A stretch of 64,000 bases of DNA, from IMG/VR virus record IMGVR_UViG_3300009110_000335. One strand, 5' to 3'. Below, one piece after another: positions 1-64,000 of the stretch. Numbering within the stretch: the first letter of the stretch is position 1; each line of letters starts with the position of its first letter. The position numbers and the translations under genes are program-made. The notes under the pieces are model-generated. The model ran no database searches, was not told the DNA's origin, and saw only the letters and a program-made list of their open reading frames with translations. Source of the DNA: a virus.

Positions 1-1
1 A

Positions 2-3000
2 AGGGCAACATTAACGTATGATGTTGTATCAACTGGTTCAAACACAGACAGTTGTACTTGGGTTGACTTGAGAGCAAACAAACCATCAACATCAAGTGGT
101 AGTACAATATTCAGCGACTTTGGAAATTCATCTTATGATATAATGACTGGTGATACTGATTGTGAAACCGTTGGAACTGATAAGGAAATAGATGTCACAT
201 CATACGTAAATGACGCAGTAACAAATGGAAGAGACTGGTTTGCAGTAGGTGCTTTCTTTGATGGTTATAGAACTGGTCATTATCCTAGTTCTTACGGTGG
301 TTGGACAGCCAACAACTTTAGAGTTGATCTTGCATCACAAGTTGAGCAACCACCAACATACCACATCGGAACCCAACCTGACGGTGCAACTAACCCACTC
401 GCAGTCATTGACGAACTACACGTACACGCAGACGCAGAAGAAACCGTAGTTGAAAAGTCATATGATAGAGGCAGTGCAACATTCCAACAAGTTGGTGCAA
501 ATGTACCATTCACAACTGAAGGAGCCCAGAAGACATTTGCCGATACATCAGTATCACCAGGAGATGCACCAATCTATAAGATTAGTTCTTACAACCTACT
601 AGGTGAAACTGAGTTACAGGCATTGGTTCAGGGCTTAACCGTACAGTTAGCAAATGCACCTACAAACTTAGCAGCAAGTAGTACAGTTAATGCAGATATT
701 CAATTATCATGGACAGCAAGTACTGATCTTGGTGGTGGTACATTGTTGGATTACGAACTCCAGAGAAGAACCCCACCTACAACTGGAACATGGATCACAG
801 TATCAAATCCAACAACTACATCATATCTTGACACCAATGTCAATACAGGTACAACATATGAATATCAAGTAGCAACAAATAATGAGGCAGGAACAGGTGC
901 ATATTCATCACCAGTATCACAACAGGCTGGAATACCACCTGATCCACCAACCATAACATCTGTCACTATACCAAATCCAAATACACAACCACATGATCAT
1001 TTCATAGAGTGGACAGCCCCATCAAATCTTGGTACTGCTGGAAGTTTAACGCATTATGGAATATACTATCATGATGGAACAGGCTGGCAGACAGCTAATG
1101 CAAACATTGGAATACCAAGTCCTCTAGAATGGACATTCTCTGCCCCAACACCATTCCAAGTAAACCAATTGTATCAGTATAAGATGGTAGCAGTTAGTGC
1201 ACATGGAACGTCAAATGATAGTAATATTGGCAGTGTAACTACACCTAACGTTCCTGACCAAGTCAGTCCAGCACCTGGAGTTGCAATTGAGGATCCAGAC
1301 GCATTCCCATTGAAGATTAAGGTATCATGGACTACACCAGGTGACGGTGGCTCAATAATCAAAGGGTATCAGATAGAAAGATGGGATGTCATAAATGGTT
1401 GGACAGTACATGTGGCTAATACGGCAGTTACTGATATTACATATGAAGATACGTTGAATGTATTACAGGATACAGAGTACAAATACAAAGTTGCAGCAAT
1501 CAATACAATGGGAACAGGATTGCCTAGTCTTGAATCACCAGCCATAACTACGCCTAGAGTACCTGATGCCCCAACAAACCCAACTTCAGCAATAAATGAT
1601 ATTGTTAATGCCCCAATGGTTGTTACATTGGGTTGGACAGCCCCAGCAAATGACGGTGGATCCGCTTTGACAGGGTACAATATCTATGAGCAGATAGCAG
1701 GAGCTGGATGGAGTGCAACCCCAATAGCAACAGTCGGTCCAACCGTAACAACATATGACCATACAACAACACAGACAAACACACTTCATGAATACCGCTT
1801 TACAGCAACAAATAACGTAGGTGAGAGTGCATTCAGTACAACCACATCAGTGACAACTCCAAGTGAGCCATCACAACCAACAGGTCTTACAGTAACACCG
1901 ATAGATCATGATACCTTACAGTTAGATTGGACTGCACCAACAACTGCTGCTAATGGTGGTCAGTTATCACCTGTAACAGGATACAAGATAGAGTTTGAAA
2001 CACCACCAGGTAATGGTTATGTGATATTAGAGGCTGATACAAGTCCAGATACTTCAGTGACATATACTCATAATGGATTAACAGGTGGTGTTGAGTATCA
2101 ATACCAAGTATATGCAATTAACCTAGCTGGAACGAGTTTATCATCAACTGCAGCATTAGGTCTAACAATGCCTGGCGCACCAACCAACTTAGTTATCACA
2201 CAGCCAGCATCAAGTGGTATTGAACTTGATTTGACTTGGACAGCACCAGCTAACAATGTAGCAAGTTACAAGATTGAGAGAGAATCACCAATAGGTGGCG
2301 GTTGGTCAGTAGTGGTTGCAGATACATTATCATCAGTAACTGCATATACAGATGACAATAATGGTGCAGGTTTATCAACTGCAACACTGTATAATTACAG
2401 AGTTTCAGGCATAAACCAATCTGGAACTGGTCCAACCAGTAATGAAGATGACGGAACAACTCTAGCAGACGCACCATCAAATCTTACAACATCATACACA
2501 TATACAGCACCAAATGAAATTGATCTAAGTTGGACAGCCCCATCAGGTGCAATTACTGGTTATCAAATTGAACGTGCAGATGCACAAGTACCTGGTGTTT
2601 GGACTGCCATTGTAACTGATACAGGTAATGTCAATACAACATACAAAGACAGTGATAATATACAGTTATCAAATTCATATGCTTACAGGATATATGCATG
2701 GACTGCTGGTGGCTTATCACCAATGGTATCAAACACAGCATCACAAGTTACAGTGTCGGCACCTGATCCACCAACAAACCTAGTGGTTGGACCATACAGC
2801 GAGATAGGAAGTAATCAAAGAATTATGAAACTTGAATGGGTTGCACCATCTAATACAGGACTTGGTGGTAGTGAAGTACCAATCATAGGATATAAAATTG
2901 AACGTAATATCAGTGGTGCAGGTTGGTTAACATGGGTACCTGATACACAAAACGCAGTTAACAGTGCATTGAATTACAACTTAGCAGACAATGAGATTTA

Positions 3001-4153
3001 TGAATATCGTGTATCAACAATAACAGTTGTTGGAACAAGCGGTCCATCTAATACTGTTAATGCAGAGTTTGTTGTAATGAACCAAGCCCCAACTGCACAA
3101 GCCATAGCAGGAAAGACAGTAGGAATAACACCTATTGTTACAATTGACAATGGTATAGATACACCAGAGATATACAGAATATCATTATATGTTGATGAAG
3201 GACAAACTGGTGTATGGAAGTTTGATAGAGACTATACAGTAGATGCATTACAAAGCGCATGTAACTCCACAATGGAGTTGCCAAAGGACATAGCAAAGAG
3301 TGCATCATTCAGTTTCTGTCCAATGTTTACACAAGTAAATGGTGCAAGTGACTTCTACTTCCTTATGTATGCAACACAGGATAATGGCTTAGTTGACGAT
3401 GATAACACATTCAGAGTAACACAATCACCAACAGTATCAATAACACCATTAGCAATATTTGAGGGCAATGTACAAGGTGTAGAGAAGAGAGCACAGAACT
3501 GTACTGACTTTGATAACTCAGTATGTCCACTTGACTATGACGAATCAACAGTAAACATCAATGCAGACTCTGGTGATCCTTATGACCCATACTTTAACAT
3601 GACACTCAGATACCAACACCAAGACTTGAAGAAAGACCCTGAAGTACGATCCTACTATAACGTACTTAATGTAACAGATAGTTGGGGTGGATATTCACCA
3701 GAGGTACCATCTAATGAACCAGGAATCGAGGATGAAACAACATACTACATCTCAGTATATGTGAACCCAGGCGCAAAATGTGCTATAAACCCAGATAGTG
3801 GTGAACAAGCAGATTGTTTCGATATGGTAGCAGCAGATACTAATGATAGTATTCCAGCAGCATATCCAGCAGATTTGACATTGATTTCCAGAAAATCACC
3901 TGATGCACAACCACAATTAGGTATTGAGCCTATGGGAAATTTGTTCGGAATGCCGATGGTCTTTATGTTTATTATTGGTTTGGCAGCAGTATTCACAGGT
4001 AGATCTGCTCAAATGGGTGGTATTATCATAGCAATGGTCATAGGCGTAATGTGGTATCTAGGATACCTAGACTTTAGTCAGCTTGACGGAACGTGGATTA
4101 TGATTATTGTAGCAGCAATAGTAGGTCTATTCATAGGAAAGCGCTGGAGTTAG
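2..4153 (+). CDS. Large fibronectin type III repeat surface/adhesin protein with C-terminal membrane anchor (5'-truncated)
   Basis: The frame is open from base 2, so the true start lies upstream of the window. About 8 FN3-like repeats (P.AP.NL...LSW.AP...GG..I.GY.IER...Y.YRV.A.N..G.S..S) are followed by three hydrophobic segments (LFGMPMVFMFIIGLAAVF...IIVAAIVGLFIGKRWS). Confidence 0.9.
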   Translation, partial: RATLTYDVVSTGSNTDSCTWVDLRANKPSTSSGSTIFSDFGNSSYDIMTGDTDCETVGTDKEIDVTSYVNDAVTNGRDWFAVGAFFDGYRTGHYPSSYGGWTANNFRVDLASQVEQPPTYHIGTQPDGATNPLAVIDELHVHADAEETVVEKSYDRGSATFQQVGANVPFTTEGAQKTFADTSVSPGDAPIYKISSYNLLGETELQALVQGLTVQLANAPTNLAASSTVNADIQLSWTASTDLGGGTLLDYELQRRTPPTTGTWITVSNPTTTSYLDTNVNTGTTYEYQVATNNEAGTGAYSSPVSQQAGIPPDPPTITSVTIPNPNTQPHDHFIEWTAPSNLGTAGSLTHYGIYYHDGTGWQTANANIGIPSPLEWTFSAPTPFQVNQLYQYKMVAVSAHGTSNDSNIGSVTTPNVPDQVSPAPGVAIEDPDAFPLKIKVSWTTPGDGGSIIKGYQIERWDVINGWTVHVANTAVTDITYEDTLNVLQDTEYKYKVAAINTMGTGLPSLESPAITTPRVPDAPTNPTSAINDIVNAPMVVTLGWTAPANDGGSALTGYNIYEQIAGAGWSATPIATVGPTVTTYDHTTTQTNTLHEYRFTATNNVGESAFSTTTSVTTPSEPSQPTGLTVTPIDHDTLQLDWTAPTTAANGGQLSPVTGYKIEFETPPGNGYVILEADTSPDTSVTYTHNGLTGGVEYQYQVYAINLAGTSLSSTAALGLTMPGAPTNLVITQPASSGIELDLTWTAPANNVASYKIERESPIGGGWSVVVADTLSSVTAYTDDNNGAGLSTATLYNYRVSGINQSGTGPTSNEDDGTTLADAPSNLTTSYTYTAPNEIDLSWTAPSGAITGYQIERADAQVPGVWTAIVTDTGNVNTTYKDSDNIQLSNSYAYRIYAWTAGGLSPMVSNTASQVTVSAPDPPTNLVVGPYSEIGSNQRIMKLEWVAPSNTGLGGSEVPIIGYKIERNISGAGWLTWVPDTQNAVNSALNYNLADNEIYEYRVSTITVVGTSGPSNTVNAEFVVMNQAPTAQAIAGKTVGITPIVTIDNGIDTPEIYRISLYVDEGQTGVWKFDRDYTVDALQSACNSTMELPKDIAKSASFSFCPMFTQVNGASDFYFLMYATQDNGLVDDDNTFRVTQSPTVSITPLAIFEGNVQGVEKRAQNCTDFDNSVCPLDYDESTVNINADSGDPYDPYFNMTLRYQHQDLKKDPEVRSYYNVLNVTDSWGGYSPEVPSNEPGIEDETTYYISVYVNPGAKCAINPDSGEQADCFDMVAADTNDSIPAAYPADLTLISRKSPDAQPQLGIEPMGNLFGMPMVFMFIIGLAAVFTGRSAQMGGIIIAMVIGVMWYLGYLDFSQLDGTWIMIIVAAIVGLFIGKRWS

Positions 4154-4229
4154 ACGATTAGCACCTGGATACTAGGCATAATATGTTAACTCTATTTTTA
4201 TTAGTGTATGAATTGGGATAAAATCAGAT

Positions 4230-5897
4230 ATGCCTCTTCCATTGTTTAGTATGAGTATAAGCGGGCAGCCAATCGCTATCATAAAGTCGGGTGATAGACA
4301 ATTACAATTCTACAAAGTTAAGAAATTCCTGTCAAAATACTTCTCAACATCAGATGGTGTCTATGAGTTAGACGATCAGTATGAATATAGATACAAAAAG
4401 GGAGGAATTTATCTCTATAATTTCTCTAACCCAAAACCAATTAGACTTACAAGTATGCAGGAGATAGATAAGGATGTAAGAAAAGCAGGTCAATCAGAAT
4501 TATTCAATAGACAAAGATTCGAAGAACATATACCACCAGAGAATCGTGCGAATATGAAAACACCTGATGATATTGCAAGTGATATGTCATCTGAGAGTAG
4601 AAGGTTCCTTGCTGATTATCAGACAGACGATGAGTTTGCAAAGACAGATCTTATGGTACAAATACATGCACAGAAAGGTGCAGTACAGAAACATTCAGGT
4701 CCTTTAGTGCCATTTGGTGCCAATAGGGGTGATTTCGCAATAGTTCAGATAGGTCACATGAGGCTTGATATATGTCAAATGTATATGCATAATGATCGAG
4801 CATATACAAAGTACGGTGTGTTCGAAGTGTCACGTGATAATATCTACCTGTATAAGAAACAGATTGTCTGTATGTTTGTAGTCAATAACACAGAGGCTGA
4901 GGTCAAAGAGCCTATGAATAAGAAGCAAGAGAAGATGCTCAAATCAATGGTTAAAGACAAAGAATATGGAAGGTTAGAATCATTCATCAAACCATTCAAG
5001 TCTGATTTGAGTAATACAACACCACATGAGTTACGGCGTATGAAGCAACGTCCTACATATACAGAGCCACCAAAGATACCGAAGAACGTATCCATATCGA
5101 CAGAGAAAACATTAGCACAATATACAGCAGATTCACCATCTATTTTCCTTACAACATTAAAAGAATTACACCGATCAAAAGAGGCAGTAGCCACAAAACT
5201 ATCAGACCCATTGAAGAAGGCATTACCAATAGTTGTCATCTTCGGTGCTGTTATGGGAGTGGCTGTTGTTGTATCCAACATGCCACCAATCATTGATTCA
5301 CTGTTCGCTCATATGGGAGTAGACAAGTATGTCGTAGAATACATAACTCCAGAGCAGGCTGTTGAGATGGGTATACCTCTTGACCCCGAAAAGATAGTTG
5401 ACCCTGATGCGGTTCCACCTGAAGATACACCACCACCTGAAGATGAACTTGAAGTCGTTGGTGATGGTGAATTACCACCTGACTACATACCAGGTGAGGT
5501 AATCTCAGAGGAAGAGATGACTATGAGTGCCTTACAATGTGGTGATGGAATGTACTGGAATGCTACACAGTCAATATGTATAGAGTTTGAGGAGTTGGAC
5601 TTGGACTTAGAAGCACCAGTAATAATTGTTCCAGAGACAATACGAGATACAGCAGATAATGCCACTGGTATGATTAAGGAGTATCAGGTATTTGCTACAG
5701 ATAATGTGGACGAGAGTGTATCTGTAACATGTACACCACCATCAGGTAAAGTGTTTAAGGTGGGAGAGACTGCAGTGTTATGTACAGCGACAGACCAAGC
5801 AGGAAACCAAGCAACAAACCAATTCTTAGTAATAATCGAAGCAAGAGAAGGTGCCACACCGCCTTCAATAATCCCTTCAATACCTTCATTCCCATAG
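4230..5897 (+). CDS. Single-pass membrane protein with C-terminal HYR domain
   Basis: TM segment ALPIVVIFGAVMGVAVVVS, an acidic Pro-rich linker, a short CGDGMYWNATQSIC motif, then the HYR pattern APVIIVP...ATDNVD..VSVTCTPPSG..F.VG.T.V.CTATDQAGN. Confidence 0.8.
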   Translation: MPLPLFSMSISGQPIAIIKSGDRQLQFYKVKKFLSKYFSTSDGVYELDDQYEYRYKKGGIYLYNFSNPKPIRLTSMQEIDKDVRKAGQSELFNRQRFEEHIPPENRANMKTPDDIASDMSSESRRFLADYQTDDEFAKTDLMVQIHAQKGAVQKHSGPLVPFGANRGDFAIVQIGHMRLDICQMYMHNDRAYTKYGVFEVSRDNIYLYKKQIVCMFVVNNTEAEVKEPMNKKQEKMLKSMVKDKEYGRLESFIKPFKSDLSNTTPHELRRMKQRPTYTEPPKIPKNVSISTEKTLAQYTADSPSIFLTTLKELHRSKEAVATKLSDPLKKALPIVVIFGAVMGVAVVVSNMPPIIDSLFAHMGVDKYVVEYITPEQAVEMGIPLDPEKIVDPDAVPPEDTPPPEDELEVVGDGELPPDYIPGEVISEEEMTMSALQCGDGMYWNATQSICIEFEELDLDLEAPVIIVPETIRDTADNATGMIKEYQVFATDNVDESVSVTCTPPSGKVFKVGETAVLCTATDQAGNQATNQFLVIIEAREGATPPSIIPSIPSFP

Positions 5898-5901
5898 GTA
5901 T

Positions 5902-5915
5902 AATTTAATTTTATA
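5902..5915 (+). promoter_or_regulatory. Class-1 (putative late) promoter AATTTAATTTTATA
   Basis: Exact motif ending 26 nt before the ATG at 5941. Confidence 0.7.
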
Positions 5916-5940
5916 AGCAGTTAAAGGATTCTCTAAGTGT

Positions 5941-6525
5941 ATGTCGAAGCCATTTCTACAACGCAGAATACGGATTAGGACTTTCTTGATATCTGTGGTT
6001 TCATTAACTGTCATTTGCCTGTTCATACCAACTGAGGTGGCTTCTGCATACGTTTCTCAGGAGACATGCAAAGCGTATCTACAAAAGACAGAGGATTGCA
6101 CTAACCTAGAGTTATGCTATGTTGAATTAGGTAGACCATGCTCTTGTGTGGAGGTCGGAGAATGTGCATTCACACAGGATCCATTAGCAACAATGTTGTA
6201 TCCATTTGATGCAGTATTGAATGGTTCAATTGTTGACTATACACAGACAGGCACAACAAACCCAGGCATCCCAATATCAGGATTATCTCTAGTCATATTT
6301 TGGGGGCTCATGGTCGGCATATTGTGGCTACGTACAGAAAACCCCATGTTGGTTGGACTTGTTGGAATGGCTATGGTTGCGGGCTATATGTCAGTCACAC
6401 CAGAGGACTCAATACCAGGCGAGTTCGAGATGGCACGCTATATAGGAGCAGCATTGTTCTTAGCGTCACTAGGCATATCCATCTACCAAATGGTTACTAC
6501 TAGACTACACTCGCCTATTCAGTAA
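5941..6525 (+). CDS. Multi-pass membrane protein with signal-peptide-like N-terminus and Cys-rich ectodomain
   Basis: N-terminal hydrophobic stretch ending EVASA, six Cys, then three hydrophobic helices. Confidence 0.75.
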   Translation: MSKPFLQRRIRIRTFLISVVSLTVICLFIPTEVASAYVSQETCKAYLQKTEDCTNLELCYVELGRPCSCVEVGECAFTQDPLATMLYPFDAVLNGSIVDYTQTGTTNPGIPISGLSLVIFWGLMVGILWLRTENPMLVGLVGMAMVAGYMSVTPEDSIPGEFEMARYIGAALFLASLGISIYQMVTTRLHSPIQ

Positions 6526-6557
6526 ACCTTTATTAGCACCACCAATGTATAATGGAC

Positions 6558-6665
6558 ATGGCAAGTAAAACACTAGGATTAGAAGGAATCTGGGGTCAAA
6601 TTGGCGGTGCCAGTAAAGGAATGAAATCATTCTTCTGGGATTGCATGGGCGCAGGTAAAAGATAA
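6558..6665 (+). CDS. 35-aa Gly-rich amphipathic micropeptide (MASKTLGLEGIWGQIGGASKGMKSFFWDCMGAGKR)
   Basis: Translated by hand. A TATA-like CTTTATTA ends about 23 nt upstream, and the ORF fills an otherwise empty intergenic gap. Confidence 0.55.
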   Translation: MASKTLGLEGIWGQIGGASKGMKSFFWDCMGAGKR

Positions 6666-6776
6666 TCCATTTAGTAATTCAATCGTGACTGTAGTCAACA
6701 AATCCAGATTTCTTCATACTGGATATTTTTTATTTTATATTCGTTTTTATATACTAGTTAATTCAGTTAAAATTAT

Positions 6777-7136
6777 ATGAGTTATGAACAGGGAATGTCT
6801 AGTCCTGTCTCAACAGACAGAGCAGTCCAATTAATTTCAGAAGCCAGAGAGCATAAAGACTTTCTTTATAGAACCTTATTTGGAAACAAACATCTTCCAC
6901 ATGTTGTTTATCAATTAGAGCACTTTGAATTATTACATGATATTGTAAATCCTATTAGACGAAAGACATTACAGAAATTCAGTGCTGCCCATCGTAACAC
7001 TTTGATATCCACCACCAGTATAGACGGTAAGACAATGAACTTACTTACAGAGAACAGAGTCAGATATACCCATGAGGGTAAGGACGCAAAGAAGATGTTC
7101 CAAGGTGGTAATGCAAGTGAGGGTGGAATGTTCTAG
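6777..7136 (+). CDS. Hypothetical protein
   Basis: 119-aa ORF with TTTTATA ending 26 nt upstream. Confidence 0.7.
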   Translation: MSYEQGMSSPVSTDRAVQLISEAREHKDFLYRTLFGNKHLPHVVYQLEHFELLHDIVNPIRRKTLQKFSAAHRNTLISTTSIDGKTMNLLTENRVRYTHEGKDAKKMFQGGNASEGGMF

Positions 7137-7137
7137 T

Positions 7138-7578
7138 ATGAGTCAGGAAGATGTACAGATCAGCTCTACTCGGAACGAGATACAGCGACCAATCACATCA
7201 CAAGGAAACTGCAGATGTGTCCACATTAACCAGAGATCAAAAACCGAAGGTACACCATATAGGAAGGGATGGTGCCAGAAGTGTAGGTCATGGGTTTACA
7301 CAGAAAAGACATTCTGTATATGTTGCAGAAAAAGAGTAGCCCATAAGACACATCATCTAAGAATGAGAAAGATCCTAAATGGTGCTGTTGAGATACATGA
7401 GTCACAGATTAAATGGTTCAACGATAATCCATCAACCGAACTGGTGTATGTTCAAGTTACTTTCATGGACAGGAAGTATCAGATCCCTCTCCAAATACTA
7501 GGTGAGTGGGTAGAGAACAAACATCCTAATGACACATTAGAATTAGCACAAGATACTGTTTGTGTGGTGAGAGGATAA
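7138..7578 (+). CDS. Zn-finger protein
   Basis: The ATG at 7138 directly follows the upstream stop. Motifs CRCVH, WCQKC and CICC. Confidence 0.65.
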   Translation: MSQEDVQISSTRNEIQRPITSQGNCRCVHINQRSKTEGTPYRKGWCQKCRSWVYTEKTFCICCRKRVAHKTHHLRMRKILNGAVEIHESQIKWFNDNPSTELVYVQVTFMDRKYQIPLQILGEWVENKHPNDTLELAQDTVCVVRG

Positions 7579-7694
7579 TGTGTTTAGATATTAGAGCACT
7601 ATTCAAAAGAAAGAGAAAAGAACCAAAAGAGAAAGAAAACCATTATACAGATGAGATGAGTAAGGACTTCTGGTACAGGAAACCAGACGACTAA
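7578..7694 (+). CDS. 38-aa charged microprotein
   Basis: TAATG overlaps at both ends suggest translational coupling. Confidence 0.5.
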   Translation: MCLDIRALFKRKRKEPKEKENHYTDEMSKDFWYRKPDD

Positions 7695-7819
7695 TGAAAT
7701 GCAAAATATGTAATAACTCATCAAAACACACTTGTTTAAGAAAGACTAAATGCTGGACTGAGTATGGTATGTGTGGTAGATGTGCTAAAGAGTATAAGAG
7801 GATCGTAATTGAAGTGTAA
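7694..7819 (+). CDS. 41-aa Zn-finger microprotein (paralog 1)
   Basis: MKCKIC...TKCWTEYGMCGRCAK; its start overlaps the upstream stop (TAATG). Confidence 0.65.
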   Translation: MKCKICNNSSKHTCLRKTKCWTEYGMCGRCAKEYKRIVIEV

Positions 7820-7967
7820 AGAATGTGGTAGAACCAAACGTAATGGTATGTCAAAAACAAAGTGTTGGTTAGCATATAGAATATGTGGAAGATGTGCTAG
7901 AAGGTTACACCCTGAATTATATGCCGATTCATACACTAAACGTATTGCGAATCTAAAGAACGTGTAG
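7809..7967 (+). CDS. 52-aa Zn-finger microprotein (paralog 2, TTG start)
   Basis: KCKEC...TKCWLAYRICGRCAR is clearly paralogous to 7694-7819. Confidence 0.6.
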   Translation: MKCKECGRTKRNGMSKTKCWLAYRICGRCARRLHPELYADSYTKRIANLKNV

Positions 7968-7975
7968 GTGGAAAT

Positions 7976-8605
7976 ATGGGGGTGAGGCAATTACTAATTA
8001 AAGAAATACCACACAAGTTAGCCCAAAGTATTGTTGTTGAGAAACACTATCTACACAGAAAAGCACCGTGTTCGTACTCGTGGGGGCTATATGAGAAAGA
8101 CCAAATAGTGGGGGTAATTATGTATGGAACGCCTAGTTCAGCACCACTTAGAAGAGGCATAGCAGGGGATGATGAGAAGGATAATGTTATTGAACTTACA
8201 AGATTATGGATAGATGATAAGATAGGAAAGAATGCCGAATCGTACCTAATAGGCAATACGGTAAAGAAAGTAAACAAAGAGATAGTGGTATCGTATGCAG
8301 AGATAGAGCAAGGACACCTAGGTACAGTATACCAAGCATGCTCGTTTTTGTACACAGGACTGTCAGCGAAAAGAACCAATTGGGTGGTAGAAGGGATCGA
8401 TAAGCATTGCCAGACGATTGCAGATAAACACACCTCAGAAGAACTAAAGGCAAAGTATGGATCCAAGTTCAAGCTTGTACCAAGACCAAGAAAGCATCGC
8501 TATGTGTTTATCAATGCCAAAAAGAAACGACGAATGTTATTATTAGATAAACTGAAATACAAAATACAGGAGTACCCTACAAATGAAAGTATTGATAGCA
8601 TGTGA
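7976..8605 (+). CDS. Mom-like (GNAT-fold) DNA adenine modification protein
   Basis: Family motifs EKHYLHR, GVIMYGTP, IELTRLW, NAESYLIG and VVSYA..EQGHLGTVYQACSFLYTG. Confidence 0.75.
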   Translation: MGVRQLLIKEIPHKLAQSIVVEKHYLHRKAPCSYSWGLYEKDQIVGVIMYGTPSSAPLRRGIAGDDEKDNVIELTRLWIDDKIGKNAESYLIGNTVKKVNKEIVVSYAEIEQGHLGTVYQACSFLYTGLSAKRTNWVVEGIDKHCQTIADKHTSEELKAKYGSKFKLVPRPRKHRYVFINAKKKRRMLLLDKLKYKIQEYPTNESIDSM

Positions 8606-9149
8606 GTGTTCTGGACGAATAAGAGACGCCTTTAGGAATCTGGGTCATGATGCATGGTCATGTGACATTAAACCAGATGAAAATGGCAATGATAAATACC
8701 ATATTCAGGACGACGTGTTGAACCATTTAGACGAAGGATGGGATATGATGATAGGACATCCAGTTTGTACTTTCATATGCAGAAACAGAGCAAGACTGAA
8801 TACATTACAAAAACGTACAATAGATACAAGTCTATTTACAACATTAATGAATGCAGATATACCAAAGATATGCATAGAGAATCCAGTACCATCCAAAGCA
8901 GCAGGATTGCCAAAGTATACACAGATTATACAACCATATCAGTTCGGTCATGACCATTCAAAGAAAACATGTTTGTGGTTAAAGAACCTGCCAAATCTAA
9001 CACCAACTAACATAGTAAAGGTGACATATGTGGTAACACAGAATGGTCACAAGTACACTAGAGGTTGGTATGAGACACCTAGAAACTCAACAGATAGAAG
9101 TCGAACATTTTTAGGTATAGCCAAAGCAATGGCAGATCAGTGGGGTTAA
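8583..9149 (+). CDS. Short phage-type DNA cytosine methyltransferase-like protein
   Basis: MKVLIACECSG.IRDAF...GHDAWSCD (SAM-binding region), HPVCT (catalytic PC-like), IENP, IQPYQFGH, KKTCLWLKNLP and RSRTF.GIAKAMADQWG. Confidence 0.75.
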   Translation: MKVLIACECSGRIRDAFRNLGHDAWSCDIKPDENGNDKYHIQDDVLNHLDEGWDMMIGHPVCTFICRNRARLNTLQKRTIDTSLFTTLMNADIPKICIENPVPSKAAGLPKYTQIIQPYQFGHDHSKKTCLWLKNLPNLTPTNIVKVTYVVTQNGHKYTRGWYETPRNSTDRSRTFLGIAKAMADQWG

Positions 9150-9176
9150 TATACCAAATACAACAATACCCAGTAC

Positions 9177-9320
9177 AATGAACCATAGTAATTATGACAC
9201 CCAAAGAAATGGTATGAATCAAATTTCATATGAAACCCAGCCTTGCTTTGTGAATCATCGTTTATTTGAAACCCAAGGCACGAATATGAACCAAAAAACA
9301 ACTGAACCCCATTCTACAAT
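9177..9320 (+). ncRNA. TIGR-like dual-spacer guide array B (orphan; 3 full units plus flanking halves)
   Basis: Edge repeats TGAc/aA/cCCCA at 9195, 9231, 9267 and 9303 (exact 36-nt period). Loop repeats (TA/TG/AA)TGAA(T/C)CA at 9177, 9213, 9249 and 9285. All intervening spacers are unique 9-mers. Confidence 0.85.
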
Positions 9321-9354
9321 GTGAACTTTATACGATAGTATGCCCTACTGATTA

Positions 9355-9449
9355 TGTGGTAGGGCTTGTCTTCACTACAGTCAACGAGGTAGTGGTCATT
9401 CAAGTCAGGTTTCATATTCAGGTACGGGGTTAGTCATTGCCCTACCACA
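9355..9449 (+). ncRNA. Candidate ~95-nt structured small RNA with paired termini
   Basis: TGTGGTAGGGC (9355-9365) is the perfect reverse complement of GCCCTACCACA (9439-9449). There is an internal CACTAC/GTAGTG hairpin, and CTTTATA ends about 23 nt upstream. Confidence 0.45.
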
Positions 9450-9478
9450 CATTTTATAATTAGCAATAGAGGGATCGA

Positions 9479-9607
9479 ATGCAGATGCAACAAACAGATG
9501 ATGAAAACGGTTCTCTAGGCATGAGTGTATGTAATTCGTGCCTAGAACCGACCGGTTGTACCGACGGGTACCCCAATGTTCATATGTGTTTTGTACGTAG
9601 TAGTTGA
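9479..9607 (+). CDS. 42-aa Cys-rich microprotein
   Basis: MQMQQTDDENGSLGMSVCNSCLEPTGCTDGYPNVHMCFVRSS. Its stop abuts the next ATG, and TTTTATA lies upstream at 9452-9458. Confidence 0.45.
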   Translation: MQMQQTDDENGSLGMSVCNSCLEPTGCTDGYPNVHMCFVRSS

Positions 9608-10084
9608 ATGAAACCACAAAAACAAGAAGATATACTGTTAGTAGCAGAGAGTTTTTTTCATCTGGATACTGACAAAGATGCATACGCCAAAGGATTGACG
9701 TTAAGGCATGACCTAGAACTCAGGAACTCAACTCTTGGGAAAAGGAAGTACAAACTGTATACAAGAAACGACAAATTAGCAACCGACATGATCAAGCGCT
9801 TGGGTACACCGACTGAGGAAATACCTGATGCCAAATGTATTGTACTTGGTAAACACCTAATGATTCCTGATCCAGATAATAGACCAAGAACTGAAGAACC
9901 GTTATGTAATCATGACTTTAGACAGCTTGCAGGATTCAATGCCTATGTCTGTAACAAGTGTAATGGAATAAGCGAAGATGGAATAACCACAACTGCAAGA
10001 GTGGAAGTCACGAGTGGTAAGAAAACAGCAGTGATTGAGGACATCGGCGGTGTAGTCACAGTATCACCAAAGAAAGAAAAGTAG
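9608..10084 (+). CDS. Hypothetical protein with Zn-ribbon (CNH...CNKC)
   Basis: 158-aa ORF on the coding strand. Confidence 0.65.
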   Translation: MKPQKQEDILLVAESFFHLDTDKDAYAKGLTLRHDLELRNSTLGKRKYKLYTRNDKLATDMIKRLGTPTEEIPDAKCIVLGKHLMIPDPDNRPRTEEPLCNHDFRQLAGFNAYVCNKCNGISEDGITTTARVEVTSGKKTAVIEDIGGVVTVSPKKEK

Positions 10085-10114
10085 CAAAAGAAAGAAAACA
10101 AAGGAGGTGATAAT

Positions 10115-10420
10115 ATGATATTTGAGAAAAAAGGCACAGATGGGAAAACCAAGTTCAAAGTTGTAGTTAGTGATAAAGCATTGTTTCGATACCTTGAAAC
10201 AATAAGAAAGGCATGGAATGATCATAATCATGATGCGTTTCTGTATGAAAGACAACGAGCATATGACCATGAAGAACTTTTGAAACATTTGAAAGGCAGG
10301 ATTAGTTTTAATTATAAAGAAAATCTGTACGGATTAAAATCTAGAGAGGCTATGCAAATGATAATGGACTGGATAGACAAAGAAATAGGAATAGGGGATA
10401 GAGAACAGTATGGAAGTTAA
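10115..10420 (+). CDS. Hypothetical protein
   Basis: 101-aa ORF preceded by the SD-like GGAGGTGA. Confidence 0.7.
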   Translation: MIFEKKGTDGKTKFKVVVSDKALFRYLETIRKAWNDHNHDAFLYERQRAYDHEELLKHLKGRISFNYKENLYGLKSREAMQMIMDWIDKEIGIGDREQYGS

Positions 10421-10579
10421 AGAAAGAAAAAGTAGGCAAAAAGAAAGAAAAGGGTAGTAGTTCAGGGGGACCTGAACAATAAAAATTTGGACCGAAAGCA
10501 AGCGTAAGTGGGGGCGTATATATAAGCAGGCATGTACGGTTAGGCACACGTTTAAGTAGTCTAGGCATAGGCATTAGGT

Positions 10580-10750
10580 ATGGTCAAGTTCTATAACATG
10601 TACTTACGAGTTAAAGAGGACGTTCCTGATAAGGATGTATCAGCCAAGAAGTTACCAAACGGTAGATTCCAACTGATAGGAAAATCCAAGAAATCACCAG
10701 GAAAGAAACTGTATAAATTCGCAAGTGCAGAAGATGCAAAGAAATACTAG
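10580..10750 (+). CDS. 56-aa basic CC1-like archaeal chromatin/nucleoid protein
   Basis: MVKFYNMYLRVKEDVPDKDVSAKKLPNGRFQLIGKSKKSPGKKLYKFASAEDAKKY. The KFY...G...G.K.Y pattern resembles Thermoproteales CC1 as I recall it. TTTAAGT ends 23 nt upstream. Confidence 0.55.
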   Translation: MVKFYNMYLRVKEDVPDKDVSAKKLPNGRFQLIGKSKKSPGKKLYKFASAEDAKKY

Positions 10751-10780
10751 TTTTATAAATAAGCATGTGGAAGGATAGAC

Positions 10781-10900
10781 ATGCCTATTGTAAAAAAGAC
10801 AAAGTCTGGTTTTAAGGTTATACACAAGTATACGGGAAAAACACTCATGACAACTAAATCGAAAGCGAAGGCTTATGCCAGAAAAAATAAAGGATACTAG
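10781..10900 (+). CDS. 39-aa Lys-rich basic microprotein
   Basis: MPIVKKTKSGFKVIHKYTGKTLMTTKSKAKAYARKNKGY, with TTTTATA ending 24 nt upstream. Confidence 0.65.
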   Translation: MPIVKKTKSGFKVIHKYTGKTLMTTKSKAKAYARKNKGY

Positions 10901-11030
10901 TTCCGTAGGAACGAAGATAACAAAGGATAGCCTAGAGGCTGACAGGGTTGATACATTATTGAGACAATATGAAACAGGTACAATTACCCGCGCAGATTAT
11001 TATAGGAAGTTGAAGGAGTATAGGGTGTGA
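10875..11030 (+). CDS. 51-aa protein with SHOCT-like C-terminus
   Basis: LLRQYETGTITRADYYRKLKEY resembles the SHOCT pattern. Confidence 0.4.
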   Translation: MPEKIKDTSSVGTKITKDSLEADRVDTLLRQYETGTITRADYYRKLKEYRV

Positions 11031-11046
11031 ATATGATTTTAGAGAT

Positions 11047-11205
11047 ATGGAGTTGTGTCGCAAAATGAGAAAATACGGAAACACCGGAGTATCGATGCGA
11101 GAGATCGCGAAGGTGGCAGGAGTGACGACAAGTACGTTGATGGCAAGTGTGCGTTTGTTAGAACCATACTTTGATGAATTAGAAGAGAAAAGCCCAAAAA
11201 TTTAA
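11047..11205 (+). CDS. 52-aa helix-turn-helix DNA-binding protein
   Basis: GVSMREIAKVAGVTTSTL is a canonical HTH motif. Confidence 0.6.
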   Translation: MELCRKMRKYGNTGVSMREIAKVAGVTTSTLMASVRLLEPYFDELEEKSPKI

Positions 11206-11212
11206 TTTTATA
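11199..11212 (+). promoter_or_regulatory. Class-1 promoter AATTTAATTTTATA
   Basis: Exact motif ending 24 nt before the ATG at 11236. Confidence 0.75.
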
Positions 11213-11235
11213 CGGAAGGCTATACTGTACAATAC

Positions 11236-14200
11236 ATGAGTGTAAGGTCGGGACCGCGAGGTGTAGGCAAAGGGGGAAGCCGTACGACATATGATAGTAT
11301 AGTACAAAAACAGGCTAGTTCCGTAGGAACAATCGGGACCGTAAGCGAAGCACCGAAAGCCCCAACGAAGAAACCGTTAAGCGTGAACACGCTAATGGGA
11401 CAGGCGCATGGGGATACAAGTAATACAGTTGCGTTTGCAGAGGGATTCAAGAATCAGGCTATGGATTATCAGGGTATAGTGAATCATGATTATCAGCATA
11501 AGGCTATCGCTAATATCGCAATGGAGAAAGCGTTCGCTGGGGACTGGGCAGGTGCCGGACAGATAATACAAGAGAATCCAGCTAGGTTCGCAGGGAACAT
11601 TGCCTTTGAGGCTGCAACTGCAGCCATACCAGTAGGAACCGTTATGAAATCAACCAAAGTTGGAAGAATGATAGCACAGCAAGCTGTACCGAGAGCGACA
11701 CAATTCGTAAGATCCGCTGCCGTGGATGTCGTAAGGAATGTTGGTGGTGCTGGGTTGTATGCAGCAGATGTCATATCATCAAAGATTCCTTTCCTGAAAC
11801 CTGCGTTTGCACAGGGCGTCAATGTGACCCCCGAATCATATATAGCTGATGTTGGATACGAGTCCGCAGAGAGATCACTGCGACGTTCCATTGGTAATCA
11901 AGACGATGATATAGCTAGGATATCAAGAGAGATAGATGAGATAGATAACGCACCACCGGAGGTTCGTAAGGCTCTTGCTATTGAGAGAGCTGACCTAGTC
12001 AATGAAGCAGAAAATGTTCTAGGATTGGATAAACAATTCACAAAATCCGCCCATGCGCCAAGGAGTCATTCCCCAACTTATTTGGAAATGCCAAGGGGAG
12101 AGAACTTCGAATTGTTAACATCAACGATACAAAAATTACCAACACCACTCAGGACGTCGCGGGCGATTGCAGGAGAGCAAACAATGGCAGAAGAGATTAT
12201 GAAACACCCATACATAAACAAACTTTATGCACAAATCAAGAATGATCCGAAAGTAGTTAGTTTAGGGCAAGATGAAAAACTACAAGATCTGACAACCATC
12301 GCATTCAAGAGATATTATACAACAGAAAAACAACATCCATGGATTGACCCATCAAAAAATAGATATTTTATGGAAAGTGACATACTTGGGCATACAGATG
12401 ATTATGGTGGATGGGCGAAAACGTTCGATCCAGGAGCAGGTAATGTAATTGTCAGATCTCAGACCGCTGATTCTGTGGGAATGTCACAATACCTACAGCA
12501 TTCCCCTGGAAGTTGGTCAAGTCTTTTTTCAAGACAGCGAGACCTCCCTGTAAAATTCCAATTCTACAAGCAACAATCACTAGATTCAGTGGGTAGGTAT
12601 GGTGACATGTGGGCGTTTGGTGACCCTCTAAGCCCACCAACACTTGGTCAAACATTCAATGAGATACAACAGAAGATTATGGGAAGAATCAACATTGGTA
12701 GACAGAAAGCAAATCCTACCGCTGCAACAGCTAGTGGAAGAGCCGGAGATAAGGCACTTGAAGAAGAGTTCGGAATAAAGATATTCAGAGGTGGTGATTC
12801 AACAGAACTTGCTCTTACTGGACATGGTGATACTATGATCGAGAATATACAAAAGACTACACTTGGACACGTCAATTTCGCTACCGAAGGTCAGTATAAG
12901 ACATTTTTTGATCCTACAATGGATGTTGCTCTATCCACAGACTCACAGATTAATCGGTTTGCCAGAGACATTACGAATACCATACAACATGAGAACTTAC
13001 ACCTCATTCTAGGCAAGAACATTACAGGAGCAGCAGGGAAGGCAATGGATGATATAATGTATAATCAGGCATACAGGACTAACTACCCACATGTTAGTAA
13101 ATCAGTAGAAAAAGGAATACCCGTAGTGGATCCATCAGTTCCATTATCAAAGGCAAATGCATGGGATCCATCGGTAGTGGGCATACCAACGGTTCAGAAG
13201 CTTGGTGGGGGTGAAGCTGGAAGTTATGGAATTGCACAGCTCGATGAGGTATATGGTAAACCCAGTGTCTTGGAAGCTCCTGGAGATATATCATACCTCA
13301 GACGTGTTTATGAGTTAACATCGAAAACCCCTCTGCACAGTGCTGGCAGTCAACCAGGTATGGGAACAGTATTTGAAAAAACATGGGAAAGAATGCGTCT
13401 GGGTGTCGTACCAATTGGTGGAGTGACGAAAGGCGCTAAAGCATTTGGTGGTCAAACATTCAATGAAGGTCTCTCTCTCAACGTACTTGGTACAGTAAGC
13501 AAAACAGGTGGTGGGGCACATCTGCAAACGGCAGGTAAAGAAATGGTCAGTGTTCCAATGGACTCAACTATGTGGAAGTCAATAATGGAAACAACCGCCC
13601 CAGGTGGCAAGCGACAGCAGGAGAGATTGAATGTATTTTTTAGAGATTCTGATGATTATCTGAAAGTGGCAAGCGATCCATTCAAAACAAAAGAAATGGT
13701 CATCCCAGTGAGACACCAAACCAGTCCAACAAGAATGTCCACACAATTCACGATATCACAAATGAGACAGCCGAGCAAGTATATGAGTAAAGCAGTTGCA
13801 AGAAGAGTGAAGGGACGACTGAGATATCTAAAGCGGAGGGAAGGAGACGTTCCGGTGGAAAAGACACGTATGTTCGCTGACAGTGGAGTTATATTTCCAG
13901 AGCAGACTATGGCGTTTGCATCAGATCCAAATAGTGTAAGTAGGTATGTCGGTGCAATTGGGTCTGGTAATATTAAAATGGGCAAACAACCAGGTATTGG
14001 TAATGCCCCAGTGAGTAGATATGCCCAACAGGAAACTGAACGAGCGAATAAGGGGGTAGAAGAGGTAATGGCAATGTATGGAATACCATCAACCAAAAAA
14101 ACACTAAAAAAAGTATTTGAAGAGGGTCCTGCTGGTGGGCGTAATTTTTACCCTGAAGTACCAATGAAAACATTGAGTGGGCGAAAAGTTGGATATCTGC

Positions 14201-14610
14201 ACATGTTTGAAGGTATTGGTGGATTTGAGATACATGGATCACCAGTGATGAAAGAAATAATCTCTGCACAAAAGAGATTACCAAAAAAGACACCAAGAAA
14301 TATCCAGACAACTAATCAGACATTCATTGATCCTACCGCTGCACCACCATTACTAAGACGTCTACTGAAACAGGACGCTGATATGTACAAATTTGCAAGA
14401 AAGCAGTATAGAAAAGAAAAGACGAAAGAGGTAGCCATGAGAGGAATGGTTATTGGTGGTGGTCTGTTGGGATCAAAGTCTATGTTAGCAGGATCGATGG
14501 GTGTGATTGGGGCCCATAATAAAAAGAAACAGAAACAAAAGTTTGAGGATATATGGTGGCGTGATGACAAGGCATGGAATGAATCCTTCAAGACTCAGCC
14601 ATGGCGTTAA
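11236..14610 (+). CDS. Large hypothetical (putative internal virion) protein
   Basis: 1124 aa, G/A/K-rich with a basic C-terminus. I recognised no catalytic motif. It has a class-1 promoter. Confidence 0.75.
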   Translation: MSVRSGPRGVGKGGSRTTYDSIVQKQASSVGTIGTVSEAPKAPTKKPLSVNTLMGQAHGDTSNTVAFAEGFKNQAMDYQGIVNHDYQHKAIANIAMEKAFAGDWAGAGQIIQENPARFAGNIAFEAATAAIPVGTVMKSTKVGRMIAQQAVPRATQFVRSAAVDVVRNVGGAGLYAADVISSKIPFLKPAFAQGVNVTPESYIADVGYESAERSLRRSIGNQDDDIARISREIDEIDNAPPEVRKALAIERADLVNEAENVLGLDKQFTKSAHAPRSHSPTYLEMPRGENFELLTSTIQKLPTPLRTSRAIAGEQTMAEEIMKHPYINKLYAQIKNDPKVVSLGQDEKLQDLTTIAFKRYYTTEKQHPWIDPSKNRYFMESDILGHTDDYGGWAKTFDPGAGNVIVRSQTADSVGMSQYLQHSPGSWSSLFSRQRDLPVKFQFYKQQSLDSVGRYGDMWAFGDPLSPPTLGQTFNEIQQKIMGRINIGRQKANPTAATASGRAGDKALEEEFGIKIFRGGDSTELALTGHGDTMIENIQKTTLGHVNFATEGQYKTFFDPTMDVALSTDSQINRFARDITNTIQHENLHLILGKNITGAAGKAMDDIMYNQAYRTNYPHVSKSVEKGIPVVDPSVPLSKANAWDPSVVGIPTVQKLGGGEAGSYGIAQLDEVYGKPSVLEAPGDISYLRRVYELTSKTPLHSAGSQPGMGTVFEKTWERMRLGVVPIGGVTKGAKAFGGQTFNEGLSLNVLGTVSKTGGGAHLQTAGKEMVSVPMDSTMWKSIMETTAPGGKRQQERLNVFFRDSDDYLKVASDPFKTKEMVIPVRHQTSPTRMSTQFTISQMRQPSKYMSKAVARRVKGRLRYLKRREGDVPVEKTRMFADSGVIFPEQTMAFASDPNSVSRYVGAIGSGNIKMGKQPGIGNAPVSRYAQQETERANKGVEEVMAMYGIPSTKKTLKKVFEEGPAGGRNFYPEVPMKTLSGRKVGYLHMFEGIGGFEIHGSPVMKEIISAQKRLPKKTPRNIQTTNQTFIDPTAAPPLLRRLLKQDADMYKFARKQYRKEKTKEVAMRGMVIGGGLLGSKSMLAGSMGVIGAHNKKKQKQKFEDIWWRDDKAWNESFKTQPWR

Positions 14611-14646
14611 CCTTATTCTTATACACTAGGTCAGATCAGAGAAGTC

Positions 14647-14877
14647 ATGGCAAGAATAGATAACTACATGATTGTCATTACTATTGGTATTGTTCTATTA
14701 GCGCTGGCTCCATTCTTTTCACCTACAATAGAATGGGAGAAGGAGAAGGCTGTTGAACGTGTAGCACAAGCTGAGATGAACGAAAAGAAATACTTTGATG
14801 GGTTGAACGAGAACATTGCGGAAGCTAAGGAAAAGGTCCGAGATCTGATGGCGGAACATGAGGCAGCGAACCCATGA
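14647..14877 (+). CDS. Small single-TM coiled-coil protein
   Basis: N-terminal TM segment and charged helical tail; TTCTTATA ends 24 nt upstream. Confidence 0.7.
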   Translation: MARIDNYMIVITIGIVLLALAPFFSPTIEWEKEKAVERVAQAEMNEKKYFDGLNENIAEAKEKVRDLMAEHEAANP

Positions 14878-14999
14878 GTATTGAATCGATACTAATCATG
14901 ATTGGATTCGGTGTTCTGATTGGAATAAGCGTATTCACATTTTGGAGAGTTGAACAGTTCATAGACAAACACAGTAAGCAGAAAAAGAACCAAATTTAA
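14874..14999 (+). CDS. 41-aa single-TM protein
   Basis: MSIESILIMIGFGVLIGISVFTFWRVEQF...; ATGA overlap with the upstream ORF. Confidence 0.6.
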   Translation: MSIESILIMIGFGVLIGISVFTFWRVEQFIDKHSKQKKNQI

Positions 15000-15006
15000 T
15001 TTTATA
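14993..15006 (+). promoter_or_regulatory. Class-1 promoter AATTTAATTTTATA
   Basis: Exact motif ending 24 nt before the ATG at 15030. Confidence 0.7.
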
Positions 15007-15029
15007 AGAACAGTGTGTATGGATAAATC

Positions 15030-15134
15030 ATGCAATGTCGCACATGTTGGAAAGCAACCGAAGATGCAAAGCCATACAAAGGTGAATGGACGTGTGAAAG
15101 ATGTATCACGAAGTATGAAAAGTACCAAAATTAA
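15030..15134 (+). CDS. 34-aa CxxC-CxxC Zn-finger microprotein
   Basis: MQCRTCWKATEDAKPYKGEWTCERCITKYEKYQN, with its own promoter at canonical spacing. Confidence 0.6.
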   Translation: MQCRTCWKATEDAKPYKGEWTCERCITKYEKYQN

Positions 15135-15166
15135 ATTTTTATATCTATGTTTGTGGTAATATGGTC

Positions 15167-15271
15167 ATGATGAATTTGTTCTTCTTGGCATTTGTGACCA
15201 AAGCAGTAACAAAATCCACAAATGGTACCGCCAACCTCATGAGTAAAATGGCAGGAAAATGGACTAAGTAA
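15167..15271 (+). CDS. 34-aa amphipathic micropeptide
   Basis: MMNLFFLAFVTKAVTKSTNGTANLMSKMAGKWTK; TTTTATA ends 24 nt upstream. Confidence 0.55.
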   Translation: MMNLFFLAFVTKAVTKSTNGTANLMSKMAGKWTK

Positions 15272-15273
15272 CC

Positions 15274-15381
15274 ATGGGTCTATCTGATATGATGTCATTC
15301 TTGGTTACCAAACCAGCCGAGAAGGCAGGTAAAACTGGAGGAAAGGTGTCTAGTATGTTAGATGCCATAATGAATAGATGA
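15274..15381 (+). CDS. 35-aa amphipathic micropeptide
   Basis: MGLSDMMSFLVTKPAEKAGKTGGKVSSMLDAIMNR; shares an F(L)VTK motif with the previous ORF. Confidence 0.55.
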   Translation: MGLSDMMSFLVTKPAEKAGKTGGKVSSMLDAIMNR

Positions 15382-15491
15382 GAGGCGTAGCTGGTTGGCA
15401 GATGATAGGTTCTGCAATGGGATCTGTTGGAGGAATGGTAAAAAGATGTGGATCAAATATGGGTGGAATATTTGACTGGGGACGTAAATAA
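15378..15491 (+). CDS. 37-aa Gly/Met-rich amphipathic micropeptide
   Basis: MRGVAGWQMIGSAMGSVGGMVKRCGSNMGGIFDWGRK; ATGA overlap. Confidence 0.55.
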   Translation: MRGVAGWQMIGSAMGSVGGMVKRCGSNMGGIFDWGRK

Positions 15492-15503
15492 TTCAATTTT
15501 ATA
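15490..15503 (+). promoter_or_regulatory. Class-1 promoter AATTCAATTTTATA
   Basis: One-mismatch motif ending 24 nt before the ATG at 15527. Confidence 0.7.
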
Positions 15504-15526
15504 AGTATCCTTACGCTGTTAATTAC

Positions 15527-16555
15527 ATGGTCAGTGGTAGAAAACATAAAGCTGGTTCTATAAAAAAGAAGCATACACGGGCTCAAGCTAGAAAGCAATC
15601 AGCCCCAGCTAAAGTCTACAAGAAACCATCTCATCGTGCACCACAAACTCCTAAACAACATACAATTGGAGGGTTTACAGATGGGGTGGCACATGGTATT
15701 ATGCCTCCAGCTTATGGTGACTCACCACCAGGCACATTGGCAGCAACCCCACAAATTATTGGGTACGCTGCTAGTGGTATTAAGGGACTTGCAAAAGGGG
15801 CAGATGAGATATTTTCTATGTTCCGTAAAAATGAATTACAGAAACTCTTCAATCAAGATAAGATAACTCCTAAACAATTGGATGCAATTAAAGCATCACC
15901 TAATCCAGATGCAGCAGCAGACGCATTAATCAAAAGTAAATTTGTGAAAGGATACACAGGTGCATTTGGCGATAAGCGATATATGCAATCAAACAAGGCT
16001 GCACCTGAACAAAGATTTGACTCAAGAAACGCACCTTCTGCACCATGGGAAAGACAACCAGCAACACAGGCACAAATGACAACGATACGTGAACAAGAAG
16101 GAACGTTGTTAAGACAAGGACTAAAACAAGGCGATCTCGCTACACTCGACGCAACACTTCCATTCCTTAACAAAGCAGAAGCAAGTAATATCATAAAGAA
16201 TCAAAAGAATTTATTAAGCGGAGGTCTCAATCTGGATCCTCAGGGTATAGGAAAATCACTGCCTTCTAAACAAATAAAGGCAGGTGAAGCTTCTCCAGCG
16301 CAGTATAAAGCACTATTCAACTTGGGCAAATTATCAGGTGAATCAGGTAAGGGTATACCTGAAACAATGCTACCTATAAGCAAGAGAGAAGCCTCATACA
16401 TAATGAGTGGTGGAACATGGGACGCAGTAATGAAAGCTAGAGCGATAGGTTTGAAACCGCCAACCCCAAGACAGTCAAGACAACTTAGAAATGATGCAAA
16501 TCAAGACAAACCTTTCTGGCATTTCCCAAAGACAGGTAGCCAACACGACAATTAG
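15527..16555 (+). CDS. Basic hypothetical (putative virion) protein with repeated T/S.xQ...L...ls..EAS.I modules
   Basis: 342 aa with a K/R-rich N-terminus and 2-3 short helical repeats (PATQAQMTTI...NKAEASNII; ASPAQYKAL...SKREASYI). Confidence 0.7.
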   Translation: MVSGRKHKAGSIKKKHTRAQARKQSAPAKVYKKPSHRAPQTPKQHTIGGFTDGVAHGIMPPAYGDSPPGTLAATPQIIGYAASGIKGLAKGADEIFSMFRKNELQKLFNQDKITPKQLDAIKASPNPDAAADALIKSKFVKGYTGAFGDKRYMQSNKAAPEQRFDSRNAPSAPWERQPATQAQMTTIREQEGTLLRQGLKQGDLATLDATLPFLNKAEASNIIKNQKNLLSGGLNLDPQGIGKSLPSKQIKAGEASPAQYKALFNLGKLSGESGKGIPETMLPISKREASYIMSGGTWDAVMKARAIGLKPPTPRQSRQLRNDANQDKPFWHFPKTGSQHDN

Positions 16556-16647
16556 TTAATTCTATTTGACAATTCATTTTTATAACTATGGTAAAACTAC
16601 TCTAAAGCATGCCATCATACCGCTCATATTCTCATGCAACTACGAGA

Positions 16648-16661
16648 AATTTAATTTTATA
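16648..16661 (+). promoter_or_regulatory. Class-1 promoter AATTTAATTTTATA
   Basis: Exact motif ending 25 nt before the ATG at 16686. Confidence 0.7.
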
Positions 16662-16685
16662 TGATAGTGGTTTGCTAGATAAACC

Positions 16686-16838
16686 ATGGCAGCAAAGAAA
16701 AGACCAATCAGAAAAGGTAATCGACTTGCAGCAAACGCCCTCAAAAAGACAACCGGCGGAGCAGACAGAAGATTAAAATCTCATATGAGTGGTCATAAAA
16801 AACGAATTGGTAAAAGACTATTAGGTCACCAAGGCTAA
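16686..16838 (+). CDS. 50-aa highly basic (protamine-like) microprotein
   Basis: MAAKKRPIRKGNRLAANALKKTTGGADRRLKSHMSGHKKRIGKRLLGHQG, with its own promoter. Confidence 0.65.
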   Translation: MAAKKRPIRKGNRLAANALKKTTGGADRRLKSHMSGHKKRIGKRLLGHQG

Positions 16839-16848
16839 GCCCACTAGA

Positions 16849-16862
16849 AATTTAATTTTATA
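16849..16862 (+). promoter_or_regulatory. Class-1 promoter AATTTAATTTTATA
   Basis: Exact motif ending 24 nt before the ATG at 16886. Confidence 0.75.
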
Positions 16863-16885
16863 CGTGAGTGGGATTAGTATTAACT

Positions 16886-19027
16886 ATGGGTTATTATGAT
16901 GATTTACACAAGTCTGTGTATGATAGCGTCTATAAACGAAATTTTGCGCGTGATTCAGCATGGAAGATGGCACAGCGTGCTGCAAATATAGCAGTGTATG
17001 ATGCACAGCAACGAGACGTTAGGGCTGCCGAAAGTGGTAGTGGAAGATTATCAACAGTTTACAAAGCACTGATGGCTGGACAGACGGTCACTCCTTACAA
17101 ACCACAAGAGAAAAAGGTAGACCAAACAGTAGGAGAATCAATAGGATCAATATACAGGGCAGCCGGAATTAATGCTGATGTTAACAAATATCGTGAGGAA
17201 GGAGTCGGTGGATGGCTGACACAAAATATATCAGGCATGACGAAAGCACAGCAAAGAAAGTTAGCTAACATAAGCATGGTGCTTCAGGCTGGTGGACAAG
17301 TGACCACCGGCGGAAAGGTATTGAAAGGATCTGATGCTGCACGACTCTTGGGTGCATATGGTGAACTTCCTAGTGATTCTAGGATTCCAGCAGGCGTTAC
17401 GCCATACATGACAACTGTGGGCGGTGAGACGTCGATTGATTTCTATAAAGATGGTGTACCAATGGATTGGAACAGACAGGAAAAGTACATCGGTGCAGCG
17501 ATAGCACCAAAATATCAAAAGAAGTATCAGGTAGGTGAAGGAGGACAGATAACTGATAAAATAACAGCAGGTGAAAAATATGATGTTGTTAGAAATACAA
17601 TGAAAGATGGACCCAAAGCCTTTGTTGTACCACATCATCAAACAGTCAAGTATACAACACCAGAAGGTGCTGTCAAGACAACATCAGTGCCACAAATGAA
17701 TGCCAGTGAATTGACACAGTTCAGACTTTTAATGGTAAAAGAAGGAAATAAGATTCTCAGTATAGGTGATCCAAGATCACTCGGTGAAGCTCAATTAAAA
17801 ACAATGATGGCGGGTGGTCAAACATGGGATCAACGACATTTAATCGGATCACAAACAAAGGAATCACCTGCTATAATTAAGGAACATACAATTGTGACAC
17901 AAAATCTTGAAAGTGGTAGAGAAGTACCACAGTTAATTACAGATTACAAAGTGCTTATGGATAAGATGGGTATGACAGAGGAGAAGGCAAAAAAGACAGT
18001 GTCAAATCAAGTAAAAAAATACAAAGCAGAAGCAGCCGTCTTTGGTGTGACATTGACAAAACCAGGTAGTACGACGAAAGTTCCAACATTGACTGGAGAT
18101 ACATATGATGTGTCAACTCCAGAAAAAAAGTTCGACATTCCATTTCCAATTGGTGACAAGGCTACGGAAACATATCAAGGTGAAGGTTGGACTGTATCAA
18201 AAAGTGGAGGATCGATAATTAATTTCGGTGACGGTAATGTGGTAGGACTGCAAGGAGTAGAACTGAGTAAGGACGCACAGGATTATTACAGAAAGATGGG
18301 TGTAGGTACACAGATTGTAACTAAAGATGGACAGACTAAAGCAGGTGCAGGAGTTAGACGAAAGTCAGCAAATCCTTATGGAGGTAAGTCTGCTATTGGT
18401 ACTGCATGGGGGGCACACAAGGCTTCAGTACTATCCTCAGCAAGAGGCATAGTTGATGATGAGAATAAATGGATGGCTGAGCAAGAAAAAAGAGCAGCCG
18501 AATGGGATGAATACTATGCTTGGGTAGAGAACCAAGAAAAACTATACGAGGCTCAAAAGAAAGCTGAAGAGAAAGCCGAAAAAGAATATCAAGAAGCGTT
18601 AACAAAATTCAAAAAAGAACAAAACAAAGAAGGTATTGAAGCATGGGCATCAGCAACACCATATAGAAGGGATCGTGTGCAAAAGCCAAGACGACGAGCA
18701 AAACAGAATATCATACAAGATGCACAGGCATCAATGAATTGGGGTAAATTATCTAATCCGTTTGAATCGACAAGTGGCGGAGTACTAAGTCCATATCAAA
18801 GACAATCACGTAGACGTGTAATAAGCAAAGCAAGAGGACGACAAATATTACCACAGGGTAGCATGTTCCGTACAAGTGTGATGGGTGATAAACCACTAGC
18901 AAAGCGTATACGAAAAGGTCCAAAAGCAACAAAGAGGGTAACAAGGGTTGATTACTTCTCACCTGCATACGCATTAGCAGGATTCTACATGCCACGACAA
19001 ATGGGAAAAGGGGGTAAGAAACAATGA
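16886..19027 (+). CDS. Large hypothetical (putative virion) protein
   Basis: The promoter spacing supports the ATG at 16886 (MGYYDD) over the GTG at 16868. Coiled-coil and Arg-rich C-terminus. Confidence 0.75.
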   Translation: MGYYDDLHKSVYDSVYKRNFARDSAWKMAQRAANIAVYDAQQRDVRAAESGSGRLSTVYKALMAGQTVTPYKPQEKKVDQTVGESIGSIYRAAGINADVNKYREEGVGGWLTQNISGMTKAQQRKLANISMVLQAGGQVTTGGKVLKGSDAARLLGAYGELPSDSRIPAGVTPYMTTVGGETSIDFYKDGVPMDWNRQEKYIGAAIAPKYQKKYQVGEGGQITDKITAGEKYDVVRNTMKDGPKAFVVPHHQTVKYTTPEGAVKTTSVPQMNASELTQFRLLMVKEGNKILSIGDPRSLGEAQLKTMMAGGQTWDQRHLIGSQTKESPAIIKEHTIVTQNLESGREVPQLITDYKVLMDKMGMTEEKAKKTVSNQVKKYKAEAAVFGVTLTKPGSTTKVPTLTGDTYDVSTPEKKFDIPFPIGDKATETYQGEGWTVSKSGGSIINFGDGNVVGLQGVELSKDAQDYYRKMGVGTQIVTKDGQTKAGAGVRRKSANPYGGKSAIGTAWGAHKASVLSSARGIVDDENKWMAEQEKRAAEWDEYYAWVENQEKLYEAQKKAEEKAEKEYQEALTKFKKEQNKEGIEAWASATPYRRDRVQKPRRRAKQNIIQDAQASMNWGKLSNPFESTSGGVLSPYQRQSRRRVISKARGRQILPQGSMFRTSVMGDKPLAKRIRKGPKATKRVTRVDYFSPAYALAGFYMPRQMGKGGKKQ

Positions 19028-21498
19028 GCATGGACGGACGTACTTCAAACAGAAGGTTTGGTGCAAAGCAGTATCAAACACAGCCATACAATGCTTATGA
19101 GGCAGCAGCAGCCGGAGAGACTACTTATGATGATGGCAGTGGCGATACTGAGTATAACCAAGCTGGTCGTCAGATGCTTAACGAGACACCGCCACAACAA
19201 GGACGTCCAGGTAGAGATTCAATATTTTCACAAAAGTCATTAGAAAGACAAGGTAATACTTCTGGTACCGCACCATTCACTAAAGTATATGCAGAGACAC
19301 CGTTGGGTGATCCAAATGAACGATCTAGTACAGTACTTGGAATAAACAAAGCAGAGTATGACCTAGACACTGCAATGAAGGTGTACAAGGATGTGGATTT
19401 TAGACTTAATGATATTAAAGCACAGAAGACAGCACTCAGAGCACAATTCAATGCAAGAAAAGGAACAGTCGCGGTCAATGATTTTGAACTTGCACAAGAA
19501 TCACCAGTGTACACTGGACTGAAACAAGAAGAAAAAGAATTGAAGATGTCTAAAGAAGATTTAGGCAGTATCATAAGAGAAAAGGAATCACAGATAACAG
19601 TAGGTGCATTAAGGTATGGATCAGGTGGAGGCAAATCACAGCTTGTCAAAGAGTTCGAATATGATGTAAAATCAATCAAGGACGTAAACCCTATGGATAA
19701 GATAGCAAAAAACCGTGCTGACACAGGTGGCGTTAAATCAGCTTTCAATAGAGGAACAACCGGCAATATGACAGATCCTAAGTTTGATTCCAACAGTGTA
19801 TCTGTAGATCAAAATTCAATAGACCGTGGTAATATACTTGCAAAGACAGATCTATTATTCAACACAGTGAAATTCACAGAGTCATTCCTACCAGCAGCAT
19901 ATGCTTCAGGACTACAACCAGAACCAAACAACAAGGTTGAGAAGCAAGGTGATGATTATCTTAAATCACTACAAGTGTTTGCATCAGACATGTACACTGG
20001 TGTGACAAGAACCGCCCAAGATATAGTTGATCTACCATCCACACCATTCATGTTTAGTGGTAGTGTTTCATCTGCTGATCCTGATATTAGATACACACAC
20101 AAAGAAACAGGTAAGACAATAACATTTGAGGAGGCTAAACAAAAGGCAGTGAATGATCCAAAGTTTGGAACTGATTACAACGCTGGAATGTGGGTGGAAA
20201 GAGACACTGAGAACAGATTCAAGACTGACTATACAAAAGGAATGGGGTTCCCTACATTACCTGGAATGGAAGGTACACCACAGGAAAGAAGTGGTTTAGA
20301 TCCACATGGTGTTGGTGATCCAGCAAAATCTAGTATGTTTACAAACTATTCATCATGGCTAATACAGACAGGTGCAGACGTAATGACGGGTGGTAAAAAC
20401 CAAATAACACAGGGTCTTAAACTTCATCAAATACACAAGATAGCATCAGAACGAGGTGCAGTAGATGTTGGGGCAGACTTGTTAACTGGTATCGCATCAG
20501 TGGTCGCCCCAATTCCAACCGCACAGAAATTAAAACTTGGTGCAACATTTATGAAAAACATGCCTTCACAGGTATCAAGTGGATTGAAACAAACAAGCTC
20601 ATTCCAAAAATTAATCAAAAATAACATAGGCAAAGCAGGTAACTTTGCAAAGAATACTATGAAAATAACTAAAGGTAATAAGAATAAGAAACCATACTCA
20701 AACCTATCACCTCAGGGTGCTTCCAATCTATACCGTGGTGACACCCCAATATTTCGATTCACTGAAAAGATAAATCTACATCCTGGTACAAGTGCATATG
20801 GGACGATGAAGGTAGACCAAATTGGATACAATGTAGCTGGCGCACCATACATGAAACCACCGATAATTACACCAGGTAGTTCTGCTATAGCAAAAACAAA
20901 TGAAAAACATTTCTTCATACAAGGAACCGCAATGATGCGCAAGGATCTCAAGAAGAACCCAAAATTAATGCACCCTCAGCCAGCAGTTGAAATTATGAAA
21001 CACCCATACATAAACAAACTTTTCGGCTTACCCCAACCTGACATGGGTTGGAAGACACTCTCAACCAAGATGAAAAGCCGTAGATTCAGAAGACAGATGA
21101 ATACTGTTGGCATGGCAGTAGGTGGTGCTGGTGCTGTAGGGTTTGGTATGAATCCACAAGAAGCATATGCATTTCCTGTTGGGGCTGGTGTCAGACAGGG
21201 GATAAAAGGACTGAATCAGATTAACAGCTTCTTTAGATTTGCACCTGACATGGGTAAGGTAAGTCAAGGATCATTAAGAATCACTGAAAAACAGGTTAAC
21301 GCATTAAAGAAATTGGGTGTACCTGTTGCACAAATACCAGCAAGTCGTGGTGAAGCTGGTGCATTGATACGACGACTAAACGCCCAAAAGGTAACCGCAA
21401 GAAAGAATAAACAATCAATACCTTCCCCACAAACCGAGAGTGATTGGTTTAACATGGGGTATTACACACAATCAGGCTATAGAGGTAGTTTCCCATGA
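19024..21498 (+). CDS. Large hypothetical (putative virion) protein
   Basis: 824 aa with ATGA overlaps on both sides and a coiled coil near the N-terminus. Confidence 0.75.
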   Translation: MSMDGRTSNRRFGAKQYQTQPYNAYEAAAAGETTYDDGSGDTEYNQAGRQMLNETPPQQGRPGRDSIFSQKSLERQGNTSGTAPFTKVYAETPLGDPNERSSTVLGINKAEYDLDTAMKVYKDVDFRLNDIKAQKTALRAQFNARKGTVAVNDFELAQESPVYTGLKQEEKELKMSKEDLGSIIREKESQITVGALRYGSGGGKSQLVKEFEYDVKSIKDVNPMDKIAKNRADTGGVKSAFNRGTTGNMTDPKFDSNSVSVDQNSIDRGNILAKTDLLFNTVKFTESFLPAAYASGLQPEPNNKVEKQGDDYLKSLQVFASDMYTGVTRTAQDIVDLPSTPFMFSGSVSSADPDIRYTHKETGKTITFEEAKQKAVNDPKFGTDYNAGMWVERDTENRFKTDYTKGMGFPTLPGMEGTPQERSGLDPHGVGDPAKSSMFTNYSSWLIQTGADVMTGGKNQITQGLKLHQIHKIASERGAVDVGADLLTGIASVVAPIPTAQKLKLGATFMKNMPSQVSSGLKQTSSFQKLIKNNIGKAGNFAKNTMKITKGNKNKKPYSNLSPQGASNLYRGDTPIFRFTEKINLHPGTSAYGTMKVDQIGYNVAGAPYMKPPIITPGSSAIAKTNEKHFFIQGTAMMRKDLKKNPKLMHPQPAVEIMKHPYINKLFGLPQPDMGWKTLSTKMKSRRFRRQMNTVGMAVGGAGAVGFGMNPQEAYAFPVGAGVRQGIKGLNQINSFFRFAPDMGKVSQGSLRITEKQVNALKKLGVPVAQIPASRGEAGALIRRLNAQKVTARKNKQSIPSPQTESDWFNMGYYTQSGYRGSFP

Positions 21499-21692
21499 GA
21501 GCAACATGGATACAACCTCAATACGAGGAAGAGAAAACTGTTCACAAACCAACTGGTATTGATAAACTGATAAACAAACGCAAACGTGGTCGACCAAAAA
21601 AGATGCGAAAGATGTTCATCTCAGGTGAGAAAGACTGGAACAAGGCAATGCGAAAGTTAAGGAAGCGTGAGAGAAATGGCGAAACGAACTAG
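21495..21692 (+). CDS. Small basic protein with AT-hook-like motif
   Basis: RKRGRPKK motif. Confidence 0.6.
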   Translation: MRATWIQPQYEEEKTVHKPTGIDKLINKRKRGRPKKMRKMFISGEKDWNKAMRKLRKRERNGETN

Positions 21693-24600
21693 ATTTCAAG
21701 CGGGCAGAAGTACCCAACCTCAAGTAAATACAGCCACAGCAAAGATGGGTACTGTTGCAATAGAACAGCCAAGACCAACTCCTGCTTCACTTAAAGATGC
21801 CGCAGCCCCGCAACTTGGCTATCTTTCTTCTAGTGGGTATGTTGACGTAAGCCGTGACGGTAAGAGGATAGATCCAGAGAGTGAAGAAGGTAAGGCAATA
21901 CAAGCAATATACTCAAGACAGTTTGAGGAAACAATAGATAATGCTGCCCAGCTTGAACGATTCCTTGCTGTGACAAGAGGTCAGGCATCCATTGAAGATA
22001 CCTTACTCAACCCAGGAACAACTAACAGATACGAAGGTTCAAACATAAAACCAAATAGAGAACAACTCATTCGTACATATTTTGAAGAGAGAGGTGTACC
22101 ATTAACTGAGCAATTCAGTAATGTGAATCTAAGACCTGTAAAATACACGGCTGCTCGTGAACGTGCAAGGCTTGCAACTAACACTGGTATAGAGATGGGC
22201 GATCTAAGGGATCTGCTTCCTGGCACAAGTGCATATCTGAAAAGTGGTGAGTCAATTCCTGCAGACCGAATAAGAACCGGTGAGATATATGCAAGACGTG
22301 ATAACTTCCTAAGACAAGCAGGAGAGATAAAAGATGTTGTAGATGGTGAAGTAGGAACAGTTGCAAGAGACCCGTCATATAACCAAGTGGTGTCTACAGG
22401 GCTTATACCTGGCACACCTGGTATGCTTTCAGGATTATCTGTCGCACAAGGTGCAGACAGGACATTACAAAACGCTGCATTGTTTATAGCTGGAGGTGTT
22501 GCCCCAGTTACAGGTCTTTTAGCAGGAATTGGTGGGGTCTTTAAACCAAAGGCAAAAGGCGGTGCAATACCAGAAAAAGTACCCGATCCTCTCTACAGAC
22601 CTTCGGCTACCGAAGAGGGACGTGAACAAGTTGAAGAAGAGATAAGTGATGATGTTGCGAGAGATTGGACAATGGACCCAATAATAGAGGGGGGTCCTGA
22701 TGATTACAGAGTGATTGATGGAAGTATACTTCAGAGAGCTGTTGAAAAAGATGGTGCTTTTGGATTCCTAGTTGGAACAGGAGAGGTATTCAAAAGACTT
22801 GGAAAGTCATTAGTAGTGCCTGAAGAACAACTCGGTCAATTAGGATACTATGCAGCCACACAAACACCTATTGAAGAATGGAGAATAAAGGAATCTGCAT
22901 TAGATCTTGCAATCAATCCAATATTAGAACCAATGGCACCATACCTTGCACCATATGCTGACATTGATGCTTCATGGGATGATGTAGGTGGAAGTTTGGC
23001 TAGATTTGGCGGTGCCTCTGCTACTACTGCATCTAATATTGGTATAGGAATGGCTACGCCTGAACTGAGAGACGCGTACTTTGCAGAAGCAGGGCGTGTT
23101 GGTGGAGAGTCATGGGAAAAGTTCCAAAAATACCCATTGTATTATACAGGAACCGCACTAGGTGAAATACCACTTGCATTAGTAGGGGCGGGACAGGTTG
23201 GGTTCTTAGCAAGGGCTGGTGTTAAAATCACGAAGGCTGCACTAGTAGCAGACGCTGGAATGAAAGGCTCAAGAGTTACCGCGAAAGCCAATGTGCTGGC
23301 TGGACAGTTAAAGAATGTTGACAGTACTATAGAATCATTATCAAAGAAACACAACTTCAATGAAAAGGATTTCAACAGTTTGATAAAAGATAGAAATAGT
23401 ATCCTAAAAGACATAATTGATTTTGAGCATGTGGATGTGAATAGAACAATGAAAGCAACTGAGGTTGACAATATGTTCAAGAATGCAGACGGTGCATACA
23501 AAGAAGGTGTATCAAGTAATACAATTGACAGAGTCAATCAACTCAAGGCAGTTGATAGAAAACTCAATGACCAATTCACAGTCCCAAACGAATTAAAGAA
23601 TGCAATAAAAACACGTGAAGATATACTTGACCGTACAATGAAGTTGGTCGATTCAACCGATCCTTCTTTACGAAATGACCCTATAGCTATACAGAATGCA
23701 GTGTTAAAAAAGAAGAAGTTAATCGAGGACACCGCCGAAGAAAAGGCTAACACATTATACCAAAAACTAGTAACTCAGCCTGGTGTGAATTATGGAGCAT
23801 GGAAGAAACGACAAGCTCTCAGACTAGGGAACCTCATAACTCTTGGTGGTAAATCTACTCTTGGTGGAAGGCTGGATCCAAAAATGTTTGCTACTCCTAG
23901 ATCACAATACAGGGCTGCTCTTTCACAGGAACGCAAACAAGGATTTGGACTTGCCAGATTTGAACCAAGAACATGGATTTCAGGACTAGCATTTGTCCCA
24001 AGATTAACACGTGCATTTGCAGAGGTAGGATCACCGTCAAGTCCAGAAGAACTCGCAGCATATCCAAACCCATTGAATCTATTCGGTAAATCACAGTTAG
24101 AAGCTGATGTGGGACGCATGGGTGCAGGTACAGTCCCTGTTGAATATACACCTATGATGAATGCATGGGGTGGTATGCTTCGTGGACTTGGTGTACAAAA
24201 CGTACAGATCAAAGCAAGATTGATTCAGGATAAAGTTCAGGCTATGATTAAATCGCCTAAAACAATTGATACAGAAACGACAAAGATTGAGTTCGACGTA
24301 ACTAATCAGATAGTATTCCAGCCTGGTAGAATAGGTCCTGCCTCAACCCAAAAACCAGACACAACGATTAGTATGACCATGCCAGCAGACCAACCTATAG
24401 GATTCCAGAAATCATTTGGTATAGGTGTAGCAGGAATAGATCAACCAATGCAGATCACATCAGATGTGACATTAGGTCAATACAGATCACCAGGCTTTAC
24501 ATTTACAAGCACAGAGGATCTACTTACTCAGTATCCATCATTTGAAGCAATATCTAATTTCTATAAACAAACCCCACCCTCAAGTCCATTTGGTGCACTA

Positions 24601-27600
24601 CCAAAAGGATTGAGTAAGACGGAACCTACCGATATCATAGGTGCACCATTTAGAGTAGAAGGTTCGTTTACTGCTGGAAGGAAAATGACAACAGACGAGG
24701 TAATTGATCTTGGAGAAGAGCTTCCAATCGTAGCTACCCCAACGTCCCAAGTCACACGTAATTATGAAAAGAATCTAAACAAAATACAAGAAAAGATTGC
24801 AAAACTAGACAGTGATGAAATAAAGGTGTGGGGAGACGTATCAAAAATAAACGTCCTTACGTCAGGAATTAGTTGGTCGTCGGTAAAGAATGACATTGGG
24901 TTAAACAAGTTCTTCGCAGATGTTACACCTAATGTTAAAACAAATCTCAACACAATTGAGAAAGGAAAGGTAACTGATTATCAAACAAGAATAACTCAAT
25001 TGAAGAATGTGATTGAAACGAATGAAAAGAATAACATGGACACAACAAGCTTGAGAAGAGAATTAAAGGACTTGTATATTGAAGTCGACAAAATACAATA
25101 CGACAACCCTTACCCAACATATGATAATTACATAGACTCGATAGGAAGACAGACTGAGTCACTCATGCCAGGTATGGGTGAAATAGGTGAACGCGCAATA
25201 AACGAGATAAAGGACTTTGCAGGAAAAGGTAAACTGAAAAAGGCGTTTGGTGAATTAAGAAACACTGAGGAATTAATAAGAAAAGAAAGAGGAGCCATTA
25301 AGAAAATTAATCCGGCAGATGAAAAGAAACTAAGACGATCACAAGATAAACTTCTATTACTAGAAAGAAAGGCTACTGCACAAAGAGAAAATCTAGCTAG
25401 AGAGATGAAGGATAATGCTGGATTCCTTGGGGCTGAGGTTCAATTTGCAGCCATATCAGATGATAAAATATTCACAAAAAACCCACTAACCGACCCAACG
25501 GTATTATTAACAAAACCACAGGCTCAAAAACTTCATGAGATTGCAACAAAAAGAATTGCATTAGAAGGGGAAAAAGAAAAGATTGTGATGGACTTTTCAC
25601 CACAAAAGGTTGCATTTACATTCACACGTGACGTTCCGTTTGACGCTATGTCTGCGTCACTAACAGACATTGTTGTCACGAAATCAGGAAAAGGACGTTA
25701 CATAATAGATGCTAAGGCAGGATCAGACGGTGTAATACCAACTCTCAAAGGAGAGTTCCTTGACTTCATGGAACAGGCAGGAGGAATGACACCTGGACAA
25801 AAGAAAAAGAATGCTAAAGAATTACAAAAAGCAGCCCTCGGCAATAAAGAAATTGCTGATACAGGAAACACTTTGTTTAGATTCATCACACCTAACAGAT
25901 ATGACAACACGGCAAAACATGACAAAGTCACTCATGGTGTCATTGATACAGATAATAGAATATTAGGTGATAGTAATTTACAAAAACAATATGGGCTTGA
26001 ACCAAGAGCTATTAAGGTTGGAGATAGATCACCAACCAAAGAAGAGGTTACGACAGGGGTATACACAAAGAAAACTAAAGTTCCGATATGGGCATATGCA
26101 ACAGATGGGAACGGGAACGTGATATTTGATGTTGTACAACCATATACAGCAGCAGACGAAGTTGATTATCTAAAGTTTATCACAGGAAAAGGATTTGATG
26201 ATAAGGCAAACCTCAGTGAGTTTGGTGAGCAAACTAAGACAATAACAAAGGATCGTGTGGCTAACATAACACCAAGCGGTGAGAAGGTAATTGAAAAGTT
26301 TGAGTATAATGTTTCTACGTTTGCAAATCAATTCAAAATGACACCACCAAAAAGTCAGGATGCATATGCACAGAATATTGAAGTTCTTGAGAAAGGTCTG
26401 GAAACAACAATGGGTAAGGTAGGTATTGTTGATGATAGATTAAAGACTGTACAAAAAGGCATATCGGATTATGAGAAAGCATATGCAATAGCCAAAGACA
26501 TCATGAAGAATGACACAATTGATATAGAATATGAACTGAACAGACTGGCTGATCCAACGGCAATGGCATCAGTAACGTCAAGAAACATTAAAGCAAAGGA
26601 ACAAAACATCTCTGACATAAAAGATCAGATACGAGAAGTTGAGGATCAAATTAATGCAAAGTATGTAGAGATTGGTGAGAGTCATGTAACAATGAGTACT
26701 GCGATAAAACCAGTTGCAACAAAGAAGTTCCTTTTGTTTAACAATGATTATCCAATCAGTGGTATGGGACAATGGGATTACATGGATAGTGATATCTTCA
26801 CACGTGTTGCACAGAACACACCTACAAATCCAATAGACAATCCTGAAAAGATATTCAACCAAAGACAATACTTTGAATTAATTATTGATGCCTTAGAATC
26901 ACCTGAGGCATCAACAAAGAGGCTGAATAAATTATGGAAAGATGTAGATGTTAAAGCAGACACCGACGTTGAGAAACTTAACCTTGTAAAAGAAGTGTCA
27001 ATGAAGTATTTGGACGATGTGAAAGGTGAAGATAAAATGAAAGAGATACGAAAGGAGATAAAGGAAATTGAAAGTGAAAAAGGTAGAACGTATACAGAGA
27101 AAATTAGAGCTGTAAAACAATACGTACTCGAAAGTGCAAAGGACGATAGAGATCAATTGAAGGCTAAACTTGATGAAGCATTCAGTTTTGCTGGAGCAAC
27201 ACCAGACCAAAAAATACAGATATTCAATGCAAGAGCAAAAACAATACTAGATCAAACGTTAGGAACAGTGAAAACAACAAAGAATGAAAAAGGTGAGATC
27301 GACATCGTTACAGATGACTTCATGGATGCATTTGTTAAAAACAATAACCTCATAGCAGACGCAGAGGAGTTAATGTCAACAAGAAAAATATTAAAACAAA
27401 ACCTAGTGAATGAACAACAGGACTTAACAGAAATAAAGTTTGACCATCGGACATTACAGAAACTGGCAACACAGATAAAACGTGATGGTGTGGGACGACA
27501 CCCACTAGATCCTATAATCGCCCCTATTGAACTAGATACACTTCCTAAACTATTTGGTAAATATGTCAATATTAGTTCAGACCGTGTAGAGTGGATACGG

Positions 27601-30600
27601 GGAACAGGCAAAGGAAAGATAGCAGTGACTGAAGAAATACAAGAACTATTCCCAGGGGGCAACGTCCCAGATGAAATAACCGCACCTGTACAATTTGGAA
27701 TGGGTGGAGGCGGAGATGACATAATGGAAAACCTATCAAGAGGATCAATGCCATACACTGGAAAGGGCAGACCACCTGTTGGTAAGAAACTAGTACTTGC
27801 TGGAACTGTAATGGTTGATATACAACTTGGCACAGTGACAGTTCAACGAAAGCTCCCAATCTATGCACTGCCAGGAACTAACCAGTATCTAGCAAAAGGG
27901 AAAGATCTCAGATTCACAATGCCAGAAACACAAAACCTCACAACAATGAAACCAGATCAGGTGCTTGTTGTTGAAACAGGACTTAAGGAAGGATTGAAAG
28001 CTAAAAAAACTAAAAAGGATCCAGAGACAGGCGAAAAGAAATACACACCACAACAGGCAGCACTAGAATTATTCAACGCAAGTCAAGGCAGGTCTGAGGG
28101 ATTCACAGGAAGTAGAACAGCAGGACAGAATGTGTATCTATTACCTACTGCTACTGGTGTCAGACAAGGTCCCGAAATTGATATTGACATGTATGTTAGA
28201 AACCTCACAGATCAGATGGATCAGAACCCAAACAGAGAGTTCTTGTTAACAGACGGTGGAGTAATAAACGCTAGTAACTTTATTAATCACTTTGGTGATT
28301 TTGTATTTGAAAAGAATGTCATAATTCCAAGATCATTCTTTGAGAAACTTAATCCACAACAGCAAGCAAAATACGCAGCGACACACACGAAAGATGTACT
28401 GTATACAGGATTAAAGACAGTTCGTTCTGGTGGTCAGAGAGGTGTAGATCAAGTGGGTGTTGAGACCGCAAAGGATGCAGGATTGAAGACAGGCGGTGTC
28501 ATGCCTGCAGGATGGAGAGTAGAAGGTGGAAACGCAGAAGCATGGGGAAGGAAATATGGATTCACACAGTCTTCAGACTCGTCATTTACAACACGTACAG
28601 ACCTAAACGTACAACAAAGTGATGCTACAGTATACTATGGTGCAGTTGACGCTAACGGAAACCCATCATCACCTGGTGGTATTAGAACAGCAGATGCAGC
28701 AAGTAGATATGCAAAACCATTCATAGTGAACCCAGATCCTGAAACACTTGCAGAATTTCTTGCACGTAATAATGTGCAGGAGCTTAATGTAGCTGGAACA
28801 CGTGCTTCAAAACAAAGCACTAGTTTGATAGGTGGTAAAACACCAAATGAATATGCAAAGGAATCACTTGGTGGTGCAATCAAACTAACTAAACCTGCTG
28901 TAATGGGTGAGGCTGACGTACCTGACAGATTCACTGCATACCTACCAATGGAAGTAGCAAGACAGGTTCAGGGTGACATTGTTCGTGTAAACAGTGATGT
29001 GTTCAAAGATGATATAATCAGAAGTCAAGCTGTAGTGCCAGCACTTGCAATGAAAGCTAGTTCACAGTACATGCAAAGTGTCAGACAAATAAGTAATAAT
29101 CTGAAAAAACAGATGGAGGATCTTGGAACCAAGAAAGACAAAATCAATAAAGAGATTGAGGTTAATGACTTTAATGATCAACAGGTAAGGGCAATCGTAC
29201 ACCTTGTAAACCAGTATCAAACTGGGTCAAAAACCATCAAGGCAATGCCAGGTGTGAAGGAAAGATACAAAGGAATGTATGATGCACTGGAGAACTTCAA
29301 AAACAAAGAGTTCTATAAACAGATAGAAAACATAGCAAAAGGCAAAGACTACAATCTAAAAAAATTCTTCACACCAAAGAGTGAGGTTCCAATATCTGAA
29401 ATACGTACGAACATAGATTTCCTAAAAGACTTGCTTCTAAAAGCAAAGGAAACGAAAGGACTACAAGGAAAGATAGTAAAGAAACACACAGTCAACCCTA
29501 CTGAAAATTCAGGTGTCATAGTTGCAAGAGAGATACTTCCTAACCTTCGTGATAAAGCAAAGATCTACGAGGTTGGATTGGGAGGAGGTGTCTTAGAGTT
29601 AGGGGCAAAGTGGAGAAGAAACGAATGGTTTGAAAAGAATGCAGAGTCATCATATGCAGTAGTTTCAAAGGAAACTGTTGATCAAACTATCGCATCGCTT
29701 GAGGTGGCAAAGAACAAAGCAGGATCTACTGGCGCAATGGATGAACTTCAGAAAAAAATAGACGAGTTAACAGGAATGAGTAAACAGCTTGGCGGGGAAC
29801 AAAAATACGGTGATAAATCAATCATTGCCGATAACTACAATGCATTGACATCTGACGTGAGTATAGTTGTACTGCCACAAAAGAATGTAAGGACTGATGG
29901 ATCATCTGTTCATTTTGACTATAATACATTCATAAAGAAATTAGAAACATATGAGGCACAGGACTCAATGTTAGAGTCATTAAAAAAAGACTTGGCATTA
30001 CTTGAAAAAGAAAATAAAACTCTAGCACCAACAAGTTCAAAATACCTGAACAACCAAGGGAAGATTATTTTATTACAGGATAAAATAGAATCAGAGACAG
30101 AGATTCTAGTAAGGTATGCAGGTCAGGTGAGAAATAGTGATCCTACAGGTGTACATGGAACAGGTCAATATAATAAAAATCTTCATAGAGAATGGAATGA
30201 AGAATTGGGTAAATATGTTGACACAAAATACAAAGGTTGGGTGACAAACAAAGACGGAAACAACCAAACTAGACATACAATAGAATACATGTTAAAAGAC
30301 AAAGAAAGACGTGATAAACTGTTTGTGTTAACACCTGATACAGATCATGCAGAATTAGAGGCATTCCTAAAAATGAATAACCCAAAACGAATCAATATTG
30401 TGGGTGTGGCAGGACCAATACAAAGGACAAAAGGTGGAGAACCAATAGGACCAGTAAACACAAGACAAGCAGAACAACACTTCCAAACAAACCAACTCAT
30501 TAACAAACATATTTTTGGTGAAGCGATAAAAGTTGGTACAGACAGTAAAGGCAAACCAATATATGAACAGGTTGATAGTGGTACAGAAGTTATTGCACAT

Positions 30601-33600
30601 CTAAAAAATGTTGAAAAATTGGAGGATGTTAAATTAACACTAGGTGAAAAACAGGTAGGCGAGAAAGGAACACTAGAATTTATTTCAAAACTACGTTCTG
30701 CGATAACTGCAAATGAGAGAGTGTTACAAAAAGCAGAGAATCAAATAACAAGTGATCTCAACATAATCAGTGGGTCAACCCATACCAACATAAGTAAAGC
30801 AAATAGAAAGAAAGTAGAAACATACAGCAAACAGCCTGATGTCAAAGATGATAATATGTTTGAAACAGTGGAAAAATTATATGGTGTGAATGTTGACAGA
30901 CGAACAAATAATGTCACGACTGACATACTTGCAGAGATAAAAAAGAAAATCAACAGTGAAACACCATCTGTCAGTACATTCAGTAGTACGCAGTTAAGAA
31001 ATTATGATAGACTAAAACGTCAGTACAATCAGGCAGTTCTCGCAATTGCAATGAATAGAAACATCATAGATAATGAAACCGTCAGTACAATGAAAATTGC
31101 AACAGATAATGAGAAGACATTCTCAACAATGTTAAGAGAGATTGAATCAATCAATCCAGATACATCTGATATCAATGTAGAGTTCGGCAAATACGTAGAT
31201 ATTGACAACCCTGATGAGATAAAGAGACTTGCAACAAACGCTGGTATTGACCCAAAGAACTTGAATCAAAAAATCAATGCATGGTTAAGAGAATATACCG
31301 GATCTAACATCGGTGGTTTATTCAAAGAAAAAACAAAGAAGGTGATTGAAAAGGAAAGTATGGAAGCCGAAGCCGTATTTGCAAAAGGTGAAGGCGCACA
31401 AGTCGCAAAACTAGTTGACCAACAACTTGATTATGGTTTGACTGAAAACCAGCTTGACTTTGTACGCAATATGGTTGGAAAGACTGACTTTGAAGCAGAC
31501 GCATACATGAATCCTAATGTGATAACAAAGAACGTTGAAGAAATCACTGATGTGGAATGGAATAACTTACAATTCCTAGCATCAAAGAATCTTGTGAAAT
31601 TCAATAACAAAGGAACCACCGCAGAGTATCAAGATAGTTATCGTATGAGAGCATACCTCAATCCAACAAAACCAACAGGAAAACAAACACAACCTATGTA
31701 TGTCGATCCTCTTAACCCACAAGCTACCCTGTCTGCAAAGGAGGTAGAAGAGAGGTACGGCGTAAAACAAACAAGGGATATTGCAGAGTTCTTAACACGT
31801 ACAAAGATAGTGGAAGAACAGTTTGATGGAAGTTATGTTGTAAACCAAGCCAAGGTCAAGGGTATTGGTAAATTCCTAGGGGATACAGAGACGATAAGAG
31901 AGAAATACAAAACTTCTATATCAAAACAACGACCAACCATGGACAAGGACGACACTGACCTTGAGGTGATTCAAGCAATAATAAGTGGCGACAAACAACG
32001 TGGTATTGCAAAGCTTGACAAAGATATAACAGCAATTGACAGAGAGATAGCCGAACAGATGAGATTGTTAGATGCAGATAAGGCGGATATTAATGCAGGT
32101 CAAGTGGCTCGTGCAGAAGGCAAAGTAAACGAATTGTTTGAACTACATGCAGAAGCTCTTGCACGTGGTGATAAAGGAGTTGCAGATAAAATCAAGAAAG
32201 AGGTTAGTAGTACATTTGGTGACGCATTTGGTGGGACAAACATATGGAATCAATGGCAATCAAAACAACTAACAAGTTCTGTCAAGGCAGTAATAGCATT
32301 AGACTATAGAGAAAAGATAGTTCAGCCAAGTAGGAGTGTACTTGAGTACATAATACAGGGTGGCAAGATGAGTGATCTAAAAGACACCAACGTATTAAAG
32401 GGATTGAAGGATCCAAAAGGAAACCCGTTGATTACAGGATTAGACGAAATTATAAGGACAGGTACAGACAAGCGTTTGTTAAAGAAATGGGAAAAGGCAC
32501 ATGAAGATAAAAAACTATCAGAGGTTGAGTGGGCAAAACAAGAACATGAAAAGATGAGTGTACTTGATGATACATTTGGTGATTATGCAAACGCATCAAT
32601 TACTAATGGAACACTGACCTTGGAAACAAGAATACTCCCTAGATCAAACGTTGAAAGAAAACTAAAAAATCTAAAAATAGAGATTGAAAAAATCAAAGAG
32701 AATGATATAAAAAATCACACAAGAATAAACAAAACTGTATCAGACACACTGGAGAAAAAACAGAATGAATACAACAGACTCAAAACTGGAAGAGAAGAGT
32801 GGGAGAGGATTATCGATGGTCAATATAATGAACGTGCGGTATATGATGTAGAATACACAAAACCTGATCCTGAATTTGACGACGGTTCGCCATATGTTAG
32901 AGATGCAGAAATGACATTTGATACAGACGACGTCACACGTAATGAATATTTCATAAGTCAGGTGTATGGTAAAAGAATCAAGAATATTGATATGGGTGGA
33001 ACCGATAGAGACACCTTAAGAAGATTCTTCGGTGACAGTGTAAGATCATTCAAAGGTAAAGTCTACGAAGAATTGACACCATGGGATGAATCCTTCATGA
33101 GAGATATACTCACACAGGTAAAGAAAGAGAAAACCAAAAAGGTGAAGGATCTTTCAAATGACATAGGAAGATACACAACACCACCACAATCACAGAAAAC
33201 TAAACAAGCCAAACTGAGCATTATAAACAGTATGAGTGATGTTGATAGATTGAAAGATAGTTTTGAAGTTATGCAGAAAAAATCTGGAACTATTCCAGTA
33301 TCAGATATCAATGTAGGAAGTAAAATAGAACAAGTATTCGTCTTGAATCCATCGAAGAGAGATAGTACTAGCGCAATAGTAATTGAAGAGTTTGCCAACA
33401 AACAGAGATTCTGGAGGAGTGAAGATGCTGACGTAGTAAAGAAAGGACAACCGAAGAAGGGTAAAAAAGATCCTAAATTAAAACAAAGAGTTGGTAAAAA
33501 GGACGATGTTGACCCATTCGAAGAAGCTGAAAATAAATTAATTGATGATAGAAGAGTTAAGGTGTACGGTAGTACATTGAGACCAGAGGGTACTGAACGA

Positions 33601-36600
33601 GCATTGTCGAGTGAGGCTAAAGAGATAATGGGTGACAAATTAAAGAACGTGCGATTAGAAATGACCGCAAAAGAGGAACAAACACGGGGTCTAACAAAAA
33701 TGTTGAAGGACATGGAAGATCAAGTGAAACGTGATAGAAAACAGGCATTAAAAGAAACTGGTTCTGGAACAAGAGGTAGGTTTGCAGATATAATAAAAGA
33801 TGCCGATGTGGAAGGTCACGACAAATCAAACACCAGAAGTGCAATGATAGTCATAACAAAGAAAGACGGAACAGATGCAAAATACACAAAAGATGGCAGA
33901 GTGATACTTGGTGATGGTAAAACTGGTGACTCAAAAAGTCCTTTACTACGTTTGATATCAAGATACTCAAAAGATGCAAAGGACAAGGAAGTCTTACTTG
34001 ATAAAGATTCAGACGGAATGCCAATCCAACTAACTAACAAATTCGGTGATCCTGTGATGGTAAGACCAGAAAAAACCGACACCAAACCAAGAGTTATTGT
34101 GATAAGTGATCCAAGTGACCCAGCACAAATAATGGAGGTGAAGAGATTGCTACATGAACAGAATGTGAGATACCTTGGTGTCGTTGGTGATAATCTTGAT
34201 GATTATTCTATTAGAAAACAAGTTAGTAAAAACATGAGGAAGACAGAATTGGATCAGGGTGTGTTCCTACCAGACCCAGTATATAGTGTAAAAGGAATGA
34301 TGGGTCAACTATTCGGCACTAATATAGATAGTTCTAAACTTGGAATGAGTTCAGTTCGTGACGGATTAATCGACATGGTGGAAACCAACAAGAATAAGGA
34401 AATACTTCCACAGAAGCTAAAACAGGTGGAAGATAAGATACGTGCTGCAGAATTAAAGAAAGAAAGCCGTGACAAAGAGTGGATTCCACGTACTGAGAAT
34501 TTATTATTTGAAGGATTTGAAAATTCATTCAAAGACAAGTATAGTGGAATTAATAGAAACAAACTACTAGGTACTGAGAGAGTACTTGAACTGATAAAGA
34601 AACGTCTTATCAAAGACGAAGGTAAACAGAGAGAGAAGGTAAACAAAGAAGTAACAAAACAGCAAATTGACTTTGTACGCCAGAATGATCCTACCACCAT
34701 ATCTAACTTTGTGAGATCTGAACAAGAAGTATTGATTGCAGGTAATAAGGCAAATGACATACTTAGTGCTGCAATGAAAGGAGACACCAGTCAAAACGAT
34801 GTGAATAAATTCTTATGGTCACCTACAGGTGACCCAGGAACACCAGGAACATCGATTGTAAAAGTCAACACGTATTTGAAATTTGTACCAACACTTGACA
34901 CACCAAAACCAGAAGTAGGTATAATGTCAAGGATACAGAGAAGGGTGTTAGGTACACAAGAAAAACAGAAAGCAAAAAGAGACGAGACGTTCTATAGTGC
35001 ACTTGACGATATGACAGCACAGGATCCAAACACAGGGGAATTTACATCATTAGGAACGCTTAGGAGTAGTACTAGTGAAACGTGGGATACTAGCGAAGGA
35101 TTGAAAGCTTCACTGACAAAAGAATATCTTATTTCACTACACAATACAAACAACCCAAAAGACCAAGTAAAGAGCTGGAACCAATTAATCATGAAGACAC
35201 GTGGTTCTGATTACAACAGGATATTGGGCTGGGTAGTAGATGGTTATACGCTAAAGTCAGAAAAACTACCAAGTAGTATAGTAGGAACCACCAAGACAAG
35301 ACCAACCTCGTTGTCTGGTGATGAAGTGTTTTTCAAACTGTTGAATAAAGAAGCAATAGGTCCTGAATCACAAACAAAATCAATTGAGAAGGCAAGTAAT
35401 GTATTCCAACCGGCTGTGAGTGATTTGAGTATGACTGATTGGTGGAAAGGACCAACCAAGGGTGATAAGGTGGTTTACAATATTTTGAAACGCGGTGGTC
35501 ATAGAATAAAGTCACGACTTCCATTATATGCAAATAAAAAGAATGTTGGAGGATGGGTTGGTCAATTAAACAGACCTCTAATACCAGAAAAGGTACAAAG
35601 AAGGTTGGATCTATTCTCATTCATTGAAAGGGGTAAACCAAAACAAACAGTAGAGCCTGATCCTCAAAGACCTATGGAACAAGCAAAGCTTACAGGACAG
35701 TACCCTGTAGAGAGAGAAAGTTTGTTTGAGGGACAAGTGCAAGCCGTGGGATCTATTGTGTCTACACCTAAAGGACAAAAACTACAAGCACCGATGATAC
35801 GTGAAGAGTTATTCACAAAGGAATATGCAGACGCACCTGAATTGGCAAAGGACGTTGAAGCTATATTCAAAGCTGAAAGAAAACAAAATGTACCAGACTG
35901 GTTTGTTACCACAAGTAATACAGATGAAGCAACATTAAATTCATGGATTAGAGAACGGGACACAACAAAGAGACTGTATGACCTAACCCGTCAAGATATA
36001 GATGAGAAGGTAAAAGAGAAAGAAAAGATAACACGTGCTGCATCCGGTCTTATTGGCAAGTCAGATGATATTCTATCAAAAGAAGATTTACAAAAACTAA
36101 ACCAAGCTGAGACTCAGCTTGGTAAAATAGCAACAGAGATCAACAACCTCAAATCAACTAACAAAACACACTTGAGCCAAATAGATGAACTTACTAAGAA
36201 GATTAAACTTAGTGTCCAACCAATACCTGGTGTACCAGGTGCCACAGTGACAGATGAGTTTGGATTTGCTTCAAGAGTGAGAAATGTGTTTGGCTCTATA
36301 ACTTCACCATCAACACCAAGACTTCCAACATGGGCTGGTAAAAAATCAGTGTCAGAACCATTTGAGGTGGTTGTTGATTATGATGTCCCAGCACAACAAA
36401 TACCAGGTCGACAGGAAGTAACAAAAGAAACAAGGCAAGTTATAAGAAAGTATCTAGGCACTGGATCTGATTTCAATATAGAGATTGAACAGGTCGGAAC
36501 AACATTTGCACCAAAAGGAAAGAAAGTAGCATTTGGTAGTGGTGAGTTTCCATTCCAAATAACAGACGCGGGTGGGGTTAAATCAATTGTTGATGCTGTA

Positions 36601-37512
36601 AAGGGTGCAACCGGAACAACAGAAAGCTTCACTAAAAGAGAGACGTTCACACCAAAGACAGGTGGTGGTGCATATGGTTATGACACAAGTGGTGGATTCA
36701 TAGGTGATACAGCACAACAGACAACACAGAAACAAAAGACAAAAACCACAGCAGAGACAAAACAGGATCAAACAATGACAGAAGCGATGGAAAAATCCAC
36801 AAAGGCAAAAGCCCCTGATACAAAAGACATTCAACGTTCAATTGGAATGGGCGTTTACGGAATGGAGTATTCACAATATGTCAACCAATTCCTAAGTGGA
36901 CCACCAACAGCAGAGGCACAAGAACAAAAACCTGTGCAAAGGATCGACACCACATTACCAACAATACGTATGAATTTAGATAGAGCAATAACCAAGAATG
37001 TCAAACAACCAGCAGTAAGAATATCAAACATGATGCAAGGTGTAGTTGCAGGTGTTAATTTCAATACAGCCAAAAAACTAAGCCAAGCAAGTGCCATGAT
37101 AACTGCAACAACACAGTCATATTTCCCAACACAAGCAATGGCAAGTCAAACAGATTTGGAGAATTTGAGATACACTGAACAGCTACAAACTAGACTTAAG
37201 ATTAAACCAACATTCAAACAAAGTCCTGATATGAGACTTGCTCTTGAACCAAGAGGACTACAATTACCAAAACCAAAACCTGCAGTGATACCAAGAACAA
37301 TACCAATACAACCAGCATTAATGTTCCCATTACCACCGTTTGATGGTGGGGCACCTAAAAGACAAAGACCAAAACCAAAGAAGAGTAAAAAGAAAAAGAT
37401 TGGTTGGCAAGTACCTGATGTGTGGTTTGGCTACTACAGTCCTGATGAGTATACAGTGTTTGGTGGTCAAGAACCAAAAAAATTAAAAAAACAGAATAAG
37501 AGGTTGGACTAG
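21667..37512 (+). CDS. Giant 5281-aa protein (putative virion ejection/internal protein) with macro-like and SLOG (Mo-cofactor-carrier-like) domains
   Basis: Uninterrupted 15.8-kb ORF (ATG alternative at 21676). SLOG motifs VRSGGQRGVD..G..TA..AGLKTGG..P.GW, RTDLNVQQSDAT and LARNNVQELNVAGTRASK at about 28410-28820. Extensive coiled coil; Pro/Lys-rich C-terminus. Confidence 0.85.
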   Translation: MREMAKRTRFQAGRSTQPQVNTATAKMGTVAIEQPRPTPASLKDAAAPQLGYLSSSGYVDVSRDGKRIDPESEEGKAIQAIYSRQFEETIDNAAQLERFLAVTRGQASIEDTLLNPGTTNRYEGSNIKPNREQLIRTYFEERGVPLTEQFSNVNLRPVKYTAARERARLATNTGIEMGDLRDLLPGTSAYLKSGESIPADRIRTGEIYARRDNFLRQAGEIKDVVDGEVGTVARDPSYNQVVSTGLIPGTPGMLSGLSVAQGADRTLQNAALFIAGGVAPVTGLLAGIGGVFKPKAKGGAIPEKVPDPLYRPSATEEGREQVEEEISDDVARDWTMDPIIEGGPDDYRVIDGSILQRAVEKDGAFGFLVGTGEVFKRLGKSLVVPEEQLGQLGYYAATQTPIEEWRIKESALDLAINPILEPMAPYLAPYADIDASWDDVGGSLARFGGASATTASNIGIGMATPELRDAYFAEAGRVGGESWEKFQKYPLYYTGTALGEIPLALVGAGQVGFLARAGVKITKAALVADAGMKGSRVTAKANVLAGQLKNVDSTIESLSKKHNFNEKDFNSLIKDRNSILKDIIDFEHVDVNRTMKATEVDNMFKNADGAYKEGVSSNTIDRVNQLKAVDRKLNDQFTVPNELKNAIKTREDILDRTMKLVDSTDPSLRNDPIAIQNAVLKKKKLIEDTAEEKANTLYQKLVTQPGVNYGAWKKRQALRLGNLITLGGKSTLGGRLDPKMFATPRSQYRAALSQERKQGFGLARFEPRTWISGLAFVPRLTRAFAEVGSPSSPEELAAYPNPLNLFGKSQLEADVGRMGAGTVPVEYTPMMNAWGGMLRGLGVQNVQIKARLIQDKVQAMIKSPKTIDTETTKIEFDVTNQIVFQPGRIGPASTQKPDTTISMTMPADQPIGFQKSFGIGVAGIDQPMQITSDVTLGQYRSPGFTFTSTEDLLTQYPSFEAISNFYKQTPPSSPFGALPKGLSKTEPTDIIGAPFRVEGSFTAGRKMTTDEVIDLGEELPIVATPTSQVTRNYEKNLNKIQEKIAKLDSDEIKVWGDVSKINVLTSGISWSSVKNDIGLNKFFADVTPNVKTNLNTIEKGKVTDYQTRITQLKNVIETNEKNNMDTTSLRRELKDLYIEVDKIQYDNPYPTYDNYIDSIGRQTESLMPGMGEIGERAINEIKDFAGKGKLKKAFGELRNTEELIRKERGAIKKINPADEKKLRRSQDKLLLLERKATAQRENLAREMKDNAGFLGAEVQFAAISDDKIFTKNPLTDPTVLLTKPQAQKLHEIATKRIALEGEKEKIVMDFSPQKVAFTFTRDVPFDAMSASLTDIVVTKSGKGRYIIDAKAGSDGVIPTLKGEFLDFMEQAGGMTPGQKKKNAKELQKAALGNKEIADTGNTLFRFITPNRYDNTAKHDKVTHGVIDTDNRILGDSNLQKQYGLEPRAIKVGDRSPTKEEVTTGVYTKKTKVPIWAYATDGNGNVIFDVVQPYTAADEVDYLKFITGKGFDDKANLSEFGEQTKTITKDRVANITPSGEKVIEKFEYNVSTFANQFKMTPPKSQDAYAQNIEVLEKGLETTMGKVGIVDDRLKTVQKGISDYEKAYAIAKDIMKNDTIDIEYELNRLADPTAMASVTSRNIKAKEQNISDIKDQIREVEDQINAKYVEIGESHVTMSTAIKPVATKKFLLFNNDYPISGMGQWDYMDSDIFTRVAQNTPTNPIDNPEKIFNQRQYFELIIDALESPEASTKRLNKLWKDVDVKADTDVEKLNLVKEVSMKYLDDVKGEDKMKEIRKEIKEIESEKGRTYTEKIRAVKQYVLESAKDDRDQLKAKLDEAFSFAGATPDQKIQIFNARAKTILDQTLGTVKTTKNEKGEIDIVTDDFMDAFVKNNNLIADAEELMSTRKILKQNLVNEQQDLTEIKFDHRTLQKLATQIKRDGVGRHPLDPIIAPIELDTLPKLFGKYVNISSDRVEWIRGTGKGKIAVTEEIQELFPGGNVPDEITAPVQFGMGGGGDDIMENLSRGSMPYTGKGRPPVGKKLVLAGTVMVDIQLGTVTVQRKLPIYALPGTNQYLAKGKDLRFTMPETQNLTTMKPDQVLVVETGLKEGLKAKKTKKDPETGEKKYTPQQAALELFNASQGRSEGFTGSRTAGQNVYLLPTATGVRQGPEIDIDMYVRNLTDQMDQNPNREFLLTDGGVINASNFINHFGDFVFEKNVIIPRSFFEKLNPQQQAKYAATHTKDVLYTGLKTVRSGGQRGVDQVGVETAKDAGLKTGGVMPAGWRVEGGNAEAWGRKYGFTQSSDSSFTTRTDLNVQQSDATVYYGAVDANGNPSSPGGIRTADAASRYAKPFIVNPDPETLAEFLARNNVQELNVAGTRASKQSTSLIGGKTPNEYAKESLGGAIKLTKPAVMGEADVPDRFTAYLPMEVARQVQGDIVRVNSDVFKDDIIRSQAVVPALAMKASSQYMQSVRQISNNLKKQMEDLGTKKDKINKEIEVNDFNDQQVRAIVHLVNQYQTGSKTIKAMPGVKERYKGMYDALENFKNKEFYKQIENIAKGKDYNLKKFFTPKSEVPISEIRTNIDFLKDLLLKAKETKGLQGKIVKKHTVNPTENSGVIVAREILPNLRDKAKIYEVGLGGGVLELGAKWRRNEWFEKNAESSYAVVSKETVDQTIASLEVAKNKAGSTGAMDELQKKIDELTGMSKQLGGEQKYGDKSIIADNYNALTSDVSIVVLPQKNVRTDGSSVHFDYNTFIKKLETYEAQDSMLESLKKDLALLEKENKTLAPTSSKYLNNQGKIILLQDKIESETEILVRYAGQVRNSDPTGVHGTGQYNKNLHREWNEELGKYVDTKYKGWVTNKDGNNQTRHTIEYMLKDKERRDKLFVLTPDTDHAELEAFLKMNNPKRINIVGVAGPIQRTKGGEPIGPVNTRQAEQHFQTNQLINKHIFGEAIKVGTDSKGKPIYEQVDSGTEVIAHLKNVEKLEDVKLTLGEKQVGEKGTLEFISKLRSAITANERVLQKAENQITSDLNIISGSTHTNISKANRKKVETYSKQPDVKDDNMFETVEKLYGVNVDRRTNNVTTDILAEIKKKINSETPSVSTFSSTQLRNYDRLKRQYNQAVLAIAMNRNIIDNETVSTMKIATDNEKTFSTMLREIESINPDTSDINVEFGKYVDIDNPDEIKRLATNAGIDPKNLNQKINAWLREYTGSNIGGLFKEKTKKVIEKESMEAEAVFAKGEGAQVAKLVDQQLDYGLTENQLDFVRNMVGKTDFEADAYMNPNVITKNVEEITDVEWNNLQFLASKNLVKFNNKGTTAEYQDSYRMRAYLNPTKPTGKQTQPMYVDPLNPQATLSAKEVEERYGVKQTRDIAEFLTRTKIVEEQFDGSYVVNQAKVKGIGKFLGDTETIREKYKTSISKQRPTMDKDDTDLEVIQAIISGDKQRGIAKLDKDITAIDREIAEQMRLLDADKADINAGQVARAEGKVNELFELHAEALARGDKGVADKIKKEVSSTFGDAFGGTNIWNQWQSKQLTSSVKAVIALDYREKIVQPSRSVLEYIIQGGKMSDLKDTNVLKGLKDPKGNPLITGLDEIIRTGTDKRLLKKWEKAHEDKKLSEVEWAKQEHEKMSVLDDTFGDYANASITNGTLTLETRILPRSNVERKLKNLKIEIEKIKENDIKNHTRINKTVSDTLEKKQNEYNRLKTGREEWERIIDGQYNERAVYDVEYTKPDPEFDDGSPYVRDAEMTFDTDDVTRNEYFISQVYGKRIKNIDMGGTDRDTLRRFFGDSVRSFKGKVYEELTPWDESFMRDILTQVKKEKTKKVKDLSNDIGRYTTPPQSQKTKQAKLSIINSMSDVDRLKDSFEVMQKKSGTIPVSDINVGSKIEQVFVLNPSKRDSTSAIVIEEFANKQRFWRSEDADVVKKGQPKKGKKDPKLKQRVGKKDDVDPFEEAENKLIDDRRVKVYGSTLRPEGTERALSSEAKEIMGDKLKNVRLEMTAKEEQTRGLTKMLKDMEDQVKRDRKQALKETGSGTRGRFADIIKDADVEGHDKSNTRSAMIVITKKDGTDAKYTKDGRVILGDGKTGDSKSPLLRLISRYSKDAKDKEVLLDKDSDGMPIQLTNKFGDPVMVRPEKTDTKPRVIVISDPSDPAQIMEVKRLLHEQNVRYLGVVGDNLDDYSIRKQVSKNMRKTELDQGVFLPDPVYSVKGMMGQLFGTNIDSSKLGMSSVRDGLIDMVETNKNKEILPQKLKQVEDKIRAAELKKESRDKEWIPRTENLLFEGFENSFKDKYSGINRNKLLGTERVLELIKKRLIKDEGKQREKVNKEVTKQQIDFVRQNDPTTISNFVRSEQEVLIAGNKANDILSAAMKGDTSQNDVNKFLWSPTGDPGTPGTSIVKVNTYLKFVPTLDTPKPEVGIMSRIQRRVLGTQEKQKAKRDETFYSALDDMTAQDPNTGEFTSLGTLRSSTSETWDTSEGLKASLTKEYLISLHNTNNPKDQVKSWNQLIMKTRGSDYNRILGWVVDGYTLKSEKLPSSIVGTTKTRPTSLSGDEVFFKLLNKEAIGPESQTKSIEKASNVFQPAVSDLSMTDWWKGPTKGDKVVYNILKRGGHRIKSRLPLYANKKNVGGWVGQLNRPLIPEKVQRRLDLFSFIERGKPKQTVEPDPQRPMEQAKLTGQYPVERESLFEGQVQAVGSIVSTPKGQKLQAPMIREELFTKEYADAPELAKDVEAIFKAERKQNVPDWFVTTSNTDEATLNSWIRERDTTKRLYDLTRQDIDEKVKEKEKITRAASGLIGKSDDILSKEDLQKLNQAETQLGKIATEINNLKSTNKTHLSQIDELTKKIKLSVQPIPGVPGATVTDEFGFASRVRNVFGSITSPSTPRLPTWAGKKSVSEPFEVVVDYDVPAQQIPGRQEVTKETRQVIRKYLGTGSDFNIEIEQVGTTFAPKGKKVAFGSGEFPFQITDAGGVKSIVDAVKGATGTTESFTKRETFTPKTGGGAYGYDTSGGFIGDTAQQTTQKQKTKTTAETKQDQTMTEAMEKSTKAKAPDTKDIQRSIGMGVYGMEYSQYVNQFLSGPPTAEAQEQKPVQRIDTTLPTIRMNLDRAITKNVKQPAVRISNMMQGVVAGVNFNTAKKLSQASAMITATTQSYFPTQAMASQTDLENLRYTEQLQTRLKIKPTFKQSPDMRLALEPRGLQLPKPKPAVIPRTIPIQPALMFPLPPFDGGAPKRQRPKPKKSKKKKIGWQVPDVWFGYYSPDEYTVFGGQEPKKLKKQNKRLD

Positions 37513-37760
37513 AAGTGTCCTGCTTTGGCTCTTCTAATCTCCTCTTTATCTGAGTTGTTACATTCAGAGGAACAGTATTCTGTTGGTATGTCACTAACGA
37601 TCTGACCACCACAATATCTACAGTTTGATCTAGCTATTGTTGGTAGTTTTTTTGAACATTCTTGTTGTTGTTCATATGAATGTTCGAAGATCTTTTTGTT
37701 GCATATTTCACAGACTGCACCACGATCATCATCTGGTTGTGGTGGGGCACTCATTTCCAT
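37509..37760 (-). CDS. Cys-rich Zn-finger protein
   Basis: CEIC...H...C and CRYC...YCSSEC motifs; last gene of the leftward operon. Confidence 0.6.
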   Translation of the reverse strand: MEMSAPPQPDDDRGAVCEICNKKIFEHSYEQQQECSKKLPTIARSNCRYCGGQIVSDIPTEYCSSECNNSDKEEIRRAKAGHF

Positions 37761-37951
37761 TTGACTACCTCCTCTTTACGTCCAACCTTCTTTCGAGCTA
37801 GTTTGTTCTTTTTTATGTACTTCCAAATACCTTTGGTCATTTGGGCAGGGGAAATTGATTTCTTACCAAAGACCTCTTCTAACGTAGCGTTTGCATTTGT
37901 GAAGTTTAGAACGAATCCGCCGAATGCTGGTTTCTTTGTTTTCTTTTTCAT
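37751..37951 (-). CDS. SWIB/MDM2-domain small protein
   Basis: LEEVFGKKSISPAQMTKGIWKYIKKNKL matches the SWIB core (L..vG...sr.qv.K.lW.YIK.n.L). Confidence 0.75.
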   Translation of the reverse strand: MKKKTKKPAFGGFVLNFTNANATLEEVFGKKSISPAQMTKGIWKYIKKNKLARKKVGRKEEVVKWK

Positions 37952-37954
37952 TCT

Positions 37955-38212
37955 CTATACTTCCTCCGATCCTTTTGATAGAATCTTTTCTACAGCAACA
38001 TCATCTGCTTCTTCCAATTGAGATTCCTTTATGGTTTGGGTTGCCTCATCGTCTGAAACACGTTTCATCTCAGCTTGAAGAATTGTTCTTATCAATGCCG
38101 ATGCCGACAATGATTTAACCTCAGCTTGATCCTCAATGAAGTGGAGTTGCTTTGGGGCAAGATAGAAAGTCTTAGAGATGAATCTCTGTGTGATAGGTTT
38201 ACTTGTTGCCAT
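37955..38212 (-). CDS. Ribbon-helix-helix (CopG-like) regulator
   Basis: KTFYLAPKQLHFIEDQAEVKSLSASALIRTIL. The likely start is the in-frame ATG at 38212 (MATSK). Confidence 0.7.
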   Translation of the reverse strand: MATSKPITQRFISKTFYLAPKQLHFIEDQAEVKSLSASALIRTILQAEMKRVSDDEATQTIKESQLEEADDVAVEKILSKGSEEV

Positions 38213-38269
38213 GTATGTATATACACATACCCACATAATAAGCATTACCATTATTGTGAGATATGTTAG

Positions 38270-38547
38270 TTGATTGATTGTTGAAAACACCTTTTAGAAA
38301 AACGTCCTGCAAAATGGACATAATTAGTGTAGACATACAATACACCCACATTATTAATTATTGACTGATTCATGATTGTTAGATTAAATAAATTAACATA
38401 TAGGACAAAAAGTGTATGTTCATGCGTTTTAATGTAGGTGTATTGTTTCTTAGTATGTATTTTGTTTGTATAGGTGCATTTTAGTATTATTTATGGTTTT
38501 TCTTTTTTTCTTTTTTTTCCTTAATCTCTTTTTCAACAATCAATCAA
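38270..38547. repeat. 18-bp perfect inverted repeat flanking an AT-rich divergent intergenic region
   Basis: TTGATTGATTGTTGAAAA (38270-38287) and TTTTCAACAATCAATCAA (38530-38547). Confidence 0.8.
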
Positions 38548-38596
38548 TCTGTATTATACACATACCTATCCTAAACGCATTTTCATATAGTAGATC

Positions 38597-38845
38597 ATGA
38601 ACATGAATACCATGGGGAATTTAGAGAAGCGAGTAGCAGAGTTTGCAGAAGGCGAGTGTTCAATTTTTATTGCTATTTGGGATGTTGTCTCTAAACAAAA
38701 TAGAGATATGTCAGAGAGTGCAAAATTAGGTATCACAGATTCTCTCTACAGAGAATGGAGTCATAGACGAGGTATGGCTGATGTAGAGATAAAAGCGGTT
38801 GATCAGATGAAAGATATATTTAGTAAGTTCAAAGATCACAGGTGA
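38597..38845 (+). CDS. Hypothetical protein
   Basis: 82-aa first ORF of the rightward early block. Confidence 0.65.
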   Translation: MNMNTMGNLEKRVAEFAEGECSIFIAIWDVVSKQNRDMSESAKLGITDSLYREWSHRRGMADVEIKAVDQMKDIFSKFKDHR

Positions 38846-39090
38846 CAGCTTTGGGGAACAGTCATAAAAACTGGAAACGTGACCCGCTTGAAGGGGAAAT
38901 ACATGACTGTGAGTTTTGCAAGGAACATATGTATCTCAGGTGGAAAGATGACCTAAATGACAATAAGAGAAAATATGCTTGGAAGAGGGCTTGGGTATGA
39001 ATTTATCCCTAAAACGATGCTTTTCAAAATTTTGAGTGTCAAAGAAGAAGAAGGCAAGCGCTCTATGTTGTGCCTTCATTACTATTAGTA

Positions 39091-39573
39091 ATGAATGGAC
39101 ACAACACTCTACGAGCAACTTCTGGAAAACGTTCTCTAAAGAAGAAAGAAGAAGAAGGAAGAAAAGAAGAAGAAATCAAATTCTACTTTGAAACCTTACT
39201 ACAATTCTTCAAGAAAGCCAAAGAAACAGAAGATTACTCACATGAATGGGCAAATAACAAAGCAAAAAGCATGATGGTGCAAATGTTGAACCATTTAGCA
39301 AATTATGCTAAAACTGACAAGCTTGACGAGAAATGCTTACTACAAGTACAACCAACTGTAGACATAATCTTGAAATGGCCCCAAAGCCCATCAAAAAGTG
39401 AGATAAGAACTGTAATCATGGGAACTCATGAAGTTGCTTGCGCATATCTAAAAGGTGAAATTACAATCGAAGATGCACTTGAACAAGCTGGTGAAATCGG
39501 TGCACAAAACAACATCGGCGGTAGTAAATCACTCAATAAAAATATGCGATCCATCATGGAAGCTGACCTTTAG
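39091..39573 (+). CDS. Hypothetical protein
   Basis: In-frame ATG (MNGHNT) within the 167-aa ORF of the track. Confidence 0.6.
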   Translation: MNGHNTLRATSGKRSLKKKEEEGRKEEEIKFYFETLLQFFKKAKETEDYSHEWANNKAKSMMVQMLNHLANYAKTDKLDEKCLLQVQPTVDIILKWPQSPSKSEIRTVIMGTHEVACAYLKGEITIEDALEQAGEIGAQNNIGGSKSLNKNMRSIMEADL

Positions 39574-39603
39574 GTAAGTTTCTAAACAACCTTTATTTTT
39601 TTT

Positions 39604-42087
39604 ATGAAAAAACAAAGAATAGTTAGCGGTAGTAAAGCCGATAACCAAACAAAATCCAGCACACAAACACAAAAAAGAATGTCAATGAAGAATACACATG
39701 AATCTACACTGAAAGAAACGTCAGGTCTTTTTTCCAGTGTAATGACTTCATTTGATGACTTGAACACTGATAGAGAACAAAACGAGTTCACACTATTCTA
39801 CGAGCGAATAGAAGCCGAACAACCTGTACCGTATGAAAAACTATGGTCAACCGATGCTGAGGTAACAAACATTGTCCAAACAACAATGGCAAAACACGAA
39901 GCAAAGGTGGACGAGTCCAAACGGGCAAACACAGCCCCCCCAACCGCCAATCCAAGAGTATGTATCAAATGTGGACACACTCAACCAAAAGGCTGGGAGA
40001 ACAGTATATGTGCATTTAACATGTACAACATACACAGATTGTGTAGCAAATCAAATCTAGCAACTCACAATGAGAAATGTGAGGAATGTAAAGAGATCCT
40101 AAAATCAAAGGCTCTTAACGAGAAAATGCTAGAATCACAAAAACAGGAATGGCTATTCAACGACCACGGAAATCTAGAAGCACATGGCATAGATCCTCAC
40201 TTCCGAAACAAGAAGCGCGGATTGAATGTGATACACCACACTGTATTAGACGAAGAACCAACACAAGAATATGTAGAGGCATTTGACCTTGAAGACGGCG
40301 AAGATACTGATAGTATCCAAAGAGTCAAAATAGGTCATACCTACAACGTTGACAAAGAACTTGGTTCAGAATCCGTCGAAGAAGCACTAGGTGTAAGGAA
40401 TCCGGTCGAAGATCAAATATTTGAAAACTCATATGCAAGCCTAAACCCACTAGAAGGACTGGTCCTCTTTGCAAACACAAATGGTTTAGAAGGCACACTA
40501 CCTCTTATGAACTACAAGTTCGAAGAGAACAAACAACAAATCTCAAGACTCAACCCAATGGACATTGAATATGACTTCAACGAAGGTGTGCCAAACGGTG
40601 CATACATAGTTGACATGGAAGAAGTACTTCGAGTGAAAAGCAGATCCGCTACAGGATACAACCCATATCTTGTAAACACACATACATATGAAACAATTCG
40701 TGAAAGCAACGAATGTGAATGTAAAGAAGGATCAAAGATAGAACGCGAAGTTAAAACTTGGGACAAAGGTAACAAGATAGTTGAGTACAAAGGCTACTCA
40801 GAAAATTGTGGAAGATGTGGCAAAAAGATAGTCTATGAAGAGTCTAGTAGAAACATCAATGACTACCTAAAACTAGGATATGAACTTCCTAAAGGCTTAG
40901 GCAAGATTGAGGCTCAAACATACAACACTGCAGTTGCACCTGTCATGAAGAAATTCATAGGCAATGAAGCAGTAAAAATGTTGTATAGACTACGTAATCG
41001 CATTAGGGCACTAAATACCACAGAAGTTACCAGCAATGAAAAACCTCTAACAAAATCTGATTGGACAGTAAGATCCCTCTTAGAATATGGTGCAACCATT
41101 GACGTACTACAAAAGATACCAAGAGCAGAGAGAATGAAACTCACAACAACCGTGCTAACTATCAAGAGCATGAAGCGAAACATGAGTGACCCAACAAAGA
41201 TCAAATATCTAGAAAACAAGATGAAGACAGCACTTCACATGAATATAGTAAATGTGAACAAAAGTGAGGAATCAGAAAGAGCACTAGTAATTGGTGAATC
41301 ACAACCACCAATGGCAGACTACGGTGCAGGTGCAGAAATTGCAAGAAGAGCTTCCGACATATCAGGATCCGGAATACTTGTCAAACACAACCTAATAATG
41401 AAATGGACAAAGTATGTAGAAACCCACAGATTCGACGACGGCACACCGGTGCTAGATGGCGGATACTGGAAGGTATGGAGAAAGGCAAAAGCAAAAATGG
41501 CACACAAAAGAAATCCTAACAACGTAGTAGTTGTAGGAATAGTAGGTGCCTCACAGATCCCAAGTGATATGAAGAAAGGGTTCAAAGCAAGAATAACACA
41601 AAAGCTCAAAAGCATACAAGCCGAACTAAAGAAACAAAAGAAAGCTATGATTGTAGTGTCAGGCGGTGCAAGAGGCGTAGACAGCTTTGCTGTTGAAATA
41701 GCCGAATCACTAAACATACCAACCGTGGTATTCAACCCAGAAGAACAATCCTGGTCAAAAGGATTCAAGGCAAGAAACCACCTAATAGCAGTACACTCAC
41801 ATAGACTACTCAACTTCGTGTTGAAACAAGGCGAGTACAAACAATGTCCAAAACCAGAATACAACGAACAGACAGGAAAGATGGAATTTGCAAAACCTGA
41901 AGATTGGAAAACCGTCAAGTATGATACAAACTGTACACACTGTATAGATAACACCTCATACCACAAAGACGACAAACCAATTGACCATCAGAAATCTGGA
42001 GGTTGTTACACAAGAAATGTATGCAAAAATGACTACGGTTCTCTACAAACAGAAACAATCACATGCGACTACTCTTCAGTACCTTGA
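39604..42087 (+). CDS. Multidomain protein with C-terminal YspA/DUF2493-like SLOG domain
   Basis: VVGIVGAS...IVVSGGARGVDSFAVEIAESLNIP.VVF.P....W..GFKARN..IA..S. N-terminal Cys/His clusters (CIKC...; CEC...CGRC). Confidence 0.8.
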   Translation: MKKQRIVSGSKADNQTKSSTQTQKRMSMKNTHESTLKETSGLFSSVMTSFDDLNTDREQNEFTLFYERIEAEQPVPYEKLWSTDAEVTNIVQTTMAKHEAKVDESKRANTAPPTANPRVCIKCGHTQPKGWENSICAFNMYNIHRLCSKSNLATHNEKCEECKEILKSKALNEKMLESQKQEWLFNDHGNLEAHGIDPHFRNKKRGLNVIHHTVLDEEPTQEYVEAFDLEDGEDTDSIQRVKIGHTYNVDKELGSESVEEALGVRNPVEDQIFENSYASLNPLEGLVLFANTNGLEGTLPLMNYKFEENKQQISRLNPMDIEYDFNEGVPNGAYIVDMEEVLRVKSRSATGYNPYLVNTHTYETIRESNECECKEGSKIEREVKTWDKGNKIVEYKGYSENCGRCGKKIVYEESSRNINDYLKLGYELPKGLGKIEAQTYNTAVAPVMKKFIGNEAVKMLYRLRNRIRALNTTEVTSNEKPLTKSDWTVRSLLEYGATIDVLQKIPRAERMKLTTTVLTIKSMKRNMSDPTKIKYLENKMKTALHMNIVNVNKSEESERALVIGESQPPMADYGAGAEIARRASDISGSGILVKHNLIMKWTKYVETHRFDDGTPVLDGGYWKVWRKAKAKMAHKRNPNNVVVVGIVGASQIPSDMKKGFKARITQKLKSIQAELKKQKKAMIVVSGGARGVDSFAVEIAESLNIPTVVFNPEEQSWSKGFKARNHLIAVHSHRLLNFVLKQGEYKQCPKPEYNEQTGKMEFAKPEDWKTVKYDTNCTHCIDNTSYHKDDKPIDHQKSGGCYTRNVCKNDYGSLQTETITCDYSSVP

Positions 42088-42144
42088 AGATAGCGCAAAA
42101 CCAACTTTTTTTTATGCTTATCTTATATTATTTCCATTATAGTT

Positions 42145-42288
42145 ATGTCGTTTGTCGGAATTGCCTGTAAGAACTGCGGACGTGCCATGATCTATCATGA
42201 TTGGTATGCAAAGCAAACATGCAAAAGACAATGGAGACAAAAAGTGACATCACAAAAAGGTCAAACTGATATGAGGAGTTATTTCTAA
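42145..42288 (+). CDS. 47-aa CxxC-H-C Zn-finger microprotein
   Basis: MSFVGIACKNCGRAMIYHDWYAKQTC; preceded by a class-2 motif. Confidence 0.55.
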   Translation: MSFVGIACKNCGRAMIYHDWYAKQTCKRQWRQKVTSQKGQTDMRSYF

Positions 42289-42289
42289 A

Positions 42290-43087
42290 ATGAACGCAGA
42301 ACAATATACAACCTTACATAACGAGATGAAATTTAATAAAGGTAGAATACCAAGAAGCTTACCTGAAAACACTATTGTTGTATTTGGATCAAATACCGCA
42401 GGATGGCATGGTGCTGGATTAGCACGTGAGTGTAAAGAATATCATGGCGCAATATACGGTAAAGGACAAGGATTACAAGGTCAATCATATGCTATCCCAA
42501 CAAGAGAGCCAGATCCCTCTAAACCGAAACCTGCTCTAAGAACATTACCATTAAACAAAATAGCTCAGTATGTTCAAATCTTTGTGAAAGGTGTGTTGCT
42601 CTTGCAAACCGCTGTTATGCCCACATACATAATACCACAAATAGGATGTGGCTTTGCAGGTTACAACCCATACCAAATAGCCCCAATGTTCTGGGAACTA
42701 AGAAAGCACCCAAAAGTATTCTTCAACGAGACGTTTAATCAAGTGTTTAAAGAGATAGAATATGGAGATGGAGATGATAAGAATGCTAACGGTACATCAA
42801 GAATGTGGAGAAATTCATTCGGAAACCCCGCAGTTGGAAATTTCATAACATTATTATCAATGCCTAATGACCCAGATCCGATACCATCAGGAAGCCAAGG
42901 AATTGTTGAAAGGGTTGACATTGCAGGTGATGGTGTACAAGGTAAAAAAGAAGGACAAATATCAGTAAAGTGGAATACCTGTGAACCAAGAAGTTTAATG
43001 GTGCTACCTAATGTAGACCAATTTGTTATGGGTCTAAATTGGAATCATGAAACAGATGTTAGCAGATATAAGTGGTATAATGAATAA
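42290..43087 (+). CDS. Macro-like (A1S_2505-type) phage domain fused to DUF4314-like domain
   Basis: IVVFGSNTAGWHGAGLA...GAIYGKGQGLQGQSYAIPT...IGCGFAGY...IAPMF. C-terminus LLSMPNDPDPIPSGSQGIV.RVD...GQISVKW....SLMVLPNVDQF. Confidence 0.75.
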   Translation: MNAEQYTTLHNEMKFNKGRIPRSLPENTIVVFGSNTAGWHGAGLARECKEYHGAIYGKGQGLQGQSYAIPTREPDPSKPKPALRTLPLNKIAQYVQIFVKGVLLLQTAVMPTYIIPQIGCGFAGYNPYQIAPMFWELRKHPKVFFNETFNQVFKEIEYGDGDDKNANGTSRMWRNSFGNPAVGNFITLLSMPNDPDPIPSGSQGIVERVDIAGDGVQGKKEGQISVKWNTCEPRSLMVLPNVDQFVMGLNWNHETDVSRYKWYNE

Positions 43088-43241
43088 TAATAAAAAGCCT
43101 TTTTTCTGTATTTTTTCAATTTTGTGATTCACTTGTTGTGTTCAATCATTCAAGTCAATCATGTTAACATGTGGAGTCGAGCTGGTGATAGAAGGCTTGT
43201 TGCCGAGTCACTGCTCACTTCATTTTAAAGGAATTACACTT

Positions 43242-43652
43242 ATGTCAGAAACACATAACACAACTTCAACCGGAAAATTCCCACGTGCCAACAAAGTGGG
43301 AAAACCCGTCACTGATAAGCAGAGACAGGCTATCGTATCCCAACTTGAAAAAGTTGATATGGCTACAGCCTCTGATATCTTAGACATGCTTTCAAACGCA
43401 TCTCTAGCACAGAAATCAGATCCTGAAAAGGAAGGTCCAATCAGTGATTACCAAGCAGGAGAGCTTGCAAAACTCTGCCCTTCAAGAAGCGTAGAAACCA
43501 TCAAAGCCAAAATCACCGAAGCACATGGTGAGGAAGGTTACAAATGGACATACAAACTCTTAGGTCGCGTCTTTGTAAAAGACCAAAGCCAAGAAGACAG
43601 AGAGAAAGCAACTGCTGAAGTAGTCGCTGAGATTGACGCAGTATTCGCATAG
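43242..43652 (+). CDS. Hypothetical protein with TDKQ..AI helical repeats
   Basis: In-frame ATG (MSETHN). PVTDKQRQAI and PISDYQAGEL repeats. Confidence 0.65.
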   Translation: MSETHNTTSTGKFPRANKVGKPVTDKQRQAIVSQLEKVDMATASDILDMLSNASLAQKSDPEKEGPISDYQAGELAKLCPSRSVETIKAKITEAHGEEGYKWTYKLLGRVFVKDQSQEDREKATAEVVAEIDAVFA

Positions 43653-43698
43653 ACGTGAATAATGAATCAACCACTTATCAAAATCCCTTTTTTTACTT

Positions 43699-44067
43699 AT
43701 GAATTATAAATTGAATCCGCAATTCTACAGGAAGCATATCACAAATGGTCTTATCAAACAGACCATGAGAGTGTTTGTCTTACTACCAATGAAAAAGACC
43801 CCGCATGAATGCGAATTATGTCAATCATTCAATAGTAACATATTGATTAAACACAAGGTAGACCATGATCTTTATCACTGCCTGAATAAATTTTTGATAC
43901 TAGAATACATAAAAGTTACAGAAGACGATAAAAACCTAATAAGATATTTGGATAGAAAATGGTTAAAGATAGGACCAAGACTTATAGAAGAGTTCAAAAG
44001 GATGGATGCTGATAGTTGTGGCGAATGTAGTCAACAACGTGAAAGCATTCCTATCCGTTACAGATGA
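43699..44067 (+). CDS. Hypothetical Cys/His-containing protein
   Basis: CELC...KHKVDH motif. Confidence 0.55.
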   Translation: MNYKLNPQFYRKHITNGLIKQTMRVFVLLPMKKTPHECELCQSFNSNILIKHKVDHDLYHCLNKFLILEYIKVTEDDKNLIRYLDRKWLKIGPRLIEEFKRMDADSCGECSQQRESIPIRYR

Positions 44068-44192
44068 GCTTTATACGTTAGAGTAATATGGAGTTAGTAT
44101 AATTGCACGGAAAAATTTGGATACCTTACAGACATAAATCAGACGATGAAGAATCTGAAGATGATTCCACATCGGATTAAATCAGTCTTACA

Positions 44193-44209
44193 TTTTTTCC
44201 ATTATAGTT
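44193..44209 (+). promoter_or_regulatory. Class-2 (putative early) promoter/leader motif TTTTTTCCATTATAGTT
   Basis: Near-identical copies occur at 42131, 50468, 53981, 55830, 61269 and 47993, mostly right after a stop codon and just before a start codon. Confidence 0.6.
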
Positions 44210-44212
44210 TTG

Positions 44213-44563
44213 ATGTCCTTTGATCGACAATGTCCTAAATGCTTGGAATATCTTGATACATTAACATGTGATTCATGTGGACTTGTGGACCTTCACAAGT
44301 GCCCTGAAGCAAGAATTGAACAAGACACAAAAGACGGATATACTATTTTTACCTCACACCTAGTTGATAATCACGGAAGTGATACATGCCCTCTATGGTA
44401 TGAGACAATGATAACTACCCCATGCGGTGACTTTATGGAATACCAGACACGCTGCGAAACAAGGATAGAAGCGATGAAAATGCATCAAGACGCTTTAGAT
44501 TATCTAAATGAATTTGGTCCACCAAGGTGGAAAGGTTGGAGGAAATTTTTAGGATTAAAATGA
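44213..44563 (+). CDS. Double Zn-ribbon protein
   Basis: CPKC...CDSC motif. Confidence 0.65.
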   Translation: MSFDRQCPKCLEYLDTLTCDSCGLVDLHKCPEARIEQDTKDGYTIFTSHLVDNHGSDTCPLWYETMITTPCGDFMEYQTRCETRIEAMKMHQDALDYLNEFGPPRWKGWRKFLGLK

Positions 44564-44600
44564 CAGAAAATATGTGTAATAAATGTGGAAGTGAACAATA

Positions 44601-45158
44601 ATGGGATTTGATATATACGGACTTGATCCTGTCATACATGACGGAGTGGTAAAGCCCGAAATGAGTGATGAAGAGTTTAAAGAAATAGCTGAAAGTGAAG
44701 ACCCTGTTAAAAAAAAGAGAGTTGAAGAATATTTTAATGAAATGGAAAAATATGAATCCGCCAACATTGGATTTTACTTTAGAAATAATGTATGGTGGTG
44801 GAGACCAATTGCAATGATTATTGAAGAGAGTTGTAAAGATTTGTTAACTAAAAAGCAGGTTGAAGGACTTCATATGAACGACGGTGTAAAGTATCCAAAG
44901 GAACTTGCATTGGAGATTGCACGTAGACTCGATGAAATGGTAGAAGCAGGAATGACAAACCAATATGTAAAACCTGCCCAACATGAATTGAATACTACCG
45001 CAGATACGTTCAGAAATCGAAAAGGCGTAGAAGGATTGTTGAGTAACCTTGGCATTAAAAGCATTGAAGATGAATCTGAAAAATATCCATTTGATATGAA
45101 TAATATGAAAAACTTTATTGCATTTGCAAAAGAATCTGGAGGGTTTCAGATATGGTAG
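44601..45158 (+). CDS. Conserved phage hypothetical protein
   Basis: MGFDIYG...YFRNNVWWWRP...YPF...N.K.FI.FAKESGGFQIW, a motif I recognise from aquatic phage proteins. Confidence 0.7.
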   Translation: MGFDIYGLDPVIHDGVVKPEMSDEEFKEIAESEDPVKKKRVEEYFNEMEKYESANIGFYFRNNVWWWRPIAMIIEESCKDLLTKKQVEGLHMNDGVKYPKELALEIARRLDEMVEAGMTNQYVKPAQHELNTTADTFRNRKGVEGLLSNLGIKSIEDESEKYPFDMNNMKNFIAFAKESGGFQIW

Positions 45159-45394
45159 ATGAAGAATTACTAGAGAGAGAAAATAAGATCAAACGTGGCT
45201 TCCAAAATGTCAATGGTGTGATACCCCCAACAAATGATGCAGAGGTAGAAGTAGCAATGGAAGAATTGGATAATATTGAGTTAAACCGAATTAGGCAAGC
45301 AAAACTAAATTTCCTAAAAAGGCTAAGTGAAGAAAACAAAATGGAGATTATACAATATAAGAGAGTTATGGAGGAACTTGGTTTCTATGATTGA
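45152..45394 (+). CDS. Hypothetical protein
   Basis: 80-aa ORF overlapping both neighbours. Confidence 0.6.
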   Translation: MVDEELLERENKIKRGFQNVNGVIPPTNDAEVEVAMEELDNIELNRIRQAKLNFLKRLSEENKMEIIQYKRVMEELGFYD

Positions 45395-45713
45395 TCCGAC
45401 TAAAGGATGGGACAAGTACATGTTCATACGCGAGAACTGTCGACATGGTGTCAATGTTTCAGATAAGGCACATGAGTTATTGGATATGAAAGGAAAATTA
45501 GGTATTGGTAAAAATGACTGTCCAGTATGGGATAGAATTGCCACCGAAATATTAGAATCTATGTCTAAAGGAGAACCAATGGAAGCACAACGTAAAAAGA
45601 TAAAACAAGTAATGGCGCATACTAAAACATGTCAACATAAGGCATGTGTAAAATCAAGAGAATTGTTACCAAGTGAATTTTTCAAAGACATAAGTGATGA
45701 GGATATGGAATAA
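45387..45713 (+). CDS. Hypothetical protein
   Basis: In-frame ATG (MIDPTK); scattered Cys/His. Confidence 0.6.
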   Translation: MIDPTKGWDKYMFIRENCRHGVNVSDKAHELLDMKGKLGIGKNDCPVWDRIATEILESMSKGEPMEAQRKKIKQVMAHTKTCQHKACVKSRELLPSEFFKDISDEDME

Positions 45714-46180
45714 TGCCTGTTGAGACACCTAGAAATGTAGCATACTTCACCCCTGAAGAACGTGCCAAATACTATCCAAGAATGGGTAAATACACAAGAG
45801 ATGAATTACTTGACGCCTCATTTGTAAAGGCAAAACTTGAGAGTGGTGATGTACCACCAAATGTTGAATTTATGTGGATTAAGGTTGATCGTGTAAACGA
45901 AAAAACTGTTGAAGGTAAAATCGATAATCTAGCAGTGTATGTTGGATATCAAGTAGGTGATAAGATTGAAGTGTCATATGACCAAATTGCACAGATTATG
46001 TCTGAAAGTAAAAAGAATTGGTTTCAATGTAGTCTTTGTACAGACAGATTTGATATGAACGATCCGTCCTTACATTCAAGATTAAAGGCACATGAAGAGC
46101 AAAAGCACAACCCATTAAAGAAACGTGCTTCATCTAACACAAGAACTGGAAAAGTATACTGGAGGCTTGAACAAGATTGA
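45713..46180 (+). CDS. DUF2314(YegJ)-like domain plus C2H2 Zn finger
   Basis: EFMWIKVD....VEGKIDN......GDKIEVSYDQI, then FQCSLC...LKAHEEQKH. Confidence 0.55.
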   Translation: MPVETPRNVAYFTPEERAKYYPRMGKYTRDELLDASFVKAKLESGDVPPNVEFMWIKVDRVNEKTVEGKIDNLAVYVGYQVGDKIEVSYDQIAQIMSESKKNWFQCSLCTDRFDMNDPSLHSRLKAHEEQKHNPLKKRASSNTRTGKVYWRLEQD

Positions 46181-46270
46181 TGTGTAGAATACCTGGATGT
46201 GAAAACGAAACAGAATATGATATAGATTATTGGTGTGAAGAACACTGGAAAAAATTTGACAATATGGTAA

Positions 46271-46561
46271 ATGAAAATGAAGATTAAAGATTACGGTGGA
46301 CATACTATTGATGGACATACTGTTATGCCTAGAGTGACAAATAATGGAACTAGAATGACACCTAATAAAGATAAGATGATAAACAAAGCAGACTTGATAC
46401 ATCAAATTGTTGAAAGAATTAGAGTTAATGTGCCAGCCAACCAGACATTGACCAACAGTATGCTTGATAGTATAAAAGAACAAGCTGATGAAATCCTCAT
46501 GCTAGCAAACGTTGCAAGAGGCGAGAAAGAACTTGAGATATGGAGAAGTGGGAAATGGTAA
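46271..46561 (+). CDS. Hypothetical protein
   Basis: 96-aa ORF. Confidence 0.6.
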   Translation: MKMKIKDYGGHTIDGHTVMPRVTNNGTRMTPNKDKMINKADLIHQIVERIRVNVPANQTLTNSMLDSIKEQADEILMLANVARGEKELEIWRSGKW

Positions 46562-47139
46562 AAATAAAAGATAATGAAGGTAAACCAATTAGGGTAGACG
46601 GCAGTGATGATATTCCTGACGATACTGTTGTGGCTTTTAATCCAGAGACAGGTGAACAATGGAATGATATCACTGACGCAAATCAGATTGGAATATGTTT
46701 TTTCAAGGACTTGAGAGACCAGTCAAAATATGACAAGGAATTGTGGAAAAAATTAATGCAAGTTGGTTTAAAACTTGAATCGAATACAAAGAATCTCGAA
46801 CATGAATTACCATCACCATTCATAGATACGATCTTACAGACTCTAGCAATATATGGTGCTGACGGTAAAATGATTGACAGAATGATACATGATTTGACAG
46901 TTGCAAAATATAGAATATTTGACTGGCTAGGAATGTGTCTAACAGGAAGGCTAGAAGTAGATCCTTCGCACGGTGCATACAAATGTATAGTGAGTATGGT
47001 AAAACTCTACATTGCACAGAAACATGTGGGTGGCTGGGCATGGTGGCTACGAGGTCATGATATGTTTGTACAGAAACCAGGATATTGCAAAGACTGTATT
47101 GATTCGTATGAGGATTGGATGAAGGAGCAATTAGCATAA
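46540..47139 (+). CDS. Hypothetical protein
   Basis: 199-aa ORF with C-terminal H...CKDC. Confidence 0.65.
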   Translation: MEKWEMVKIKDNEGKPIRVDGSDDIPDDTVVAFNPETGEQWNDITDANQIGICFFKDLRDQSKYDKELWKKLMQVGLKLESNTKNLEHELPSPFIDTILQTLAIYGADGKMIDRMIHDLTVAKYRIFDWLGMCLTGRLEVDPSHGAYKCIVSMVKLYIAQKHVGGWAWWLRGHDMFVQKPGYCKDCIDSYEDWMKEQLA

Positions 47140-47381
47140 TGTTACAATGTGATATATGTAAAAAACATAATTCGATATTCATGTGTCCTGAAGAATATAA
47201 AACAGGATTAAAAGAACATCAAAAATTCCATGACCCAAAAATGCAAGATGAATTAAAGAAAGAACGCAATGAAGTGAAACAAGGTGGATACAAATCAGTA
47301 CTGGCTGATGTAGATATAGAAAAAGTATATGGATTAGGAACAATAAATTGGATAAAAGTACCAGAGGAGGAACCGAAATGA
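47139..47381 (+). CDS. C2H2-like Zn-finger protein
   Basis: MLQCDIC...LKEHQKFH; TAATG overlap. Confidence 0.6.
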   Translation: MLQCDICKKHNSIFMCPEEYKTGLKEHQKFHDPKMQDELKKERNEVKQGGYKSVLADVDIEKVYGLGTINWIKVPEEEPK

Positions 47382-47983
47382 GTGCAATTAGTTTATTTGA
47401 ACGTATGAGGGAAAATCGACCGACATTCGTTTACTTTAAGGAATTACAAAATATTGACTATCCAAAATTATTTACCTCAATGAAATCTGCCAAACGAGGT
47501 CAAGACGAAATTGACATATTTGCAAATATATGTATGAAATTAAAACAAGAGGCAATGACAACACCTGCGATAGCAGAAATGTTTCCACTGATATCACTTG
47601 CAGTAGAAAAAGATGAGAAAGTATGGTTCTTTGAACTGATGGGTGTAGAAGGGCAACAAAGTCCTATGGAATGGGTTGAACCTCTCACTAGAGTGTTTAA
47701 TCCGAATATGTTTGTGGTACTTGCAGAATCATGGTATATTACTGAAAAGGCACCTAAAGGAAAAAGTTCCTTGAACGATTATGCACCTGGTGATATATCC
47801 AAAAGTAAAGATAGACATGAATGTCTTATTGTAGATGGAAGAACACGCAACGGAGATAAATCACATGTGATATTAGAAGTCAAACGTGGTAAGAATAATA
47901 ATATAAGATTCAAAGAAATTTATACCGATAAAGTCAAAGAGGGAAAATTTAATGCAAGATATGATATGGATCCCGAAAAATGA
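47378..47983 (+). CDS. Hypothetical protein
   Basis: ATG after GAGGAGGAACCGAA (SD); 201 aa. Confidence 0.7.
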   Translation: MSAISLFERMRENRPTFVYFKELQNIDYPKLFTSMKSAKRGQDEIDIFANICMKLKQEAMTTPAIAEMFPLISLAVEKDEKVWFFELMGVEGQQSPMEWVEPLTRVFNPNMFVVLAESWYITEKAPKGKSSLNDYAPGDISKSKDRHECLIVDGRTRNGDKSHVILEVKRGKNNNIRFKEIYTDKVKEGKFNARYDMDPEK

Positions 47984-48016
47984 TGTCCTCTATTTTTTCA
48001 TGGGCAGTGATTAGTT

Positions 48017-48988
48017 TTGGGTAAACCTTCAGTGAAAGTCGGCGATAAGGATCCGCAAGATATTCCATTAGAACTTCCTATGAGTATTATGAGAGTTCTT
48101 GTTGAGATGTATTACGACTTCCAAAAGACAAGAATAGAAGCGGGAAACCGTGCCTTAATGAATGCCGAAAGAAATAGCATTACTGAGGAAGACCTTGAGA
48201 AATATGGTGTCAAAGACATCTTTGATGCGGCAAAGAAATTTGAAGGCGCAATACAGAAACGTATCGAAGTTGACCTTCCTAACAAAGCAATTTTTAAGAA
48301 TTATCTAGATAGTATCCAAGGAATTGGACCAATACTTACTGCAGGCTGTATGGCATATGTAGAAGATATTGAAAGATTCGATAAGGTTAGTGCACTATGG
48401 CAATATTCTGGATATGGTCAAAACACATTCTGTCCTGACTGTTCCACAGATAAGACGAAAGCATGGACATATGTTGACGTTGAATATGAGGGAGCCGATG
48501 GTAAAACAAAGAAAGTGAAACGATTACGTCCATCTAAAACATGTAACAAATGTGGTCATGACACAGAGAATGCAAGACAGCAAAACTCAGCAGGATTTCA
48601 AAGTAACTGGAATCCAAAGATCAAGGTGTTATTCTGGAAGGCAGCAACTAGTTTCATGAAACAACAATCTGCAAAAAGCGGATATAGAAAATTGTATGAA
48701 CAATACAAACGTGAACTAAGGACAAAATTCCCATCAAAACTTAAAGATAAAAACGGTAAAACAAAATATAACGATGGTCATATCAACAACATGGCTCTGA
48801 GAAAGGTCTCAAAGGTATTCATGCAACATGTATGGATAGTCTGGAGACAGATCGATGGTCACACAATATCTAAACCATATGGTGCGACTGGAGCCAATCA
48901 CACCTACTTGGAGCCATTTGTTGATAAACCAAACAAAGAATTTGATAAAATTTTGAAGGAGATTCAAAAGAGTCTAAAGGGGGTGTAA
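48017..48988 (+). CDS. tasA: Nop-domain (IS110/Nop5/Prp31 superfamily) RNA-guided DNA-binding protein, TasA-like, no RuvC, with Zn-ribbon insertion
   Basis: Coiled-coil LVEMYYDFQKTRIEAGNR and HhH YLDSIQGIGPILTAG..AYVEDIERFDKVSALWQYSGY. Insertion CPDC...CNKC, then NWNPKIK..FWK.A.SFMK...YRKLYEQYK...GHINNMALRKVSKVFMQHVWIVWR. No N-terminal DEDD domain. Adjacent 36-nt dual-spacer array. Confidence 0.85.
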   Translation: MGKPSVKVGDKDPQDIPLELPMSIMRVLVEMYYDFQKTRIEAGNRALMNAERNSITEEDLEKYGVKDIFDAAKKFEGAIQKRIEVDLPNKAIFKNYLDSIQGIGPILTAGCMAYVEDIERFDKVSALWQYSGYGQNTFCPDCSTDKTKAWTYVDVEYEGADGKTKKVKRLRPSKTCNKCGHDTENARQQNSAGFQSNWNPKIKVLFWKAATSFMKQQSAKSGYRKLYEQYKRELRTKFPSKLKDKNGKTKYNDGHINNMALRKVSKVFMQHVWIVWRQIDGHTISKPYGATGANHTYLEPFVDKPNKEFDKILKEIQKSLKGV

Positions 48989-49143
48989 TGATGGCAATAA
49001 ATTATGATAGACAAGAAGAGTTTCTCGAAGAACTGATTGATAGTCTACATTCTATGAAAGCAAGTGCAAGAAGCGAAGAACTATTTGAAGACATAGATGA
49101 TATTATCAGCGAAGTCAAAGAGAAAATGAACGAACTGAAATAA
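48988..49143 (+). CDS. 51-aa acidic helical microprotein between TasA and array
   Basis: MMAINYDRQEEFLEELIDSLHSMKASARSEELFEDIDDIISEVKEKMNELK; TAATG overlap with the tasA-like gene. Confidence 0.7.
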   Translation: MMAINYDRQEEFLEELIDSLHSMKASARSEELFEDIDDIISEVKEKMNELK

Positions 49144-49155
49144 CCGAAGGTCGCG

Positions 49156-49400
49156 TGAAACCCAAAATGGGTGTGTGAATCAGCAATCATATGAACCCCA
49201 TAAAGCACTTATGAATCAAAGTATAGCTGAACCCCATGGTATGAATATGAATCAAAGTAGTTTTAGAATCCCAGAGAATCCATATGAATCATCGGCATAG
49301 TTAAACCCAGAAAGAAATTATGAATCCGAACCATGTTGAATCCCAAGATATGAGTATGAATCAAAACGGTCCTGAAAACCAAGAGGTATAGTATGAGTCA
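49156..49400 (+). ncRNA. TIGR dual-spacer guide-RNA array A (7 units, 36-nt period)
   Basis: Edge repeats TGAA(A/C/T)CCCA-like at 49156, 49192, 49228, 49264, 49301, 49337 and 49373. Loop repeats TATGAATCA-like at 49174, 49210, 49246, 49283, 49319, 49355 and 49392. Unique 9-nt spacers lie between them. Confidence 0.9.
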
Positions 49401-49497
49401 AATAATAAAATTGAAATGTAGCAGATGTGCAACATACGCAATGTGTGAAAACAATTGTGAATGTTCATGTCATAAAATAGAATGGAGTAAAAAATAA
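49393..49497 (+). CDS. 34-aa Cys-rich microprotein
   Basis: MSQIIKLKCSRCATYAMCENNCECSCHKIEWSKK. It starts inside the last loop repeat, and its stop overlaps the next ATG. Confidence 0.55.
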   Translation: MSQIIKLKCSRCATYAMCENNCECSCHKIEWSKK

Positions 49498-49823
49498 TGG
49501 CATTAGAAATACAAGTCAGGGTAGAAGAACATGGAACCAACCGTCATAAGGATATCATAATACCTGTCTCTAACAAAGAGTTTGAAATGGTGTCTAGACT
49601 TGGAGATATAGAAAATGGCAAACCTGCCTATGAACTAGTAATATCTCTAATAGGTGATTTACAGAAAGAAGTTGAGGTAGAACAGCAACTTGACATTAAC
49701 CACCCTGAAAAATACTTTTTCAAAATAAATCTTGTGAGATGTGATAGATGTGAAGAACGATGTAATTGCGATAATAATGACACATGGAATGAACGCCCTT
49801 CAAAAGGTAACGGGGAATGGTAA
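49497..49823 (+). CDS. Hypothetical protein with C-terminal Cys cluster
   Basis: CDRCEERCNC motif. Confidence 0.65.
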   Translation: MALEIQVRVEEHGTNRHKDIIIPVSNKEFEMVSRLGDIENGKPAYELVISLIGDLQKEVEVEQQLDINHPEKYFFKINLVRCDRCEERCNCDNNDTWNERPSKGNGEW

Positions 49824-49908
49824 ATTATAATGAATGATGTAGACAAAGACTTTGAATTTGTTAGCCAAAAGTCAAAGGCAAAAAGCATATGGTGCGCGGA
49901 TATAGTAT

Positions 49909-50460
49909 ATGGTAAAAAAAGATAAGAAATCAATAGACGATGTCTTTGATTTACTGGATAAAAAACTCGGTGATTCGAATGACATTAATGATATCCAAAG
50001 ACTAACTGCCGCAGCCATGACTATTGGTGTACTCGCTGGTGTAGAATCTGTCTTGGGCAATGTCAATGTTGACAGAAAAAATTCAGAAAAAGACGTACTT
50101 GATATGTTAAAAAATCCAAGTAAAAGGCAGAGTACTGCACTAAAAATATTTCATGGTGATCCACTTAACATACTTGCATGTATAAGCCATAAAGGATTAC
50201 GAAAATACTTTGATATGATTAGAGCAGAAAGATTGACATCTATATGTCGTAATAATGAAGAAATAAAACCACAGGTTGAAAAAATGTTAAAATTTGCATT
50301 AACAAAATTAGACGTACCATCTACATGTATCGCTGAACAAGATATAGATTTTTCAGATAAAGAACACCCAAGAACAAAAGGCTCAAAAAAAGATTTTGGA
50401 GATTTACTAAAGAAACATTGGGACAACATGAGCGACACCAATGACGAGAAACCAGAGTAA
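49909..50460 (+). CDS. Hypothetical protein
   Basis: 183-aa ORF. Confidence 0.65.
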   Translation: MVKKDKKSIDDVFDLLDKKLGDSNDINDIQRLTAAAMTIGVLAGVESVLGNVNVDRKNSEKDVLDMLKNPSKRQSTALKIFHGDPLNILACISHKGLRKYFDMIRAERLTSICRNNEEIKPQVEKMLKFALTKLDVPSTCIAEQDIDFSDKEHPRTKGSKKDFGDLLKKHWDNMSDTNDEKPE

Positions 50461-50483
50461 TTCTATATTTTTTCCTTATAGTT

Positions 50484-50846
50484 ATGTCTTTATACTTTTA
50501 TAGAAAATGTATTGGTTGTGGAAAAGAGGATCAATTTGACTCAAATAGTTATGATCCAAAACAGATAGTAGAATTATGTGATGAGTGCTATCCTAAATGT
50601 GAGCATAGAGGTGCATTGAAACATTTCTTTACATGTAGAAACCAACAAGCACTTAATATCAATTATGTTGCATCAAGCCACAAAGTTCAAAATAAACCAA
50701 GAAGTAATGTATTTACAAAACACGTGGGAAAAAACGGAACTATTAGACTTATTGTTAAGTTATATTGTGATTCATGTAAAAGATGGGTTGAAGTTCCATT
50801 CTATGCATTATCCACATTTCCAAATGTAAGGGTGACAAAATATTAA
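50484..50846 (+). CDS. Multi-Zn-finger protein
   Basis: CIGC, CDEC and CDSC motifs; a class-2 motif lies directly upstream. Confidence 0.65.
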   Translation: MSLYFYRKCIGCGKEDQFDSNSYDPKQIVELCDECYPKCEHRGALKHFFTCRNQQALNINYVASSHKVQNKPRSNVFTKHVGKNGTIRLIVKLYCDSCKRWVEVPFYALSTFPNVRVTKY

Positions 50847-50861
50847 CAGTGATCATATAAA

Positions 50862-51899
50862 ATGGTGAAAGCAAAATTGAAAGACACAAAAAAAATCGAT
50901 GATGATGAGGTAGAACTCACACCTGAAGACCAACAGGTAGAGACTGCCAAAGCATCTGCTAGTACAAAAGCAGAGGAACAACAAATGCTTGATGCAATAG
51001 CATCAGGAAATTCAATAGAAGTGCTACCGGTGAATCTAGAGAGTTTTAGAATAAAACACTCTATAAGATATGTACCGTTTCACAATGAGTTCGATGTCCT
51101 GAAATCATACTACAACGCAGAACGTGGTAGAGATCACCCATTGCTATTTGTTGGACCTGCAGGAGTAGGAAAGACTGCATCAATACCAGCCTATAACAAG
51201 GAACACGGTATTGGTCTAATGCAGTTTGATTGTTCTGAAGGAACAAAAAGACAAGACCTAATGGGTAGATATATCATTTTTGATGGTGAAGTAAAATTCA
51301 GCCTAGGTGTACTACCAATGTCAATGGTATGTGCAAACGTACAAAAGGAGTTTACACTAGTACTGGAGGAATTAAATGCATTACTTCCTGCAATACAAAA
51401 AAGTGTTAACCAATTCCTTGATTGGCGTAAGCATTGTTTTGTTCCAGAAATAGACCGTATTTACAGAGTCAACCCTGATTGTAAATTACATGTCTGTGCA
51501 ACCATGAACCCAAGCACATATGCTGGAACTCATGAGTTAACACCTGACTTGGAAGATAGATTCACAGTGATTGATGTACCATATCCAACCGAGGAAATGG
51601 AACAAGATATCATTGAACATGAGGGAATCGATGAACAACTATTCAACGGACTGTTGAGTGTTGCAACCGAGACAAGAGCGGGCTATGCAAACAATGACTT
51701 AGAGGTTGCCTTATCCCCAAGAACCTTACAAAAATTCTGTGATGTGTATAGAACATATTCAGCAAATGAGGAACTAGAAGGAAAAGCATTAAAACTTGCC
51801 GCAGAGCATTGTTTACTGTCAAAGTACAAAGTACCAAGTCAGAAAGATAGTATTAGAAAAAGAGTGTATAGAACTCTTGGAATACAGGAGTCTGACTAA
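50862..51899 (+). CDS. MoxR-family (CbbQ/NirQ/NorQ-like) AAA+ ATPase
   Basis: Walker A GPAGVGKT, Walker B LVLEELN, sensor ATMNP and DRF Arg-finger; C-terminal lid LSPRTL. Confidence 0.9.
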   Translation: MVKAKLKDTKKIDDDEVELTPEDQQVETAKASASTKAEEQQMLDAIASGNSIEVLPVNLESFRIKHSIRYVPFHNEFDVLKSYYNAERGRDHPLLFVGPAGVGKTASIPAYNKEHGIGLMQFDCSEGTKRQDLMGRYIIFDGEVKFSLGVLPMSMVCANVQKEFTLVLEELNALLPAIQKSVNQFLDWRKHCFVPEIDRIYRVNPDCKLHVCATMNPSTYAGTHELTPDLEDRFTVIDVPYPTEEMEQDIIEHEGIDEQLFNGLLSVATETRAGYANNDLEVALSPRTLQKFCDVYRTYSANEELEGKALKLAAEHCLLSKYKVPSQKDSIRKRVYRTLGIQESD

Positions 51900-53968
51900 T
51901 GAGCGGATCGAAATTCAAATCTTTTTTTGGATTTGGATACTTTGATAATGTCGCAAAGACGCATGACGCACCTATTATCAATCCGATGACAGGTGAAGCG
52001 TATGACTTTTCTAAGATTGATGATACAACAATAGCTGATATGGAGAATATGAAAAAACTCACAAAGACATATTCTAGAATAACCAATAAAGATATTATTC
52101 CAAACTTTACAAATATGCCATTACCAAAAGAATTGGACGCCCAAGCATCAAAATCATATGCCAAAGAACATGATGCATTGACAATGGTTGGTGACAATAA
52201 ATACTGGGTACGACTTAATATGGCAAATGACGAGTATCTAACAAATGATGCTAAACTTGAACATAACATATCACATGTTCTATATAATTCGCCATTCCCA
52301 TTAGCATACAAACAGATTAAAAAATGGACTGGTGGTGCACAAGGAACTGAAAAGGGCGTTCTTACTGCAGCAGCAAAAACAATATTTGGTATTCTGGAAG
52401 ACCACAGAGTAAATCATGCGTGGTCACAGAACAGTGTTGGATTAGAGATGGATATCAATAATTGTAAATCTAGACTTCGTGGAGATATGGATAATAAGAA
52501 AGTACAGGATCCTATCACAGCATTATGGTATGCATATAATGGTAAGTTCAAAGAACTTGTAGGAACACCATTTGATGGTATGATTGACATGTTCAAGAAA
52601 GTTGAATTTACTGATGAGAGAGGATCACTTGCATTGGCAAAAGACTTCTATTTCTCAACCTTCAGACCTTGGTTCAAATATCAACAGGAACAGCAAAAGC
52701 AAGAGCCACAAGGCGGAAGTGGAGGACAAGGTAAAGGACAAGGTAAAGGACAAGGTAAAGGACAAGGTAAAGGACAAGGTAAAGGACAAGGACAAGGCGG
52801 TGCACCAAGAAAAGGAAGTAATATTACAGAAAGTATGAAAAGTGCATTAAAAACATTGGAAGATATCGATAATTCCCCATTCTCACAGACAGGAAACTGG
52901 CAAGGTGCAGACGGTCACGACACACCAGGTAGTGACAAAATTGAGAAATGGCTTAACAAGAATGTCCCAGCAGAAGATAAAAAATCAGGTGGTGAGTCCC
53001 CAGAAGATAATGACCCAAAACAAAGTGTAGACGAAGATGGAACACATGGTGGCGGTTCAGGTAAAAGTTGGACAAATCTAAGCGATGAAGAACTTAATGA
53101 ACTAAAGACATCTGGTAAGAAAAGAATATCGGAAGTAAGAAAGAAACTACGAAAGCATGGGCTTATACGTGATCCAACATTAAAAGAACAAGAAATAAAT
53201 CTTGACTCAGAAAGATTTGACATTATTGAAAGACCCTTAACAGACCAACCATTCAAGGTTGATTATGCATTAGCACATGCACTTGAAAACCAATGGAGAC
53301 GTATTAGAGGAATGACAAAACAAATGCTTGATGAAGACGGTGATGAATTAGACGTTGATGTGTATATTCAAAACATACCTGCAGTAGTCAAAGATAATGA
53401 TATGTGGTATGAGGAAAGTCCTGACACAGGATTTCATGTATTAATATCAGCAGATACCAGTGGATCAATGAGTGGTTATCCATTGAAATGTTTACGCGAT
53501 ACTGCTGCAACTTTCAAGGCAAGTTTAAACAAACTACCAAATGTAAAAGTGTCAATGTTATCATGGGGTGGAGGACGTAAAACCGGAATAACCATACATA
53601 AAACAATGGACGATATCAATCATTTCGAATGTGCAAGTGGATACAATGGAACACCTGAAAAGGAAGCATTGTGGTATAGTAAGACATGGCTTGCACAAAA
53701 ACGAGAAGCTGGTAAATTATTATTATTCTGTTCAGATATGGGATTTAGTAAAGAGGCTGCCCAAGATGAAATAAAGAAATCAAGAGAACTTGGGATTAAT
53801 GTATTTGGTGTTATGTTCACAAATGATAATGTAAATATACGAAAAGATTGTGACGAATTATTTGGTGTTGATCAATATGCAATTCTAGATGACACTGATA
53901 AAGCAAATACCCATCTAGTTAATTCAATCTCAAAATATGTAACAAGGCATATGTTAGTTAAACATTAA
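51899..53968 (+). CDS. VWA-domain partner protein of MoxR ATPase (CobT/NorD-like)
   Basis: MIDAS motif ISADTSGSM, GTP and LLLFCSD; N-terminal HNISHVLY...ILEDHRVN; Gly/Gln/Lys linker. Confidence 0.85.
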   Translation: MSGSKFKSFFGFGYFDNVAKTHDAPIINPMTGEAYDFSKIDDTTIADMENMKKLTKTYSRITNKDIIPNFTNMPLPKELDAQASKSYAKEHDALTMVGDNKYWVRLNMANDEYLTNDAKLEHNISHVLYNSPFPLAYKQIKKWTGGAQGTEKGVLTAAAKTIFGILEDHRVNHAWSQNSVGLEMDINNCKSRLRGDMDNKKVQDPITALWYAYNGKFKELVGTPFDGMIDMFKKVEFTDERGSLALAKDFYFSTFRPWFKYQQEQQKQEPQGGSGGQGKGQGKGQGKGQGKGQGKGQGQGGAPRKGSNITESMKSALKTLEDIDNSPFSQTGNWQGADGHDTPGSDKIEKWLNKNVPAEDKKSGGESPEDNDPKQSVDEDGTHGGGSGKSWTNLSDEELNELKTSGKKRISEVRKKLRKHGLIRDPTLKEQEINLDSERFDIIERPLTDQPFKVDYALAHALENQWRRIRGMTKQMLDEDGDELDVDVYIQNIPAVVKDNDMWYEESPDTGFHVLISADTSGSMSGYPLKCLRDTAATFKASLNKLPNVKVSMLSWGGGRKTGITIHKTMDDINHFECASGYNGTPEKEALWYSKTWLAQKREAGKLLLFCSDMGFSKEAAQDEIKKSRELGINVFGVMFTNDNVNIRKDCDELFGVDQYAILDDTDKANTHLVNSISKYVTRHMLVKH
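52724..52795 (+). repeat. 12-bp tandem repeat (GGACAAGGTAAA)x5 plus one variant, encoding (GQGK)n linker
   Basis: Perfect units at 52724, 52736, 52748, 52760 and 52772. Confidence 0.95.
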
Positions 53969-54009
53969 TTTTATCCTTTATTTTTTCCATTACAGTAATC
54001 ATTAATTTG

Positions 54010-54200
54010 GTTGCATGGAGTGGCGGGGAGTAGAACCTGCACAGACCAAGGATTAGGAGCATTCAAACCCTTAGGGGTAAACATGAATGTGTGAACTCAC
54101 CTATGATTCTACGGAGTCCGAATGGTGCTTCACAAAGGCAATGGCGATGCCCTGCACTTAGAAGGTAAACAGCGCTATCCCCGAAACGTGAGTTGAAGCT
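54010..54200 (+). ncRNA. Candidate structured ncRNA (possible pseudoknot)
   Basis: GC-rich intergenic stretch after a class-2 motif, with pairings CGGGGA/TCCCCG, GTAGAA/TTCTAC and AACTCAC/GTGAGTT. Confidence 0.35.
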
Positions 54201-54283
54201 TTATCTACATATCCCTGCCATTCACTCTTTCACGCCTAAGCTTAACTGCATAATTAAATATTAGAAAAATAGGATTTAGATAA

Positions 54284-54451
54284 ATGACAGAAGATATACT
54301 AATAACACCAATTGTGGTCATGGTTGCCATATCTATTTTGGCAATTGGATTCGTAATGGGGTTGAGAAACAAAAAGGGAAATCTAAAATTCCGTCTCACA
54401 AATAGAGAAAAGAATAAGATTGATCCCCACAACGAAGACCCAAGTGAGTGA
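54284..54451 (+). CDS. 55-aa single-TM protein
   Basis: ILITPIVVMVAISILAIGFVMGL followed by a basic stop-transfer stretch. Confidence 0.6.
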   Translation: MTEDILITPIVVMVAISILAIGFVMGLRNKKGNLKFRLTNREKNKIDPHNEDPSE

Positions 54452-54684
54452 TAGCATTGAAATTCCTAGAAGGTAAATTTGTCCTAGATAAACTTGATCT
54501 TATGACGGCAATTTTCAACGAAAAATTTGAAACTATTGACGTAGACGGTAAAAAGAAACATCAAATTAAAGAAGGTTTAACAAAAGAGGAGTCACAAATA
54601 ATATGGTTAGAATTATGGAAATTGAAAAACGATATAATAACAACAATATCTGCAGAATATCCAGAGATAGGTGCTGAGAAATGA
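54448..54684 (+). CDS. Hypothetical protein
   Basis: 78-aa ORF with overlapping junctions. Confidence 0.55.
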   Translation: MIALKFLEGKFVLDKLDLMTAIFNEKFETIDVDGKKKHQIKEGLTKEESQIIWLELWKLKNDIITTISAEYPEIGAEK

Positions 54685-55016
54685 CAGACAAAAAACCAAA
54701 GAAAGAAAAAAAGATAGATCCAAAAGATCAAAAAATATCTGAACTTAGTAGTACTGTTGTAGCACTACGCGCAGAATCAGATGAATGGCATGGTATTGCA
54801 GATCTTAACACTGACAAACTAAATTTGTTACATGATGCATTGTTCACACATACACAAGCATTACTTATACAAAAAATAATAGTTAGTTCAGAACTTCTAA
54901 TAGAACCTATAAAATTAGAATTGCTTAGCAAGATATTAGGTCTTACCCCAACATATAATGAAAACGATAATGAAGGAGTTGAATATGTTGATGAAAATAA
55001 CACTGATTATAATTAA
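54681..55016 (+). CDS. Hypothetical coiled-coil protein
   Basis: 111-aa ORF. Confidence 0.6.
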   Translation: MTDKKPKKEKKIDPKDQKISELSSTVVALRAESDEWHGIADLNTDKLNLLHDALFTHTQALLIQKIIVSSELLIEPIKLELLSKILGLTPTYNENDNEGVEYVDENNTDYN

Positions 55017-55822
55017 TGTATATTGAACCGAACGCATGTGATTCATTTATAATTTGGGATAACATTCTTGACAGACGTCAAAAAAGAACATTACTAAACC
55101 AAACAAATCTATCACGTTTAAACAAAAGCCAAATACTAGGTCTCAATACATATGAGATGAATGATGATTCTAAGAAAGTAATTCTAGAAGCATTCGCATT
55201 ATATAAAAAGACAGACTATTTTCAAAACAAAGTATATCCAAGGTATGTAAGAAATGTTAGTACAACAGTAAACAGACTGTCATTATTTGATGTATGTGGA
55301 TTGATTATACCAAGATGGTTAGATGCAGAATTAACTAGATTTCAAGACAACTTACGCGAGATTGATTCAAACAAATTGAAGAATGACTTCATGGAGAAAG
55401 AAACATTACACTTCAATCCAAATTGTTATGAGGGAAGACTTGCATATCATATTGTTATGAATGATAATTTCAATGATGCGTATAATGGTCATATGCAGAT
55501 TTATAATTACACAAACGCGTGGACAAAAATTAGCACATTCTACAATGTGACTGATAATGAGTTTGTCTCACAAGACAAAGAAACCGAAGGTAAGCTTACA
55601 AACCGATTGTTCTTTTATGACGAAACTAGTGAAAAGATTGCACCTAAAAACATTAAATGTACGTTTGACCATCTTGCAACTTGGTTACAATATATGATAT
55701 TAAATGAACCAATGCCATTTGTGAACGCCACCAATGACTGTAAACACATTAGTGATAGATGGAGAAATGACAATCGTGATCTAAAAATAGAAGGTCATTA
55801 TTCAAATAAATTTACGAGGTAG
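55016..55822 (+). CDS. Hypothetical protein
   Basis: 268-aa ORF with a TAATG overlap. Confidence 0.65.
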   Translation: MYIEPNACDSFIIWDNILDRRQKRTLLNQTNLSRLNKSQILGLNTYEMNDDSKKVILEAFALYKKTDYFQNKVYPRYVRNVSTTVNRLSLFDVCGLIIPRWLDAELTRFQDNLREIDSNKLKNDFMEKETLHFNPNCYEGRLAYHIVMNDNFNDAYNGHMQIYNYTNAWTKISTFYNVTDNEFVSQDKETEGKLTNRLFFYDETSEKIAPKNIKCTFDHLATWLQYMILNEPMPFVNATNDCKHISDRWRNDNRDLKIEGHYSNKFTR

Positions 55823-55839
55823 TCCTTTATTTTTTCCAT

Positions 55840-56286
55840 GTGTTGTTATTCTTTAAATCAGCTATTATACTGCTGATATTACTATTACCATTTGTGTTCA
55901 TACATGAATTAGGACATGCTGCATATTGCTCATATGAAGGATATGAGTATACAATAGGAATCAATGCGATGGGTGGTTACACCGCATGTTATGGTGATAT
56001 AGAAGATGAGTTTAGATATGAATTAATAGGTGGTGCGACATCAGCAATCGTTGCTGGTATAATTAGTCTGTTCGTATGGAGATGGAAACCATTATGGATT
56101 GCAGTGGCAACAATTGCAATACTACAATTCATCAATATGATAGTTGAATCAATGTTCACTGAACAGTATATGAGTAATGACTCATTCATACCATCAATGT
56201 TTGGTTTGATGATGTTCTTAGTGTTAATCACAATGACAACAATAGTAAAAAGGAGAGAAAGATATGCGTACAATGAAAGTTACTGA
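55840..56286 (+). CDS. Membrane zinc metallopeptidase (M50-like HExxH)
   Basis: FVFIHELGHAAYC lies in the first TM segment, with further TM helices downstream. Confidence 0.65.
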   Translation: MLLFFKSAIILLILLLPFVFIHELGHAAYCSYEGYEYTIGINAMGGYTACYGDIEDEFRYELIGGATSAIVAGIISLFVWRWKPLWIAVATIAILQFINMIVESMFTEQYMSNDSFIPSMFGLMMFLVLITMTTIVKRRERYAYNESY

Positions 56287-56376
56287 GAAAGAACGTGAGA
56301 GAATATTAATCTCAAGGATAAAGAATGGGAAATATAAAAGAAAGCCAAAAAGAAAAACAGAAACGGAGGAAAAGAA

Positions 56377-57819
56377 TTGGTGGGAAATGTAGATAATAAT
56401 TATATAATTGAAGTAGAGGGGTATGATGTAGCTATACCTGCTATACCTAAGGCAGAAAAACCATCTGCAAAATTAGTTAAGGCTTCCACTGACTATCATT
56501 CAGGTTCCTCATTAAAGAATTATTATTATGATACAGGATATCTCAGGCATTATCTTGAGAACACCACCAACAAGATAATCATGAAAGTCCACAGACATTT
56601 TGGTTGTAGTGGTCATGAAGATTACATAAAGGCACGAGAAAAGTCTAGGGAAAATAATGATGAAAAACGTACAATATACACTACAACGTTCCAAAAAATA
56701 TACATTGGTAAAAACCATGTTAGTGGAAAAATCGATACACGTTACCATAACTTAAGTGATTTACAGAAGGATGCGATTGAGGAATTTGAGGATGATGATC
56801 GTATGGGAAGACATGAAAGATACGCCAAAGACAACAAATGTCCTTACAAGGAATGTATTGTTTGTAAACGTAAACCGAAATTCTGGAGATCTATAGCAAC
56901 AACAATTCATGAAGATTACAATGGCGTTGCCAGTGCAATCCATAATGGTGGTTCTGAAGTATTATCCCCTGAAGAAAGAACTATTGCAACATACAAGGAT
57001 AAATTTAATCACACTAAATATATTAAATCAAAACTTCATAGTGAGCACCAGCATATGCCATCAACCCCAGTTCTAAAATGTGGGCATACTACAAGAACCC
57101 CCCATAGAGATTTCATGAACCTGAATAGTATTAATAGTAATTTAAGTCTAAATCTAAATCCTGACGAAGACACTTTTTGTGATTCACTAGCTGGATGGAA
57201 TCAAGGATTGGTTTACACTATATGTGTACGTGGGCATGAACTCAGCACCCCTAGTGATGATGTGGCATGTGATTATACACAATTGCGTAGGTTAAGGCAA
57301 AAACTTCACAAACAGAAGTATTTGGACGATTATGAAGTTCAAGATAATTCCAAAGAAAAAACAAAATTACCGCCATATAGTATATCATTTGACGAAAAGA
57401 AACGCATTGCAGAAATTGCTTGTAAACGATTGTTAACAAGGGCACGAACATCAAACCTTAAACGTAACAGTTACAACGACATAGACAATCCTGAAAAGAT
57501 AGGTACTAAGTATGACCATTCACAAGTGAAGTTATCTGACATTGATAGGTCTGATGAATGTATTTTATTACAAAAACTGGCTGGTTCGATAATAACTTAT
57601 GACGATATAAAACCACATTTGAATGATATACTAATACATATTGTGACTATACTTGCAAGGCATGTGCCGACAAGTGATACAGATTTCAAACTTGAGAGCT
57701 GGAAATTGGGAACTAACACAACAGAATTTCCTGATCTATACGATCTAGATGAATACTATCTTGCAATTGAAGATAAGAGTAAAGACATGAAGGCTGTAAT
57801 GGAGATGTTAAACAGTTGA
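56377..57819 (+). CDS. Hypothetical protein with Cys/His clusters
   Basis: 480 aa with CPYKECIVC, CGH and CVRGH motifs; no family recognised. Confidence 0.65.
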   Translation: MVGNVDNNYIIEVEGYDVAIPAIPKAEKPSAKLVKASTDYHSGSSLKNYYYDTGYLRHYLENTTNKIIMKVHRHFGCSGHEDYIKAREKSRENNDEKRTIYTTTFQKIYIGKNHVSGKIDTRYHNLSDLQKDAIEEFEDDDRMGRHERYAKDNKCPYKECIVCKRKPKFWRSIATTIHEDYNGVASAIHNGGSEVLSPEERTIATYKDKFNHTKYIKSKLHSEHQHMPSTPVLKCGHTTRTPHRDFMNLNSINSNLSLNLNPDEDTFCDSLAGWNQGLVYTICVRGHELSTPSDDVACDYTQLRRLRQKLHKQKYLDDYEVQDNSKEKTKLPPYSISFDEKKRIAEIACKRLLTRARTSNLKRNSYNDIDNPEKIGTKYDHSQVKLSDIDRSDECILLQKLAGSIITYDDIKPHLNDILIHIVTILARHVPTSDTDFKLESWKLGTNTTEFPDLYDLDEYYLAIEDKSKDMKAVMEMLNS

Positions 57820-58406
57820 ACGCCCCACAGAGAACATCGATAATTAACTGGATGTGGGATATACCACAGAGTAGAAACAAAGCATATCTATTTTCAGCAA
57901 TAATATTTCTTAGTGTATTTACCATAGGCTCTGAAATTAATATGACAGAGCAAGAAGCACAAATGCTTGTGGGTGAATTTGAATCACAGTTTATAGGAAT
58001 AGGATGGGAAGATATTTTTCTACATAATCTTGGATTATCACTTGGTATGTTTGTACCATTTATAGGATTTATCTGGGCACCTACGACAGCACTTATGACA
58101 GGAATTGCATTTTCTGCATACACAATAATTAGTCCTGACGTAATAAACTTCAGTCCATTGTGGTTGTTTGTAACTCCATTTGGAATGATGGAATTAGCTG
58201 CATATTCAATTGCGATGGGTAGTTCAATCCAGCTTACTGCAGCAATAGTCAATATGAGAAAAACGAAACAAGTACCCGTGATGAAAATATTTGTTAAAAC
58301 ATTATTGATTAGATTGTCAACAATTACAATTCTGTTAGGAATCGGTGGATTTATAGAGTATGAGATACTTGAAAATATGGAAGAAATAATGGGGGTGTTT
58401 CAATGA
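57816..58406 (+). CDS. Stage II sporulation protein M (SpoIIM/DUF95) family membrane protein
   Basis: IFLHNLGLSLGMFVPFIG, PFGMMELAAY and GGFIEY motifs. Confidence 0.8.
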   Translation: MNAPQRTSIINWMWDIPQSRNKAYLFSAIIFLSVFTIGSEINMTEQEAQMLVGEFESQFIGIGWEDIFLHNLGLSLGMFVPFIGFIWAPTTALMTGIAFSAYTIISPDVINFSPLWLFVTPFGMMELAAYSIAMGSSIQLTAAIVNMRKTKQVPVMKIFVKTLLIRLSTITILLGIGGFIEYEILENMEEIMGVFQ

Positions 58407-59302
58407 TAAATAGTATTGGTAAAAAGTGTGGTTACTGCGGTAAAGATAACCCGATACAAGCTCAACATGAAGTGATCTGTGGTGGCTGTGGTGTTGTAAT
58501 AGGAACTATAGATGCAGATATGTCAGCAGAGTTCAACAGTGATATAAACAATAAACGAACTGGGGCTGCATCAACATTAACATTGCATGATAGAGGACTT
58601 TCAACTACAATGGAATCGGCTAACAAAGACTACACAGGTAAATCATTAAACACTCAGAATCGTACAACTATGAAAAGATTGAGGGTTTGGAATAGTAGAA
58701 GTATACAACATAAAAACGACTCAAGAAACCTCAGTATTGCATTACGTGCAATCAATAACATAATTGACAAAACCTCACTTCCTGAAAATGTAGGTGAACA
58801 TTCTGCATTGATATACAGACGAGCACTTGAAAAGAAATTAATTCGAGGAAGATCCGTCGGCATGCTTGCAGTATCATGTGTATATGCAGCATGCAGGGAA
58901 CTTGGTATACATAGGACTCTGAAAGAAATGGCTATTGTGTCAGATGTTAAAAGAAAAGATATTGCAAGATGTTTCAGATTAATATCACGTGAACTTGAAT
59001 TACAACCAATGGTGGTGTCACCAGAATCATGTGTGACAAAGGTCGCTTCATTATGTAATGTCAACTCAAAGGTTAGTTCTATGGCTGTTAAATTAATACG
59101 AATGGCTCATGAGAATGAATCTACCGCAGGAAAGGATCCTGTCGGTTTAGCAGCAGCAGCGATCTACCTAGCAGCAGTTCATAACAATGTAAACATCACA
59201 CAACGTAACATTGCTCTTAGGGCAGAAATAACTGAAGTGACAATACGTAATCGTGCAAAAGGACTAAGAGAGATGCTAAATGAAAAAGGCAAAACTAGAT
59301 AA
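58403..59302 (+). CDS. tfb: Archaeal transcription initiation factor IIB (TFB)
   Basis: Zn ribbon CGYC...CGGCG, B-reader LHDRGLST and linker RLRVWNSR. Two cyclin folds (LIRGRS..ML...VYAACR; GKDPVGLAAAAIYLA) and the HTH TQRNIA..AEITEVTIRNR. Closest in style to thaumarchaeal TFBs. Confidence 0.95.
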   Translation: MINSIGKKCGYCGKDNPIQAQHEVICGGCGVVIGTIDADMSAEFNSDINNKRTGAASTLTLHDRGLSTTMESANKDYTGKSLNTQNRTTMKRLRVWNSRSIQHKNDSRNLSIALRAINNIIDKTSLPENVGEHSALIYRRALEKKLIRGRSVGMLAVSCVYAACRELGIHRTLKEMAIVSDVKRKDIARCFRLISRELELQPMVVSPESCVTKVASLCNVNSKVSSMAVKLIRMAHENESTAGKDPVGLAAAAIYLAAVHNNVNITQRNIALRAEITEVTIRNRAKGLREMLNEKGKTR

Positions 59303-59897
59303 AGAACAATGGCTTGCAGCATACCAACAACTTGAAAAGCATGGCTTCATAACACATGTGTTTGATCCTGAAAGGAATGATATGAAAACAAAGACAACAA
59401 AAGCTGGTTTGGATGTGTATAAGGGTGTACTAGCCCTGTATAATATGGAGAGTTTTTTGGATGGTCCGAAACTTGAAAAAACAGAATTTAATGAAGAACA
59501 ATTGAATACATTAGGTCTTGAATTAGTAAAGGAAGGATTAATGTCAAAATACTATGACAGTGATACGTCAGAAGATAAATTTGCCTTGACACATAAAGGA
59601 TGGGAATTGATGACAGTGTATTCGGAATGCCTTAACAAGAATATTGTATCTACAAAATCACAGATGCCAAGTGATAAAGGTGTAAAACTCGCAAGAGGTA
59701 TAATGGGATTCATGAAGGCAATGAATAAGGCTGGAAAGATGGCTCAGAAATTTGAAAAGGCTAGCGGTGGATCACCACGAATGGGTGTGACAAACATATT
59801 CGGAACTGAAAAGAAAGTAACTACTAAACGTAAAAAAACTAAACCAAAGTCTAAATATAAATACAGTAAATACAAAGGTGGTAAATCATGGGTATAA
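59280..59897 (+). CDS. Protein with two winged-helix-like repeats and basic tail
   Basis: QLEKHGFI...TTKAGLD and ELVKEGLM...LTHKGWE repeats. Confidence 0.55.
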   Translation: MKKAKLDKEQWLAAYQQLEKHGFITHVFDPERNDMKTKTTKAGLDVYKGVLALYNMESFLDGPKLEKTEFNEEQLNTLGLELVKEGLMSKYYDSDTSEDKFALTHKGWELMTVYSECLNKNIVSTKSQMPSDKGVKLARGIMGFMKAMNKAGKMAQKFEKASGGSPRMGVTNIFGTEKKVTTKRKKTKPKSKYKYSKYKGGKSWV

Positions 59898-60316
59898 GAG
59901 ATATTTTCCGTAAGAAAAATCAAGACTCATACTATTACTGCATAGCAGACGCACATGGGCTACACACGTTTATTCCATATGATAAGTATGTGAACAATTC
60001 TGATGTGTTTGAACAGATTGTAAATGATAATAGAATAAGACATGCGATATCATTCGGTCTTGTGTTAAATAAAACTGAGATAGATAAGATTGAACTATTA
60101 GTATCAAAGGGATATAGTGTAGAAGCCTTACTGACAATAAAGAAATCATATGATTCGATGAATGGTATAGGTGACCCAGAGGAATTAAACTTCATAAGTT
60201 TCCCACCCAAAGTCAAAGACGAGTATTTGGAATCATTTAAACTGATACCAAATCATGGACTGGATCCACACTATACTAACTTAAACGTTAAAACAGATGA
60301 ACAAAAACCTACATAA
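59888..60316 (+). CDS. Hypothetical protein
   Basis: 142-aa ORF. Confidence 0.6.
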   Translation: MGIRDIFRKKNQDSYYYCIADAHGLHTFIPYDKYVNNSDVFEQIVNDNRIRHAISFGLVLNKTEIDKIELLVSKGYSVEALLTIKKSYDSMNGIGDPEELNFISFPPKVKDEYLESFKLIPNHGLDPHYTNLNVKTDEQKPT

Positions 60317-60353
60317 GCAAGTAATTATATCGTTCAGTATTGGAGGTGAATGA

Positions 60354-60614
60354 ATGAGTATAGTTGAACAATTAATGGCTGAAAAACAAAATCTAGAAGC
60401 ACAGTTACAACACATACAAGGCAAACTTGCAAAGGTAATCGAGACTATTAATACATATCAAGGTGAAGAAGCACCAGCACAACAATCATACAACGAACCA
60501 CCACAACAGGCAATAACTCCTGATGAGGTTATACAACCAGAACAAGTAACACCAGAATCAGCAGTGCCAGAATCAGTAACTGATGACTTCTTAGATCAAA
60601 TAAGACAGGGATAA
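60354..60614 (+). CDS. Acidic coiled-coil protein
   Basis: N-terminal heptads and a Q/P/E-rich tail; SD GGAGGTGA. Confidence 0.7.
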   Translation: MSIVEQLMAEKQNLEAQLQHIQGKLAKVIETINTYQGEEAPAQQSYNEPPQQAITPDEVIQPEQVTPESAVPESVTDDFLDQIRQG

Positions 60615-60616
60615 AA

Positions 60617-61261
60617 GTGGAAAACAAATACGTCCGTTTCAATTTCAATGAGATGAAAGAGGCGTTAATTGTTGGTACCGTAATGACCGGAATTTTACTC
60701 CCTGTTAGACTCGTTTTTTATAATTTTGTCTCAGACAACTGGTTTGGTAGTTTGGGACTAATCTCACTTATTACAGCCTTGATGATATTTGCCGTAAAGA
60801 AAGGCTGGTTAGGAAAGTTCGGTGTTATATTTGAACGCCAGATGTATAAGATACATCACGGTAAGCGTAGAATAATTGCCTATGGCATGATCGCATTCTG
60901 GTCTATAGGATTCTTTGGAATATGCATGGCAATAGAACAAGGTAATACAACATATGTTTACCAAAAAGAATTAATCCTTGCAGAATTAGGAATGACAGAA
61001 GAGTCATCACCTGAAGACTTTAGAGACGCAATGGACGAATTAGAGAATCCAAGTGTTAGTGATATGGCAGAGTCATCTGCAGATCTTATGTATCTACTAC
61101 TGTTTGACTTTGGGGCGTTTGCTGCATTCATTGCCACGGTTGATCATCTTGTAGGTGGATGGTATCTACACTTTGCAACAGTATTCCTAGTAGAAAATCT
61201 AGAGGTTATTGGTGTACTAATATTCTATAAATTAACAATGAAGGAGATACCAAAACCTTAG
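60617..61261 (+). CDS. Multi-pass membrane protein
   Basis: About 5 hydrophobic segments. Confidence 0.7.
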   Translation: MENKYVRFNFNEMKEALIVGTVMTGILLPVRLVFYNFVSDNWFGSLGLISLITALMIFAVKKGWLGKFGVIFERQMYKIHHGKRRIIAYGMIAFWSIGFFGICMAIEQGNTTYVYQKELILAELGMTEESSPEDFRDAMDELENPSVSDMAESSADLMYLLLFDFGAFAAFIATVDHLVGGWYLHFATVFLVENLEVIGVLIFYKLTMKEIPKP

Positions 61262-61290
61262 TCCTTTATTTTTTCACAGGTGTAATTATA

Positions 61291-61878
61291 ATGTTTGATC
61301 CAAAAATACTAGATAACAATACAGCAAAGGCATTGAAGAGTTTGCCAATAGAAAAAATCAATGAAGACGCATTAGATAGCTTTTATCATAATGTGGATAA
61401 ATTTGGTGTTAATGCAACTACTTCTGGTGATATGTGCCCAGAGCCAATATTATTCATGTTAAAGACTGAGAATGATATTGCAAACATTGTTTCTGTACCA
61501 CTAACAAAAGAACTATGTCATGAGAATGACATTAAGGCAGTGGATCAAGATATGCCATCTTCAATAGAATTAAGTATGAAACTAGTAGGAAAGTTTCTAC
61601 CACAGGCATTCGCATTATTATTCACTTGCCATGTAGATGAGTATCTTCGTGATACATTAAAAATTGAAGAAAAGTATGACGGCGCTTTATACCTATATGG
61701 ATCAAGATATGATAAATCTGATATATTTGAAAAGACATACCTAGGTGAAATCGATATAGATAATACCAATATGATTAAAAAATGGAATCTTGAGGAGACT
61801 GATAAAAGAGTGACCCCGATTTATGATATGATTAAAAACTGTGTACAAGGTAAAAAAGCCGAAGGAGGTAAACAATGA
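61291..61878 (+). CDS. Hypothetical protein
   Basis: 195-aa ORF after a class-2 motif. Confidence 0.65.
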   Translation: MFDPKILDNNTAKALKSLPIEKINEDALDSFYHNVDKFGVNATTSGDMCPEPILFMLKTENDIANIVSVPLTKELCHENDIKAVDQDMPSSIELSMKLVGKFLPQAFALLFTCHVDEYLRDTLKIEEKYDGALYLYGSRYDKSDIFEKTYLGEIDIDNTNMIKKWNLEETDKRVTPIYDMIKNCVQGKKAEGGKQ

Positions 61879-62084
61879 TGTTTGAAATGTGTACCTGTGG
61901 ACACTTTGGTGGAGAATCCCCAAATAGTATTCATGAAGATAAAATACAAAATGGGCATGGAAGATGTTGTGATTGTGAATGTAAACAATTCACATGGAAA
62001 TATTTCTGTGACGAATATGGAAAAGAATTACCAACTGAAAAAGTTAAAGAGATGGTAGCAGAAGCGGAGAAAAATAGACCATGA
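61875..62084 (+). CDS. Cys/His-rich metal-binding microprotein
   Basis: CTCGH...H...GHGRCCDCECKQF motif. Confidence 0.7.
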   Translation: MMFEMCTCGHFGGESPNSIHEDKIQNGHGRCCDCECKQFTWKYFCDEYGKELPTEKVKEMVAEAEKNRP

Positions 62085-62275
62085 TAAAAGAAAAAGAAAT
62101 TGAAGAAGCATTGATAAAAGCCTGTGGAGATGACATAAATCTAACAAACGCATGTTTGGAGATACTACATCTTGAAAGAGACGCCGAAAAGGAAAAGATG
62201 CCAGAAGATGAAAGACTTGCTAAAGTGAGAAAAATACTGGAGGATAAGGTAGATGAATCAGAGAGAAATAATTGA
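62081..62275 (+). CDS. Hypothetical protein
   Basis: 64-aa ORF with an ATGA overlap. Confidence 0.55.
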   Translation: MIKEKEIEEALIKACGDDINLTNACLEILHLERDAEKEKMPEDERLAKVRKILEDKVDESERNN

Positions 62276-62495
62276 GAATATGTTCAACACTGCATGTGTT
62301 ATAATAAAAAAGTCGAAGGACTATAATTTTGATACCGTGGAAAATATGAATGATACAACAAAGTCTATGATATACGACCAGTTAGAAAGTACATCAAAAC
62401 TACCAAGATCTACTATCAGACGTATTGTTAATCAATATATCAAAAGAGAGAATGTGACAGACCTTGTTAATGAACTAGCGGAGAATATGAAATGA
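62253..62495 (+). CDS. Putative HTH protein
   Basis: LESTSKLPRSTIRRIV is HTH-like. Confidence 0.45.
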   Translation: MNQREIIENMFNTACVIIKKSKDYNFDTVENMNDTTKSMIYDQLESTSKLPRSTIRRIVNQYIKRENVTDLVNELAENMK

Positions 62496-62782
62496 CATTA
62501 AAAGAACAGAAAAGAGATTATCGCCAAAAGAACAGAGAAAAATTAAAAGAACAGAAAAGAGATTATCGCCAAAAGAACAGAGAAAAATTAAAAGAAAAGA
62601 GAAGAGAATATTACCAAAAGAACCCTGAAAGGATAAAAGAACGACAAAGAAAGTATAACCAAAAGAACAGAGAAAAATTAAAAGAACGACAAAGAAAGTA
62701 TAACCAAAAGAACAAAGAAAGAATAAGAAAACAGAAAAGAGAGAATTACCAGAAGAATAAAGAAAAATTAAAAGAGGAGTAA
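62492..62782 (+). CDS. Basic 15-aa repeat protein (KEQKRDYRQKNREKL)x~6
   Basis: 45-nt tandem repeat; the first two units are identical (starts 62497 and 62542). Confidence 0.7.
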   Translation: MTLKEQKRDYRQKNREKLKEQKRDYRQKNREKLKEKRREYYQKNPERIKERQRKYNQKNREKLKERQRKYNQKNKERIRKQKRENYQKNKEKLKEE

Positions 62783-62788
62783 AAAGAA

Positions 62789-63172
62789 ATGACTAGAAAA
62801 ATACATCATATAGAAATAGCACAAGAGATGCAACTCAAAGCCTCACAAGATGCTCATAATATGTTATATGAAAATAAGTGGAGAAATAGAGAAGATGACC
62901 TCTTGAAAGCTGGCACTGGAACTATGTGCTTTAATGATGATAATGAATTTGCATTTCAAGTTGAAGGGTTTAAGGTATCTGGTGGAAAAAAACACGCAGT
63001 GATAGTGTACTTTGAATCAGATAAAATATGGTTAAGATATGGAATACTACCAATGCCAAAAAGATATGAAGATGTGGTTGATGTTAAAATTGATAAAGAA
63101 TACAGCTACAAAGAAATTTTCAAATTTCAACAAGAGTTCACAAAAATTATTGAGAAGGGAAAATCGAAATGA
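62789..63172 (+). CDS. Hypothetical protein
   Basis: 127-aa ORF. Confidence 0.6.
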   Translation: MTRKIHHIEIAQEMQLKASQDAHNMLYENKWRNREDDLLKAGTGTMCFNDDNEFAFQVEGFKVSGGKKHAVIVYFESDKIWLRYGILPMPKRYEDVVDVKIDKEYSYKEIFKFQQEFTKIIEKGKSK

Positions 63173-63423
63173 AAGCGGTAAAGTCATGTTTTGGAGTGGA
63201 ACTAGAACGTTTCTCAAAAGATAGAGAGGAATGTATTTTATTAGTAGGATCTAAAGATGATATAAGAGGATATGCTAAAGAAAATAATATAAAATTAACA
63301 GAAAAGCAAATTGATGATATTATGAATAGAATGTATCATAAATGTGATAATTTTGTAATGGAAGGATTTTGGGAGTGTTTATACGCTTGTGTTGATGAAC
63401 TTGTTGATGAGGAATCTAAATGA
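63169..63423 (+). CDS. Hypothetical protein
   Basis: 84-aa ORF ending EESK. Confidence 0.6.
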   Translation: MKAVKSCFGVELERFSKDREECILLVGSKDDIRGYAKENNIKLTEKQIDDIMNRMYHKCDNFVMEGFWECLYACVDELVDEESK

Positions 63424-63602
63424 CTGAATGGGAATGCCCTATATGTCATGAGATGACTGATATGCGTCCAGCATTAAGCAGGAGAGATAATGAGACAAAT
63501 ATCTGCAGTGAATGTGGAACTAAAGAAGCATTAGAGGATTATTTAGAATCAAAAGATATGCATTGTCCAACATGTAAATGTGAAGAGGAGGAATCGAAAT
63601 GA
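63420..63602 (+). CDS. Zn-finger microprotein
   Basis: CPIC...PALSRRDNETNICSECG..EA is a common phage motif; the ORF ends EESK. Confidence 0.7.
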   Translation: MTEWECPICHEMTDMRPALSRRDNETNICSECGTKEALEDYLESKDMHCPTCKCEEEESK

Positions 63603-63757
63603 CATATTATGTAGAATGGGGTAACAACCCGCCGACAACTGGATTCTTTGAAACAGAAGATATGGATGAAGCAAAACAGTTAGCAAAAGATAATGACGGT
63701 AAAGTGTTTTTAGATGATGAGCAGGTATATCCTGAACCTATGGAGGAATCGAAATGA
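63599..63757 (+). CDS. 52-aa acidic hypothetical protein
   Basis: MTYYVEWGNNPPTTGFFETED...EESK; translated by hand, with ATGA overlaps. Confidence 0.6.
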   Translation: MTYYVEWGNNPPTTGFFETEDMDEAKQLAKDNDGKVFLDDEQVYPEPMEESK

Positions 63758-64000
63758 AAGCGAAAACATGGTATAGGTGTAAATGCCCATGCAGAGAACT
63801 GTATACAATTGCAGAAGCAAATATACAGTATCAAAGTGCGTTGGAACAATGGAACTACCATGAACCTCAAGATATGTTCTGGGGTGGAAAAAGAAATCAT
63901 TCCTTTTGGGAAGGTGGATTCAAAGAATATCTGCACAATGAGTATACAAAAACAACTAGAAAATTCTCAAAGAAATACTTGGATATGATGAGACCGGTGG
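63754..64000 (+). CDS. Hypothetical protein (3'-truncated)
   Basis: MKAKTWYRCKCPCRE..., open to the end of the window. Confidence 0.55.
   Translation, partial: MKAKTWYRCKCPCRELYTIAEANIQYQSALEQWNYHEPQDMFWGGKRNHSFWEGGFKEYLHNEYTKTTRKFSKKYLDMMRPV

Follow-up and report, generated by a model that had tools for sequence, protein, structure and literature searches.

The window (the whole 64-kb stretch of viral DNA that was analysed) contains a genuine dual-repeat TIGR array in a remote position. This array, array B, occupies positions 9177-9326 on the + strand and consists of four tandem 36-nt units and a truncated final edge. Published TIGR loci have the array adjacent to a tas gene, but the nearest and sole tas gene of the window is 38.7 kb away (tasA start to array B end). 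The first-pass annotation had put the distance at about 40 kb; the remote position holds and the figure is corrected. Array B is probably a working array and a second guide source for the single TasA of the window, which also has an array of its own (array A). The features concerned are the following.

8583-9149, + strand: DNA methyltransferase gene (phrog_757, E 9e-48), context and not part of the TIGR system
9146-9177, + strand: array B leader, with a TATA-like TTAATATA (9146-9153) placed 24 nt ahead of the first edge's ATG
9177-9319, + strand: array B, four complete TIGR units (edge 9 nt, spacer A 9 nt, loop 9 nt, spacer B 9 nt; last spacer B 8 nt)
9320-9326, + strand: truncated terminal edge TGTGAAC; the array of the related contig L101 ends with the same truncated edge
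9342-9365, + strand: terminator-like hairpin (GCCCTAC-loop-GTAGGGC, then TTGTCTT), 16 nt past array B
48017-48988, + strand: tasA, 323 aa from a TTG start (318 aa if GTG 48032 is the start), with a Nop domain and without a nuclease domain
49156-49399, + strand: array A, six units (one of them 37 nt long) preceded by a half unit and closed by an edge-like repeat; its edge and loop repeats are those of array B

The units of array B start at 9177, 9213, 9249 and 9285, which bears out the exact 36-nt period claimed earlier. Each is built of a 9-nt edge ([A/T][A/G]TGAAYCA), a 9-nt spacer, a 9-nt loop (TGAMMCCCA) and a second 9-nt spacer. The loops read TGA..CCCA in all four units. Two of the four edges contain TGAACCA and two TGAATCA, and the TCA variant is the majority form in array A. 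All eight spacers differ from one another, as had been claimed. Their sequences had been quoted accurately, but the last one was given 9 nt and has 8, and the truncated edge thus lies 35 nt after the last unit start. Alternating repeats of 8-12 nt, spacers of about 9 nt, a unit of about 36 nt and UG/CCA boxes (UG, or box D, opening both repeats and CCA, or box C, closing them, with edge and loop co-varying), which characterize dual-repeat TIGR arrays, are all present. The end of the array (TGTGAAC at 9320-9326, followed by the hairpin at 9342-9365 with its T-rich tail) also resembles published array ends, in which the array likewise finishes with a 3' truncated edge (PMC12045711).

The edge-N9-loop pattern has nine matches in the 64-kb window, compared with 0.53 expected from shuffled sequences, and nine or more matches were obtained in none of 100 shuffles. 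All nine fall in the two arrays, four in array B and five in array A (49176-49381). The array B matches are free of mismatches in both repeats of each unit, while three of the five array A matches have one or two. A sequence-only unit model, built from 16 units of both window arrays and one relative, found 9178-9326 (best E 3e-9) and 49147-49400. The pattern matches and the model together uphold the first-pass claim that the edge and loop consensus is that of array A, and scanning the window with a profile of both arrays, as had been proposed there, added one marginal solitary match (E 0.065). This match (43662-43706, ATGAATCA-N9-CAAAATCCC-N-ATGAATTA) is a degenerate TIGR-like unit in the intergenic gap before the ORF at 43699 and may be a relic or a chance occurrence. 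Tandem Repeats Finder detected neither TIGR array in the window, because half of each unit is variable.

The protein encoded at 48017 is homologous to solved Tas proteins. Its best match is TaTasR (PDB 9MTY; E 5.6e-30), with TasR residues 109-318 aligned; as the alignment begins at residue 109 and there is no N-terminal extension, the RuvC part is absent and the protein is a TasA. It also matches SpTasH (21kl; E 1e-9) and the Pfam family Transposase_20, an IS110-type signature. Y288 and H295 of TasA align with Y289 and H296 of SpTasH, which are catalytic residues in metal-independent cutting of pre-tigRNA (PMC13421893). A C-terminal Tyr/His dyad is typical of dual-repeat binders, and since the pair is kept in TasA, processing in trans is plausible by sequence. 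A Nop domain homologous to those of solved Tas proteins, the dyad and the lack of RuvC or HNH domains are the features expected of TasA. Searching the 64-kb window by tblastn with six Tas proteins gave a single match, 48017-48985, and no second tas gene, in agreement with the earlier statement that no Nop-domain gene is near array B. Array A follows tasA after a small ORF. Its repeats are more degenerate than those of array B, and the two arrays have no unit in common.

Array B is base-identical in ten contigs that carry an identical methyltransferase gene (from JGI and ENA, several samples; the longest is 104.6 kb) and is therefore stably kept within the lineage, not decaying. Four contigs with an identical gene downstream of array A are identical over the 5.3 kb around tasA and array A. 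Variation was found in relatives, as the first-pass annotation had anticipated for the spacers. A contig from DNA run X10 is 99% identical over 8741-9185, joins to 9285-9326 and then continues into new repeat-bearing sequence. A 280-nt contig from the RNA-library run X21 has the ends of X10, 100 other letters replacing 9186-9287, and X10's continuation. Units 1-3 of array B are replaced in this variant.

Scanning for the X10/X21 continuation retrieved two further metagenome contigs, L101 and L102. The flanks of L101 are 80-97% identical to the window, with 97% identity over the 150 nt past the array. L101 has a 10-unit array beginning at the mom stop codon, and only one of these units, B4 (unit 4 of array B, with both spacers), is shared. 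After B4, L101 has a full edge and one further unit, and then the truncated edge as in array B. It follows that the window form has lost exactly one unit between edge repeats, or that L101 has gained one. Ten further contigs carry an identical copy of the L101-type array.

The position of the array relative to tasA could be followed in a second lineage. A single-sequence TasA query of viral_contigs found no relatives; a protein search identified a TasA cluster 94% identical to the window TasA. One member (P0023) is encoded at about 18.5 kb on contig k141_720461 (68,577 nt). The same contig has the L101-type 10-unit array at about 57.4-57.7 kb, on the strand of tasA, at the homologous site and 38.8 kb upstream of tasA. 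The remote array layout is conserved across two lineages.

Directly after the 94%-identical tasA genes come arrays of 16-19 units. Three whole units (A2, A3, A5) are common to these and the window array A, in a different order. Between lineages, units are common only as wholes and no spacer is shared singly. Judged by sequence, array B is evolving like array A, with repeats, leader and trailer kept and whole units exchanged, and the way in which units change resembles recombination between repeats. In genomes whose TasA is identical or 94% identical, the unit number of array A is 16, 18 or 19, and the changes fall mid-array (L122-L125:3476-4310, L118:3480-4175). Two array A guides of this set have spacer A CAATCTGTT in common and either TGATCTGCT or GTGCTCGAA as spacer B. 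Natural data of this kind on TIGR array turnover are rare; in the lineage comparison, whole units are gained, lost and reshuffled between repeats.

These comparisons bear on whether array B could be an inert relic, meaning a TIGR array fragment that was left by duplication or translocation and has lost its expression or loading. The array is short (4 units, compared with 10 in L101) and resembles a deletion derivative that lost one trailing unit exactly between edge repeats; it has no strong promoter motif directly upstream, and no target was found for it. Decay should, however, alter repeats and not swap whole units, and the repeats of array B fit the consensus without mismatch in all four edge-N9-loop matches, better than those of array A. 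Its identity across ten contigs, and the persistence of a homologous array with intact repeats and different units in a lineage with flanks only 80-97% identical, also speak against an inert piece, and this explanation is unlikely.

All sizeable ORFs of the window are on the + strand, as are both arrays. The element originates from marine metagenomes and encodes TFIIB/TFB. The TFB and a strict promoter motif 24 nt before the ATG indicate an archaeal virus-like genome with leaderless mRNAs. This strong motif (AATTTAATTTTATA[A/C], 24 nt, ATG) is found in the window at 5902, 11199, 14993, 15490, 16571, 16648 and 16849. Array B is placed between the motifs at 5902 and 11199, and the motif scan of the window gave no strong motif in the tasA region. 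There is a weak hint in the sequence that array B and tasA may be under separate regulation, and this is also the one hint towards the first-pass idea that the two arrays may act at different infection stages. The distance from the end of the TATA-like box of array B to the ATG is 24 nt, the same as in the strong promoters, and the box itself resembles the strong motif only weakly. TTAATATA overlaps the methyltransferase stop codon. About 30 of 34 nt of the leader are the same in L101, despite the fact that mom and not the methyltransferase gene is upstream there; in L101 the leader falls within the mom coding region. The leader is inferred to be a candidate promoter.

The 24-nt spacing would also suit a gene with a leaderless mRNA, and 9178-9324 could be read as a small protein gene (48 aa, 12-aa repeats). 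The frame runs from just within the first edge to the truncated last edge, its ATG lies 24 nt past the TATA-like box as at leaderless genes, and on the L101-type array an ORF of 48 aa was predicted by gene callers. The conservation is nevertheless at the nucleotide level and exactly in the RNA motifs (UG...CCA), the "peptide" is wholly different between lineages save for the repeat-encoded residues, and the frame is shifted by 35- and 37-nt units in L101 and array A. In 77 units there are 17 in-frame stops, a marginal deficit relative to the 24.7 of shuffled spacers (p about 0.05), so arrays of this repeat type are normally interrupted. Only about 16 codons of a four-unit array could be stops, and by estimate a fraction of about 0.3 of such arrays would be open by chance. 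A coding function is very improbable: the ORF was rejected as a gene and is most likely due to chance, given the barely depleted stops, the frame shifts and the lack of peptide conservation.

The MTase-like gene that had been noted upstream of array B is a DNA methyltransferase gene indeed. It is separated from the array by 28 nt and preceded by a Mom-like gene. L101-type genomes lack the methyltransferase gene, and the array there abuts mom. A diverged copy of the array B leader is found at the mom/methyltransferase junction (8556-8590 against 9150-9182; L101:1290-1330). The leader copy and the L101 layout fit an insertion of a methyltransferase cassette between mom and the array, as far as sequence comparison can suggest. 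The methyltransferase gene was tried as a synteny anchor and dropped: of 511 viral relatives, 80 loci were retained and showed no array downstream (the 21 closest were also read directly downstream), which identifies it as a widespread cassette.

Downstream of array B, the 5' arm of the hairpin (9342-9348) varies in L101 and L102, while the 3' arm TGTGGTAGGGC (9355-9365) and a distal partner GCCCTACCACA (9439-9449; also given as 9439-9450) are invariant in both. The hairpin may therefore be part of a separate conserved structured RNA. The region 9326-9460 (L101:1685-1815, L102:130-270) is 91-97% conserved, though the arrays of these relatives differ. A TATA-like CTTTATA begins within the truncated edge of array B. 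The fold z-score of 9326-9460 is only -1.0, and an Rfam search of 8900-9800 gave no meaningful match. The region is possibly a separate structured small RNA or the trailer of array B. Further downstream, L101, L102 and the X10 contig lack a 279-nt segment (9625-9903) of a 158-aa ORF (9608-10084), and a 65-aa ORF remains there.

Array B could also serve another Tas-like protein encoded beyond the window and not the TasA at 48017. Contigs of the same virus (104-112 kb) run at least 43 kb to the left and at least 69 kb to the right of the window, and their coordinates imply a genome well over 110 kb. Large viruses can also carry several arrays, as the viral contig G001 described below does. The edge and loop repeats of array B are, however, those of TasA's own array, and TIGR repeats co-vary with their Tas protein (PMC12045711). 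The left side offers little room nearby: a gene for a 3579-aa protein takes up the 10.7 kb to the left of position 4153 in the window, which puts any tas gene further left at least 15.8 kb from array B, likewise remote. No protein-search match outside the TasA cluster exceeds 56% identity, and P0002, the single one that was examined, lies in a syntenic locus of a different virus. A second Tas partner is thus quite improbable, and the identity of the array B and array A repeats points to TasA as the partner.

The 5'-open ORF at window positions 1-4153 is the end of that 3579-aa protein, which has Laminin_G_3, fn3 and Gly_rich_2 domains according to the gene calls of relatives. A 45-nt tandem repeat of about six copies is located at 62497-62790. 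Two long contigs of the same virus (records L095 and L100) end at about 62.6 kb of the window, probably at an assembly break in this repeat. The GenBank phage collection has no DNA match to the window, and an exact 32-mer of the window gave no match in viral_contigs. The sole protein match to TasA in this collection is a gene of Microcystis phage Mvi-JY20. Labeled "hypothetical protein" (PP438412.1:21541-22053), it shows distant homology to Tas/Nop proteins (24.5% identity, with 72% of TasA covered, E 2e-10).

An independent case was found by an exact scan of IMG/VR for the repeat pattern. Three of the nine stretches detected are on G001, a 237-kb viral contig rated 95% complete. One array lies at 58.1 kb, two sub-arrays occupy 134.6-135.0 kb and a further array is found at 165.3 kb; all share one strand. 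At 45.3-46.6 kb G001 encodes its sole Tas homologue, a Nop-domain protein of 434 aa (E 8e-17 to 9MTY). The nearest 11 kb on one side of this gene and 12 kb on the other are free of arrays, and the four arrays are 12, 89 and 120 kb from it. At 134.6-135.0 kb (L082:5601-6005), each sub-array is followed by the same element of about 55 nt with a GCAGG...CCTGC hairpin, which resembles a repeated array trailer. Another candidate orphan array, L087, was rejected because a divergent Tas gene adjoins it. The first-pass annotation had supposed that guide cassettes can be placed independently of tas. The differing contexts of the remote array (methyltransferase here, mom in L101) fit this, as do the G001 arrays 12-120 kb from tas.

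The 280-nt X21 contig, which comes from an RNA library, spans the 3' end of the methyltransferase gene, the array B variant and further units. It is weak evidence of array transcription; it may be DNA carry-over, and contigs hold no strand or end information. In another RNA run (X19), the covered parts were 7497-7883 and 10263-11067, and array B was not among them. Targets were searched for with the 10 guides of the window and 8 guides of L101 in both possible 18-bp geometries. None was found at up to 2 mismatches in the window, and 1.03 Mb of related loci gave only 2-mismatch matches at chance level.

If array B works as proposed, it would be transcribed on the + strand, with transcription either beginning at a TATA-type leader of its own or reading through from mom and the methyltransferase gene. 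The transcript would presumably be cut within the edge repeats to give four 36-nt tigRNAs, and these would be loaded in trans on dimers of TasA, the single nuclease-less Tas protein, whose gene lies 38.7 kb downstream. TasA would in this way be supplied with guides from two separate arrays. By analogy with characterized TasA proteins, the two 9-nt spacers of each guide may pair with opposite strands of an 18-bp DNA site, and TasA may then block transcription or another DNA transaction without cutting. TasA proteins are RNA-guided transcriptional repressors (bioRxiv 10.64898/2026.09.09.750476). The targets would lie outside this genome segment.

Published surveys had a search range that ends short of such arrays. 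Faure et al. 2025 looked for arrays within the 5 kb flanking tas on either side and described them as upstream of the gene, downstream of it or both (PMC12045711). Xu et al. 2026 used flanks of up to 10 kb (median 5.4 kb) and reported 6,685 arrays for 20,096 tas loci (bioRxiv 10.64898/2026.09.09.750476). Arrays were thus found at about a third of tas loci, and array B is beyond the 5-10 kb covered (PMC12045711; bioRxiv 10.64898/2026.09.09.750476). Whether "arrayless" Tas proteins have another guide source was left open by Xu et al. 2026 (bioRxiv 10.64898/2026.09.09.750476). A full-text literature search on orphan TIGR arrays returned nothing relevant.

The case for remote arrays consists of an array conserved 39 kb from tasA in two lineages, its whole-unit turnover like that of the adjacent array, and the G001 arrays, which are only distant ones. 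This suggests that an array at a great distance from the protein gene can supply guides to RNA-guided TIGR systems. With remote arrays in use, guide inventories, and hence target predictions, would be incomplete unless whole genomes are scanned. A broader view is that remote, self-contained TIGR cassettes (leader, units and trailer) are a general and overlooked feature of large viral genomes, and that one Tas is fed in trans from several arrays tens of kb away, possibly under different temporal promoters. This generalization is tentative, and its chance of being right falls slightly short of even. If true, remote cassettes could account for some of those two thirds of tas loci without an array within 10 kb, and for the "arrayless" Tas branch.

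In its repeats and units, array B is like the arrays of dual-repeat TIGR-TasA systems such as FpTIGR-TasA of Flavonifractor plautii: edge and loop repeats with UG...(C)CA alternate, the spacers are 9 nt and the unit 36 nt, a truncated terminal edge is followed by a hairpin, and a nuclease-less Nop-domain Tas is encoded in the same genome (PMC12045711). In contrast to described TIGR-TasA arrays, which are beside or inside tas and were sought within 5-10 kb (PMC12045711), it is 38.7 kb off, in another gene block and additional to a tas-adjacent array. The closest solved relative of the window TasA, TaTasR from a Thermoproteota archaeon, shares with it the Nop domain, coiled coil, wedge region and dual-repeat arrays with UG/CCA boxes. 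The N-terminal RuvC nuclease of TaTasR has no counterpart in the window TasA, which starts at the equivalent of residue ~109 and has an extra Cys-rich insert.

The layout is also similar to that of CRISPR arrays, orphan or remote, that serve a distant cas locus in trans; there the array is apart from the effector and has its own leader, matching repeats and independent spacers. The TIGR proteins and RNA architecture are unrelated to those of CRISPR, and TIGR is not known to have adaptation machinery.

Canonical box C/D sRNAs carry box C (RUGAUGA) and box D (CUGA). Neither motif is present in the repeats of array B, which makes host box C/D proteins unlikely users of the array. That array B feeds the host box C/D machinery (Nop5-fibrillarin-L7Ae) for RNA methylation, and not TasA, is extremely improbable also because its repeats match those of the tasA-adjacent array. 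The idea draws on an archaeal host for a virus that encodes TFB, and on the Nop fold shared by Tas and Nop5 and the mimicry of box C/D RNAs by tigRNAs (PMC12045711). As a guide source for TasA, array B is nonetheless comparable to dispersed archaeal box C/D sRNA genes, whose scattered guides are loaded in trans on one Nop-domain dimer, with two guides per RNA. Box C/D sRNAs have canonical C/D boxes and direct 2'-O-methylation of RNA, whereas TIGR guides are arrayed, need cutting and are expected to target DNA. Array B is a known kind of system in a new layout, one that published surveys were not designed to see.

Follow-up and report, generated by a model that had tools for sequence, protein, structure and literature searches.

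The question raised by this locus is whether a gene that profile searches label a transposase, together with the short repeats that follow it, forms an RNA-guided system of the TIGR-Tas kind. TIGR-Tas systems were first described in 2025, and most of the loci lie on anonymous metagenomic contigs. What they target in nature and which biological roles they have is, to our knowledge, unknown. The locus lies on a stretch of 64,000 nucleotides, which we call the window. The initial annotation had proposed a nuclease-less TasA protein with a Nop domain and a TIGR array of dual-spacer guides. That core claim is borne out by homology to solved TasR and TasH proteins, by fold matches, by conserved processing and DNA-junction residues, by a predicted homodimer, and by the period-36 arrays with differing spacers that are found in relatives. 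We consider it very probable that the locus encodes a TIGR-Tas system with dual repeats and a nuclease-free effector (TasA type) and that it lies on a large marine virus-like element, whose host is probably a member of the Nitrososphaerota.

The gene tasA (48017–48988, plus strand) encodes a 323-amino-acid Tas protein without a nuclease, consisting of a coiled coil and a Nop domain. The start codon is TTG at 48017 or, alternatively, GTG at 48032, the latter being used in the ESM Atlas record. The sole Pfam match is Transposase_20 (E 5.8e-6), and the protein matches PHROG 4285, annotated 'transposase' (E 4.7e-36). A phmmer search of the PDB finds TaTasR (9MTY, E 5.6e-30) and SpTasH (E 1e-9). 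The predicted fold agrees: the AF2 model has a pLDDT of 88, Foldseek places TasR and TasH first (probability 1.00) and IS621 next, and VIA-align superimposes the model on 9MTY_B with a Z score of 20.3 and an rmsd of 1.9 Å over 199 residues (37% identity), compared with Z scores of 18.0 for TasH and 12.6 for IS621/ISCro4. The protein thus has both the coiled coil plus Nop architecture and the homology to TasA, TasR and TasH that define the Tas family. No nuclease domain was found with Pfam, and an HNH motif is absent from a four-cysteine insertion in the Nop domain. Moreover, the stretch ahead of the coiled coil is only about 16 residues long, too short for a RuvC or HNH domain. Because a nuclease domain is absent, the protein is of the TasA type.

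The coiled-coil dimerization hairpin (approximately residues 17–89; 48065–48283, plus strand) is modeled as helices 22–52 and 65–89, and this region aligns with TasR from residue 109 onward (phmmer). TasA is predicted to form a symmetric homodimer through this coiled coil, with an interface at residues 17–82 and an ipSAE of 0.64 versus 0.00 for the best control. The prediction runs share at least 84% of contacts and give a partner pLDDT of at least 83. In calibration, 20 of 30 proteins solved as one-chain pairs attained the ipSAE mark, as did 1 of 23 solved as single chains; since solved Tas dimers exist, the pass may partly be the model's memory.

The Nop domain carries a zinc-ribbon insertion (residues 135–187; 48419–48577, plus strand), which was delineated from the alignment and the model. 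Its four cysteines (C139, C142, C176 and C179) are invariant among 23 relatives, and AF2 models the segment as beta hairpins with pLDDT above 90. At the site of this 53-residue insertion, TaTasR has only about six residues and SpTasH about eight, the SpTasH loop carrying K180 and H182, two residues located near the tigRNA termini (PMC13421893). The insertion is specific to the clade, and it may have a role in RNA or DNA binding. Zinc is not mentioned in the TIGR-Tas literature that was text-searched for 'zinc'.

A putative pre-tigRNA processing pair, Y288 and H295 (48878–48901, plus strand), aligns with Y289 and H296 of SpTasH, the residues published as catalyzing the autonomous maturation of pre-tigRNA (PMC13421893). 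In the alignment of relatives (alignment A1), H295 does not vary and Y288 is conserved to at least 90%. As judged from the aligned sequences, TasA keeps the Tyr/His pair with which dual-repeat systems process pre-tigRNA autonomously. In addition, W207 and K203 align with the aromatic/basic pair of the unwinding junction (TaTasR Y238) and are conserved in the relatives.

Array A (49138–49400, plus strand) begins 150 nucleotides past the tasA stop codon with a degenerate 5' edge repeat, AAATAACCG (49138–49146). The first spacer follows at 49147–49155, and there are seven guide units, each consisting of spacer A, the loop repeat TGAAMCCCA and spacer B, and each ending in the edge repeat TATGAATCA. 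Seven TGAAMCCCA-like 9-mers thereby alternate with seven TATGAATCA-like 9-mers at start-to-start distances of 36, 36, 37, 36, 36 and 37 nucleotides. The intervening segments are 9 nucleotides long (10 nucleotides twice), and no two are alike. The guides, given as spacer A/spacer B, are aaggtcgcg/aaatgggtg, gcaatcata/taaagcact, aagtatagc/tggtatgaa and aagtagttt/gagaatcca (guides 1–4) and tcggcatag/gaaagaaat, gaaccatgt/agatatgag and aaacggtcc/agaggtatag (guides 5–7). Two distinct alternating repeats of 8–12 nucleotides, spacers of about 9 nucleotides and a 36-nucleotide period define the dual-repeat TIGR array (PMC12045711), and an array with these features, beside the gene, is what we find.

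On the plus strand of the window, copies of both motifs with at most one mismatch cluster only at 49156–49400 and 9177–9329, and the maximum numbers of copies per 260 nucleotides are 7 and 6, compared with at most 2–3 in 30 shuffles. Tandem Repeats Finder reports nothing, because half of every unit is variable. A search of Rfam gave sub-threshold chance matches only, and no plus-strand ORF of at least 50 amino acids spans array A. Between tasA and the array, the ORF listing contains an acidic, helical mini-ORF of 51 amino acids (48988–49143, plus strand) with no significant Pfam match. This mini-ORF is missing from the related locus L003, whose TasA is 94% identical and whose array directly follows the tasA stop codon, and we consider it doubtful that it is part of the system.

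The second cluster, array B (9177–9329, plus strand), lies 40 kb from tasA and directly 3' of a phage-type DNA methyltransferase gene (8583–9149; phrog_757, E 8.7e-48). It comprises four guide units, whose edge and loop repeats are those of array A, and runs from AATGAACCA, an edge repeat with an altered 5' end, to TGTGAACTT, an edge repeat with an altered 3' end. Its spacers bear no relation to those of array A. Probably one TasA is loaded from both arrays, with 11 guides in all. The sequence TTAATATA occurs at 9146–9153, upstream of array B.

Although the letters of 49156–49400 read identically in the initial annotation, the units drawn there are off by half a period, and the true start of array A lies about 18 nucleotides earlier, at the degenerate edge repeat. 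Most likely TATGAATCA is the edge (processing) repeat that bounds the unit and TGAAMCCCA is the loop repeat. This call is based on three observations. First, the modules common to different arrays are of the spacer-TGAAMCCCA-spacer type only (three versus none). Second, array A, array B and the array of the related locus L001, which runs from CATTAATCA to TGTGAATTA, all have degenerate copies of TATGAATCA at both ends, and truncated or degenerate edge repeats in these positions are a hallmark of dual-repeat TIGR arrays. Third, the YGAR core of the TATGAATCA-type repeat covaries between CGAG and UGAA across 80 loci, whereas the other repeat is A-rich, in agreement with the published account of edge and loop repeats. 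The loop UGAAMCCCA fits the TIGR repeat form exactly, with a UG start (box D), an A-rich middle and a CCA end (box C). The edge UAUGAAUCA, with its covarying pair, has UG at positions 3–4 and ends in UCA (CCA in some copies), which is a mild deviation from CCA. Since the edge ends in UCA and only two nucleotides separate UG from UCA, the processing geometry may differ from that of TaTasR.

TasA relatives are encoded at 79 IMG/VR loci, and period-36 arrays adjoin the gene in nearly all of these. The array of L003 uses the repeats of the window in about 19 units; three of its guides are identical to guides of the window and the rest differ. Across these loci, and in the comparisons of the window with L003 and L001, repeats are kept while spacers vary. 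Whole guides are exchanged between arrays, and their occurrence in close relatives opens guide turnover and conserved targets to comparison. Among the deposited phage genomes of INPHARED there is no DNA match to the window and only distant TasA relatives are present (24–26% identity). The same DNA is present in marine metagenomes from several studies, and identical genes occur on contigs of up to about 112 kb. Fragments of tasA, or of genes closely related to it, appear in marine metatranscriptome contigs from four studies, although such libraries can contain DNA. These contigs end before 49010, and no array RNA was found in them.

Three other explanations deserve consideration. The least improbable, though still very improbable, is the decay of a TIGR locus, in which the arrays would be short, the repeats drifting, and the processing and binding activities of TasA lost. 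Array A has seven units where L003 has about 19, two units are 37 nucleotides long, the mini-ORF intervenes between gene and array, and several repeats depart from the consensus (TAGAATCCCA, TTAAACCCA, TATGAATCC and TATGAGTCA). However, L003 has conserved the variant repeats along with their guides, which marks them as inherited guide modules and not as recent decay. The reading frame is intact and retains every residue that is invariant in the family, the four cysteines, Y288, H295 and W207 among them. The metatranscriptome contigs containing tasA and the recurrence of this DNA in marine metagenomes likewise argue against decay.

Still less probable, in our judgment, is a system resembling box C/D sRNPs, in which a Nop protein and its guides would direct RNA 2'-O-methylation or RNA binding instead of acting on DNA. 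The Nop fold and the box C/D-like UG...CCA motifs are consistent with this idea, box C/D sRNAs are used by archaeal hosts, and our guide searches gave no DNA target. Yet in sequence and fold the protein is nearest to the DNA-targeting TasR and TasH and not to Nop5, and it has no N-terminal fibrillarin-binding domain. Neither fibrillarin nor L7Ae was matched by Pfam or PHROGs among most plus-strand ORFs of at least 150 amino acids, and the repeats do not carry the RUGAUGA/CUGA consensus of k-turn box C/D elements. Furthermore, TasR is inactive on RNA substrates, and the stacking residues of the DNA unwinding junction are conserved here.

Hardly credible is an IS110-family insertion sequence, or what remains of one, in which the protein would be the C-terminal Tnp/RNA-binding half of a recombinase and a degenerate bridge-RNA region would account for the repeats: the two transposase labels and the structural relationship to IS621 and ISCro4 would suit it, but the IS110 recombinases are much more distant from TasA than TasR and TasH are, the loop in question is replaced by the zinc ribbon, the arrays of relatives have other spacers, a 36-nucleotide array of seven plus four units is not a bridge RNA, and, of the N-terminal DEDD domain, bridge or seek RNA and element ends that characterize this family, DEDD/RuvC is absent from the protein, DEDD_Tnp_IS110 is found neither there nor in the upstream neighbor (ORF 47348–47983, which has no Pfam, PHROG or PDB match), and the RNA region beside the gene is an array of several units. 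What the locus does share with IS110/IS621 bridge-RNA recombinases is an RNA-binding Tnp/Nop-like domain with a coiled coil; it differs in that its arrays hold many short guides, where those recombinases have a single RNA with two loops.

The TIGR-Tas system described here most resembles that of TaTasR from a Thermoproteota archaeon (PDB 9MTY; Faure et al. 2025, PMC12045711). The two share the coiled coil and Nop domain (about 30–37% identity), a dual-repeat array with a 36-nucleotide period and 9-nucleotide spacers, a loop repeat with a UG start, A-rich middle and CCA end, an edge with an extra covarying pair, and the aromatic/basic junction residues. In contrast, the N-terminal RuvC domain of TaTasR (residue 1 to about 108) has no counterpart in TasA of the window, so that cleavage is not expected, and only the latter has the zinc ribbon and a 9-nucleotide edge with a UCA end. 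SpTasH of Salicola phage CGphi29 (PDB 9W03, 21KL and others; PMC13421893) is likewise virus-encoded and has a Nop domain, a C-terminal Tyr/His pair and a dual-repeat array. It differs in its HNH domain, which TasA of the window lacks, in the absence of a zinc ribbon and in its 8-nucleotide spacers, and the two proteins are about 19–23% identical. FpTasA (dual-repeat) and PlTasA and MbTasA (stem-loop), compared by their descriptions (PMC12045711; bioRxiv 10.64898/2026.09.09.750476 and 10.64898/2026.08.11.744272), share the solo coiled coil and Nop domain without a nuclease. By analogy with these characterized proteins, RNA-guided DNA binding and transcriptional repression would be expected. PlTasA and MbTasA have stem-loop guides and no Tyr/His loop, whereas TasA of the window has dual repeats and keeps the pair. 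We rejected assignment to the TasParB subtype because there is no parB-like partner gene. The family concept is unchanged by this locus; what it offers is a TasA that is compact and apparently intact, accompanied by 11 natural guides, on a widespread and probably archaeal marine element.

The initial annotation had spoken of a thaumarchaeal virus, a label that we find only weakly backed. A thaumarchaeal host is plausible: the TFB of the element has its best identity (49%) in the phylum of a Nitrosopumilaceae MAG, and most members of the nearest Atlas cluster belong to Nitrososphaerota, an assignment by sequence similarity that we regard as indicative only. With regard to the viral nature of the carrier, no capsid, portal or terminase genes were recognized among the window ORFs tested. 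A candidate late gene (15527–16555) has only three homologs and no Atlas match.

We propose that both arrays are transcribed, array A probably by read-through from tasA, while array B may carry its own TATA-like element. The precursor RNA would be bound by a TasA homodimer via the UG...CCA/UCA motifs of the loop and edge repeats, and the Tyr288/His295 pair would cut inside every edge repeat, releasing 36-nucleotide tigRNAs composed of half-edge, spacer A, loop, spacer B and half-edge. The resulting RNP would bind an 18-base-pair DNA site corresponding to spacer A plus the reverse complement of spacer B, each DNA strand pairing with one spacer, and a PAM would not be needed. Since the nuclease domain is absent, the outcome would be binding and not cleavage, and the bound RNP would form a roadblock or repress transcription. 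In vivo, RNPs of TasA proteins repress transcription in an RNA-guided manner (bioRxiv 10.64898/2026.09.09.750476). The edge/loop call, the remote array and the zinc ribbon at the position of the guide-termini loop of TasH offer handles on guide maturation and in-trans loading.

A more far-reaching scheme is put forward tentatively, and we think it unlikely to hold as a whole. In the zinc-ribbon TasA clade of marine Nitrososphaerota viruses, one protein might receive its guides in trans from two sources, the array beside its gene and a remote one that has a promoter of its own and belongs to a different expression block, guide cassettes might be swapped between viruses by edge-repeat recombination, and genes of co-infecting marine viruses might be silenced. 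If this two-array program were true, the exact 18/18 matches of three of the four guides tested to unrelated IMG/VR viruses (controls, none of three) would be real protospacers.

The targets suggested by the initial annotation, namely competing viruses or mobile elements and host promoters, were not identified by our searches. All 11 guides were compared with the window in both geometries and registers, and no sites with two or fewer mismatches were found. Sites with three mismatches outside the arrays number two, compared with 1.3 expected from shuffles. One such site (47911–47928), itself at chance level, overlaps a TTTATA about 95 nucleotides upstream of tasA. The target of the conserved guide A4, sought with at most one mismatch in 301 genomes from the family of a Nitrosopumilaceae MAG, gave two matches, compared with four for the reversed control, and matches there are thus at chance. 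In IMG/VR, exact 18-mers were found on no contig for guide A4, one for A3, three of a single lineage for A6 and one for A1, whereas three control patterns gave none. Suggestive as these few exact matches to other marine viruses are, they do not reach significance (about 0.11, one-sided), and other marine viruses or mobile elements are our best guess for the targets. When 213 guides of 15 related arrays were compared with the virus matched by guide A6 (G435) and its two relatives, nothing further rose above chance. A tblastn comparison of G435 with the window revealed no relationship. G435, a tailed virus with a portal gene, is complete at 102 kb, and at the level of whole studies its DNA co-occurs with the window in one marine study.

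The open reading frame at 48017-48988 on the + strand (tasA) has a TTG start and encodes a protein of 323 amino acids; the ESM Atlas record begins at a GTG at 48032. Judging from its sequence and modelled fold, the product is a Tas protein of the nuclease-free TasA type. Its sole Pfam match is a short Transposase_20 hit (E 5.8e-6). A sequence search against solved structures retrieved TaTasR, the RuvC-bearing archaeal protein of the founding TIGR-Tas structure (9MTY; E 5.6e-30), and SpTasH, an HNH-bearing phage protein (E 1e-9). An AlphaFold2 model built from 23 relatives has a mean pLDDT of 88, and Foldseek places TasR and TasH chains first, followed by the IS110-type recombinases IS621 and ISCro4. 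With VIA-align the model scores Z 20.3 against 9MTY_B (rmsd 1.9 Å over 199 residues, 37% identity), Z 18.0 against TasH and Z 12.6 against ISCro4. Because the alignment starts at TasR residue 109, TasA lacks an equivalent of the RuvC domain; ahead of its coiled coil there are only about 16 disordered residues. For the upstream ORF (47348-47983), searches of Pfam, PHROG and PDB gave no match, and we thus see no indication of a DEDD or RuvC domain encoded separately. Readings of the locus as Nop5 or as IS110 each fail a defining feature of the family concerned. The assignment to TIGR-Tas in the initial annotation stands: the locus has every defining dual-repeat feature that sequence analysis can check.

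The accompanying array A (49138-49400, + strand) consists of seven 9-mers like TGAAMCCCA alternating with seven like TATGAATCA, with start-to-start distances of 36, 36, 37, 36, 36 and 37 nt. The segments between repeats are 9-10 nt long and no two are alike; the earlier transcription of 49156-49400 proved exact on re-reading. Within the 64-kb window, both motifs, allowing one mismatch, cluster at just two sites on the + strand, with 7 and 6 copies at most in 260 nt versus no more than 2-3 in 30 shuffles. Tandem Repeats Finder reported no repeat, as expected with half of each array unit being variable. Array A is not crossed by any + strand ORF of at least 50 amino acids. A Cys-rich mini-ORF of 35 amino acids (MSQIIKLKCSRCATYAMCENNCECSCHKIEWSKK; 49394-49501) starts at an ATG that belongs to the last edge repeat, TATGAGTCA; at two related loci, L001 and L003, the final repeat and the start of the following gene are likewise no more than a few bases apart. 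The arrays thus form tightly packed parts of a co-directional gene string.

Three independent lines of sequence evidence indicate that TATGAATCA is the putative edge (processing) repeat and TGAAMCCCA the loop repeat. First, the window and L003 share three identical spacer pairs across TGAAMCCCA versus none across TATGAATCA, and the common guide modules stand in a different order. The inherited unit is therefore spacer-TGAAMCCCA-spacer, with exchange at TATGAATCA. Second, degenerate copies of TATGAATCA lie at both ends of array A, of L001 and of a second array in the window (array B), in agreement with the published rule that TIGR arrays end in truncated edge repeats (PMC12045711). Third, in a comparison of about 80 loci, repeats of the TATGAATCA type show a covarying YGAR core (CGAG versus UGAA), and the other type has an A-rich stretch between UG and CCA; the Science paper separates edge from loop by these traits. 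With TATGAATCA as the edge, the unit boundaries first drawn are off by half a period.

Residues 135-187 of TasA form a confidently modelled beta-hairpin module with invariant cysteines C139, C142, C176 and C179. The same site holds only about six residues in TaTasR and about eight in SpTasH. This zinc ribbon might lie near the guide termini or flanking DNA. The TIGR-Tas literature that we text-searched for 'zinc' contained no mention of it. Residues Y289 and H296 of SpTasH are catalytic in autonomous, metal-independent processing of pre-tigRNA (PMC13421893) and align with TasA Y288, at least 90% conserved in the clade, and H295, which is invariant. According to a 2026 preprint, dual-repeat systems retain the Tyr/His pair and stem-loop systems have lost it; the predicted Y288/H295 pair would fit the array type found here. 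The aromatic/basic pair of the DNA unwinding junction (TaTasR Y238) corresponds in the alignment to TasA W207 and K203. Structure prediction pairs two TasA chains into a symmetric homodimer through residues 17-82, with an ipSAE of 0.64 versus 0.00 for the best control, at least 84% contact agreement among runs and partner pLDDT of at least 83. In calibration, the ipSAE mark was reached by 20 of 30 one-chain-pair structures and 1 of 23 single-chain structures. Because solved Tas dimers exist, the prediction is a likeness and not independent proof.

Array B (9177-9329, + strand) lies 40 kb from tasA and adds four guide units with the repeats of array A and unrelated spacers. Directly before it is a phage-type DNA methyltransferase gene (phrog_757, E 8.7e-48), whose stop codon is overlapped by TTAATATA at 9146-9153, ending 24 nt before the first edge repeat. 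We speculate that this position would suit an archaeal promoter for the array. Six genes at 5902-16849 are preceded by the strong late-promoter motif AAATTTAATTTTATA, with a spacing similar to that of TTAATATA.

We found 22 TasA relatives (39-94% identity) in a collection of 5.8 billion proteins, all with the four cysteines, and 79 IMG/VR loci with relatives, almost all adjoined by arrays in a generic period-36 scan. L003, whose protein is 94% identical, has about 19 units with the window's two repeats; L001 and L002 (56%) have seven units; in a sister clade with 45-48% identity the repeats are TACGAGTCA and TGAAACCCA. Comparison of these arrays thus shows repeats conserved within clades and spacers turning over, a hallmark of TIGR arrays (PMC12045711). 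Some clade members (P0018, P0022; 476-489 amino acids in total) carry long Lys-rich N-terminal and acidic C-terminal extensions around the shared zinc-ribbon core. TIGR-Tas systems, including those of archaeal viruses, have been published, with TasA the commonest form (PMC12045711), and transcriptional repression by TasA has been demonstrated (bioRxiv 10.64898/2026.09.09.750476); the locus therefore adds to a known family. It is distinguished by the zinc-ribbon clade, the remote array B and the cassette-like sharing of whole guides among related elements. In the literature searched, no paper couples TIGR-Tas with viruses of Nitrososphaerota.

All large ORFs of the window are on the + strand. 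They include genes for an archaeal TFIIB/TFB, a Mom-family protein, the methyltransferase, an AAA_5 ATPase and fn3-rich proteins, and a giant ORF of 5281 amino acids. Among the ORFs tested, none was recognisable as a capsid, portal or terminase gene. Of the 5.8 billion proteins in the collection, just three are homologous to a late-promoter-driven protein of 342 amino acids with a very basic N-terminus (15527-16555), which matches nothing in Pfam, PHROG or Atlas; this protein may be a nucleoprotein and does not resemble an HK97 capsid protein. Contigs as long as about 112 kb have genes identical to the window's, and several studies recovered its DNA in metagenomes of marine, seawater and estuary origin. 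In four studies, marine metatranscriptome libraries yielded contigs that span parts of tasA or close relatives; none covers an array.

A thaumarchaeal host had been proposed, and the TasA and TFB relatives do point to Nitrososphaerota, but the evidence is weak. With TFBs from the phylum of a Nitrosopumilaceae MAG, the window TFB shares up to 49% identity, and its nearest Atlas cluster is mostly Nitrososphaerota. A TasA relative with an array (48% identical) is on a contig binned to that MAG; binning is unreliable, because another relative sits in a MAG labelled Acidimicrobiaceae. Locus L084 (PBHE01000044.1), whose contig was binned with an Acidimicrobiaceae MAG, has a TasA 41% identical and about 30-40 TGCGAGTCA/TGAAACCCA units; this contig is probably viral and mis-binned.

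The published cut pattern (5th spacer base, 8-nt 3' overhangs) implies that one target strand reads spacer A and then the reverse complement of spacer B. No site in the window matches any of the 11 guides with two or fewer mismatches, and three-mismatch sites occur at the shuffled rate. One of 15/18 to the guide A5 target (47911-47928) overlaps a TTTATA about 95 nt upstream of tasA and, despite being statistically at chance level, is a place to look for tasA autoregulation. For guide A4, conserved in three arrays, a search of 301 genomes from the family to which a Nitrosopumilaceae MAG belongs showed no enrichment of near matches. Exact matches in IMG/VR number none for A4, one for A3, one for A1 and three contigs of one lineage for A6; control scans with a reversed pattern and, twice, a wrong geometry all gave none. 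As real targets these matches are suggestive, not significant. The A6 lineage includes a complete tailed virus of 102 kb with a portal gene, which shows no relationship to the window element by tblastn (E 1e-4). On this virus and its two relatives, 213 guides from 15 related arrays gave nothing beyond chance. The virus and the window element co-occur by study, not by sample. Both have an ORF of more than 5000 amino acids flanked by several of 700-1150 amino acids (21667-37512 in the window; 61032-77579, L098, in the virus G435).

What the first reader, a model, noticed from the sequence alone, without database searches (positions are those of the whole stretch)
48400..48620. Zn-ribbon insertion in the Tas Nop domain where IS110 has its catalytic serine loop
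Seen: immediately after the conserved LWQYSGY, the protein carries an approximately 50-aa insert, CPDC-(x~33)-CNKC, before NWNPKIK. There is no N-terminal DEDD/RuvC domain and no obvious HNH. Established: IS110 recombinases carry the catalytic Ser wedge in this part of the Tnp domain. Inference: this is a nuclease-free variant whose Zn ribbon may stabilise the unwound target or recruit host transcription machinery, making it a possible RNA-guided transcription regulator.
Basis: inference. Interest (0 to 1): 0.6.

Follow-up and report, generated by a model that had tools for sequence, protein, structure and literature searches.

The report
Zinc-ribbon wedge in a viral TasA
A nuclease-free RNA-guided DNA-binding protein (TasA of a TIGR-Tas system) in an archaeal-virus-like contig carries a conserved four-cysteine, probably zinc-binding, hairpin module in the loop that related proteins use to pry target DNA strands apart. 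The module is real and I found no published description, but it is a fairly common variation on a known system.

Summary
ORF 48017-48988 (323 aa) is a Tas protein: TaTasR 9MTY E 5.6e-30, with best fold matches TasR, TasH, then IS621. It has no nuclease domain. Two 36-nt dual-repeat TIGR arrays lie at 49138-49417 and 9177-9328.

Residues 135-187 (48419-48577) are a 53-aa insertion where TaTasR has 6 residues. The site lies inside the Tas 'wedge loop', which corresponds to the IS621 S241 loop. C139/C142/C176/C179 are invariant in 22 homologues of 39-94% identity. The segment models confidently as knuckle, Lys/Arg-rich beta-hairpin, knuckle. Its few weak structural and Pfam matches are mostly to entries I recognise as zinc ribbons or knuckles. 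No HNH signature or conserved serine is present.

Best reading: a structural zinc-ribbon enlargement of the strand-separating wedge in a dual-repeat TasA that binds DNA without cutting it.

Transcriptional repression by other TasAs was reported in a 2026 preprint. Recruitment of transcription machinery has no support here.

Cys-rich wedge inserts are common. About half of the 137 nearest family representatives with aligned flanks carry one. This scan also flagged a Zn-ribbon TasA earlier on other DNA. The four Tas papers I read never mention zinc.

Verdict: new variant of a known kind, of modest interest.

The parts
48017..48988 (+). tasA gene: 323-aa nuclease-free TIGR-associated Nop-domain protein (TTG start)
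   Evidence: phmmer against PDB: TaTasR 9MTY E 5.6e-30, SpTasH E 9.7e-10. Profile search: 1.6e-44. Foldseek: 9MTY 1.4e-10, TasH, then IS621/ISCro4. Pfam Transposase_20 5.8e-6. AF2 model pLDDT 88, pTM 0.84.
48065..48283 (+). Coiled-coil dimerisation helices (about residues 17-89)
   Evidence: AF2 helices 22-52 and 65-89. Predicted homodimer interface on residues 17-82.
48302..48418 (+). Helix-hairpin-helix part of the Nop/Tnp C-terminal domain, ending in LWQYSGYG (residues 96-134)
   Evidence: Pfam Transposase_20 covers residues 96-132. Aligns to TaTasR up to residue 212 and to IS621 up to residue 237.
48419..48577 (+). Wedge-loop insertion: 53-aa four-cysteine zinc-ribbon-like module (residues 135-187)
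   Evidence: Unaligned against TaTasR and SpTasH. Conserved in 22 homologues. pLDDT 91-94 in the full model and 88.6 when folded alone, all-beta.
48431..48442 (+). First CxxC knuckle (C139-P-D-C142)
   Evidence: Both Cys invariant.
48470..48526 (+). Long beta-hairpin between the knuckles, with a Lys/Arg-rich second strand (residues 152-170; K168 invariant)
   Evidence: AF2 strands 152-158 and 164-170. Family consensus GKxKKAKRLKP, with K36 of alignment A2 invariant. The insert has 11 K+R against 8 D+E.
48542..48553 (+). Second CxxC knuckle (C176-N-K-C179)
   Evidence: Both Cys invariant.
48878..48901 (+). Y288...H295, the counterpart of the SpTasH Y289/H296 pre-tigRNA processing dyad
   Evidence: Residue-by-residue alignment to SpTasH. 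Y288 is conserved in at least 90% of homologues and H295 is invariant. The dyad is defined in PMC13421893.
49138..49417 (+). TIGR array 1: seven 36-nt units. Loop repeat UGAAnCCCA and edge repeat UAUGAAUCA alternate with 9-nt spacers; the terminal repeats are degenerate.
   Evidence: The repeats begin with UG and end in CCA/UCA, like the box D and box C motifs in PMC12045711.
9177..9328 (+). TIGR array 2: four units with the same repeats, 39 kb upstream of tasA, followed by a hairpin
   Evidence: Pattern search and sequence reading.

Best explanation
[quoted passage not shown] By homology it should form a coiled-coil dimer. It should cut its own 36-nt tigRNAs out of the two arrays with the retained Tyr/His dyad. 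It should then bind an 18-bp DNA site, with the two 9-nt spacers pairing to opposite strands, without cleaving it. The flagged segment is a 53-residue enlargement of the 'wedge loop'. In solved Tas complexes this loop passes between the two spacers and separates each RNA-paired DNA strand from its displaced partner. In IS110 recombinases the same loop carries the catalytic serine. Here two CxxC knuckles most likely chelate one structural Zn2+ and clamp the base of a long, Lys/Arg-rich beta-hairpin. I infer that this rigid basic hairpin acts as a bigger wedge or strand clamp. It would contact the displaced strand or flanking duplex and so stabilise the unwound, bound state of an effector whose only output is occupancy, that is a roadblock or repression. 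Shown here: family membership, absence of a nuclease, position of the insert, conservation of the four Cys, and the predicted fold. Inferred: zinc binding, nucleic-acid contact, and repression.
For: Tas membership. No nuclease domain. Insert position: it lies within TaTasR 212-219, inside the wedge G210-K230. The wedge separates the strands (PMC12045711) and helps close the substrate groove in SpTasH (PMC13421893). Conservation: four invariant Cys, an invariant K168 and a conserved basic strand. Fold: confident all-beta model with knuckle-hairpin-knuckle order. Structural matches: of 48,161 PDB chains only 6 reach Z>=2. From my own knowledge of those entries, at least four are Cys-rich metal- or zinc-binding modules: LpCopA metal-binding domain 8OVL (Z 3.2, rmsd 1.6 A over 34 residues), MetRS 1RQG, eIF2gamma 1S0U and PhlB 5M3K. 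Pfam: every family listed as matching several of the 22 insert segments is sub-threshold, most are zinc ribbons, and none is HNH. Guides: 17 of 20 loci whose Tas carries two CxxC knuckles in the wedge have ordinary 36-nt arrays, against 50 of 55 for compact-wedge Tas, so the insert does not come with an altered guide. Processing dyad Y288/H295 is retained. Homodimer model through residues 17-82: score 0.68, best of 3 controls 0.00. That mark was reached by 20 of 30 proteins solved as pairs of one chain and 1 of 23 solved as single chains. The runs agree in at least 92% of contacts and the partner pLDDT is at least 85. Like complexes (9MTY, TasH) are solved, so this pass may reflect memory of those structures. 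Other TasA proteins bind DNA and repress transcription without cleavage (preprint 10.64898/2026.09.09.750476).
Against: No metal or nucleic acid was modelled at the insert, and I could not read coordinates, so the Cys geometry and the direction of the hairpin relative to DNA are unverified. Structural matches to solved zinc ribbons are weak (Z<=3.2). Foldseek and the ESM Atlas gave nothing significant. No Pfam zinc-ribbon family reaches its threshold. No spacer target was found in the window or in 1.28 Mb of related loci, so the biological target, and hence repression, is unknown. Many functional Tas proteins, including TaTasR and SpTasH, manage with a 6-14-residue wedge. FpTasA has a Cys-free wedge. 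A large wedge is therefore not required for binding.
Confidence: 0.6

Rival explanations
1. The zinc ribbon is an RNA-side adaptation. It would grip the loop or edge repeat of the tigRNA, or help position pre-tigRNA for the Tyr/His processing site, and would not contact DNA.
For: In stem-loop Tas proteins, clade-specific insertions co-vary with tigRNA features and contact the RNA. The wedge loop itself sandwiches box C bases (preprint).
Against: Arrays of this clade are canonical 36-nt dual repeats with 9-nt spacers and the same UG...CCA repeats as compact-wedge relatives. There is no extra RNA element for the insert to accommodate.
Confidence: 0.15
2. The zinc ribbon is a protein-recruitment surface. 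It would resemble a TFB/TFIIB- or TFS-like ribbon that docks on archaeal RNA polymerase or on a viral factor, making TasA a guide-directed transcription factor and not a passive roadblock.
For: The contig encodes its own TFB homologue (Pfam TFIIB 4.7e-32), so the host has archaeal transcription. 8 of 22 insert segments give sub-threshold hits to the TFIIB zinc-binding family (best E 0.004). One weak Atlas row is a Zn_ribbon_TFIIB cluster (TM 0.37).
Against: These hits are below threshold and are typical cross-hits among CxxC...CxxC ribbons. The same module occurs in many viral contigs of unknown host. No neighbouring gene is conserved with tasA. The insert is not in the predicted dimer interface, and no partner is known.
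Confidence: 0.08
3. The four cysteines do not bind metal (for example disulfides, or conservation for another reason), and the insert is a neutral lineage-specific loop expansion.
For: The wedge is an insertion hot spot with many unrelated fillings, including Cys-free ones.
Against: All four Cys stay invariant at 39% identity while nearly everything between them varies. Two CxxC pairs flanking a beta-hairpin are the classical zinc-ribbon signature. Cytoplasmic viral proteins rarely rely on disulfides (established knowledge).
Confidence: 0.07
4. The insert is a degenerate or cryptic HNH-type (beta-beta-alpha-metal) nuclease framed by two CxxC pairs, so the protein would still nick or cut DNA.
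For: Zinc-stabilised HNH domains also have CxxC...(about 35 aa)...CxxC spacing (my own knowledge). The query has a His two residues after the second knuckle.
Against: There is no conserved His or Asn between the knuckles. H181 is not conserved. The model has no alpha-helix after the second knuckle. No HNH family appears among the Pfam hits of any of the 22 segments, even at E<=10.
Confidence: 0.02

Closest known systems
Dual-repeat TIGR-TasA (FpTasA, Flavonifractor plautii; Faure et al. 2025, PMC12045711)
   Same: Solo Nop-domain effector with a coiled coil and no nuclease. Adjacent array of two alternating 9-nt repeats and 9-nt spacers processed to 36-nt tigRNAs.
   Different: The FpTasA wedge is about 33 residues with no cysteine (supplement text). 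This protein has a 53-residue 4-Cys module, sits in an archaeal-virus-like contig, and has a second array 39 kb away.
TaTasR (PDB 9MTY) and SpTasH (PDB 9W04, 21KL)
   Same: Best sequence and fold matches. Same coiled coil, helix-hairpin-helix and C-terminal helices. Same Y/H dyad position as SpTasH.
   Different: They carry an N-terminal RuvC or HNH nuclease and a short wedge loop (6-9 residues in the aligned gap). This protein has no nuclease and has the zinc-ribbon wedge.
Wedge and other Nop-core insertions catalogued for stem-loop Tas proteins (preprint 10.64898/2026.09.09.750476)
   Same: The same structural position ('wedge insertion') is recognised there as a variable element. TasA is shown to be an RNA-guided repressor.
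   Different: That text says dual-repeat Tas proteins keep a compact Nop core, and it never mentions zinc or cysteines. Here the enlarged wedge is Cys-rich and is tied to canonical dual-repeat arrays.
IS110-family bridge recombinases (IS621, PDB 8WT6)
   Same: Homologous coiled coil plus Tnp/Nop domain. The insert occupies the loop equivalent to the S241 loop, which threads through the guide-RNA loop to reach DNA.
   Different: No DEDD RuvC domain and no conserved serine in the loop. It uses a guide array, not a bridge RNA.

Membership tests
TIGR-Tas effector (Tas protein) | Coiled coil plus Nop/Tnp-like C-terminal domain homologous to solved Tas proteins | tested here: met
   9MTY E 5.6e-30 with the single sequence and 1.6e-44 with the profile. 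Foldseek top hits are TasR and TasH.
TIGR-Tas effector (Tas protein) | Associated TIGR array: two alternating 8-12-nt repeats starting with UG and ending in CCA, 9-nt spacers, 36-nt unit | tested here: met
   Seven units at 49138-49417 and four at 9177-9328. 17 of 20 loci with two CxxC knuckles in the wedge have 36-nt arrays.
TIGR-Tas effector (Tas protein) | Dimerisation through the coiled coil | tested here: met
   Prediction only. Score 0.68, best of 3 controls 0.00; the mark was reached by 20 of 30 proteins solved as pairs of one chain and 1 of 23 solved as single chains. Runs agree in at least 92% of contacts, partner pLDDT at least 85, interface residues 17-82. Like complexes are solved, so the pass may reflect likeness only.
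TIGR-Tas effector (Tas protein) | Y/H dyad for autonomous pre-tigRNA processing (dual-repeat systems) | tested here: met
   Y288 and H295 align to SpTasH Y289 and H296 and are conserved. Activity was not tested.
TIGR-Tas effector (Tas protein) | tigRNA loading and tandem-spacer DNA binding | not testable with these tools
   Needs RNP purification, small-RNA sequencing and EMSA.
TasA subtype | No RuvC or HNH nuclease domain | tested here: met
   About 16-21 residues precede the coiled coil. No nuclease family in Pfam. Flanking ORFs have no nuclease hits.
Zinc ribbon | Two CxxC knuckles with four conserved ligands | tested here: met
   C139, C142, C176 and C179 are invariant in 23 sequences.
Zinc ribbon | Knuckle / beta-hairpin / knuckle / beta-strand topology | tested here: met
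   AF2 strands 135-139, 152-158, 164-170 and 184-187 at pLDDT about 90. This is a model only.
Zinc ribbon | Significant similarity to solved or curated zinc ribbons | tested here: inconclusive
   VIA-align Z<=3.2; at least four of the six chains with Z>=2 are Cys-rich metal/zinc modules by my knowledge of the entries. Foldseek and Atlas gave nothing significant. Pfam ribbon families are all below cut-off.
Zinc ribbon | Zn2+ binding | not testable with these tools
   Needs metal analysis of purified protein.
IS110 bridge recombinase | N-terminal DEDD RuvC-like domain | tested here: not met
   Absent.
IS110 bridge recombinase | Catalytic serine (S241-G242 in IS621) in the alpha3-alpha4 loop | tested here: not met
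   No conserved Ser at or near the aligned position. Residue 131 varies among S, C, A, T and G, and the zinc ribbon occupies the loop.
HNH nuclease | Conserved catalytic His and Asn/His on a beta-beta-alpha fold | tested here: not met
   No conserved His or Asn between the knuckles, no helix after the second knuckle, and no HNH Pfam hit at E<=10.

The most novel reading that the evidence does not exclude
The zinc-ribbon wedge is a docking module for the archaeal transcription apparatus (RNA polymerase, TFB or TFS-like contacts) or for a viral factor. The virus would then use its tigRNAs to place a guide-directed transcription factor, not a mere roadblock, at chosen promoters. This would fit a genome that also encodes its own TFB and keeps some guide pairs unchanged between diverged relatives.
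Probability: 0.07. Interest if true: 0.75.

Novelty: new variant of a known kind. Interest (0 to 1): 0.36.

Why it matters
TIGR-Tas systems were described only in 2025 and are being developed as very small PAM-free DNA-targeting tools. The wedge loop is the element that opens the target duplex. A rigid, metal-stabilised, basic wedge that arose repeatedly in nuclease-free effectors points to a natural way of tuning how tightly or how long the complex holds unwound DNA. That is relevant for TasA-based repressors and activators. It also qualifies the published generalisation that dual-repeat Tas proteins have a compact, invariant Nop core. The IS110 catalytic loop, the Tas wedge and this zinc ribbon occupy one structural site, which shows how a single loop was repurposed. 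The feature is frequent in metagenomic Tas proteins and is probably visible in existing structure-prediction catalogues, so it refines current understanding and does not overturn it.

Tried and rejected
1. Nucleotide search of 47000-50000 against cultured phages found no match. tblastn of the protein found one weak hit, Microcystis phage Mvi-JY20 at 24.5% identity. No whole genome is held for the window.

2. Foldseek of the isolated insert against PDB gave nothing at E<=0.001. The ESM Atlas shape search gave TM below 0.5 throughout.

3. HNH reading: rejected.

4. A tigRNA embedded in the wedge-coding DNA, as reported for BlTasA: the array-motif search with up to 2 mismatches found no unit inside 48400-48620.

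5. Natural targets. The 11 guide pairs of the window were searched in the window in both opposite-strand arrangements, with two control arrangements. Nothing came below 3 mismatches apart from the arrays themselves. 104 and then 191 guide pairs from related arrays were searched against up to 1.28 Mb of window plus loci. There were no exact hits. At 1 mismatch there were 4 real against 2 control hits, and at 2 mismatches 46 against 30, which is not convincing. I did not scan the large public collections for 18-mers, because by my rough estimate of their size an exact 18-mer would be expected there by chance.

6. A conserved partner gene: tblastn of seven neighbouring ORFs against eight related loci found only the AAA_5 ATPase in L008, which is probably viral backbone synteny. 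The 201-aa upstream ORF and the 51-aa downstream ORF have no Pfam or PHROG family.

7. Whether Cys-rich wedges also occur in nuclease-bearing Tas proteins: 13 such proteins have N-terminal extensions of 90 residues or more. Pfam on ten of them, and PDB sequence searches on two, did not identify those extensions. This is unresolved.

8. I could not read model coordinates, so Cys-Cys distances and the orientation of the hairpin relative to the DNA path were not measured.

Full report
What is there. Its only Pfam family above threshold is Transposase_20, the IS110 helix-hairpin-helix region, over residues 96-132. Against solved structures the best sequence match is TaTasR, PDB 9MTY (E 5.6e-30; 1.6e-44 with a profile of 23 homologues), followed by SpTasH. 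An AlphaFold2 model (pLDDT 88, pTM 0.84) matches TasR, then TasH, then the IS621/ISCro4 bridge recombinases by Foldseek. The alignments start at query residue 17 opposite TaTasR residue 109, so the RuvC domain of TasR (or the HNH domain of TasH) has no counterpart. This is a solo-Nop TasA.

Its guides. Directly downstream, at 49138-49417, lie seven 36-nt units. UGAAnCCCA and UAUGAAUCA alternate with 9-nt variable segments. A second array of four units with the same repeats, ending in a hairpin, lies at 9177-9328, 39 kb upstream. Both repeats start with UG and end in CCA/UCA, which are the box D and box C anchors defined for tigRNAs (PMC12045711). From the degenerate terminal repeats here and in relatives I assign UGAAnCCCA as the loop repeat and UAUGAAUCA as the edge repeat. 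Y288 and H295 align with the SpTasH Y289/H296 pre-tigRNA processing dyad and are conserved. A homodimer prediction places the interface on coiled-coil residues 17-82. The score is 0.68 and the best of 3 controls is 0.00. That mark was reached by 20 of 30 proteins solved as pairs of one chain and 1 of 23 solved as single chains. The runs agree in at least 92% of contacts and the partner pLDDT is at least 85. Similar complexes are solved, so this may only reflect likeness. The contig encodes a TFB homologue (Pfam TFIIB 4.7e-32), a Mom-like protein, a DNA methyltransferase and a 5281-aa ORF, and all genes lie on one strand. It therefore looks like a large archaeal virus. One relative, L008, comes from a marine metagenome.

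The insert. Query residues 135-187 face six residues of TaTasR (213-218) and a similarly short stretch of SpTasH. The preprint 10.64898/2026.09.09.750476 defines the TaTasR wedge as G210-K230, so the insert is an expansion of the wedge loop. The conserved arms of the wedge (G-x-N before the insert, Q...G after it) are retained. In TaTasR this loop separates the RNA-paired DNA strand from its displaced partner (PMC12045711). In SpTasH it helps close the substrate groove (PMC13421893). A profile alignment puts IS621 residue 237 at the last residue before the insert. IS621 S241 lies in the loop between Tnp helices alpha3 and alpha4 that threads through the bridge-RNA loops (PMC11208158). No conserved serine is present here.

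Is it a zinc ribbon? The four Cys are invariant in 22 homologues of 39-94% identity, while most positions between them vary. Also conserved are K168 and a basic strand with consensus GKxKKAKRLKP. The segment is modelled with pLDDT 91-94 in context and 88.6 in isolation. The order is strand, knuckle, long beta-hairpin, knuckle, strand. An exhaustive structural comparison with 48,161 PDB chains gave only six with Z>=2. From my own knowledge of those entries, at least four are Cys-rich metal- or zinc-binding modules: LpCopA metal-binding domain (Z 3.2, rmsd 1.6 A over 34 residues), MetRS, eIF2gamma and PhlB. These scores are weak, and Foldseek and the ESM Atlas found nothing significant. Scanning the 22 insert segments against Pfam gave only sub-threshold hits. 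Most were to zinc-ribbon families (DZR in 11 members, Zn_Ribbon_TF in 8, NOB1 ribbon best E 2.7e-4), and none was HNH. I therefore call it zinc-ribbon-like. The ligand pattern and topology tests are met, similarity to known ribbons is inconclusive, and metal binding is untested. There is no conserved His or Asn between the knuckles, H181 is not conserved, and no helix follows the second knuckle.

How common is it? A profile search of 1.84 billion representatives found 5,461 relatives. Of the best 150, 137 have both flanks aligned. Among those, 51 have a compact wedge (20 residues or fewer), 18 have two CxxC pairs, 32 have four or more Cys in another spacing (mostly CxxC...CxC around a helical segment), 20 have three Cys plus His, and 16 are long with few Cys. 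The profile contained the insert, so these proportions are biased upward, and a few 'long' cases are misalignments. On a FastTree of the Nop core without the insert columns, the query's type forms one group of 14 at support 82, which is not strong. Other Cys-rich wedges are scattered among compact ones. This suggests a hot spot with repeated gains or losses. In 87 related loci plus the window, 20 carry two CxxC knuckles in the wedge, and 17 of these have 36-nt arrays, against 50 of 55 compact-wedge loci. Loci with the CxxC...CxC type (L005) and the Cys3-His type (L006) also have 36-nt arrays. The module therefore does not come with a changed guide architecture, which argues against an RNA-accommodation role. 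It also sits uneasily with the preprint's statement that dual-repeat Tas proteins keep a compact Nop core. FpTasA, the characterised dual-repeat TasA, has a Cys-free wedge of about 33 residues.

Function. TasA proteins lack nucleases. Two 2026 preprints show that other TasAs bind DNA in a guide-dependent way and can repress transcription or, fused to VPR, activate it. By homology this protein should be an RNA-guided DNA binder. I infer that the zinc-clamped basic hairpin is an enlarged wedge or strand clamp that stabilises the unwound target. I found no target for any guide in the window or in 1.28 Mb of related loci, so what it binds in nature is open. Nothing supports recruitment of transcription machinery beyond weak, generic ribbon similarities.

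Novelty. The words zinc, cysteine and ribbon do not occur in the repression preprint. Zinc does not occur in the 2025 Science paper or its held supplements, in the TasA/TasH cryo-EM preprint, or in the NAR TasH paper. The wedge insertion as a variable segment is catalogued, however. I therefore rate this a new variant of a known kind: real, conserved, mechanistically suggestive, and not exceptional.

Noticed in passing
window 9177-9328 (hairpin 9342-9367): A second four-unit TIGR array with the same repeats lies 39 kb upstream of the only tas gene in the window. It is followed by a GCCCTAC/GTAGGGC hairpin and sits just after a Mom-like gene (7976-8605) and a DNA methyltransferase gene (8583-9149).
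   Followed up: partly
window 49255-49291 vs L001 7225-7260; also L009/L011/L019, L009/L025, L015/L018: Guide pairs are conserved between diverged relatives. Identical spacer A+B pairs occur in loci whose Tas proteins are only 64-81% identical. The window and L001 (56% identical Tas) share spacer B GAGAATCCA, with spacer A differing at 2 of 9 positions. This suggests selection on particular guides and therefore conserved targets.
   Followed up: partly
window 48988-49143: A 51-aa strongly acidic ORF overlaps the tasA stop codon and ends at the start of array 1. It has no Pfam family and no homologue in eight related loci. It may be a real small protein or just the array leader.
   Followed up: partly
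L004 6867-7313; L005 1565-1831: Public gene calls annotate TIGR arrays as protein-coding genes (a 148-aa and an 88-aa 'product'). Array DNA is therefore present in protein databases as spurious ORFs.
   Followed up: no
window 58403-59302: A virus-encoded TFB/TFIIB homologue (Pfam TFIIB, E 4.7e-32) indicates an archaeal host.
   Followed up: partly
window 21667-37512: A single 5281-aa ORF. An upstream 1383-aa ORF (2-4153) carries at least five fibronectin type III repeats, and a 555-aa ORF carries an HYR domain. These are probably structural or adhesion proteins of the virion.
   Followed up: no
window 50862-53968 and L008 6444-9431: An AAA_5 (MoxR-like) ATPase followed by a large protein lies a few genes downstream of tasA, both in the window and in marine contig L008 (42% identity). 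This is probably backbone synteny of one viral lineage.
   Followed up: partly
window 62497-62775 and 52723-52791: A 45-nt tandem repeat (6.2 copies, A/G-rich) and a perfect 12-nt repeat (5.8 copies) inside ORF 51899-53968.
   Followed up: no
P0031, P0048 and relatives (loci L005, L006): At least two other Cys-rich wedge fillings exist in dual-repeat Tas proteins. One is a roughly 75-aa CxxC...helix...CxC type and the other a roughly 55-aa Cys3-His type. Each has long 36-nt arrays (21 and 31 units).
   Followed up: partly
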